Notes: a model not told the origin generated them from the sequence alone. Counted from the first letter of the stretch, positions 1 to 64,000 are shown. The stretch: 64,000 bases of DNA from Schmidtea polychroa (GCA_044892525.1 CM097885.1:2110001-2174000), one strand, 5' to 3'. A program made the numbers and translations.

Positions 1-228
1 ATTTTCAAGAATCCTAGAGATGCAACTGTCATTGATTTTCTTGGACGACAAGCATACCCTAATAACCGTAATTTTCTTATCAGTGCATTTCAAGATGCCA
101 CGAAAATACCGCATGGGTATATATTTCTCGATTTCACACAACAATGCCCTGATGATATACGGGTAAAAACAGATATTTTCAACCCAAAAGGTGCCATGGT
201 ATATAAACAAAGTTCAAAACAAAGTTGA
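1..228 (+). CDS. Maverick packaging ATPase (A32/FtsK-like), C-terminal part
   Basis: Frame 1 reads IFKNPRDATVIDFLGRQAYPNNRNFLISAFQDATKIPHGYIFLDFTQQCPDDIRVKTDIF..., TGA at 226-228. FKNPRD and DAT..P.GY motifs are typical of Polinton ATPases. Missed by the ORF track because it is 5'-truncated. Confidence 0.88.
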   Translation: MFKNPRDATVIDFLGRQAYPNNRNFLISAFQDATKIPHGYIFLDFTQQCPDDIRVKTDIFNPKGAMVYKQSSKQS

Positions 229-241
229 AAACATATAAATC

Positions 242-736
242 ATGTTTTCAAAAACAAGGATATCGGGTAAAAAACAACCAAAAGTTCCACCAACAACTAG
301 TTATACTCCATCTAAAGATCTTATTACAGAAAATTTTCCTGCAATGAATCTTATTTCGAAAAATCCTAAACCTAAACCTAAAAGTAAAACCACTAAGAAA
401 GTAAAAGTTGTTAAAAATCATCGGAGTTTCCCGTTTTTCAATACATTGTTAAAGGCACCAAGTATGAAAAGAAACAGTATTTTGCAATCATTTCCAAATT
501 ATGTTGTCGATGATTTACTCGATATTATACTTAAAGTAGTCAAAGGCAAGATTAAAATCAGTAAATCTAAAAAGCAATTATTGAGTAAACATAGGAAACC
601 TTTGCTATCATTAGTAAATAATAAAAATCGTCAACAAATGAGAAAAATTATATATAAACAACAAGGGGGATTTATCGGTGCATTGATACCTTTAGCAATA
701 TCATTATTAGGTGGAATAATAGGAAGTCGATCATAA
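242..736 (+). CDS. Maverick small basic protein with C-terminal QQGGF plus hydrophobic tail (putative virion core protein)
   Basis: Lys-rich 164 aa ORF ending KQQGGFIGALIPLAISLLGGII, located between the ATPase and integrase. Confidence 0.7.
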   Translation: MFSKTRISGKKQPKVPPTTSYTPSKDLITENFPAMNLISKNPKPKPKSKTTKKVKVVKNHRSFPFFNTLLKAPSMKRNSILQSFPNYVVDDLLDIILKVVKGKIKISKSKKQLLSKHRKPLLSLVNNKNRQQMRKIIYKQQGGFIGALIPLAISLLGGIIGSRS

Positions 737-739
737 ACA

Positions 740-967
740 ATGGGTGCTAATCCTTCATTACCAGACATTAAATTTAATATTAAATCTTCTTGTTGTAATG
801 GAGAAGATTTGGACGAACCCGGAAGACGAAGCCGGTTTTGGTGGAGTGGCAAAATTAAGGAAAAGAGTTCCGAATTCGAAAAAGGAAACACAGAAGTGGT
901 TATCAGACCAGCTTGCGTACAGTTTGAACAAACCAATGCGGAAACGATTCCCAACAAGAACATATAA
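740..967 (+). CDS. Small overprinted ORF with N-myristoylation motif (MGANPS) and di-Cys
   Basis: ATG in strong context (aacaATGG) 3 nt after the upstream stop. MGxxxS and SSCC motifs. Overlaps the integrase 5' end in another frame. Confidence 0.5.
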   Translation: MGANPSLPDIKFNIKSSCCNGEDLDEPGRRSRFWWSGKIKEKSSEFEKGNTEVVIRPACVQFEQTNAETIPNKNI

Positions 968-1853
968 AACATATGGAATAAATGATTTATGGCAAATGGA
1001 TTTGATGGAGATGATACCCTATTCGAAAATTAACAATGGGTATAAATATATTTTAACATGTATTGATGTATTCAGTCGGTTTGCCCGAGCAATACCCGTC
1101 AAGGCAAAATCTGCAGATGAAATGTCCAAAGCTGTTAATCATTTATTTAAAGATGGACATCCTAAAAACTTGCAAACTGATTTAGGTATTAATATTATTA
1201 TTTTTATTATTATTATTATTATTTTAGGTAAAGAATTCTACAACAGTAAAGTCAAGCAAATCCTCAATAAATTGAAAATAAACCATTACTCAGTACATTC
1301 TCAATACAAAGCTGCTCATGTTGAAAGATTTAACCGAACTTTGAGAGATAGATTAAAGAAATTATTCGTGCATCAAGGTAATAAAAAATGGGTATTGGTT
1401 TTACCAAAAATAATAACCAGTTATAATCACTCATCACATCAAGGACTGAATGGATTAAGGCCGATTGATATCACGTCAAAAACAATCTATTCTAAAAAAC
1501 CTGAAAAAATTACAAAACCGAAATATAAAGTAGGTGACCATGTTAGAATTAGTAAAATTAGTGCATCACCATTTATTAAAAATTTTGATACGAATTGGAG
1601 TGATGAAGTCTTTGTAATTTCAAAAATAAATACTAAACAGAATCCTGTAATGTATGTCATCAAAGACAATGATAACAATATTGTACAAGGAAAATTTTAT
1701 GAACAAGAATTACAAGTTATTCCTCCCCCAAAAGTATTTAGAATTCAGAAGATATTGAAAACTAAAAATAAAGGCAAGGATAAACAATACTATGTCAAAT
1801 GGCATGGTTATCAAAACCCATCATGGATATCAGAAAAGGATCTAGTAAAGTGA
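798..1853 (+). CDS. Retroviral-like DDE integrase with C-terminal chromodomain; predicted intron 1186-1227 (337 aa spliced)
   Basis: WQMDL, CIDVFSR, QTD(L)GKEF after splicing, VERFNRTL, and chromodomain YYVKWHGY..SW. Likely start is ATG 798 (MEKIWTNP..GFGG). Confidence 0.93.
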   Translation: MEKIWTNPEDEAGFGGVAKLRKRVPNSKKETQKWLSDQLAYSLNKPMRKRFPTRTYKTYGINDLWQMDLMEMIPYSKINNGYKYILTCIDVFSRFARAIPVKAKSADEMSKAVNHLFKDGHPKNLQTDLGINIIIFIIIIIILGKEFYNSKVKQILNKLKINHYSVHSQYKAAHVERFNRTLRDRLKKLFVHQGNKKWVLVLPKIITSYNHSSHQGLNGLRPIDITSKTIYSKKPEKITKPKYKVGDHVRISKISASPFIKNFDTNWSDEVFVISKINTKQNPVMYVIKDNDNNIVQGKFYEQELQVIPPPKVFRIQKILKTKNKGKDKQYYVKWHGYQNPSWISEKDLVK

Positions 1854-2861
1854 ATTTTTATACTATTTTACCAAGCAATAGTTGCCCGCTTATTCATCCA
1901 GATAATCAAGCCAGTAAATTCATGGTCAATCTCCAGAATCCGATTTCTTTAAATGGTGACTGGGAAGTTGCACTGCAAGATTTTACATTCGTGTACAATA
2001 CATTCCCATTTTATAGTCAATGTAAGATTGATTTCAAAAGGAATGCTATGAAAACATGTAGTGGTATCTTTATTATCAGTAATTATGATAAAACATATCA
2101 TATTCCGAATCAAATATTAGATCAGCATTGCACTATGTTTTACAAGGATGGATTAAATATCAGTTGTGATTTTAAACCATTTACAATAACATTCGAATAT
2201 ATTGAAGATGCCAGACGAATGGGTTGCAATAAGTTGAAAAATGAAGTTATGGAAACAGAATATTTATTACGCTTTGATCTATTTGAAGCAAACAGTGTAA
2301 TGAGAGAAGAAATCAAAATTTCAGTGTCGTATAATAATGAAGTTGAAGAATCATTCACCTTCGCTGACGAATTATATATTGATAAACTTGATGTGTTACT
2401 TAAATATTTAAAGTATAATTGTTCACACATATTTAAAAGTTTGGACATTGTGAAAGATTTGTTATTTACCTTCAGTTTGAATGATGACATTTGCGAAGTT
2501 ACATTTGATAAAAATTTGACAAATACACTTGGATTAGAGAAGCAGCAATATCGGGAAAAATCGGCTGGTATACGTAAACCAAGAATACTTGAACATCATC
2601 AACAAATGTTCATATATACTAATATTATTGAGCCTATAATAGTTGGTGATTCCAGTGTTCCTCTATTGAAATCGGTGTGGATTGGAAAATATGAACATGA
2701 TGAAGTTGTCAATATAAATATAGATAATCCCATAACCAATTTCAAGCTCATGTATAAACAATATAGAAATAAATATTCGTGACGATAGTGGAAAACTTAT
2801 AAACTTCCCAAAAGACTCAAAAACTCATTTGACACTACATTTTCGTAAAGTAGATGGCTAA
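1823..2861 (+). pseudogene. Minor capsid (penton-like) gene, frameshifted near 2733
   Basis: N-terminal FYTILPSNS...L.G.WEVAL and later FIYTNIIEP.IVGD...PLL. The conserved tail PISSSCINNIEINIRDDSGKLINF...LTLHFRK continues in a shifted frame to TAA 2859-2861. Confidence 0.82.
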
Positions 2862-3222
2862 TTCCGATATTATTAGTATGTATAGTGATAGCCAATCTGG
2901 CGGTGAATTACCATATTTTATTGGTAAACAGTACGGATCAGGTTGGTTAAAAACAATAGGGAGATTTGCACTTCCTATTCTTAAACGTATTGGTAGTTTT
3001 GGTATGAAAACTGCAAAAGATGTGATTATGAATGAACAGAAAATATTACCATCCCTAAAAACAAATGCTTTAGCTGAATTAGGTAAGGTTCTACCTGGAG
3101 TTGCTGGTATGTTTCAAAAAGATACGCCTCCAGCCCCGGCTCATGCTCCAAAACGTAAAGGACATGGAATAACACGTATAAACAAACGAATGAAAGGACA
3201 TGGAACTATATTTGCAAAATGA
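2854..3222 (+). CDS. Maverick core/membrane-active-like small protein
   Basis: QSGG.LPYF.G.QYGSG followed by amphipathic WLKTIGRFALPILKRIG and a basic C-terminus; lies directly upstream of the major capsid gene. Confidence 0.7.
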   Translation: MANSDIISMYSDSQSGGELPYFIGKQYGSGWLKTIGRFALPILKRIGSFGMKTAKDVIMNEQKILPSLKTNALAELGKVLPGVAGMFQKDTPPAPAHAPKRKGHGITRINKRMKGHGTIFAK

Positions 3223-4442
3223 TTTGTGGTAAATCCGAATTATGTATATTTGATAGACCGTCGCCCCAGGCAGTAATAGAATTTGGTGCCTTTGAGGAAG
3301 TTTTTCCTATGAATTCAATTACTGATAGTAGAAATGATATCGAGTTTTATATTAATGGTTCGCAAACTGAATATTTAGATTTGAACGATACTTTATTGAC
3401 TGTTCAGATCAAGGTTGTAGATAAAGATAGAAAGGTTTTGGATGCCAATGCGGATGTATTACCAAACAATTTCATGTTTCATACTCTGTTTAAAGATGCA
3501 GTGTTGGGATTTAATAATATCAAGATTGAGGGTGGAAATAATACATTCATTCACAAGGCTTTGATAGAAACTATTTTAAATTACAATTCAGATACTAAAA
3601 ATACCTGTCTTACACCTATGGGTTATGCAGCAGCAGATGATGAAAGAAAAAAGTGGGTTAAAGGTTCAAAAGTATTCACTATGTGCTCATCATTACAACT
3701 TGATTTTATGGATCAACCGAAATATTTACTACCGGGAGTTAATATACATATTAGACTGAAAAGATCTGATTCTGCATTGTCTCTTACTAGTGCAACTGGT
3801 GCACCAATATGTCAATTAGTTGATGCAAAATTATTGGTGAGAAGAGTTCGAGTAGACCCGTCAGTATTAGCTGGTCATCAATTGGGTCTTAATTCAAAAC
3901 ATGCAATTTATCCTTTAAAAACAAAGGAAATTGTACAATTTGCTATTGCTAAAGGTGCTTCATCATTCTATAAAGAACAAATATTTGGTGACAGAAGAAT
4001 GCCTAATTTTATTCTGGTAACATTTCAAAGTGAAACGCAATATAATGGATCGTATACTGCTTCCAGCTCAATTTTCAAAAATTTTGGTGTTACTTCATTG
4101 ACTTTATCGAAAAATACTGATTATAGAGAAACATATACTCAAGATTTCGAGAATGATAATTACTGTGCGACATATATGCAGAGTATTGTTAGAAATCTGG
4201 GTTATTTAGATAAAAACTTGAATTGCGGAATAACTCTTGAAGAATTTAAAAGCAAATACCCATTTTTCACATTTGTTCTAGCTCCCGATTTTGATTTAAA
4301 TCAGAGTCAATTACCACAAAACGGGAATTTACGACTGGATATAAAGTTTGCAAAGGCCATTACTGAACCGGTACATGTTATTATATATGGAGTATTTGAA
4401 AATGAAGTTCAAATTACTGCAAATAGAACCGTGCTAGTATAA
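3219..4442 (+). CDS. Major capsid protein (double jelly-roll, hexon-like)
   Basis: Intact 407 aa ORF with CGKSELCIF..P.Q, YLDLNDT.L, QPKYLLPGV and GNLRLDIKF motifs typical of Polinton MCPs. Confidence 0.9.
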   Translation: MICGKSELCIFDRPSPQAVIEFGAFEEVFPMNSITDSRNDIEFYINGSQTEYLDLNDTLLTVQIKVVDKDRKVLDANADVLPNNFMFHTLFKDAVLGFNNIKIEGGNNTFIHKALIETILNYNSDTKNTCLTPMGYAAADDERKKWVKGSKVFTMCSSLQLDFMDQPKYLLPGVNIHIRLKRSDSALSLTSATGAPICQLVDAKLLVRRVRVDPSVLAGHQLGLNSKHAIYPLKTKEIVQFAIAKGASSFYKEQIFGDRRMPNFILVTFQSETQYNGSYTASSSIFKNFGVTSLTLSKNTDYRETYTQDFENDNYCATYMQSIVRNLGYLDKNLNCGITLEEFKSKYPFFTFVLAPDFDLNQSQLPQNGNLRLDIKFAKAITEPVHVIIYGVFENEVQITANRTVLV

Positions 4443-4854
4443 ATGTATACAGAAACATCAAAAAGTTGTCATGGAGTAAGTTTTTCAATACTGTTTAATT
4501 TATTAAAGTAGTTCTGTTCAGGTCAATAGAATTGGAAAACAGATATTGGGAAATGAATTTGTAGGAGTTTTTCCTCTCGATAAAATTCCATATTTGAGCA
4601 ATAATCAAGCCATAATCGTCAATACTCAATCGTCTCATCTTGGTGGAGAACATTGGATTGCTATATATGTGAAACCTAGTAATATATTCGTGTTCGATCC
4701 TATGGGTTTCTATTACCCTGCTTTGTTGGTATCAAAACTACAAACAATGGGGAAACCTATTGTATATAATAAAACAATGTTTCAAAATCCCTTGACACAA
4801 ACATGCGGTCAACATTGTTTAGCTTGGTTGTTGTATAAAAAATTTGATGATTAA
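4443..4854 (+). CDS. Adenain-like cysteine protease; exons 4443-4475 and 4522-4854 (121 aa)
   Basis: FVGVFPLD, GEHWIA, FDPMG and Q....TCGQHC supply His/Asp/Gln/Cys. ATG directly follows the MCP stop; a GTAAGT...TTCAG intron removes an in-frame TAG. Confidence 0.85.
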
Positions 4855-4874
4855 TAAATGTATTTTGTATCCTT

Positions 4875-4879
4875 TGTTG

Positions 4880-4935
<56 letters not shown>

Positions 4936-4953
4936 TTATTATTATTATTATTA

Positions 4954-4990
<37 letters not shown>

Positions 4991-5020
4991 ATTATTATTT
5001 TATTATTATTATTATTATTA

Positions 5021-5063
<43 letters not shown>

Positions 5064-5076
5064 ATTATTATTATTA

Positions 5077-5126
<50 letters not shown>

Positions 5127-5146
5127 ATTATTATTATTATTTTTTT

Positions 5147-5177
<31 letters not shown>

Positions 5178-5253
5178 ATATTATTATTATTATTTTTATT
5201 ATTATTATTATTATTATTAATATTATTTTTATTATTATTATTATTATTATTAA

Positions 5254-5284
<31 letters not shown>

Positions 5285-5285
5285 T
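4875..5285. repeat. (ATT)n microsatellite inside the element
   Basis: Imperfect ATT array with a poly-T run. Confidence 0.95.
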
Positions 5286-5387
5286 TTAATTAAATTTATT
5301 TTGAAAAATATTATTATCTAACTACACAATCATTGTGCATGCACAAAGTCATGACTAACAAAGATATGCAATCCCATTTGATACCAT

Positions 5388-5474
5388 TTGATTGGCTGAT
5401 AGAGGAAAAAGTATTCAGGAATGTGTCTTAATTCTGATTGGTTGAGACATGGAAATATTCATGTTCTATATAAA
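5388..5474 (+). promoter_or_regulatory. Putative Pol II promoter for the spliced pPolB unit
   Basis: Two inverted CCAAT boxes (ATTGG at 5391 and 5437) and TATATAAA at 5467, about 80 nt upstream of ATG 5551. Confidence 0.6.
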
Positions 5475-5550
5475 CATTGACAAATTCCAAATTCATCACA
5501 ATTTTATCAAAATTTTCAATTTCTGATTTTTCAAAATTACAAACTTTAAA

Positions 5551-6094
5551 ATGTCTAACAATAACAACAACATATTAAGAAGTCTATTGACTACCGGTAA
5601 TTTTATTATTTATTTATTTATTATATTTTATTCTTTATTTTTTAGATGTGTTCGATTGGTATCAAGTTACTGAGGACGAAAGAATTTTGAATGTTGATAG
5701 GATTTTCGGTAAATTTAAATATTTTATTTTTTATGAAATTATTATTTTATTTAGAACCTATTATAATTAGCGACGATGATGATGTCGTATTTATTGGGCA
5801 AACTAATGCCCCAGTTTCCTGTAATGTTTTTAATGAACAAAGTAAATTTATTTTATTTTAGTATATTATTTTTTAAAAATCATTTTAGTGTTTAATGTTG
5901 ACATGGACGCTGAAATCGATGTTCCAATTAATAATGATTCTATTGAGGAGATGAATAATGCACTGACTTCTATCGATGAGCTGAATTATGTGGATAATAC
6001 AATCGAGGAGCTTGTTAATGTGGATAATGCCCTCACTTCTATTGAGGAGGTTGCTGATAATGAATCAGATTCCGACATGGAATCACGATGTTAG
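5551..6094 (+). CDS. Four-exon acidic module (5551-5596, 5646-5708, 5755-5841, 5889-6089/6094): a 133 aa protein or the pPolB N-terminus
   Basis: Three 46-49 nt GT-AG phase-1 introns keep the frame open: MSNNNNNILRSLLTTDVFDWYQVTEDERILNVDRIFEPIIISDDDDVVFIGQ... Confidence 0.78.
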
Positions 6095-6250
6095 TATTTA
6101 TTTATTTTTATATATTTATTTTTTTTTTTAAAAACCTTGTAAATTTCTTAAATACTTTTTAAACATTTTCTTTAAAAACTTATTTATAAAAACTTATTAT
6201 GAAAATGAAGAAAATATTATGTTGAAATTGAAAATGTTATGTTGACTAAA

Positions 6251-6383
6251 TGATGAAAATATTATGATGAAGAAAATGATGAAAATATTATGATGAAGAA
6301 AATGATGAAAATATTATGATGAAGAAAATGAAGAAAATATTATGATGAAGAAAATGATGAAAATATTATGATGAAGAAAATGT
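6251..6383. repeat. 26-bp tandem repeat
   Basis: About 5 copies of gaagaaaatgatgaaaatattatgat. Confidence 0.9.
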
Positions 6384-6509
6384 TTAAAAAGTATTTAAGA
6401 AACAATAGTTTTAAAATATTCCTTGTAGTTTGCAATGAGCAACTACATTAGTTAAAATAATAATAATAATAATAATAATAATATTAAAAATAGTAATAAA
6501 AATATATCT

Positions 6510-6955
6510 TGTAGTCTGCAGTGAGCATGCAGCTACATATCTCTTTTATCATGATTGCCCCAATAAATGTAGTCTGCAGTCAGCATGCAGCTACATATCT
6601 CTTTTATCATGATTGCCCCAATAAATGTAGTCTGCAGTCAGCATGCAGCTACATATCTCTTTTATCATGATTGCCCCAATAAATGTAGTCTGCAGTGAGC
6701 ATGCAGCTACATCAAACTAATTATTTATTACGTAATACATACCCTTTATTAAATGTGTCTAAATGCAGCTGCGTCAAACTAAATATTTATTACGTAATAT
6801 ATACCCTTTATTAAATGTGTCTAAATGCAGCTGCAACAAACTATTTATTACGTAATAATTAACCCTTATTAAATATAGTCTGCATGCAGCTGCATCAACT
6901 ATTTATTATGTAATAATTATAATCTTTAAATGTAATCTGCATGCAGCTGCATCAA
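6510..6955. repeat. 58-bp hairpin-bearing tandem repeat followed by related ~60-bp units
   Basis: Units start at 6510, 6568, 6626 and 6684 (tgtagtctgca...tgcagctaca). Later units carry TTACGTAA and CAGCTG. Confidence 0.9.
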
Positions 6956-7080
6956 TAATGATAATAATGATAATAATAATAATAATAATAATAATAAAAT
7001 CACACATTTATAGTTTACAAGACTTTATTAATATAAATACAATTTCATGATTAATATTAATTGATAAATATAATTAACAG

Positions 7081-10000
7081 GCAAATTATATCCACATTAC
7101 TGCCAGGCTTCAACTGGTCACTCAAATTTATGTCACAAAGTGATGAAAAAATATTATGGTCGTAAATTTTATGGCATCAAGTACTATATATGCCCAATAT
7201 GCGAGACTTCCCATAGCATTAAATATTTAGAGTTTTACAGTATACATAAATCCCATTTAAATCAGTTCTCTTTAAATAAAAAGGATTTATTTAACAAATT
7301 GCGAAATACCGCAAAACCTATAATTAAAACTAATGTAAATAATACAAAACCTGTAAATAATAATACAAAACCTGTAAATAATAATACAAAACCTGTAAAT
7401 AATATTACAAAACCTGTAATTAATAATAATACAAAACCTGTAAATAATATTACAAAACCTGTAAATAATAATACAAAACATGTAAATAATATTACAAAAC
7501 CTGTAAATAATAATAATACAAAACCTGTAAATAATATTACAAAACCTGTAAATAATAATACAAAACATGTAAATAATATTACAAAACCTCTAATTAATAA
7601 TGTTATTAATGTAAATAATAATTTAAAAAGACCTGCTGTTAGTATTGGGTCTGATGCTCCCTCTAAAATAAATAAATTAGAACAAATAACTGTGGTTAAT
7701 AATATTCAAGTAGGCGGTTCAGTCGATATTGACGATGAACCTGAAATCGAAATTGATTTTAAGGGGGTTCGAAAGAATCTAAGATTTAATGTAGAAAAGG
7801 ATAACATCATTCAAATATCCATAACCGATAAAATCGTTAATAAGTTAAAACATGAAATAATCAGAATGGGGTCGGTGAAAATACAATTCTCTGTATTGAT
7901 TCAATTTGAAAAAGATGGTGAAATTAAAGATAATTTCTTCTCGAATAGGGCAGAGGCTTTTTCAGATAGTTTTCTAAGTGAGGGGGTTCACAAATTAAAT
8001 AATAAAATAGAAAAATTCACATATTTGGGTAGTGGATGGCGGGTTGTTAAAATCAAAGAAATAGATTTTATATTAACAAAATTTACACATATGAATAGGC
8101 TAGCTGGACATAGTTACATCCCCACCCCATCATCTTTAAAATCTAAAAATGCAATAGTAAATGTTAAAAACACCGATGATATGTGCTTTATATATAGTAT
8201 TTTAGCACTTTTAAAACGTAATGTCGTACATAGTCATAGGAACCGTGTTAGTTCCTATGAAAATTATCTTGACGAGTTAAATTTTGACCCCATTTCCGAC
8301 TGTCCAATGAAACTATGTGATATTCCTAAATTCGAGATGAAAAATAAGGATTTAAATTTAGCAATAAATGTTTTAACTTATAGAACGACCCCTGCTAAGC
8401 CTTTTGAAAATATAGTTGACGATAATTATATTCCACATCATCCTCAATTAGATATTATTCACCGATCTAAGGTTATAGGTGGTGAACCCATATACTTACT
8501 TTTATTGGAAGACGGTGATAATTTTCATTACACCGCAGTTTTTAATTTGCAAAGACTAATGAATTGTCGCTCTAGCAGTGAATGTGGCGTTAGACTTCAA
8601 GTGAACTGGTGCCCCCATTGTCTTAACGGATTTAGACATAAAAATGCATTTGATATTCATGTCGCCTTATGCATTAAAAACCAGATAGGTACTACTTTAT
8701 ACACGCTACCCAATGATAAAAATTTAATTTTTCAAAATTATGCGAAAACCATAACCCCACCATTCGTGATATATGCAGACTTTGAATCAATTTTACCGGG
8801 GGATATAATACACCATCAAAAGCATTTGCCAATAACAGCAGGTTTATTATTAATAAATAATTATAATAACTCTAAATTTTATTATGAGTTTGTTGGGGAT
8901 GATTGCATCTTATCTTTCTTGCGTAAGGTGGAGGAAATTGCTATGACAATTGTCCTGCCATATTACGAAATTAATGGGAAAAAGCCCATGCAAACCTTGT
9001 CTTTCGCTGAAGAGCGGGCCTTTCGTGATTCCAGAACCTGCTACCTTTGTAAAAAATTCATTAAGAATAGAGTTAGGGATCATTGTCACTTTTCAGGTAA
9101 GTATCTTGGTGCTGCCTGTAGGAAATGTAATGTTTCTCGACGAATTCAGAAACAGTTACCTGTGGTTTTTCACAATTTGAGGGGGTATGATCTTCATCAT
9201 ATTTTGAAGTATGGTTTGAATAATTTTCCTTCTTGGGAATTAAATATTATTCCGACCACTACTGAGAAATTCATCTCTCTTATCGCGTACATTAACAAAT
9301 TGTCTGTTCGTTTTATTGACAGCATGCAGTTTGTTAATTCATCTTTAGCAAAAGCGGTTAAGACTCTTTCCGATCTGCCTTTAACTTCTTCTGTTTTCGA
9401 TGGCGCAATTGTTCGAGCCAAAGGTATCTTTCCTTATGACTTTGCCACATCTCTTGAGGTTCTGGAATCGACTCTTGAATTGCCTCCTATTTGGGATTCT
9501 GTGTCTAATGATGAATATGCATTAGCCCAAGTTATTTGGACTCAGCAAAACTGCAACAACATGTTAGATTACATGTTAATCTACCTTAAATTAGACGTGT
9601 TTCTCCTCGCAGACTATTTTCAACAATTCCGTGAAAAGGCCATTGCTTACAATGGTCTTGAGCCTCTTAATTTCTATGGCATTCCCGGTATGTCTTGGGC
9701 CTCTGCGCTTATGACATTAACGGAACCCATTGAACTTCTGCAGGACATGGAAATGTTTAATTTCTATGAAGGAGGGATACGGGGTGGGTTAACATTTGTT
9801 AACAAACATTATGTTGCAAGTTCTGAAGACACAGAACTCTTGTATATTGATATTAATAACTTGTATGGTTGGGCCTTAAGCCAAAATCTGCCTTATGCTG
9901 ACTTTGTTTGGGTGTATGATGATCTTGATTCTGTCTTGAATGAATGTATAAATGCTGATATCGATAACCTTCCATATGGCTATACTATGGAGGTAGATAT

Positions 10001-11240
10001 CGATATACCTGTTTGTTTGCATGACTTTCTGAATGATTTTCCTCTTGCTCCGGAAAAGATGTGCCCGCCAAATTCTAAAGTTGAAAAGCTGATGCTCACG
10101 CATTGGCCGAAGAAGAACCATGTTCTTCATTGGCGACTTCTCAAGTTGTATATAGAATTGGGGGCTATTATTAAAAATGTACATAGAGCAATCAAATTTA
10201 AGCATGCACCCATTTTTAAATCTTACATAGACAAAAACACTAATTTGAGAGCCAATTCGACATGCGAATTATATAGGGATCTATACAAATTATTTAATAA
10301 TAGTCTGTATGGGAAATCCGTAGAAAACCTTAAAAAACGGATGAATTTGAGGTTATGCAATTCATCTGAAAAGATGATTGTATATGCTTCAAAGCCGACT
10401 TTCAAGAAATCTATCAAAATTGATGATGACTTGATTGCTGCACATCTATATAAGGATTCTATATGTTTAGACAGGCCTAGTTACATTGGCCAAACGGTGC
10501 TAGACCTGTCTAAACTGAGGATGTACCAGTTACAGTATAAAGAATTGGCTAAATATAGAAATGAATTTAAATGTGAGATAAATATCGTTGCCGGCGATAC
10601 TGACTCCTTTTTTCTTGAGGTTAGGCACTGTAAGCTTGACATTCTTTTGCCGGCAATGATTCGTGACAATCTTTTAGACACTTCCAACTATGACCCTGCA
10701 CATCCCTTATACTCTAGAAACCTTGATTCTGTGATAGGTAAATTTAAAGATGAAAGTAAAGGTCTAGGGTATAAGGAATGGGTTTTCTTAAGACCCAAGT
10801 GCTATAGCTTGTTAGGGGCTAAAGATCATTTAAAAGCAAAAGGAGTCAGGTTAATAGGTACAGAAATTAGGCACGATTCATATTTAGAATGCTACAATAA
10901 CAACGTAGTATTTTCTGTGCCACAAAGTAGGATAGGGACGCGGAACCATCAATTGTACACATTTAAAAACAATAAAATCGCGTTGACAAACAACGACGAC
11001 AAGCGGTTTTGGGTGGGGAAAAATTCCAGTCTCGCATTTGGTCATTATTTAGCACTAGATGATATAAATGATGATCAAATATTTGAAGAAGTTGGGCCAC
11101 TATTCGGAGGATTAAGTCCAGATTTTGTTTCTGGTGATGAGGAAGTGGGTCCACTTTTCAATGGTTTAAGTCCAGATTTCGATTCTGGTGATGATCCTAA
11201 TGATAAAAGAGATATAGATGATATTTTATTGTCAGACTAA
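7081..11240 (+). CDS. Protein-primed family B DNA polymerase (main exon) with zinc fingers and an endonuclease VII-like insert
   Basis: Exonuclease IYADFES, FHNLRGYD, YLKLDV; polymerase YIDINNLYG, KLFNNSLYGK, GDTDS; KAKGV. Frame is open back to the splice acceptor taacag at 7080. Confidence 0.96.
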
Positions 11241-11624
11241 ACTGTGATAAATGTTAATATATCTTTAATAAAACGTTTCTTCTACATTGTTGTATTATCT
11301 AAATTTTTTATTGAAAACTTGTTATAGTTTTCACATTTCTTACAAATGTTAAACACTTGTATAAATATATTTATTAATATTGATAAAGTTTTTATAAATC
11401 ATGTTTAACTATTGAAAGAAATTTTTATTTGAAATGTATGTATGAGCTCACCACTACATATATGAGTTGAGTGTACATTTAAAGTATAATATTTAGAATT
11501 TAGAAAGTTTTACCTTGAATATTTTTACCAGTACCTTTGTGAACAATAACCATGTGACTTGTTGAGTGTGAGTAGTACCCTTGCTAGCAATACCCATAGG
11601 GAGACAGAATATCTTGTCGGATAG

Positions 11625-11634
<10 letters not shown>

Positions 11635-11714
<80 letters not shown>
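11635..11714. repeat. (AAT)n microsatellite
   Basis: Near-perfect AAT run. Confidence 0.95.
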
Positions 11715-11717
<3 letters not shown>

Positions 11718-11754
11718 CTTAGAAACTAAAAACTTAGAAAATAATAATTATTTT

Positions 11755-12948
11755 AATAAATGACCTTGAAAATTAAATGACCTTGAAAAGTAAATGACCT
11801 TGAAAAAATAAATGACCTTGAAAAAATAAATGACCTTGAAAATAATAAATGACCTTGAAAATTAAATGACCTTGAAAAAATAAATGACCTTGAAAAAATA
11901 AATGACCTTGGAAATAATAAATGACCTTGATGAGTCATCGTTCTAAAAATATTAGACATCGTTGGGTGAGTCATTGGGTGAGTCATTCTCTTTGTTAATA
12001 TTAATGATGATGATACCTTCTATGGCTCATTCGAAAGGTCTTGGACTGAGCTTTAAGATGAGGTATCGTCCAATAAATTCGGATAATGGGAACATTAATT
12101 TTTGGGATGAAAAAGAGTAGGGGCCCGCCAGGCCAATTAATAATTATATGACCTTGAAAATGATTTTTGGTAAAATGTTAATAACTTTGTCAATAATAAT
12201 GATGATGATACCTTCATTAGCTCATTCGAAAGGTCTTGCATTGGGCTTTAAAATAAGTGTTTGATTAATAAAATCTGTTGGCGGGAACATTAATTTTTGG
12301 GATGAAAAAAAGTAGGGGCCCTCCCGGCCACATAATTATAAAAAAAAAAAAAAAAATGACCTTGAAAATAATAAATGACCTTGACCTTTTATTAAAAATT
12401 TGACCTTGACCTTGAAAAAAAATTAAATGACCTTGAAAATAATAAATGACCTTGAAAAATGGTCTCGGTAAAACTTTAATAACTTTGCCGATGTTAATGA
12501 TGATGATACCTTCTATGGCTCAATTGAAAGGTCTTAGACTACGCTTCAAAATAAGCTATCGATTAATAAATTCGGATAATGGGAACATTAATTTTTGGGA
12601 TGAGAAAAAGTATGTCCCCGCCCGGCCAATTAATAATATTTTGAATAATAATAATAATTTAACGTTGAAAAGATGGTGGTCATCAAATGTTAATAACATT
12701 AAAACTATTAAAGATATATATGATACCTATAGCTCATTCGAAAGGTCTTGGACTGGGCTTTAAGATGAGGTATCATCCAATAAAATCCGTTGGTCGGAAC
12801 ATTAATTTTTGGGATGAAAAAAAGTGTGAGCCCGCCAGGCCAATTAATTAAAACAAAAAATTTAAAAAAAAATTTTTCCCGGGGGGGGGGGGAGGGGGTA
12901 TATGTGGCGCGGGGAGCTCCTGGTCTGGGGAGCTCCAATCATACTACT
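11755..12948. repeat. Repeat-rich right terminal region (probable TIR)
   Basis: About 17 TGACCTT(G) motifs; four related ~140-bp units (near 12004, 12196, 12493, 12718); G tract 12880-12898; terminal ACTACT. The left TIR is not visible. Confidence 0.75.
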
Positions 12949-13682
12949 TTCCTTGATAATTTGCTGTAATTTTATTGACTTGTTTATTTAATTTTAAATA
13001 AAAATTAATTTTTAATTACAGGTTAATAATTAGAGTTTATACAATAATCAAGTGATAGGATTAATTTTTGATGATGATGACTTTGTAATGATATTGAATT
13101 TAACTAAAAATTTATTTCTTATAATTATATTTTCTAATAATATTTCCATTTACACATTGATGAATTTAAATATTCAAAATTTATTGTTCCGTTGGGATTA
13201 CACCAAAAAGTTACACCGGAAGATCAAATCGATACAGAACTGTGAGAGGAGAACCAGTGAGTGATGCAAGATCTAAATATTACCATCCAAGAGCAAGCCC
13301 AATGGCAATTCGTCATGAGAGCAGGCATTCATGTGAATATTGACGTTCCACTTATTTAGAGATGGAACTATTTCCTGCTTTTTCCCTTGACATCACGAGG
13401 CTAACCAATCAACATTGACTTCTTCGACTGAAAACAAGAAGACATCAAAGCATCCTCCGGAAAGTGAAAATGGATCCAGAAGCTGAAATTTGCGCGAACA
13501 AGCCTATCCGATTGGAAACAGTGAGAATTTGATGCTTTATGTAAATTTCCTTTTACATATTTATTCATTTGATTCGCTTGCCTAATGTGAAATAAAGTTG
13601 TTTTTGAACCCAAATGAAATTTAAAGCAATCATTTTGAATGAAAATAAACTTTGAAGCTAAATTCGTCATAAATGGAAATCA

Positions 13683-13777
13683 GCCACTGATAGGAAGCCA
13701 CTGATAGGAAGCCACTGATAGGAAGCCACTGATAGGAAGCCACTGATAGGAAGCCACTGATAGGAAGCCACTGATAG
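13683..13777. repeat. 14-bp minisatellite
   Basis: About 7 copies of gccactgataggaa. Confidence 0.95.
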
Positions 13778-16700
13778 TTTACTTTTGCGTTTTCAATTTC
13801 AAATATTAATTTATTTAAGTAAAAATCCAAATTCAGAAATATGAGGTATAAAGAAACGACAAACAGATATGTCAAATGAACATAATGATGAAGGGGTCAT
13901 ATGAAATTGGGTGCTACATCTTCTATGATACGTCCGTGAACCCAGAGTGACGTCAGGACATTGCTAGTCCTTCTGAGAGGCTCACCTTTAGCTCAGGGGG
14001 TACGTTCCTTCTTGACATACCATATTTGCTGAGTTAATTCTTCTAGCTACATATATGCTTTGTGTCTTTTTTATCCCGTTTTGTCTTTTGACTATTACTT
14101 CGTCTTTCATTCTTACTTCTCTCAATCTAAATAACTCGATGCAGTCTTCTCCCAAAACTTTGATAAATTCTCGTTCGATGTGTGGGTATGAGCTCCACAG
14201 TAGCATGGTAAAGTTCGTTTTGTTATCATGCATTCCCTAGTTTGTGCTTTATCCTCTGTCAATTCGACTAAGCTCCGTAATTTGCCTCTTGTTGGTTTGT
14301 ATAACTTTTGGTCTCTTCTTTGTTAATTGTATTGTATATTTTCCACGATACTACACAAGATATTATTAGAATGGATTAAAGATTGTAACCTAATGAGCAG
14401 AAATCAGAAAGCGTGTGGTGACATCGGATGGATGTAGAGTTGGATATTTCGGCAGCGTTTTAAAGTATTCCACAAGATATGATGTGGTATACATTCGCAA
14501 AAAGTATATCGATAATTAGCTAATTAATTTTTAATTAATTCTAGTTTTTTATAATTATTTCCTTCTGCGGACCCTCATTTATTATTTTATTATATTTGAA
14601 CTCTTATCATATTATTTTTCTGGAAAATATTTATTTTTGATTTTTAATTAATGTTTTTGTACTTTTAATTATTATTGTGAATTTGATGTTTTTATTGATT
14701 TTCACTTTGTTTTTGTGCCTTTTTCATTAAATCCCAACAAAATGTTTTATTAATTTTTGACTTATAATTATTAACATTTTATTGATTTGCACACGAGTTT
14801 AACAGACAAATTATCAACTTATAGCAGATTCAACACAGAAATGATGTAATATAAGCATTTTATTTTATTTTCATTATATTTTGAATTACTCAGCCACTTT
14901 ATGATCTTGCTGATTTTCTCTGTTAGAGAATTTTAATTTATTGAAATAAGTAATGTAACCAAGGGCTACCATTAAGGTCAATGACTGCCAAGGTTGGTGT
15001 GACAAATCGCTGGTCACAGATTCTGTACTAGATCTTATTGTTAATTTTATCAACACATTTTTGTAATATTTTGCTATAAATTTTATTCACATAGCCAAAA
15101 TAAAATTTAACAAAATAATTAATCATAAATTACTGAGAGTATAGGCTACAGAGTACAGACAGAGGTCATAGTATTACATTTACAGTAAAATAAAGTAAAA
15201 AAGTGTCTTGTTTTTTTCTTATGTAGGTGGATGATTTTTTAGGTACATGAAGTGCATTTGTACATGTTTAAATATAATATCGGGCTTAACCCGTAACTCT
15301 CTTCCTTGGCTACACCACTGATCACAAAACCTGAAAGTTTGACTTCAACAACCTTCAATTTCTGATGTACCTAATGAATTTCCGGTTCCAAAATAATTTC
15401 TTGTACCATTTCGAGTTAAGATCCACCTGGTTGTCTTATTATCTTATATTTTTTATATTTTCAGGATTTCAAGGTAAATTTCTTTTTTTATTAATAAGTA
15501 AGATTCATTCATAAAATATTTCAAATTTGTGAATTTAAATATTAATTTACATGAAATATTTTTTATTTTAATAATATTATATTTGAAAATAGATTGGTAA
15601 TCTCTGAATCATTATGTTGCCTGGGTAGGCATATGCCTTAGCCATCTGATAATATTCAGGCATCAATTCGCGGAATTCTCCTGAATCACCGCAGGATATC
15701 TGGCAAAATATTTGCATTAACTTCTTCTGCCATTTGTTGCTTTTGTTTAACTTGTTATCTATTTATTACTATTTATATTATTAATCTATTTATAGTAATT
15801 ATTTGATTCTATTCAGATCCTTTATTATTGACCTATCTATGCACGCCCCAAGCGAGCCCAGGCCTAACCCTAACACTGGATTTAGAAAGTACTCTTTGAG
15901 TGAATACATTAATATCCGGTCTCAAGTGACGTACAGATGATCTCATATTTATATGTCATGCTTTTATTTAGATCATTCCGCACTTCAGAGAGTTGGTGCA
16001 GGCAGAGACATTGTTGTGCATGATTCTGGGAAGGAATTCAATTTATTGCACGGAATTATACCATTGGATTGATGGTTAAGGGGTGCAATGAAGGTCCGTT
16101 TTGATGCTAAGGTATCCATCAATAGGTGGTTGTGATCGAGCTTACATGTTCTCTTTATTCATATTGTCTTCTTTTTGCTCCCGAGTGTCCATGCTCAATG
16201 TTTTTAGATTTCAAACCGAAGATATTTTTGTAACTAAACGGCAAATACGACTTTGCCCAATAATCGGATGCTTTGTAGAACGGATCTATTATTGTTAGAA
16301 CTTTCAATTTGTCCGCTTTCATTCGCTTTCGGTTGTTGTAAATCCATTTTTTATTGTTTTTTACTTTGATATTTATTTTTTAAAAATGTCGAAAGTAAGT
16401 TTTATTTTTGTCTTTATAAAATATATTTTACAAAAGATTCTCGTCACTTCTCGTTTCACTCTATTTTTGATACTCCTTTTAACTCTTTTTGTCTCTAATT
16501 TTACTCTACCTTTTGTCTCTAGTTTCGTTCTATTTTTGCTTTACTTTTCGTTCTCCTTATTGTTCTAATTTCTCGGTCAACTGTTCTGCTTTATATAGTC
16601 TGTTTCATTTGTGGCACTGGCGACAGATTCTGTTTTCCATTTTACTTTTCCTCTAGGTCAGCCTTATCTCTGACAGATATCAAGATATTTTTCCATTTTC

Positions 16701-19181
16701 TTTTTTTGTTAAGCCGCCTTCTCCCAACAATTTTGCTACCTTTGACAAGCTGTCAAAATACGGCTTTTTCTCTTATTTTGTTTTTCTGGAATTTGAAATT
16801 CCACCTTCATTTGTACTTCTTAATTAACAATGACCTTTGTTTTAATTATTTGTTTGTTTCCTTTTATTTGATTTATCTTTCTAATTTTTAATTTCTTTTT
16901 ATTTCCGTTTTCTTTTCTGAGTTCCCATAGATCGTCCCGTTTGTCATGGCGATCTCCCCCCCCAGGTAATTTATTTATTTATTATGTTTTTTTATCATTT
17001 AAGTATCTTCAACAAAATTAACACACCACTTGAAAAACGAAATGATACAAGAAACGGAATCCGAAAAAGAAAAGATATTTGAAAACAAGAAACAGAAGAA
17101 AGTATCAAAATGCAAAATATGCGAATCAACATGATGAGAACGACGAGAAATATTTCATTAACAGGTGATGAGGAAGACCATGTGAGTAGTCTACAACTTA
17201 ATGAAGGTATTGGACAACTAAAGGAAAAATCGAGGAAAAACAAGAAAGCGGAAATGAAAGTAAAGTTCCGAGCGAAAGCGATAGTGAGAATATTGAAATA
17301 AAGATGAGAAACGACAAAGAGGAAACAACGAAATATGTAACAGAAATACTCTATGTGGTATTGAGGAACTACGAATTTATAGAACTAACCTCCTATAAAC
17401 GTTTCACTCAAAGAATACAGAAACTAGAAAAGACCTAGGGAGGAATAATACCTAGTGAAGAGATGCAAGCGACGCAAATCATCAGGGCCCGCGATATAAT
17501 CATATTTGGCATTTTTATATAATTTAATAATTTTAAAAAATTTAAGTTTAAGATAATTTAAGATTATAAGTATCATGGGATTTCATAAGTAATAAATAGG
17601 ATTACTAAATAAAATGTTTTTTAAAAACTATATCAGTCAGTAATTGCAAAGACGGATTACTGACGGATTACATCGAATTGCCTGACTCTCAAGGGACCTG
17701 ATCTTGTTTGTCTTTGATGAATCTCATTCCAATGTCGTGATCGTTGGTGATAATTGCTGTTGGTGGTCTCATCGGTCTACCGTTTTTCATCATGATGATG
17801 TTTTTCCTATCTATATCTTCTGGATCTTCCACATATATTTCACCTTTTACTTCATTGAATATCGCGCTGTTTTAAAGTTGCAATCTACATTTTTGCATTT
17901 CTGCTTCATATATAATAATGGGCTGTTTTGTTCGAGATACTTTATTGGTGGCTTTGAAATGCGATTTGGTTTTCATTTGATAATTTGCTGCGTCGAATTT
18001 TGCTTCGTATTCTTTTATCTCTATTGAATAGTTTTCGATAACTAATACTCCGGAGACTTCTCGCAGGGGATAGGTTCCTCCTTGACATGCTCCATTTGCT
18101 GAGTTAATTTTTCTAACTACATATATGCTCTGGGTCTTTTTTATCCCGTTTTGTCTTTTGACTATTACTTCGTCTTTCATTCTTACTTCTCTCAATCTAA
18201 ATAACTCGATGCAGTCATCTTCCTAAACTTTGATTAATTCTCATTCAATGTGTGGGTATGAGCTCCACAATAGTATGGTAAAGTTCGTTTTGTTATCATA
18301 CATTCCCTAGTTTGTGCTTTATCCACCATCAATTCGACTAGGCTCCGTAATTTGCCTCTTGTTGGTTTGTATAACTTTCGGTCTCTTCTTTGGCAATTCT
18401 TGCCATTGATTTTTTTAAAATTTAAAATTTTAATTTTTAATTATGATAATAATAACAACGAACATGTGACAACGTACAGCACAGCCACCAACTAAATTTC
18501 AGCACCAGCGTCTCTTGCGATGGGCATTTAGCGGAGTTACGAAGGGAAATGCGGTAAGGTGTGAGCAATGACAGGAAAAGCCTGACAATAGCAAAGAAAA
18601 ACATAGGTTTTTCTCTCAACTCGTAACCTACCTTTAGAAGTAGAGCTTACCTGCTTATTGAATTTCAACGACTGAGGTTGGCATTGGTATATTGATGGTA
18701 AAAAATTAAAATTTTCATGAATGCCTTTAAGTAAATCTATCAGCGAAACTAGGACATTTAAACAACAGACCGAACGAATTTCAGGTTCCAAAATATTTTC
18801 TTAAAGCTTTTATATTTAAGATCCAGCTGGTTGTCTTATTTTCTAATTTTTTTAAATCTTAAGGATTTCAAGATAAATTTAGTAAATAAAACTCATTTAT
18901 AAAATTTATAAAATTTGTGAATTTAAATATTAATTATTAATTTACATGAAATGATTTTTGTTTTAATAATATTATATTTGAACATTTAGCTAATGAAAAA
19001 CTGAATAAATTTATGAAATGTTACATTATTTAATATTAAATCATTTCATTAGCTGTTAAAAAAGATCTTATTACAAATGCAAATATTATTATTATTACAT
19101 TATCAATAATATTATTAGCAAATCGGACACGAGACCTTTAAGAGATCCAAATTTCATGGAATGTGCAAAGGATAATTTTTG

Positions 19182-20593
19182 TCATAATTTTTCAATTCTG
19201 CACCTAAGCAGCAATTTATCTCTTTTGGCTGCTAATTCATAGGTTGGGTCTTCATAAATCCAAATTGGATCATTTCTGTCATTTGACGGTTTCCTCCATC
19301 CGGCATCATCAGGGCAATCTGAATATTTCATTGACTGGCTCCTATAAATGCTGCCTTTTGCTGGATCGATCACATCGATTGTCACCGATTGATTAAACGG
19401 CCAATCCAATTGCTCATCATTTGCCCCACGCATCACACAGAAACCAACATCAATACCCCAACAACCCCCAATCACCACTGTCAAGCACATTTTGTAACCG
19501 ATTGGCCCGGAATAAAATGTCTCGCTGTAAATCCATTCATCTCTCTTTTGTTGTGATAATTTATCGATTTCCCATTCAAAAAATCCATTATTTATATATT
19601 TTTCACTTCCTAATTTTCTTTGCCGAATTTCTTTGGCGCATTTCGCCATTTCAAGCTGCAGCTGAATCTCAAATTCAAACATTTCAATACATCAATAAAT
19701 CACCTTTTCATTCTCCCGTTGTAGCCGCTGCTCGCATTTCTCTTTCATCTCATCAATTTGCTGTTGACATTTTGATTCAATCACCTCAATTTGCTGTCTG
19801 ATCTGCTTTGCATCATTAACAAATCAATAACAAATCAAATCAATAATCAAACTTGATTGATTGATCCAATATTTGTCTCCATCTCCATTCTCAATGAGCG
19901 ATTCTCATTCTTCAATGCCACCATTTCCTCATTCAATTCTTCTATTTCTGCTCTGTTCTCCGCCTCTTTCCTTTCAATATTGCACAATTTCACCTACAGT
20001 CACAAATATCAATAAATTAATTACAAATAAAAATTAACATTAATATTGATAATTTCGTCCCGCAATTTCACATTCTCATATTTCATTGCCTGCATCTCAT
20101 TGCACAAATTGCTGATCTGATCAATTAGTAATTTGCTATGGACTACATAGTTCTCATTGAGATGGACTCTCATTTCATCGTTCACCACCTCATTGGTTTC
20201 GCATCCAATTCTATTGAACGGGCATCTGATTGGCTGATTGTTGCATTCCCTCATGTGGCTCTCCATCAGCTCTAATTCATCTTTGAATTGACAATTTTGC
20301 ATCGGGCATTTCACTATCACTTCTGAAATCCTTAAATTGGCTACATGATCTTCAGAAACATCTTTATTGAAATTTATCATTTTCTTTCCGCAATGTTTTG
20401 CTGCTCCTGGACAGAATTTATCTTTTCCATCCAAATAATGCTCAATGCAATCAGAACAAAAGCGACAACCGCAAGGAGCATTGCAAGCCTTTATCATTAA
20501 ACATTTGCAAATTCTGCATATCAATTCACTGCTGATTTCATTATCAAATTCAAATTTATTTCTCTTCATCATTTCCCATACGCTTGCAAACAT
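19182..20593 (-). CDS. TRAF-family protein (RING, TRAF zinc finger, coiled coil, MATH); exons 20593-20039, 19993-19853, 19802-19704, 19661-19182
   Basis: CRICK...PCGCRFCSDC RING; CPMQNC and CPFNRIGC fingers; MATH motifs FYSGPIGYKMCL and DEQLDWPF. Three 42-50 nt GT-AG phase-0 introns keep the frame. Confidence 0.9.
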
Positions 20594-23500
20594 TTTATCT
20601 AAAATTAACAAAATTATCAAAATATTTCAACATTTACAACATAAATCATAAATCATACTTATTATATTGATTATTTCCGCTGACCTTTACAATTTCAATA
20701 TTTATAATTTGCATTTGATGTAGATAAACAAACATTTTATAAATATTGTATTTTAGCTTTGAGTTCAATTCGGAATATTATTAATGTTAATTTTCAGCGT
20801 TTTTCTCATTTGTTTAAAATATTACAAAATTATTTAAATTATAATTTGATAACAAAAAGTAAAATTTTATTGGAAAGTTAAATAAAATATTAAAAATAAA
20901 AAAGATATTTCAATGATCCAAAAATTAAAATATAAATTAGAATTTAATCTAAATCTTGAATTAAAAATTTTATGAAATAATTAAAATAAGTCAATTGGAA
21001 AATGAAAATTTATAGTAAAATAAATAAATCAGTGTAAACATTGGTTGCTAAGGGGAAATTAGGTCCACCAAATCAGGCACGATGACTCATCTATTTATTA
21101 TTTTTGATTTCATATTGATTTGTTATAGATATTCCTATCGGCTCGGTTTCCTAGGCACTCGGGTGCAATCAATCAGATCGAGGATTTCCAGGAGAAATTA
21201 GGGAGAAAACGAGCGCAATTGCAGCAATCGAAATTGGAATTGGAAGAATTTAAACAAACGACCCGATCGGTGGAGCTCGAGATGGCGTGAGGTGAAATTC
21301 TATTTGCAGCAAATATTTGCCGATGTTTATCATATTGTAATTGGTTTATTTGTATTTTTATTTATTGATTATTTTGGCGCGATTTCATTGGCCCGCACTT
21401 TGATTTTATTCGCCCGCATCCTGATGTCGATAATATTTGCATTTAATCAATTATTTTTATTGATTATTTTTATCAATTATTTTTATTGATTATTTTATCA
21501 ATTATTTTTATTGATTATTTTATCAATTATTTTTTTTGATTATTTTTATTGATTATTTTATTAATTATTGAATGATTATGAAAACCAATCGTAATTGTCA
21601 CAGGGAAATTATATTTGAATGGTCAGTGAAAGAATGCGAATGTGTAATTGTAAAAGCCTACTTGGAAGTGTAAATAATTGGTTAAAGCTGTAAGTTATAA
21701 CAATAAACAAGAAAGAGATAAAATATTGAGACAAAATCAGAACCGGCAGAATTGACAAGATATCCAATAAAACCAAAACGTTAACAAGGATGTGAGATAA
21801 ATGGCAAATAAACTGGAGTAGCAGGAAGGACAATTTATCATATTACCCGATGCAATAATGCAATAACTAGTTGCAGTGGCGTAGCTAGGGTAAATGGCGC
21901 CTATGGCAAACACTGACCTTGCGCCCCTCTCCTACGATAGGTTAAATCTATTTATTACACTTTATTACAAATTTATCTTTCTTGCCTTAGCTGACGCAAA
22001 TTGTTTAATAATATTATCAAGGTCAATTTATTCAGTCTTTTCTCCTTCTGAATATATATCCAAATCATTACCTTATTTATACGTTCTACTCTCTACTACA
22101 CCCCAATAAAGAATCTCCGTAAACAAACATGAAACAATCCAACAAACGTTTAACGCTTGAGCCACGGCACAGCGTTCGAAGATTCCCAAATCAACAGTTT
22201 CAGAAACCTCATGGGTCGAGAATTTCTCCCCTTATTCCCGAGTGGCCTGCTATTTAATTAAAATTAAAATTTGATTTTTTTCCAGTCCATATAGGCCTCA
22301 AGAAGTTTACCGATAAACGGCGCTTTACAACTACTTCCTGTTGGTCTCAATTGTGTATCAATTTAATACCTTGCAGTTTTTGAGGTGGCAGTGGGCCGAA
22401 GAAGATATATATTATTCACTATTCCATTTTATTTATATTATTTCACCAATTTAAACAAACCCCAAACAATGGTGTAATAAAATATAACATAATAATTATA
22501 CAAAGTAAATCTCTTACTTTAACTTTACTTCACAAGTTTTTATCAGCACTGTTTAAAAGTTTTGGCATAGGATTTTTGTGACTGAAATTTCTCGGTGTAT
22601 ATGGCCTGATTTTGGTGTGCGAGTATGTGTGTGTGCATTGATTTAGTAAAACAAATTTGAATTATTTTTAATTCTGACTAATTTTAATTTTTATCAAATT
22701 TTGATGGCGATTTATAATAATTTATTATTTGTTTTATTTTCTAATTATTTTATTTATGATGGATTTAGGCGCTTTCTAGAATATTCTATGCTATTTTACT
22801 GATTTTAATAAATAATTCCTATTTATTTTAATTTTTATGTTATTTCATTTTAGTTTTTGCTAATTTAATTCTTAAATTTTTATCTTTTCGTTAATTTCTA
22901 CTAGCTACTTAGTGGTCATGATAGATTTCACCATTTTCATAGAATGTTCTAGCTATTCTTATCATTTCTATTGTAATTTTATTCTTAATTCATTTGATGG
23001 TATTTTGTGAAAATTTTAAAATTTTCATTCCTACTTTCTTTTATCACCATTAATTCAAATTTGTTGACTTCTTTTGTGTCTATGTTATGTTTGAGTTCGA
23101 TTCGCGCGGTACTTCTTGTTTTTGTTTTATTTATTTTAGTTTTGTGTTCTTCATTTTTTTATTCAGCTTTGTCCGTCCAAATTATGCATGCACTCTTAGG
23201 ACCTTGAATGACAGATTGGGAATAAATTTTCTGCAGAACTTGATTGTGAGACACAAATCAATTGTTTATTTAAATTGGAAAAAGACAACTAAGACAAATA
23301 TGAAAATTGAAAAACTGTGAAAGAAAGAAAGCAGACAAGTACTAGAAATAAATAAAATAATATAATAAAATATGAGAGAAAGGAAATAATACGAAGACAA
23401 ATTAAATTAACAAACAAAAGATGAAAACTAAATCAAAATTAAAGCCTGCCTCAAACATAAAAAAAACAAAAAGAAAACAAATACTAATTAAAACAAAAAA

Positions 23501-23631
23501 TCAATAATAAAAATTGAGATGCAAAATTCCAAATATAATTGAGTCAACAAGCCACAAAAAATGAAATTGGACTTTAATTTTTAACCAATTTTCAAACGTC
23601 AAAAATGTAGGTGCTGAATCAAAGCATCTAC

Positions 23632-24050
23632 TTGAACTCAAATACAATGGATGATCCGGTGATCAGCTCGAGATCAGGTAGCATAGACTCCTACCGCAGC
23701 TACACAACAAGGGTATGAGTACCTGAACGAAAATACAATGGATGATCCGGTGATCAGGTAGCATAGACTCCTACCTCAGTTACACAACAAGGGTATGAGT
23801 ACCTGAACTCAAATACAATGGATGATCCGGTGATCAGGTAGCATAGACTCCTACCTCAGCTGCACAACAAGGGTATGAGTACCTGAACTCAAATACAATG
23901 GATGATCCGGTGATCAGGTAGCATAGACTCCTACCTCAGTTACACAACAAGGGTATGAGTACCTGAACTCAAATACAATGGATGATCCGGTGATCAGGTA
24001 GCATAGACTCCTACCTCAGCTACACAACAAGGGTATGAGTACCTGAACGA
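23632..24050. repeat. 80-bp tandem repeat, about 5 copies
   Basis: aaatacaatggatgatccggtgatcaggtagc...gagtacctgaactc at 80-bp period (e.g. 23811, 23891, 23971). Confidence 0.95.
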
Positions 24051-26989
24051 AAATTTCAAGCCAATATGCTTGTGGTGATTTTCCATGGTTGGATTTTTTT
24101 AGTATATGAAATTCAAATTTAAAAACGTTTTTGTTAATTAATTTGTAGGTTAAATAAAAAATTAAATATTTAAATAAAATTCATGGCAGAATTAAATAAA
24201 GTTCTTGTTTGTATATTGTTATAGATTCAAATAGATATATTTTTTAAATCTTTTATTTGGAGTTTTATAATTTACTACGCTTTGTCGAAATTGAAATTCT
24301 CAAAGAGTTTTCAAAGATGGCTTCCAATATTTTATTAGCTAGTGTTGTTTATTTGATATTAACCACTGTAAGCAACCCTATTCCGAGTTTGTTGATGATG
24401 ATAAAATAATAGAATATATAATGAATAATTTTGATTATAATAATGAAGAAATCGTACAATTACAATTTAGTGATCTATTTGAAGCATTAAGAGTTGAGGC
24501 CAAGCACAACGACAATATTTTATTGAAAGATGATATTGAAAATGTTTTTAAAATCTGGATACCATCAACTGAAGGTCAATATGAATCATATATAAACATA
24601 AATTATCTATCGTGTATAAAGAAGTAAGTACATGGGAAATGTTGGTAGTGAGTTACCGGCCAGATATTGTAGAACAGCGAATCCTAAATTAAATTGCAGT
24701 TTCAATCTTGCCATTCTAACATTTTGTGTATATAAACTACATTATTGTGATCCAAACGGCTAACAATAACTTTTTGCGTTTTGCTTGCAGTTTAATTTTT
24801 ATGTTTTATTATTTTTTTTGTATTTTATGGTTTGCTGAAATCAAACTTGTCTTTACAACTTTAATTTTCAGGGTGAAGACATTTTGGGGTCAGATATGAG
24901 ATAGGAAGAAAGATAATAGAAAAAATAGCGATAAATTATTATTAGAAATATAAATAAAATATAAATAGCAATTAAATATGAATATTCAATATACTTATTT
25001 ATAGTAATTATTAATTATTATTTTTCGATATCATAGAAAAAATTGATTTAAAATTTTACATAAATAGCCTCACAACATTTTAGTGGAGAGGCGAAAACAA
25101 CAGACACTAGAAATAGCTATACTTGTGCAACATTTAATCAGAAAAGGACTAGCGAGATAGAAAAATCAATATAACAATAGTGCGCTATAGTAACCATTTC
25201 AGGTTTTTAGCACTATCACACTTTAACTTGTTTAACCTTTTCGCTATGGGGCGCTTTTGCATAATTTGTGTCTCAATATGGCATGCAAGTAGTTACGCAT
25301 TTACGATTTGCGTATACATATGGTTCTCGTAGTTTAGTTTTATTTGTTAAATAATTAATTTTATTTTATGTATTTATATGGTAAATTATACGTACGGTAT
25401 GCATACGGCTGTACGGATTTATACGGCTCCCTTGGCGAATTTCCCGTAGACTTTCATTGTTACAAGTTATTAGCTGCAAGAAATCATTTATTGATAGCAA
25501 TACGGTAATAAATTTGGTATAATTAACTAATTAGTTTGAGTGTCAGTAAACAGTTTTCTTATTTCTGTTTCACTCTTGGTAAAATGAAATTCTCAGAACT
25601 TATTAACAGGAAGTTTTGTCAATTTCTGTTTGAATATTATCGCTAAAAACTTCGAAAATTACCCTACTCTTTTACCCCTAACCTTTTTCTGGCTGTTGGC
25701 GCATTTTAAGGCCAGCATTGACTCTTTGAAATATCTTTCAGGGCGGATTGTATAACAGTTTGACTGTACTTTAGAAGCAATCAGTCTCTTTGTTAAATGA
25801 TTAATTATTTTGTAAACTTTTGAATAAAATACATAACATTAGGGGCAGTAAATAGAATTTGAAGTCAAAAATTATGTGTTAGATCGAATAGACAACAATT
25901 TTATTTTTAGTTTTCTCAGGAGTTTCAATAGTTTCTTTCTACTGGCAGGCGTTCTATTCACCCTCCAGTAATTGTCTTGTTTCTTGTCAATTATGCTTTC
26001 TATAATCCGTTGAATCAGTTGAGGGAATAGCGAAACTATTGCCTACCAGACTCGCTATCATATTTCCCTCTAACCATCAACAGCGGATCAGAACGAATCT
26101 TAATTGTTAGCAATTTCTTAGTTTTCAATTAAAGGAATTCCCATAAATATTAAAATCACTTTCAATGGAAAATGAAGCAATTTCACTCAGTCCTTAACCT
26201 CCGAACGTTGATCATCGCCCTGTCCCTTTCCTTGCCATCACTATTCATTAGTCGATCGTTTACCAGTCTATCCGGTTTCATTTTAATGAAGTGTCTGTCC
26301 ACGGAATAGTTCGTGGAATAGTTCCATTTCTAATCTCTTCATAGCATCATTTTACACTTCTAATGTATTTTATACAGTTTATATTTTCACCCTTTTCTAG
26401 TGTTGCGTTATCGCTATAGGTAAATAACGAGGGTTCTTCTTGATTTCGGCTGAACATAAATGTTAATTTGATTTTAAGTGATTGTCGATAAGCAGATAAT
26501 TCTAAATCTAAGTTGTTGATTTTTACTCAGTTTTTACGTCTTATTTTAATATATAGATTTCTATTATTATTTTAAATTTGGAAAAATGTTTTTACTGTAT
26601 TTGCCGTTTTCAAATGTTACTAATTTCCGCATTTCTTGAATCTTTTAAAACGTTTCTTTTTGTCAAGTTTATTTGTGCATTTAATATTATGCAAAATATC
26701 AAAATTTAAATCATTTTGATGCAAATATATTTGGAAATTATTTTTGATTTTGAATAATTATAAATTTAAAAACATTTGTTTATCTACATCAAAAAGCTAA
26801 TTTATGAACTTTAAATTATAATTTTACCGGACATTATTAATGTAAATATTTAGGAATTTTGAATGTTGTCAAACGTTGAAATATTTTGATAATTGCAAAA
26901 TGTAAAATGTAAAATGGATTATTTAATTGATTTATTTTTATATTGATAATTATTTATCATTTAATCAATAATTTTGATAATTTTAGATA

Positions 26990-28090
26990 AAACGATAAGG
27001 AAAATAAATTTGAATTTGATAATTTCCAGAATGTGCAAAATGATTGTGAAGATTATGCGATCACCTTAGGTATTTGAGAAGTTGGATTAATCAAGTGGTA
27101 ATGAGAATAGCCATCAAACAGACCATTCAATGCAATTGGATTTGAAATGAAGTTGTGAAGGACGAAATGAAAGCCATCTTAATGAGAATAATGCTTACCA
27201 TCGCAAATTGTTGATCGACCATATCAATAATTTCTGCAATTAGATAGAATCAGTGGGTAATGCAAATATGAAATTGAGAAAGGAATTATCGAATTGAAAG
27301 GAGAAATAACTCAATTCAAACAATAATTTGATAATATTTAATTGATTGATTAAATTATTGATTGATATTTGTGATTGTATGAGAATTGTTCTAACGTAAA
27401 TATGGAATGGAAAGGGATTGCAACAAGGGAGAAATGGAGGAATTGAATGAGGTCAATCCAACAATTGATAATTATAAGCAGCGGCTGGCACAAGAGAATG
27501 AAAAAGCGATCAAAGGTTTGAATTAAAAATCAAACATTTTAATAGATCAACTTTGCATTCTCTTGTTGCATACGCCGTTTGCACTTCAGTTTCAATTCAT
27601 CAATTCGCATTTGGTATTTTGTTTCAATCATTTCAATTTGTTGTCTGATTTGCTTTGCGTTTAAGCATCAAATCAACAATCAAACTTGATTGATAGATTC
27701 AATATTTGTCTCCATCTCGGTTCTGGATGAGCGATTCTCATTCTATAATGCTACAATATCCTCAACTAACTCCTCTATTTCCCCTCTGTTGCCCATCACT
27801 TTCATTTCCACATCGCACATTTTCTCATTTACTCACAATATCAATTAAATATTTCAATCATTTAATTGGGCATAATCAACTTTTTGTTTGAATTGTCTCA
27901 TTTCACATTTCAATTCGGTAATTTCCTTACTCAATTTCACATTCTCATCTCTCATTGCTTGCATCTCATTGCATAAATTACTGATCTGATCGATCAATAA
28001 TTTGCTATGGCAATCATTGTTATCATTGAGATGGACTTTCATCTCGTCATTGCCCACTTCATTTCACAGCCAATCGCATTGAATGGCATC
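26990..28090. pseudogene. Two convergent TRAF pseudogene fragments (left arm)
   Basis: Similar to the intact TRAF (NDEMKVHLN..HSKLLIDQISNLCNEMQ; NKFEFDN) but with stops and deletions; no intact RING or MATH. Confidence 0.8.
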
Positions 28091-28964
28091 TCATTGGCTG
28101 CTTATTGATAAATTATCACTAATCGGGTGCAATGAATAAATGGCCTGCTAGTGCAATTGATGTGTTTGTTTCCAATTGATATCGATGCTAAATTGGAATG
28201 AACCTGCATATAAAAACAATTATTTCAGTAAATATAACATTCAGATTGGTTTGATGTCGGGTGGAGGAAACCATCAAATGACAGAAATGATTTAATTGTT
28301 CTTTATAATTATCATGATATTTTTATCAATTCATTTGCTTTAAAGAGTTAAAATTCTACTGAAATACAAATTTTATGATTAATTTAAATAAATAGGAATA
28401 AAATTTCATTTATTTTTGATATTGGTATTTTCAGGGTAAAATGATTTTTATGTTTGTTGATTATTTTTAATCAACTCACTTTTATTTTTTTTAATTCTAA
28501 TTCCAAATCTTTTGACTGTACCGATTAAAATACTAAAAATATAATGTATATTAGAATCACTTTAAATGGGAAAGTAATAGGTTAGTAAGTAAAAATCATA
28601 AATCGAAATTATTTTAATTTTCTAAAAGGTCATATTTCAAATTAAATTTTAAAAATTGACAAGCGATTAGATAAACAGGAAACTGATTATGTATAAATTA
28701 TGTATTAGAAACACGATCGAAAATTGTTAACTATTTTCCCTCTATTTTGCCCATTCAAGTAAAATTATAAGAGGGTAGTATATAGAGGGTCAATCTATGA
28801 TAATGTTACCATTAATCTCAGAGTAATAATCGTCCGCGGTAAATTTCGGGAAACCATTATTTTTTAATATATTGAACGTTTATAGATTTTGGACCCCTTG
28901 ACGCTTTTATGGAACTTTGACAAACCTTCTAAAGTATATCTCGCACAAACCTTACGAATGACGT

Positions 28965-28997
<33 letters not shown>

Positions 28998-29329
28998 GGT
29001 TTTAAAAACTTCGTTTACCTCGAAAATTAATAATACAAAATTAAATTTAAAATCTTATATGTTTAAATTCATCAAAAATTTTGCATTTGAATAGAAAATT
29101 AAAACTTATGAAAGCAAAATGAATTGATAAAAATATCATGATTATCAATAACAGTTTAATTCATTTCTGTCATTTGATGGTTTCCTCTATCCAGCATCAG
29201 GTCAACCTGAATATTATATTTACTGAAATAATTGTCTTTATTTGCCGGTTCATTGCAATTTAGTATCGAAATCTCTACATCAATTGGAATAACTATTTCT
29301 CGTTTGGGTGATAATTTATCAATAAGCAG

Positions 29330-30450
29330 CCAATCAGATGCCATTCAATGCGATTGGCTGTGAAATGAAGTGGGCAATGACGAGATGAAAGTCCATCTCA
29401 ATGAGAACAATGATTGCCATAGCAAATTATTGATCGATCAGATCAGTAATTTATGCAATGAGATGCAATCATTGAGAAATGAAAATATGAAATTGCGTAA
29501 CGAAATTACCGAATTGAAATGTGAAATGAGACAATTCAAACAAAAAGTTGATTATGCCCAATTAAATGATTGAAATATTTAATTGATATTGTGAGTAAAT
29601 GAGAAAATGTGCGATATGGAAATGAAAGTGATGGGCAACAGAGGGGAAATAGAGGAGTTAGTTGAGGATATTGTAGCATTATAGAATGAGAATCGCTCAT
29701 CCAGAACCGAGATCGAGACAAATATTGAATCTATCAATCAAGTTTGATTGTTGATTTGATGCTTAAACGCAAAGCAAATCAGACAACAAATTGAAATGAT
29801 TGAAACAAAATACCAAATGCGAATTGATGAATTGAAACCGAAGTGCAAACGGCGTATGCAACAAGAGAATGCAAAGTTGATCTATTAAAATGTTTGATTT
29901 TTTATTCAAATATTTGATCGCTTTTTCATTCTCTTGTGCCAGCCGCTGCTTATAATTATCAATTGTCTGATTGACCTCATTCAATTCCTCCATTTCTCCC
30001 TTGTTGCAATACCTTTCCATTCCATATTTACGTTAGAACAATTCTCATACAATCACAAATATCAATCAATAATTTAATCAATCAATTAAATATTATCAAA
30101 TTATTGTTTGAATTGAGTTATTTCTCCTTTCAATTCGATAATTCCTTTCTCAATTTCATATTTGCATTACCCACTGATTCTATCTAATTGCAGAAATTAT
30201 TGATATGGTCAATCAACAATTTGCGATGGTAAGCATTATTCTCATTAAGATGGCTTTCATTTCGTCCTTCACAACTTCATTTCAAATCCGATTGCATTGA
30301 ATGGGCTGCTTGATGGCTATTCTCATTATCACTTGATTAATCCAACTTCTCAAATACCTAACTTGATCGCATAATCTTCACAAACATTTTGCACATTCTG
30401 GAAATTATCAAATTCAACTTTGTTTTCCTTATCGTTTTATCTAAAATTAT
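29330..30450. pseudogene. Two convergent TRAF pseudogene fragments (right arm)
   Basis: Inverted copy of 26990-28090; includes ORF 29370-29573. Confidence 0.8.
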
Positions 30451-31556
30451 CAAAATTATTGATTAAATGATAAATAATTATCAATATAAAAATAAATCAA
30501 TTAAATAATCCATTTTACATTTTGCAATTATCAAAATATTTCAACGTTTGACAACATTCAAAATTCCTAAATATTTACATTAATAATGTCCGGTAAAATT
30601 ATAATTTAAAGTTCATAAATTAGCTTTTTGATGTAGATAAACAAATGTTTTTAAATTTATAATTATTCAAAATCAAAAATAATTTCCAAATATATTTGTA
30701 TCAAAATGATTTAAATTTTGATATTTTGCATAATATTAAATGCACAAATAAACTTGACAAAAAGAAACGTTTTAAAAGATTCAAGAAATGCGGAAATTAT
30801 TAACATTTGAAAGATGCAAATACAGTAAAAACATTTTTCCAAATTTAAAATAATAATAGAAATCTATACATGAAAATAGATTCTAAAGCTGAGAAAATAT
30901 GAAAAATTTTATTGATAATTCAACAAATATTGAGAATCAAAAATTTTTATAAAAATTATGTATCTTAAGTCGGTTTTTGAAGTAGGGTATCGCTAACTTA
31001 AAGCTGATTATTTAGAGTTTTTGAAGAGGTACTTTAGTAATATATTGCTCTTTTCAAAGTGTTTTATCAGGATACTCAAATGTTTATTGTGATGATCCAA
31101 GGGATTGTAAGGCTGGGTTTGAAGGGTTTTATAATAAATTTATTGGTTTAATTATATTTTATTTTAATGATCCAAATAATATTTCCTATTTTAAATTTTA
31201 TTATTTTTAATATTTTATTTTATAGAAAAACGTTTTTTATTTTTTATATATTTTTTAATTTTAAATTTAAATCTAAAATCAAACCTTCATTTAAACTTAA
31301 ATCCAAATTCAAATAAACGTCTCAGGGATTTTTTTTTATTTATTTTTTTTTATTTTTATAAAAATTTACTTTTTCCTAACAACAATTGTTAAATGCAATA
31401 ATGGTCAAATTCATTTGAAAAAGGCATTGTCAAAAATTCGTGATTATCAAAAAACATCGATATATTAATGATTTATAATCTTCAAGCTCTCTTTTTTAAT
31501 TAATTCAAGGGGAAAATAATCAGTGGTGAAATTGGAAAAAAAAGTTCTTATAATAA

Positions 31557-31587
<31 letters not shown>

Positions 31588-32636
31588 CAAATTCACTTGA
31601 AAAAGGCACTTCTGAAAATTCATGAATATCAAAAATATTGATATATTTACTGATTCATAATGAATAACTGCGCTTCAGTGTAGAATCCTCCTTAAACAAT
31701 GCTTCTCCTGAGCCGACAAAATCCTAATGAACCAGCCTCTTGGTGAGAAAAGTCGCCTATTGAAGTTCAAAATTGTCAAACTGGAGAAGACTTGGTTCCT
31801 CCCGTTCAGATGATGGAAACGACACAGAAAATGTTCCGACTCGAAATATTCTATTATCTACTGTAGATCTCTACTCAAATATTTAAAAATCATTGAAATT
31901 AACATGAAAAAATGAATAATAATTAATAATAAATGAATAATGAATGAACATTATGCAAACAAATTAATACTTACTGACGAAGCCACTTGAGACCTTCTAT
32001 CAATTGTTATGAAACCAAAATTAGGTGTAGCTCTAGCAGTGAAGTTCACCTGTTCCTTGATTTTTAGCCACTGTATGCAATACCAATATTGTCGTTACCA
32101 TCGGTACACGGATGATAAAAGTAAAATAATCAATAAGGCGTTTAGGGAAGAGTTCATAACAAATCTAACCGCAACCCTAGATAATTTAAATAACACAGGC
32201 CCTAAGCGCCAACCAAATTTACTTTTATCTCTGTAATTGACCAAAATTTATAATTCTTTTGAAAATTTTGCAATTGATGAGTTTTCATAATTTCAGACGT
32301 TACAATTTTGCGATTATGAATTTAAATCTTCTGCTATTATCATTATAAAAATTGCTGTATTTTTAGAAATTTTTTCGGTTTTCGACAGATTTGTTGTTTT
32401 AGCCTGCAAACAATTTGAGTTAAAATTTTCTAATTTAATCAATTTGTTAGTGTTACTATTACGCAATTATGAGATGATTACATAATATTTGCATTATATT
32501 TATGATATTAATTATAATCAATAATTATTAATAGTTTTAAAATGTATCAATTGCATTTAATAAAAATAATTATTATTTAGTTGTTTAAAATATAAAATTT
32601 GTTATAATTTAATGGAGTAAAAAGGCAAAATTCGAA

Positions 32637-34829
32637 ATGTTTTTACCAAAAACAAATTTCATATTTTTCAATTCAACAAAAAATGATTTAGGTAAAAATA
32701 GATATTTTTCTCTAGCAATAATATTTATTAAGAATATTAAATTATTTTCAATGATTTGATAATTTCAATTTGTCACATAGGTTAAGTTAATTATTTCAGT
32801 GTTCTATTCTCGAATAATTAGCAATTTCAATGTGAATAAAATTACAAAGTCGTATTATTCTGATTTTACAAAAAATACTTTTGCATTACGACAAGGAACT
32901 GGTGGCCGATCCTCATTCAGTGGAATAGTTGCAACGGTGTTTGGATCAACCGGTTTTCTTGGTAAATACATTGTGAATGAGCTCGGTAAAATTGGATCGC
33001 AGATTATTATTCCATACCGGGGTACAAGTTATTCTGTTAGGGAATTGCGAGTTATGGGAGATCTTGGACAAGTTCTGTTTCTGGTACGTGTCAAAGTGCT
33101 TCATAAATTTATTGACTTAATTGCTACTTATTATTATTATTTGATTTGATTTCTTAATTTTTGATAAATCGAGCGAAAACCTGAAATAATAATTATTATG
33201 TATTTGCGCTGTTACTCTATATCTATAATGAATATTTTACAGCCTCTGAAGGTTAACGATGACGATTCCATCCGGAAGGCAATCAAATACAGCAATGTCG
33301 TTATAAATATGATTGGCAAGGATACGGAAACGAAAAATTTCTCCCATGAGAAAGTCCACGTGGAAATTGCTGCTCGAATTGCTAGGATCAGCAAAGAAAT
33401 GGGAGTGGAGAAATTGATCCATTTCTCAGCTCTGAATGCCCAGACAAAAGTTCCGGAATTCCTCATGAAAAACGGCTCGTCGTTTCTGCGAACGAAAGCT
33501 GTTGGAGAAATCGAAGTGAGACGAGAATATCCCGAGGCGGTTATAATCCGTCCGGCTGATATTTATGGGCACAACGATCGGTTTCTCATGTATTACATCA
33601 GATGGGGTGAGTTGGGTTGGTTGTTTAGCTCGTTTCTCTATCCACTGTGCTACCGGGGGGGGGCGTTACTAATCCCTTTTGCATCGCTTATTGTCTCTGT
33701 TATTGATTACTTTTTGGTTGCGATTATTTGCTACATAAGTTTTCTTTTAACTGTTTGTTGCCATGGCAATCGATTTTATTATTAATGGTTTATAACATAT
33801 CCGGGTCATGAGGACTCATTAAATATCAATTTTGTATGCGTTGCCATGGCAATCGATTTTATTATTAATGGTTTATAACATATCCGGGTCACGAGGACTC
33901 ATTAAATATCAATTTTACATGCGTTGCTATGGCAATCAATTTTATTATTAATGGTTTATAACATATCTGGGTCACGGGGACTCATTAAATATCAATTTTG
34001 TATGCGTTGCTATGGCAATCAATTTATTATTAGTGGTTTATAACATATCCGGGTCACGAGGACTCATTAAATATCAATTTTACATGCGTTGCTATGGCAA
34101 CCCCGTTGCCATGGTTTCATAGTGACCCATAGCAACTGTAACAGCACATATTTACATGTTGCAATCCTAGCAAAGATGAAATAGATCGAGAGGGAAATGC
34201 TAAATTTGTCAACCAATCAAAATAAAGCTCAATTTTCTATAGTTATTATTTATGTCAAACCGATTGATATGGATTATAGAGCGCCGATATAACTTCCTTG
34301 ACAAGACATTTATTCCCCTGTGGAAGCATGGCAAAGAGACATTCAAGCAGCCAGTTTGTGCAATTGACGTGGCGAAAGGAATAATCAATGTGATCTGTGA
34401 CCCCTCATTTAGTAGTACTGTTATTGAAGCTGTCGGTCCATATCGGTATCGGCTCGACCATTTCATCTGGTGGCTCTATATGACCCTTCGTTACCATCCC
34501 GATAAATTGGTCATTACAGACATCAATTTCATTACCAAGTTACCTCCGTTCTGCTCATGGCCGCTTTACCGTTGTTTTGTAGGCTGAAAACGAAATTTAT
34601 GCAGAAAATCAAGCCCATCTATCCGAACATTTCAATGGATAAATTGGAACGGGAGTGTTACAGTGATGAGACAACGGAATTGCCATCTTTGGAGGATTTG
34701 GGAGTTCAGCTGACGAATCTGGAGGATAGACTGTTTTATGAGGTCCGATTCAAGAGGAAATATGGCCATTATTGGGACGCCATTGGTGAGTTTATGGATG
34801 TTACACCGCCACCTCGGGCAGTTTTCTGA
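32637..34829 (+). CDS. NDUFA9: NADH dehydrogenase 1 alpha subcomplex subunit 9; exons 32637-32691, 32800-33083, 33243-33606, 34280-34538, 34583-34829
   Basis: [50 protein letters not shown] and KQPV motifs. Canonical splice sites; AATAAA at ~34846. Confidence 0.95.
33761..34100. repeat. ~83-bp tandem repeat (4 copies) in NDUFA9 intron 3
   Basis: ccatggcaatcgattttattattaatgg...tatgcgttg repeated. Confidence 0.93.
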
Positions 34830-37800
34830 TTTAGGAAATTTATTTAATAAATATTATTATTATTTGTTTTCTATTTTATTGCTAATTATTAATCATTAAA
34901 GTTACCAAAAAGTATTCAATAAAATTCGTATATATATGCAGCTCCTATCTGACAATGGTTTGAAAACCGGCTCCTTGAACGCTGTTTGCACCATATCATG
35001 ATTAATTGGCTCCTTTTGCAATTCATTCGTTATAGTCCTAACTTTGTTTACTTTTTCTGTTATTCGATCTCGGGTTCTCCATTGGCTCAGGATTCCTATT
35101 AGCTCGGGTTTTCTATTAGCCAATAATTAATTAATTAATGATTTTCTGTTTTAACACATTCGAATGCTTTCGACCCTTCCTAACCATTTTCTGATAAATC
35201 CCTAATCATCATCTTGTTGACCATCAGCTAATCTATATCTGTCCGGTTTTCACAATTCAATTTCGATAACTTTACAATTTATTGATTTTATTCGGATTTC
35301 CGGATTCTTGCCTTTCGCAACTGCTTTTGCCATTTACTAATACGGTTTCCATCATACTTTCCTTTACTATCAATTCTGTGAATGATCACGCTTTTAATTG
35401 TCTTTTTCATTCAACCTCAACAAAACTATAAAACATTTGTTATGATTAAGGCAGCAAATAATATGTCAGAACTGGTACGAGATCAAGAAATTGATGATAA
35501 ATTGAAGATTATAATAAAACAGCAGTAATTAAAAATATATTATACAATCTTTAAAACGAAATTATTTCTATGAATGTTTAGGTAAATCACAAAGGTATAT
35601 CGTTGATCTCTTCTATACAGAGAAAAAGTAAATGACTACGTTTATCGAAATCCAAGACAGGAGATCATCAAGAAGTGAATAATCACCTTTCTGCACGTTA
35701 CACACGTGATTGCTAAATTTCGAGTGACCGAGTGATCGACTACAACATGATAGTAACAATAGGTAAGAGTGTTGGTGTTTTGGGAAAGTAAAGATGAAGG
35801 CTAATACATGAGTTTAATGATCTACCTGAGGAAATATCTCTACAAACGCTTTTATGAATATTTTATAATCTATGTATATATGTATATACCCATGGCAATA
35901 AACATGTTGGCAATGTACATAATAGTAGAGAGCCAATGAGCTTGTGTGCTTTATGTGCTATTATTACTAAGGCTAAGTGCGACATATACTATAAATAAAG
36001 GTAAAGGTAAAATATTTAGAGTCAGTAGCTTAGAGTAATGATGATTATGTTGAGGTATCGATATTTTAAACACTCAACTTGTCTGGTTCTTATATAGATA
36101 AAAACAAAAGTCTTGATATAAATATTTATTAACAATAAAAATTACCCAAAATGAACAATTTCCAATTATACTCTGGCTATCGCTTATTTCCTTCAATCAA
36201 ATAAAATCGTATTATCAATTCTTTATTATCAAATTCTTTCGAGTTATTTCAAAATACTTAGATATATGTTTTGTTCGTATGTTATGTGATGCGTGCTGAT
36301 TAAAAATTACTGCTTTATTAAAACAAATTTGTGAGACTCTTTTTGTGCTGTCTCTGGTTTTATTTATTCTTCAGGATTACCCTTCATAATTGTTAACCGC
36401 TAATTTTTGGCAATTTTATGAATATTGTTGGGATATTTATACCACTCCTAAAATTAATAAATAAAATATCCTATACGCACGGAATAATATTATATAAATT
36501 TAATATATTTTACCAGATGTTAATATTAATTATATATTTTTAATTTTATTCAACATGCAGATGTTATTTAAAATAATATTTTTCAATCTTTTAATACTTG
36601 TAATACTTGTTGAGGGTGAATGTGGTGATGGGCCTATTCTCATCATCCAACAAATAAAGTCTCATTTCGACAAAATGAACAATATTGTTGGGTATCGGTA
36701 ATGGAAAAACTAAGCCCAGTGATGGTAACAAGAATAATAATATTAATGTTAATAATAATACCACATTTAATAAAAATTGATATTTTCAAACTTAAAAACA
36801 GTATTACTACTATTACTATTACTACTACTACTACTAATAATAAAAATATTAAGGTAGATAACAATTATCCCCGATAATATATTGGTTCAAGTGGCCTAGG
36901 CATATTTTCCATGATCACTTGGACTGACAAAATTGGTCAAATTTTTAGTCTCTTATCTCAGTTTGAAATTTCACTGAGCTAAATCGCTTTTTTGTGTTTC
37001 CCCGAATCGTTTTTTCTCTTTTCCCTGGTGCAGTTTACTTTATATTATAGAAATTTGAACTGCTGGTTATGGGTAGAAAATCAATTTTTATGACTCTAAG
37101 ATTTCTACCTTTGTACAAAAGATTGCGCCGTTATTAATTGTTTTAAGTTGATGAAAATCGTACGGATTTTCTATTGAAATTGTTATTGAACCACATGAAT
37201 GTAACAGTTAATTTACTTGGGAAATATTTACGATTTCGTTTGAAGATGTGTACTTGACTATTTAAGATGATTCGAATGATATCTTAAGTAGATTCGAACT
37301 ATTTTCCACAAGGTCTGGTATTATTGGAGACTCACAATGTTATGATTTAATTCGATAGGGTCATTTCAAATAATCAAGTCAGATTAATGGTAAAGATTAT
37401 GATTAACATTTTCTAGATTATCCATGACTAAATCAATAAATTGCATCTGTAGGTAAGCTCGTTTATCTGCAGAAGCTGTACATTCTATTGACAGGTTTTT
37501 GACAATGTATTATTATCGCAGCGACTCTAGCGCCTTCCTACCTAAGCTGGCTCCGTTATAACCTCCTACTTGTGGCTTGTTGACATTTGACACCAGCTGA
37601 GCAAGAAACCTCCCCGTGTATCTTTCACCCGACCGTATGATGTTTCTCCATTTCACGTATAAAAATAGATTTATATATAATAAACATTACAAGCTTTGTG
37701 ATACCCAGTGCAAATCCCAACAGTGGACTAGTTTCGAGCTTTTGACTCTCATCAGTATTATGCAGGTGTCGCGAATATTTCTCTTCGCCCAGTTAAATAT

Positions 37801-39189
37801 AGAATATTGCTGATTCAACTCTATTGCATACTTTACCTGCTACACTGGAATTCACATCACTTGCAAATTAGCTAAATCACAGAAAAAAATATCTACACAC
37901 TTGTATATCAGTAGTGTACAAACTGTGTACCGTGAAATTTTAAAAAAACATTCAAAAAAATCCTGTTCAAAATATGTAAGAATTGATTGTGTTCTAAAGC
38001 CATTTTAATAATTTTCTCGCTTTTTAGCAATAAAGAATGAATCAGCCCTACTTCTCCTGTGGGGATATAAATTGCCAGATTGCTTCCTTAAAAGAAAAAG
38101 CGTGATTACTAAGGCCCAAAATCGATTGTTTAGAGGAACAAGATTTAATTTAACAAGAGTTAATTTATCCAAACGCCAAAAATAGAAACAAAATAAATAC
38201 ACATAACAGGTGAAACGAATTCAAAATCCGTCATGACAATGATGAAAGAGGAAAATAAGTTGAAATAATTTGCAAAAATAACTTTAATAATTCAATTATA
38301 AATTAAGTTTTCCGTGCTTTTTCCAATATTTCCAATAATAATTTTCTACTTTTCTAAAAAATTTTAAGTTTGAATTTTTAAAATAAATGATAATTTATAT
38401 TATTTCCTTTTTTGTTTCTTTTATACTCATGGAAAGTTGGAATTGAATAAAACACTTGCAATCCCTTAAAATTGCATATTTTAATAAAATAAATCTCGTA
38501 ATAAATGATTGCTGCTTATAATTGTTGTTGGTCTATGTGTATTTTTTATTATAGGATTGATGTACGAAGTTTATTTGTCTTCTTTTCAATAGTAAATGCC
38601 CCATAAGTATTTGTCTCTATATCTTGTATTTTATCTTAATTTATGGTTAAACGTACGGTTATTTAATAAATTTTAGAATAAATATAGTTAACTCAGTTTT
38701 TATTTTCATAACTTTTCATAATAACCATCCCATCAAATTTTAGGACTGGCCCCGCTTTAGAGTAGAATACAAATTGTGTGCTTAATGGAGATTCAATTGG
38801 TAAATTGTACATAAACATAAAGTTTAGAAGAAACTCATACATAAAACTGATGCATTTTCTTAACTATTTTTAATTTTTATCTAAAAGAACAATAATGCAT
38901 TTAAAATAAGTCATCATTCTTAGACATTTAATGAAAAGTATCAAATTTTTCAAATTTAATTTTCTTTATAATTATGTATGAAGATTTAATAAAAATAACC
39001 AGGACCCTAAAGGAAAATTAAATATCTAAAGTAAATTAAAAATCAGTTTTTAGAAATTGTTATAATAAATTTTATTTTCATTAGTAATTTGTTGACATTC
39101 TTTTAATTGGAAACGAATTATTTGTTGATTTTGTTTAAATAAATTGTCTCTTAGCTTTTTAATTTTTCATAAATTTTAATTAAATTTTA

Positions 39190-54447
<15,258 letters not shown>

Positions 54448-54762
54448 TACAATATGAAGTTTTGTGGTCGCTAAATAAATGATTCAACAGTGCTCTCAGC
54501 ACTGTGAGCAAACATTAAAGGAGCAAGGCAAAAAGTTCTTAATAGGTCCATATAATAATTAATGAGTGATTACAACCGATAATATGCATGTTTTTATCAT
54601 TATACAAAACATTAAGTAGTTAATATTAAATAGAAAATGAATATTTTATGCTTAATACCATGGCAAGTCACATTCAACTTACCCATCTCTTTGCACGCCA
54701 ATTTCAACTTTTCACCAATCAAATTCAACCAAATTCAACTTTTTATACTCCAAATTTGTTTC

Positions 54763-56262
54763 TACACTCCAAATCCATATTTCTGCACTCCAAATCCATC
54801 TCTGCACTCCAAATCAATCTCTGCACTCCAAATCAATCTCTGCACTCCAAATCCACCTTTCTGCACTCCAAATCCATCTCTGCACTCCAAATCCATCTCT
54901 GCACTCCAAATCCATCTCTGCACTCCAAATCCATCTCTGCACTCCAAATCCATCTTTCTGCACTCCAAATCCATCTTTCTGCACTCCAAATCCATCTCTG
55001 CACTCCAAATCCATCTCTGCACTCCAAATCCATCTCTGCACTCCAAATCCATATCTGCACTCCAAATCCACCTCTGCACTCCAAATCCATTCCTGCACTC
55101 CAAATCCATCTCTGCACTCCAAATACATCTCTGCACTCCAAATCCATCTCTGCACTCCAAATCCATCTCTGCACTCCAAATCCATCTCTGCACTCCAAAT
55201 CCATCTTTCTGCACTCCAAATCCATCTTTCTGCACTCCAAATCCTTCTCTGCACTCAAAATCCATCTCTGCACTCCAAATCCATCTCTGCACTCCAAATA
55301 CATCTATCTGCACTCCAAATCCATCTCTGCACTCAAAATCCACCTCTGCACTCCAAATCCATTCCTGCACTCCAAATCCATCTCTGCACTCCAAATACAT
55401 CTCTGCACTCCAAATACATCTATCTGCACTCCAAATCCTTCTCTGCACTCCAAATCCATCTCTGCACTCCAAATACATCTCTGCACTCCAAATCCATCTC
55501 TGCACTCCAAATCTATCTCTGCACTCCAAATCCATCTCTGCACTCCAAATCCATCTTTCTGCACTCCAAATCCATCTTTCTGCACTCCAAATCCATCTCT
55601 GCACTCCAAATCCATCTCTGCACTCCAAATCCTTCTCTGCACTCAAAATCCATCTCTGCACTCCAAATACATCTATCTGCACTCCAAATCCATCTCTGCA
55701 CTCCAAATCCATCTCTGCACTCCAAATCCATCTCTGCACTCCAAATACATCTATCTGCACTCCAAATCCATCTCTGCACTCCAAATACATCTCTGCACTC
55801 CAAATCCATCTCTGCACTCCAAATCCATCTCTGCACTCCAAATCCATCTCTGCACTCCAAATACATCTATCTGCACTCCAAATACATCTATCTGCACTCC
55901 AAATCCATCTCTACACTCCAAATCCATCTCTGCACTCCAAATCCATCTCTGCACTCCAAATACATCTATCTGCACTCCAAATCCATCTCTGCACTCCAAA
56001 TACATCTATCTGCACTCCAAATCCATCTCTGCACTCCAAATCCATCTCTGCACTCCAAATCCATCTCTGCACTCCAAATACATCTATCTGCACTCCAAAT
56101 ACATCTATCTGCACTCCAAATCCATCTCTACACTCCAAATCCATCTCTGCACTCCAAATCCATCTCTGCACTCCAAATACATCTATCTGCACTCCAAATC
56201 CATCTCTGCACTCCAAATACATCTATCTGCACTCCAAATCCATCTCTGCACTCCAAATCTGC
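54763..56262. repeat. 1.5 kb 19/21-bp minisatellite
   Basis: tctgcactccaaatccatc tandem with +2 nt variants. Confidence 0.97.
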
Positions 56263-57099
56263 AAATTACTCAAGTTATTAATCACGAGTATCGAGTAAAT
56301 TTAAGTTAAAGCAAGAAAAGCAACTAAATTGATTTTACCGATTGCAGAAATCAGAATCAGTAGTTAATTAATTGTCGATTCCAAGTTATATGACAGGAGC
56401 TATTCTTCCATGAGGGTTGCAATGTGCACGCGATATGCACGCAATATTGTAATATTGTATTATTTACATCGTTATAAATTGGTAATCAATTATGCTGATC
56501 AATAAATGCTTATATTGTTTGGAATTCGTTACAAGTTATATTCGATTGGCGTTGTTAAATAATAATTATTATTATTAATATTTTCAGTATATAAATATGC
56601 AACCAATTCATAAATATTCAGTTACCTTGACCTGGGCCGCCTCTGAGTCCCAGTATTGCTTCTAGTAAATACCTTCGTTAGTATTAATGAACTAAGTTTT
56701 AATAATAATTTGCTACCTTTCTTCCTCTGCAGAGAAGCAGCTAAAATCAATTTCATTAAGGAGGAGGGGGGCGGTGGCGCTTATGAAGTAACCTGTAAAA
56801 TGATAATTGAAGCCCAAGTTTATCAAAAATTATTTTCCTAAGGCAAAGGTCTGCTTTTACAAGAAAATTAAAAACATTCTTTTAAAAGATTTAAATCTTG
56901 CGAGTTCTGCGTCAATATTATAATTGTAAGTTAATGATTTTGTAGATAATAATGCCGTCCACTTGTCCAGGTCAAGCATTCTCTTACTTCCAAAACAAAT
57001 TAATATCGGTACGTGCTCCAATTTAAAACTTATTGCATTTTTTATTTTTGAAGTGTAAAAATTACATCTCGCCTACACACAGAATACCTCAAGAACAGG

Positions 57100-57800
57100 G
57101 CATGACAAACGTATTGATTATGGCTAGTTTCCCTAAGGCGATTGTTTCCATCAAATATTTTCCACTACTAACCTAGGCGGGAAAGCAAATGAAGACCAAC
57201 TGAAATTTCCAATGAGAAACGAAAATTTTGTCAGAAAATTGTTTTCTCTGAACGCTAAATTGGCATCAATGAACTGAGGAAACGTCTCTACATCAGTACT
57301 TGCTCTACTCATGACACCCTTAGGGATTTTGGCATCAGGAAACTCTGCTAGCAATTTGCTCCCAGATTCATTAATGATGAAATGGCTGTTCATTGTCTGG
57401 GTTTACTGCAAATACAACCTGAAACTCTACGACAAATAAGGCGATGCTTTTCTTCAAAATATTGTGACCGAAGATGAGACTCTCATTAGAATTTATGTCC
57501 CTGAGAGCGGGAGAGACTGTGCAGATTGGTGAATGCCAATTAAATCAGCTCCACGCCAGCTCCGTTGACTGTGTGAATTATCAACATTACAGTGAACTCA
57601 TGCGTGATGTGAGGAAGTATCCAGGCTTGCCTTTCTGATTGTTGTAAGACAACGTTCCTCTCCACGACCACAACAAAAGAGTGTGGGTTCCAACATGTTC
57701 CATACAGCCTGATTTTGTGCTAATCGTTCATCTCAAACAACATTGATAAAGCCACCATTTTCAATCCGCAGAAGAGCTAAAGGAGAAAGAGGAGAATATC
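57100..57800 (+). mobile_element. Degenerate mariner transposase remnant
   Basis: DAFLQNIVTEDETLIRIYVPES (~57443-57510) resembles mariner FL.RIVTGDE.W..Y.PE. DN.P.H near 57650 and a broken PYSPD near 57700. Many stops. Confidence 0.65.
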
Positions 57801-59959
57801 TTGACTTCTCTTGCTTCAAATTTCTTCAAAAATGTATTTTTGTAACTCCTTAATAGTTGGAAGAGATGTGTAGATGAAAAGAGGCTTATACATTGAGAAA
57901 TGAGTTATTGTTGGAGTGTGTAACTGTAATAAAAATTTGAACTTGAGTTGACTTTTTATTCTTGTTGAGTCCATTGACTTACCTAACGCACCACGTAGAA
58001 CTGTTGGCACCTGCTATAAGCTGATTTTTGCAATGAATTAGATACGGTTAGAGTTTATGTGAATCTTATTTACCTTTTTGCACCTCCTTCTACTAATTAT
58101 GATCATTGGTTACGTAACGTAATTTCCGTCATCAATAATCTGATTCGAAGTGCACAGATAATCCTTATTACTCAAAATGGTAAAAAGATCTTATCTTAAT
58201 GGAATAATACTTTGAAATCTTTCTATGTAAACATTCCCACGTGCCGCATAATTTCCACACGCACGACATTACGCATTTTCGTGACGTAATGCATGGATTA
58301 ATAATAATAATAATAATAATAATTTATTATTATTATTACTATTACTATTAGATTATTTGATGTTCTCGAAGAGCGAATGGTTCAGGTGAATTGCGGGCAC
58401 AGTGATGACATAAGAAGCCTCGCAATTCTCCCTGCAAAAAATCAGGTTGGGTCGAATTCTCGGGCGAGAAATTTTAACTAATTTTCCAGTTTGTTTCTGC
58501 TGGCGAAGATGGTCAGCTGCTGATATGGAACAATTGGTCGCGACCAAGGAAATACACCGGATCTAGATTCGCTGACCTCTGATGTCCAATTGGATCTTGA
58601 TGCCACCAATATTTGCTTTCAAATGAAATATATTCCTTGACGTGTTTCAGTTTTGATTTGATATTATGATATTTGTTTTTCTTGTTGCCTTGGCTGTCGT
58701 TATTTTGCATAACCGAATGTTGATGCACCTCTTGTGACGTGTGCAAATATATAGGAATATCGCTGTCTCATGGGAAAGGTTGAGGAGGTCTAGCTTAACA
58801 TCACTGAGAAAATACAAAAACACCCAAAATGGAATTATTTTACTAGCATGTTATTAATCTAGTGAGAGGATAACCGGGGGGAGGGTGCAAGGAATCATGG
58901 AAGGTTATGTCCAATGGGTGAATAATACAAATAATAAGTAAATTTTAGGGCTTGCATTTTGATTTGATAAAGATATGATATAATTATTATTCACATTATT
59001 ATTATATTTTATTATTATTATTATTATTTCTATTCAGCATTTTTAGGGAATTTTGCAATCATTGCGATAAAAAGTGAGTAAAAACTATTTTAATTTATAA
59101 ATTATTCCATATCAAAATAATAGTCAAATATTTCTATTTTCCCTAAAGATTTTTCTCAACAAGTCTATCAAGTTATTTCCATGGCCCCTTTATCCCCATT
59201 GCAGTAATTTGTCAATTTTGCTATTTTTTTAACTCTATTTGATTCGTTTTTACCAGTAGGCTTTGAGGTCATCGGGAGGGGTTAACTTCATAAGGCTTGG
59301 CTATATATAGCAGTTCAAATTATACAAATTAGACATAGATTCATTATTATCCAACATAAAGCCCTATGATGGAAATGAAAGTCAAAGAAACCGTAGAGTC
59401 ACCAGTCTAAAACAAAACTTTACAAACCTAACAGAAAGCCTTGATAACTCAAATAACGTTGTCAAATCTCATTTTACCCATCCTCGTTTTGCTAAAGAAA
59501 GCTCCCCTCATTTATCCCTTTTTATAAATGAAAAGTCTTACCTTTTACACAAAGAAATGAGGTCACCTAATAATAAAAACCCCCTGCCCTTCCCAAAAAA
59601 ATATTAAAGCTAAAATCTAATATCACAAATGATGGTTCAAAATTTAAATATTTTTAAAATTATTTCTTAATATTTTAATAAAATCAATAAAAATGTAAAA
59701 AAAACAAAAATTATGCAATAATAAACATCAATAATAAATATTTGTTTACACATTACACAAGGTTTTATTTCTTATTTATTAAAAATTCATAATTTTTTTT
59801 CAAAAAATTGAATAATTATTAAAATCAAATTTGTTTAAATTAATTGAAATAAATTTTTTCCTATTTAATTAATCAAATGAATGAAACTTTCAAGGATTTG
59901 AGCCTGGACCCTAACCGTTTCTCCCCGATTGCCAACTCCACCGCTTATAGGAATCCAAA

Positions 59960-62900
59960 ACGCAACGAGTATATATTTTTTTAAAAAACAATTTTCAAAT
60001 ATAAAACATTTTTTGAATTATTTAAGCAAAAAACTACATTTACAGAAATGTGAAAAGATTGATCATTTTCGAAGGGTATGGAATGGTATTTCTGGAATGG
60101 CTCTCACCGTTATTATCCTCATCTTTAGGATCAGCCATGCTTCATTATGAAAACAGAAAACGATTTCCCCGCCGCTACAGTCATTGATTTTGATGTGGGT
60201 ATTTGTTGATTGTGGGACTGCCATTATTTATTACCCCTCTTCAACCAGGAGAAGTCTAAAGATCCTAAACGGCCATTCGAGATGTCAAAGCTCAATATTT
60301 TGGATAACTTACTTGAAAATAAAAGCGATTCGATAAACATCACGAAGTTTGCAACTGGTATTAAAATAGAGGAAATTTCACATTTAGTAAGACATTTTTC
60401 GTAGAATTTATTGAGAAAGCCTATCCGAAAAGTAAGGAAAATCAAGTTGTAGGAGATTCGATAAAGATATTTTCCCGGACGAATTCCCTTCTTTGGATTG
60501 CAGTTAATCTTAATGAACCAACGTAAGGATTTATTCGCTTCTTCTCAAACTTTTCTGGACCGCCACTCTCCGTTTGTTTAGCAAAATCTGTCAACCAAAT
60601 CATCAAATAATTAATTTGCTTATTTATTAACAGCGTCACAATATTATAATAAATTAATATTATTGGAAACACAACAACTTATTTGCGCGTTGACAAATCT
60701 ATGAGTAGTATGTGAGATGTGAAATTAATGCTAGATTCTACCCAGTCAAATCGCATGGTTCAAGTAGTTAGTAAGGCACAAAACCATTTCAAGCCTTCCT
60801 AGTGAGTATTGTCCATAATTATGTTAGGAATATGTTAGACTTAACCTTTAACCTTTGCTAGCCAGTTAATTTATACACGTAATAATTACGCAATGGATTA
60901 TACAAGAGAATTATTATGAATATTTAGGGATTAATTAAAAATATTATATCCAATTTCCTTTGAACATTACCTTCATTTCGTGATATCTTTCCCATATAAC
61001 AACCCCATTATTAACATTCAGAGGCAAACGGAGAGTAGCGGTTTCTTAATTCGGCGTTCATTTGAATTGATTTATGGGCCCCTATATTATGATGATAGGG
61101 GAGTAAAATTAATAAGATAATCCATTGCCATAATTCCTGTTACCAATCGATTATTTTAATCTTTCCCCTAGAACAAGGGAGCTTATAATCTTTTCCGAAT
61201 CCCCGACCGCTCAAAGAGTGAATATTTCAACAATGTCCGAAAGTTTCAAGGTAAGAATATCTAGTTAGCATTGAAAGGCAAACTTTGTAAATCCAGTTCA
61301 TTGAAGGTAGGGAGTTATCATCAGCAATTAATGTCTGCTTGGTGCCCAATGTCGAGAACCGTTTCACCGTCGTATTCCAACCGACAGATTATTCGTATTG
61401 TGCTGGAAATATCCTCATTGACTGCCAGTCAAAGAAATTCAAAGTCTGATTGGAAACCATCTCTATGCTGATGATAATTATATTCTAGGTCCACCTATTT
61501 GGTTATGCCTGCCCACCAAAGATTATTATCCATGAACCAAAAAGGCTGCTATATGACACTGAAAATGAAAAATCAAATAGGACAGTAGAGATATCCGTCA
61601 CAAATGTCGCACCAAGGACGGCCTTCGTTTCTTTCTATGATGTTAGTAATTCTGGAATTATATTTTCACCGAAAAAGCTTTTAGTTAATCCAAATGAAAT
61701 TATGGTAAGTGTCAAGGTCAATCGGTCTGAATTTACTGATTTATTTCCAGTCTGTCCAAATTACTCTCCCAAAAAGTAATAGCAATAAACGTTATGAATA
61801 TGGAGTTCTCTATGTCGATGAAAGCCTTCGACGTGCTACCAAAGAATAGTAAGTTTCCATTAATCTCTCCGAAAGGTTTTATCGCGTTTATCTAGCTACG
61901 CGAAGAGTTTAAAGAAAAAGTCCAAAATTTTCAATGACATGGAAATATTCCTTCCTTTTCCCGAGGAAGGTGGAAGGAATTTTGGTAAGGATTCTTTTAG
62001 TTATTATTATAAACTCTTCTCGCAAACATTCGGTTAAAGGGTCACAATAAATATTTACACTTTTAATGAGCATGACCAAATGTGGCTTGCACTGATTCCT
62101 GTCCCTGGCTTTTGTACACACCGCTAAAAGCAGCTCATGATTTTGCAACAAAACATTCACCATATAAGATTTATATAGATTTCGATAAGGCCGTCTAACA
62201 GTTCACTAGAACAAATAAATATATGGATAAACTAATAATCGGGCTTATATATAATGATTCTTTTTAGGCCCCCCCCCCCTGAAAAGAAGTAACACCGAGG
62301 AAAGTGATACATTCTAATCTTCATTATTATTAGTATGCCAAGTCCATAAGGTGAAAGGATTAATTTATATTTACAGAGAAATGGCTGACAGCAAATTATA
62401 TCCACGATTTGAAGCAGCAAATAGAAATGAATTTCTTTGAGAAAACAATAGAATTGAACGACCTGAAGTATAAACGCAAGGAAGACTGCCAATTACTAGA
62501 GTCCATTGACGTGCCGAGTATTGACGTAAGGTCTGTCGGGAGTTCTCCAAATGCAAGACATGAAAGGGATTTATCAAATAATGTCTATATTACCAAATAT
62601 TTGAACAACCTGAGAACTTTATCCAAAGGAAAACTGGAAAATGTTCTCATAGGAAGAAATGAATACGAATTTCCCGTGACTTCTCTCAAGGATAAGTCCA
62701 GTAATAACTGTTGTATTTCGTTTCCCCCATCAGATTGTTCCAGTTTTAGGAATTGTTATCCAGAATTTCAATGAGAATCTTTTGAATTGGAGCATCGTCC
62801 ATATAAACCCACAAGACTCGATGGCGATCATCGGGGAGAGCAAAGGCACAATATCAGATTTCCAAGTAATCCCGATCCAGTTCCAACCGCAACTTATTGG

Positions 62901-63382
62901 GAAAATATCCTGTGAATTCATAGTGAGAGTCTGGAATTCCGAAGACGATTCGTATAAAGAAAAGCTAATCAAAATAAAAGGAATTTGTATAAATGTAAAT
63001 GTATTTTGCTATTGGATAAAATATCTAATTTATTATTTAGACAAGCGCAACTCAGCTCTCAGTCCCCTGTGTCCCTTCTAGAATTCCAGGATTCAAAGCG
63101 GATCGGGAAATTATATTCGAAATCCAGAAAATGAAGTCTCCAAGAAAGATTTCCAAATCCATCAAAATATCCAATGACAAAAAGAATTTCATGCAGATAT
63201 TTACCTGGACTCAGCTACCGTTCCAGATAAAGAGGTATTTACAGCTCGAGGTACACAAACAATCTGTAAATGTCGTCCTTAATGTGAAAAATCTGACAAA
63301 AGATTTTTCGAGTCATAAGTTAATTTTTTTCGATATTGAAGGAAACGCATCAGTCACGAAATTATTTGTCCGGGAAACTTAG
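59960..63382 (+). CDS. Unidentified multi-exon gene, possibly with Ig-like/ASH-type repeats; boundaries approximate
   Basis: Series of coding-like segments separated by ~45-50 nt GT-AG gaps, e.g. EKSKDPKRPFEMSK..., KQQIEMNFFEK..., GTISDFQVIPIQFQPQLIGKISCEFIVRVW. No full model built; family assignment is tentative. Confidence 0.45.
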
Positions 63383-64000
63383 CAAGGGGTCGAGGATATG
63401 GAGATTTTCTTTTGACGAGATTATTTAATAGATTTTATTCATTATCGCTTATTTATCGTTCTGATGGTCATTTTGTGGAGAGGGGAGAAAGGGATACTTT
63501 TATATCTTTTATGATTGGTAATTACAGGCTTACCGGAGGAGGGCAAACGGATGAAAGCAATAAAGGTAAGCAAATGAAAGGTCAATGTCAATGCATTTGC
63601 TGAATGGGCACGTTTCAACTAAAAATTTAAATAATAAAATACAATTCAATAAAAAAAATTCATTCAATAAAAATCCTTCGTTGCTATGTTTCGGTCACCA
63701 GCTTTTCTCTTCTTCCCCTTCCTCAGTCTAAGCGCCTGATCTACAAAATAACAATTTTAAGTAAAAAATATCTTAAATCATCAGCCCATCACAAGCTACT
63801 ATATTGTGTTTTAAATAAAATTATGTTTAAATTACCATTCCGACAACGGTTACACGATTGAATTCGTAAAACACAATTTTCGATGATTTCAAATAACCTC
63901 ACAAAAACTTATCCAAAAGAGTTCAACCAAAACTCCTTGTATGCCATTTAACCATTGAATCTCTTCAACAAACTTGACTTGACCCAACAAGAAACCTATA

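What the first reader, a model, noticed from the sequence alone, without database searches (positions are those of the whole stretch)
5551..11240. Maverick pPolB appears to be a five-exon spliced gene with a hidden acidic N-terminal module
Seen in sequence: the long pPolB ORF has only a GTG start call, but its frame is open to an acceptor (taattaacag|gc, 7080). Four small upstream exons are separated by GT-AG introns of 49, 46 and 47 nt, then 991 nt (6090-7080). All four introns are phase 1 and splicing gives one uninterrupted 1518 aa frame behind a CCAAT/TATA promoter. The fourth donor (t|GTTAGT) contains an in-frame TAG, so retention would give a 133 aa protein instead. Inference: a virus-like element using host-sized spliceosomal introns, with a possible splice switch between a small regulator and the polymerase. 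Polinton genes are normally annotated as single ORFs.
Basis: partly seen in the sequence, partly recalled or inferred. Interest (0 to 1): 0.9.

Follow-up and report, generated by a model that had tools for sequence, protein, structure and literature searches.

The report
Spliced polymerase gene of a Maverick
A virus-like Maverick element in an animal genome very probably makes its DNA polymerase from five exons joined by ordinary introns, which is unusual for these elements, but no RNA data yet confirm it.

Summary
The coordinates, the GT..AG ends, phase 1 for all four introns, the 1518-codon joined frame and the stop inside donor 4 are all correct. One detail is an artefact: an ATG sits at 7143, one codon after the "GTG start".

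The element is a Maverick/Polinton with an integrase, an adenovirus-type protease, a capsid-like ORF, a protein-primed polymerase and terminal inverted repeats. At least 150 near-identical copies exist.

The key result is a second family in the same genome whose polymerase is about 65-68% identical. It has the same five-exon layout in 4 of 4 copies. Its exon lengths differ from the window's only by multiples of three, and donor 4 and the acceptor position are the same.

The 20 codons between acceptor 7080 and ATG 7143 evolve as coding sequence: 12 of 20 residues are kept despite 26 of 60 base changes, a level reached by 0 of 20000 random placements. No in-frame ATG lies upstream, so an upstream exon must supply the start.

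RNA proof is missing. No run on record as RNA was available, and no contig joins across intron 4. The proposed splice switch is untested.

Verdict: a spliced gene is likely (about 0.7). It is a new variant of a known kind and of moderate interest. This scan has noted spliced Maverick genes in other genomes.

The parts
5467..5474 (+). TATA box (TATATAAA) about 77 nt upstream of the ATG. Inverted CCAAT boxes lie at 5391-5395 and 5437-5441.
   Evidence: Read. A TATATAAAC motif also lies about 60 nt upstream of the ATG in family B.
5551..5596 (+). Exon 1 (46 nt), which holds the ATG and ends in phase 1.
   Evidence: The ATG and donor are kept in 28 of 28 aligned family-A copies. A variant subfamily has a 52-nt exon 1 and family B a 49-nt exon 1; both are in frame.
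5597..5645 (+). Intron 1 (49 nt, GTAATT..TTTTAG).
   Evidence: It is 44 nt in the variant subfamily and 46 or 47 nt in family B, so the length changes are not multiples of 3.
5646..5708 (+). Exon 2 (63 nt).
   Evidence: Against family B, 22 of 63 bases differ (9, 3 and 10 by codon position). Only the proposed frame is open in both families.
5709..5754 (+). Intron 2 (46 nt, GTAAAT..TTTAG).
   Evidence: A 9-letter loose end at 5750 in run X1 matches exon-2 bases 5695-5703 (table 7). This is a hint only, because it is too short for the tool's bridging rule.
5755..5841 (+). Exon 3 (87 nt), which encodes a hydrophobic-acidic motif (IIISDDDD).
   Evidence: The variant subfamily has +21 nt and family B has -24 nt; both changes are in frame.
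5842..5888 (+). Intron 3 (47 nt, GTAAAT..TTTTAG).
   Evidence: It is 53 nt in family B. Single-base deletions occur in copies L029-L032 and L034.
5889..6089 (+). Exon 4 (201 nt), an acidic and internally repetitive coding stretch that ends in phase 1 on a T.
   Evidence: Family B has 87 nt here. Net length variants in run X1 are -84 and -75 nt, both multiples of 3 (tables 5 and 5c).
6090..7080 (+). Intron 4 (991 nt). The donor is T|GTTAGT, with an in-frame TAG at 6092-6094. The interior holds tandem arrays of 52-, 58- and 62-nt units. The acceptor is ttaacag|G.
   Evidence: Length is 868-1338 nt in 34 family-A copies; the donor is GTTAGT in 34 of 34 and the acceptor is AG in 33 of 34. Family B has the same donor and an intron of 1631 nt in L042, longer in the other three copies. 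The RNA fold has z = -5.5.
7081..11240 (+). Exon 5, the polymerase ORF, with its stop at 11238-11240.
7083..7142 (+). Twenty codons upstream of the internal ATG, with a Cys/His-rich knuckle-like pattern. They are under coding constraint and no ATG precedes them in frame.
   Evidence: Against family B, 26 of 60 bases differ but 12 of 20 residues are kept. Six of the 14 changed codons are synonymous. None of 20000 random placements reaches this identity. Both other frames have stops in family B.
7143..7145 (+). Internal ATG (MKKYY), a possible alternative start.
   Evidence: The Met is kept in family B. Relatives P0009 and P0021 begin at the homologous MEKYY.
7146..7260 (+). C2H2-like zinc finger of the leader.
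   Evidence: The same finger occurs in P0009, P0013, P0016, P0021 and P0051; C37, C40 and H55 are invariant.
7338..7622 (+). An in-frame 21-nt tandem array encoding NNTKPV-type repeats, with variable copy number.
   Evidence: ORF lengths range from 1321 to 1423 aa among copies.
9027..9134 (+). Endonuclease VII/HNH-like zinc insertion inside the polymerase.
   Evidence: PF02945, E 0.0015, below the cut-off; PHROG endonuclease VII families.
8772..11237 (+). Exonuclease and polymerase core: YADFES, DINNLYGW, KLFNNSLYG, GDTDS and KCY.
11467..12948 (.). Right terminal inverted repeat and right end of the element.
   Evidence: This stretch recurs in both orientations about 15 kb apart at other loci, and matches stop at about 12950.
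744..1853 (+). Integrase ORF (rve core plus chromodomain-like tail).
   Evidence: PF00665 scores 33.4 bits against a cut-off of 32.6.
3219..4442 (+). Capsid-like ORF (a double jelly-roll lead).
   Evidence: Feature score is 0.98 to a cluster in which 65% of members carry PF21738. This is a lead only.
4507..4854 (+). Adenovirus-type cysteine protease ORF.
   Evidence: (PF00770, 29.4 bits against a cut-off of 21.3).

Best explanation
The polymerase gene of this Maverick family is a five-exon gene. Transcription starts behind the TATA box near 5470. The host spliceosome removes three 46-49 nt introns and one long, repeat-filled intron (6090-7080). Translation starts at ATG 5551. The product is about 1518 aa: an acidic leader (exons 1-4), then a Cys/His knuckle and a zinc finger, an Asn/Thr/Lys/Pro repeat, and the protein-primed polymerase. 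What is shown: the structure, its conservation in a diverged sister family, and coding constraint on the stretch that only splicing can bring into a translated frame. What is inferred: that exon 4 is the exon joined to 7081, and that the mRNA exists. Conjecture: ATG 7143 and retention of intron 4 (stop TAG inside the donor) may give a shorter polymerase and a 133-aa acidic protein as further products.
For: (1) One search confirms the exon and intron arithmetic.
(2) Family B, whose polymerase shares 903 identical residues of 1321-1385, has the same layout. Its exons are 49/63/63/87 nt plus exon 5. All introns are GT..AG and phase 1. The joined frame is open in 4 of 4 copies.
(3) Exon length differences between the families are +3, 0, -24 and -114, all multiples of 3. 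Intron differences are -3/-2, -2, +6 and +640 or more.
(4) A variant family-A subfamily changes exon 1 by +6, exon 2 by -3 and exon 3 by +21. Its intron 1 changes by -5 and its intron 3 by -1.
(5) Codons 7083-7142 keep 12 of 20 residues despite 26 of 60 base differences. Six of the 14 changed codons are synonymous, including a TCA/AGT serine switch. None of 20000 random placements reaches this identity. The other two frames carry stops in family B. No in-frame ATG lies between stop 7071-7073 and 7143.
(6) Donor 4 is T|GTTAGTATT in both families. The acceptor AG sits at the same codon position while the intron sequence upstream of it differs.
(7) Intron 4 length varies from 868 to 1338 nt in 34 copies. 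The donor is kept in 34 of 34 and the acceptor in 33 of 34.
(8) Exon-4 length variants in run X1 are -84 and -75 nt net.
(9) The closest outside relative, P0001, has an acidic leader in the same ORF as its polymerase. That leader aligns colinearly with exons 2-4 (score 54; 12 of 500 shuffles reach it). P0051 has acidic stretch, finger and polymerase in one ORF.
Against: No contig joins any of the four predicted junctions in the 4 runs laid. In run X1 a 418-nt contig spans intron 1 unspliced. X1 is only guessed to be RNA, and no run on record as RNA was found.

Donor 4 has T at +3 and the acceptor has a poor pyrimidine tract, unlike introns 1-3 (read).

The Met at 7143 is kept in family B. Two relatives, P0009 and P0021, begin exactly at the homologous MEKYY. 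This fits an independent start.

An ATAAATATA motif lies 14-33 nt upstream of the acceptor in both families and could be an internal TATA box.

The in-phase join itself is expected by chance about 70% of the time.

The similarity of the 20 codons to the knuckle of P0016 is not significant (505 of 2000 shuffles reach it).

The two families share one genome, so gene conversion could inflate shared features.
Confidence: 0.68

Rival explanations
1. There are two separate genes. One is a small three-intron gene (5551-6094) for a 133-aa acidic protein ending at TAG. The other is an intronless polymerase gene transcribed from its own promoter inside the repeat region and translated from ATG 7143.
For: An ATG lies at 7143, and its Met is kept in family B. 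P0009 and P0021 start at the homologous position. A TATA-like motif is conserved upstream of 7080 in both families. TGT TAG is conserved at the end of exon 4. AATAAA occurs in each 58-nt repeat unit downstream of that stop. Donor 4 and its acceptor look weak. No joint across 6089/7081 was seen. The literature describes core Maverick genes as intronless (passages of PMC8097293 and 10.1101/2022.07.12.499685).
Against: This reading does not explain the frame-specific coding constraint on the 20 codons upstream of ATG 7143, which have no ATG of their own. It also does not explain why the AG stays at the same codon position in both families. Relatives P0001, P0019 and P0051 carry acidic leaders in the polymerase ORF itself.
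Confidence: 0.2
2. The AG at 7080 is an acceptor for spliced-leader trans-splicing, a process known in flatworms (recalled knowledge). The polymerase mRNA would then begin there and be translated from ATG 7143. Exons 1-4 would form an unrelated upstream gene.
For: The acceptor is conserved and so is the Met at 7143. Intron 4 is unusually long and variable. That the host is a flatworm is my guess from genome size, four large chromosome-scale contigs and 30% G+C. It was not tested.
Against: The 20 conserved codons would still be left untranslated. A leader ending in AUG joined at 7081 would read the +1 frame, which stops at 7139-7141 (frames).
Confidence: 0.05
3. The small exons are a chance pattern in AT-rich non-coding DNA and there is no gene upstream of the polymerase.
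For: GT, AG and ATG are frequent in AT-rich DNA. Family-A copies are too alike to test (6 variable exon sites and 0 in introns 1-3).
Against: The same exon chain, with diverged sequence, in-frame length changes and kept splice sites, is found in the variant subfamily and in family B. In exon 2 only the proposed frame is open in both families.
Confidence: 0.02

Closest known systems
Canonical Maverick/Polinton protein-primed PolB genes (vertebrates, nematodes)
   Same: The polymerase has the same Exo and Pol motifs and the HNH/endonuclease VII-like zinc insertion. It sits in an element with an rve integrase, an adenovirus-type protease, a capsid-like ORF and long terminal inverted repeats.
   Different: Those genes are described as intronless single ORFs (passages read in PMC8097293 and 10.1101/2022.07.12.499685). 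PMC10120064 assumes endogenous viruses lack introns. Here the coding sequence very probably starts in four small upstream exons, and one intron is about 1 kb of tandem repeats.
Adenovirus E2B transcripts for DNA polymerase and pre-terminal protein (recalled from textbook knowledge, not checked in a call)
   Same: This is also a protein-primed polymerase of a related virus lineage. Its main ORF lacks its own initiator and receives its first codons from a short upstream exon by host splicing.
   Different: In adenovirus the upstream exon adds only a few codons. Here the upstream exons add about 133 residues of acidic leader, and an internal ATG could still serve as a start.
Spliced zinc-finger leader on a Maverick polymerase, and intron-split Maverick genes, noted earlier by this scan in other genomes (e1-7469974, e1-7768772, e1-7498836; AI notes, unchecked)
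   Same: Small upstream exons with short introns are joined to the polymerase ORF, and the leader carries zinc fingers.
   Different: Those are other genomes. Here the finger lies in the main exon and the leader exons are acidic. The last intron is long and repeat-filled and carries an in-frame stop in its donor.
P0001, the closest outside relative (1252 aa, unnamed ENA contig)
   Same: It is 53% identical over 1134 aa. Its acidic N-terminal leader has a hydrophobic-acidic motif that aligns colinearly with exons 2-4.
   Different: Its leader and polymerase lie in one uninterrupted ORF. It has no zinc finger and no NNTKPV repeat.

Membership tests
Maverick/Polinton element | [quoted passage not shown] | tested here: met
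   Motifs YADFES, DINNLYGW, KLFNNSLYG, GDTDS and KCY are present. The ORF is 53% identical to P0001. A representative search found 9175 relatives at E <= 0.001. Pfam's polymerase model gave no hit at E <= 0.01.
Maverick/Polinton element | Retrovirus-like (rve) integrase | tested here: met
   PF00665 scores 33.4 bits against a cut-off of 32.6 on ORF 744-1853.
Maverick/Polinton element | Adenovirus-type cysteine protease | tested here: met
   PF00770 scores 29.4 bits against a cut-off of 21.3 on ORF 4546-4854.
Maverick/Polinton element | Double jelly-roll major capsid protein | tested here: inconclusive
   Pfam and PHROGs gave no clear hit. The Atlas feature search scored 0.98 to a cluster with PF21738 on 65% of members. 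This is a lead only.
Maverick/Polinton element | Packaging ATPase | not tested
   No ORF in the window gave an ATPase hit. The left part of the element lies outside the window.
Maverick/Polinton element | Terminal inverted repeats and target-site duplication | tested here: inconclusive
   The stretch 11467-12948 recurs in inverted orientation about 15 kb apart at other loci. The left end of this copy lies before the window start. Target-site duplications were not examined.
Spliceosomal GT-AG introns in the polymerase gene | GT..AG ends and an open joined frame | tested here: met
   for the window. The same holds in 4 of 4 family-B copies.
Spliceosomal GT-AG introns in the polymerase gene | Positions and phases kept in diverged relatives; exon length changes in threes, intron changes not | tested here: met
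Spliceosomal GT-AG introns in the polymerase gene | Coding constraint on sequence that is translated only if spliced | tested here: met
   12 of 20 residues are kept and none of 20000 random placements reaches this.
Spliceosomal GT-AG introns in the polymerase gene | Junctions present in RNA | tested here: inconclusive
   One search lists no joint at any of the four junctions in 4 runs, none of which is on record as RNA. One 9-letter loose end at 5750 equals exon-2 bases 5695-5703, which is below the tool's 31-letter bridging rule.
Intronless single-ORF Maverick polymerase | Coding sequence begins at an ATG of the main ORF | tested here: inconclusive
   ATG 7143 exists and is conserved. The 20 codons upstream of it are also constrained as coding.

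The most novel reading that the evidence does not exclude
Intron 4 is a regulated switch. Its weak donor carries a conserved in-frame stop (T|GTTAGT in both families). Its long, highly structured repeat interior sets how often the transcript is spliced. Spliced transcripts would give the full-length acidic-leader polymerase. Unspliced transcripts would end as a small acidic protein. An internal start at 7143 could add a leaderless polymerase. A Maverick would then set its replication level through host splicing, much as adenoviruses and retroviruses balance their products.
Probability: 0.2. Interest if true: 0.75.

Novelty: new variant of a known kind. Interest (0 to 1): 0.55.

Why it matters
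Core Maverick/Polinton genes are usually treated as intronless. Passages in PMC8097293 and 10.1101/2022.07.12.499685 say so, and pipelines use prokaryote-style gene callers on that assumption (PMC10120064).

This family is very abundant and apparently young: at least 150 near-identical copies, many with an intact ORF. Its polymerase appears to need host splicing for its true N-terminus. That implies nuclear, host-dependent expression. It also implies that intron-blind annotation truncates the protein by about 150 residues and hides a conserved leader.

The leader and the stop inside donor 4 give a concrete, testable handle on how such elements regulate replication.

Tried and rejected
- **RNA runs.** No RNA holder was listed. 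Four runs were laid (X1, X2, X5, X4). No joint appeared at 5596/5646, 5708/5755, 5841/5889 or 6089/7081. All data are contigs of unknown or guessed kind, so this is neither support nor refutation.
- **Family-A copies alone.** In 28 aligned rows (27 copies plus the window) there are only 6 variable exon sites and none in introns 1-3, so they have no power.
- **Protein database.** The exon-4 peptide found no longer protein. The finger leader found no longer protein. The database seems not to hold this species.
- **P0016 knuckle.** Its similarity to codons 7083-7142 is not significant: 505 of 2000 shuffles reach it. BLASTP aligns only the finger.
- **SUMO-interaction-like motif as a general leader feature.** A strict pattern matched 1 of 60 leaders of 60 aa or more, taken from 70 of the 150 listed representatives whose match begins early. 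The idea was dropped as a general feature. The motif is shared only with the nearest relatives.
- **A 46-nt intron giving the protease ORF its ATG (4443-4475 / 4476-4521).** All 4 family-B copies have a 1-nt deletion in that putative exon, so it is not confirmed.
- **Inverted-repeat scan of 1-22000.** It found only TTA/TAA microsatellite pairs.
- **Pfam, PHROGs and PDB sequence searches of the big ORF.** They gave only the weak endonuclease VII zinc-motif hit and one chance hit.
- **Earlier notes for this genome.** There are none.
- **Papers not held.** Kapitonov & Jurka 2006 and Krupovic & Koonin 2015 are not held. What they say on introns is known to me only through PMC8097293.
- **Supplements.** No supplementary files were opened.


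Full report
**What is there.** The window is G000:C1:2110001-2174000 of a 781-Mb assembly with four very large contigs. The window has 30% G+C. My guess of a flatworm host is untested.

Positions 1 to about 12950 are the right-hand part of a Maverick/Polinton element:
- an rve integrase at 744-1853 (PF00665, 33.4 bits against a cut-off of 32.6);
- an adenovirus-type protease at 4507-4854 (PF00770, 29.4 bits against 21.3);
- a capsid-like ORF at 3219-4442 (Atlas lead, PF21738 on 65% of the best named cluster);
- a 1385-codon open frame at 7083-11237.

Pfam does not recognise the big frame as a polymerase. It does carry the Exo I, A, B, C and KxY motifs of protein-primed PolB. It is 53% identical over 1134 aa to P0001 and has 9175 relatives at E <= 0.001.

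The last 1.5 kb (11467-12948) recurs in both orientations about 15 kb apart at other loci, so it is the terminal inverted repeat. The family is very abundant. The first look at the 2-kb query gave 2045 candidates. The exon-4 peptide gave 150 scored near-identical matches out of 455 candidates.

**The observation.**
- five exons (46, 63, 87, 201 and 4160 nt);
- introns of 49, 46, 47 and 991 nt, all GT..AG and all phase 1;
- a joined frame of 1518 codons;
- TGT TAG if intron 4 is read through (133 aa).

Two qualifications apply. The "GTG start" is an artefact, because ATG 7143 is the next codon. The in-frame fit across intron 4 is not evidence by itself. Of the three AGs between the in-frame stop at 7071-7073 and ATG 7143, two (7080 and 7140) are in phase with donor 4 (read). 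By sequence, donor 4 (GTTAGT, T at +3) and its A-rich acceptor look weaker than those of introns 1-3.

**Copies of the same family.** In 28 aligned rows (27 copies plus the window) every ATG, GT and AG is kept. However, only 6 exon sites vary and none varies in introns 1-3, so these copies cannot test anything.

A variant subfamily (L029-L033, L035) is more useful. Its exon 1, intron 1 and the start of exon 2 are strongly diverged, yet the ATG, the splice sites and the frame survive. Exon 1 is 52 nt (+6), intron 1 is 44 nt (-5), exon 2 is 60 nt (-3) and exon 3 is +21 nt. Single-base deletions in intron 3 occur in L029-L032 and L034.

In run X1, length variants inside exon 4 are net -84 and -75 nt (tables 5 and 5c). 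Intron 4 ranges from 868 to 1338 nt in 34 copies, with 27 different lengths. The donor is GTTAGT in 34 of 34 and the acceptor is AG in 33 of 34; L028 has AA.

**The decisive comparison.** Searching the genome with P0001 revealed a second family, B (L040, L042-L045). Its polymerase shares 903 identical residues with the window's over 1321-1385 aa. Upstream of it lies the same gene structure:
- a TATATAAAC box;
- exons of 49, 63, 63 and 87 nt;
- introns of 46-47, 44 and 53 nt, then a fourth of 1631 nt in L042 and longer in the other three copies;
- all introns GT..AG and phase 1;
- the joined frame open in 4 of 4 copies.

Exon lengths differ from the window's by +3, 0, -24 and -114 nt. Exon 4 is almost unalignable between the families, yet it ends in both on T|GTTAGTATT, and the first ~25 intron bases are conserved. 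The acceptor AG lies at the same codon position in both (ttaacag|GC and tttatcag|GT), while the intron upstream of it differs.

Most important are the 60 bases between the acceptor and the internal ATG. They differ at 26 positions (7, 7 and 12 by codon position), yet they encode KLYPHYCQASTGHSNLCHKV against RLYPRYCVSSIGHSLICHKN. That is 12 of 20 identical residues. Six of the 14 changed codons are synonymous, including a TCA/AGT serine switch. Every Cys and His is kept. None of 20000 random placements of 26 changes reaches this identity. Both other frames contain stops in family B.

This stretch has no in-frame ATG upstream of it. Such constraint therefore makes sense only if an upstream exon supplies the start. 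Exon 4, in the right phase and with a conserved donor, is the obvious partner. With its final T the junction codon is Cys in both families, which would complete a C..C..H..C pattern.

**Outside relatives.**
- P0001 carries an acidic leader with a hydrophobic-acidic motif in the same ORF as its polymerase. The leader aligns colinearly with exons 2-4 (score 54 against 36.7 +/- 7.1 for shuffles; 12 of 500 shuffles reach it).
- P0019 has a strongly acidic leader.
- P0051 has finger, acidic stretch, finger and polymerase in one ORF.
- Against the model, P0009 and P0021 begin exactly at MEKYY, homologous to the window's MKKYY at 7143. The Met is also kept in family B. These proteins come from intron-blind ORF calls, so they would be truncated in the same way. 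Even so, the conserved Met, together with an ATAAATATA motif 14-33 nt upstream of the acceptor in both families, leaves room for an internal promoter and a shorter isoform.

**RNA.** No run on record as RNA holds the locus. Contigs of four runs show no joint at any predicted junction. In X1 (kind guessed) one 418-nt contig spans intron 1 unspliced.

There is one hint. An X1 contig that lies on the window from 5750 carries nine loose letters identical to exon-2 bases 5695-5703. This is what removal of the 46 nt of intron 2 would give. The overhang is far below the tool's 31-letter rule for bridging, and it could equally come from a DNA copy that lacks the intron.

**How it most likely works.** The gene is transcribed from the TATA promoter and is spliced four times by the host. 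It is translated from ATG 5551 into a polymerase with, in order:
- an acidic leader;
- a Cys/His knuckle and a zinc finger;
- a variable NNTKPV repeat;
- a conserved middle region;
- the exonuclease and polymerase core with an endonuclease VII-like zinc insertion.

All four introns are phase 1, so exons 2-4 could be skipped without loss of frame. Intron 4 is predicted to be unusually structured (-206.8 kcal/mol against -163 +/- 8 for shuffles, z = -5.5). Its ends pair in the minimum-energy fold, which may help an organism with very short introns to splice it. This is inference.

Whether retention of intron 4 yields a functional 133-aa protein is unknown. The only argument for it is that the unusual donor with its in-frame TAG is kept in both families.

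**Comparison with what is known.** Passages I read describe core Maverick genes as intronless in vertebrates (PMC8097293, which cites Kapitonov and Jurka 2006) and in nematodes (10.1101/2022.07.12.499685). PMC10120064 justifies prokaryotic gene callers because endogenous viruses "do not contain introns". PMC11957031 reports introner insertions in dinoflagellate elements, which is a different phenomenon. My full-text searches listed no paper describing a spliced leader on a Maverick polymerase. Repbase reports and subscription papers were not searchable.

This scan has earlier AI notes of spliced Maverick genes in other genomes, including a spliced zinc-finger leader on a polymerase. The trait may therefore be widespread in invertebrate elements. 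The nearest functional analogue I can recall is the adenovirus E2B polymerase mRNA, which takes its first codons from an upstream exon. I did not check this in any call.

**Verdict.** The five-exon model is likely (0.68) on comparative grounds but lacks RNA proof. The splice-switch idea is open. I rate it a new variant of a known kind, with interest 0.55.

Noticed in passing
window 4443-4854: The protease ORF (open from 4507) has no ATG before its catalytic His. An ATG mini-exon (4443-4475) plus a 46-nt GTAAGT..TTCAG intron would supply one. However, all 4 family-B copies have a 1-nt deletion in that mini-exon, so its start remains unexplained.
   Followed up: partly
window 734-900: The integrase ORF also has only a GTG call (744). 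An ATG at 740 opens a different frame that stays open for at least 50 codons. This gene may also be spliced or may start elsewhere.
   Followed up: no
window 6201-6955: Intron 4 consists of three tandem arrays with units of 52, 58 and 62 nt. The 58-nt units hold an imperfect palindrome around GCATGC and an AATAAA. A 27-nt piece of the palindrome is the only interior part shared with family B. As RNA the whole intron folds far better than shuffles (z = -5.5).
   Followed up: partly
window 4883-5288: A (TTA)n microsatellite of about 137 units lies between the protease gene and the polymerase-gene promoter. A complementary TAA-rich stretch lies at 11608-11777.
   Followed up: no
window 7338-7622: An in-frame 21-nt array encodes NNTKPV-type repeats. 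Its copy number varies among copies (open frames of 1321-1423 aa).
   Followed up: partly
L028 (G000:C1:176890653-176894019): One otherwise near-identical family-A copy has the intron-4 acceptor AG changed to AA.
   Followed up: no
window 19182-20620, minus strand: A host-like TRAF gene lies here. One ORF has RING/zf-TRAF hits and one has a MATH domain (PF21355, E 6.8e-17). They are probably exons of one gene.
   Followed up: no
window 13683-17136: This stretch is 94% identical to G000:C1:2945006-2948404 on the opposite strand, about 0.8 Mb away. It lies outside the Maverick and is either a second repeat or a segmental duplicate.
   Followed up: no
window 48001-50000 and 54001-56000: One 2-kb bin has only 6.9% G+C, and another has a GC skew of -0.54 at 40.7% G+C.
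   Followed up: no
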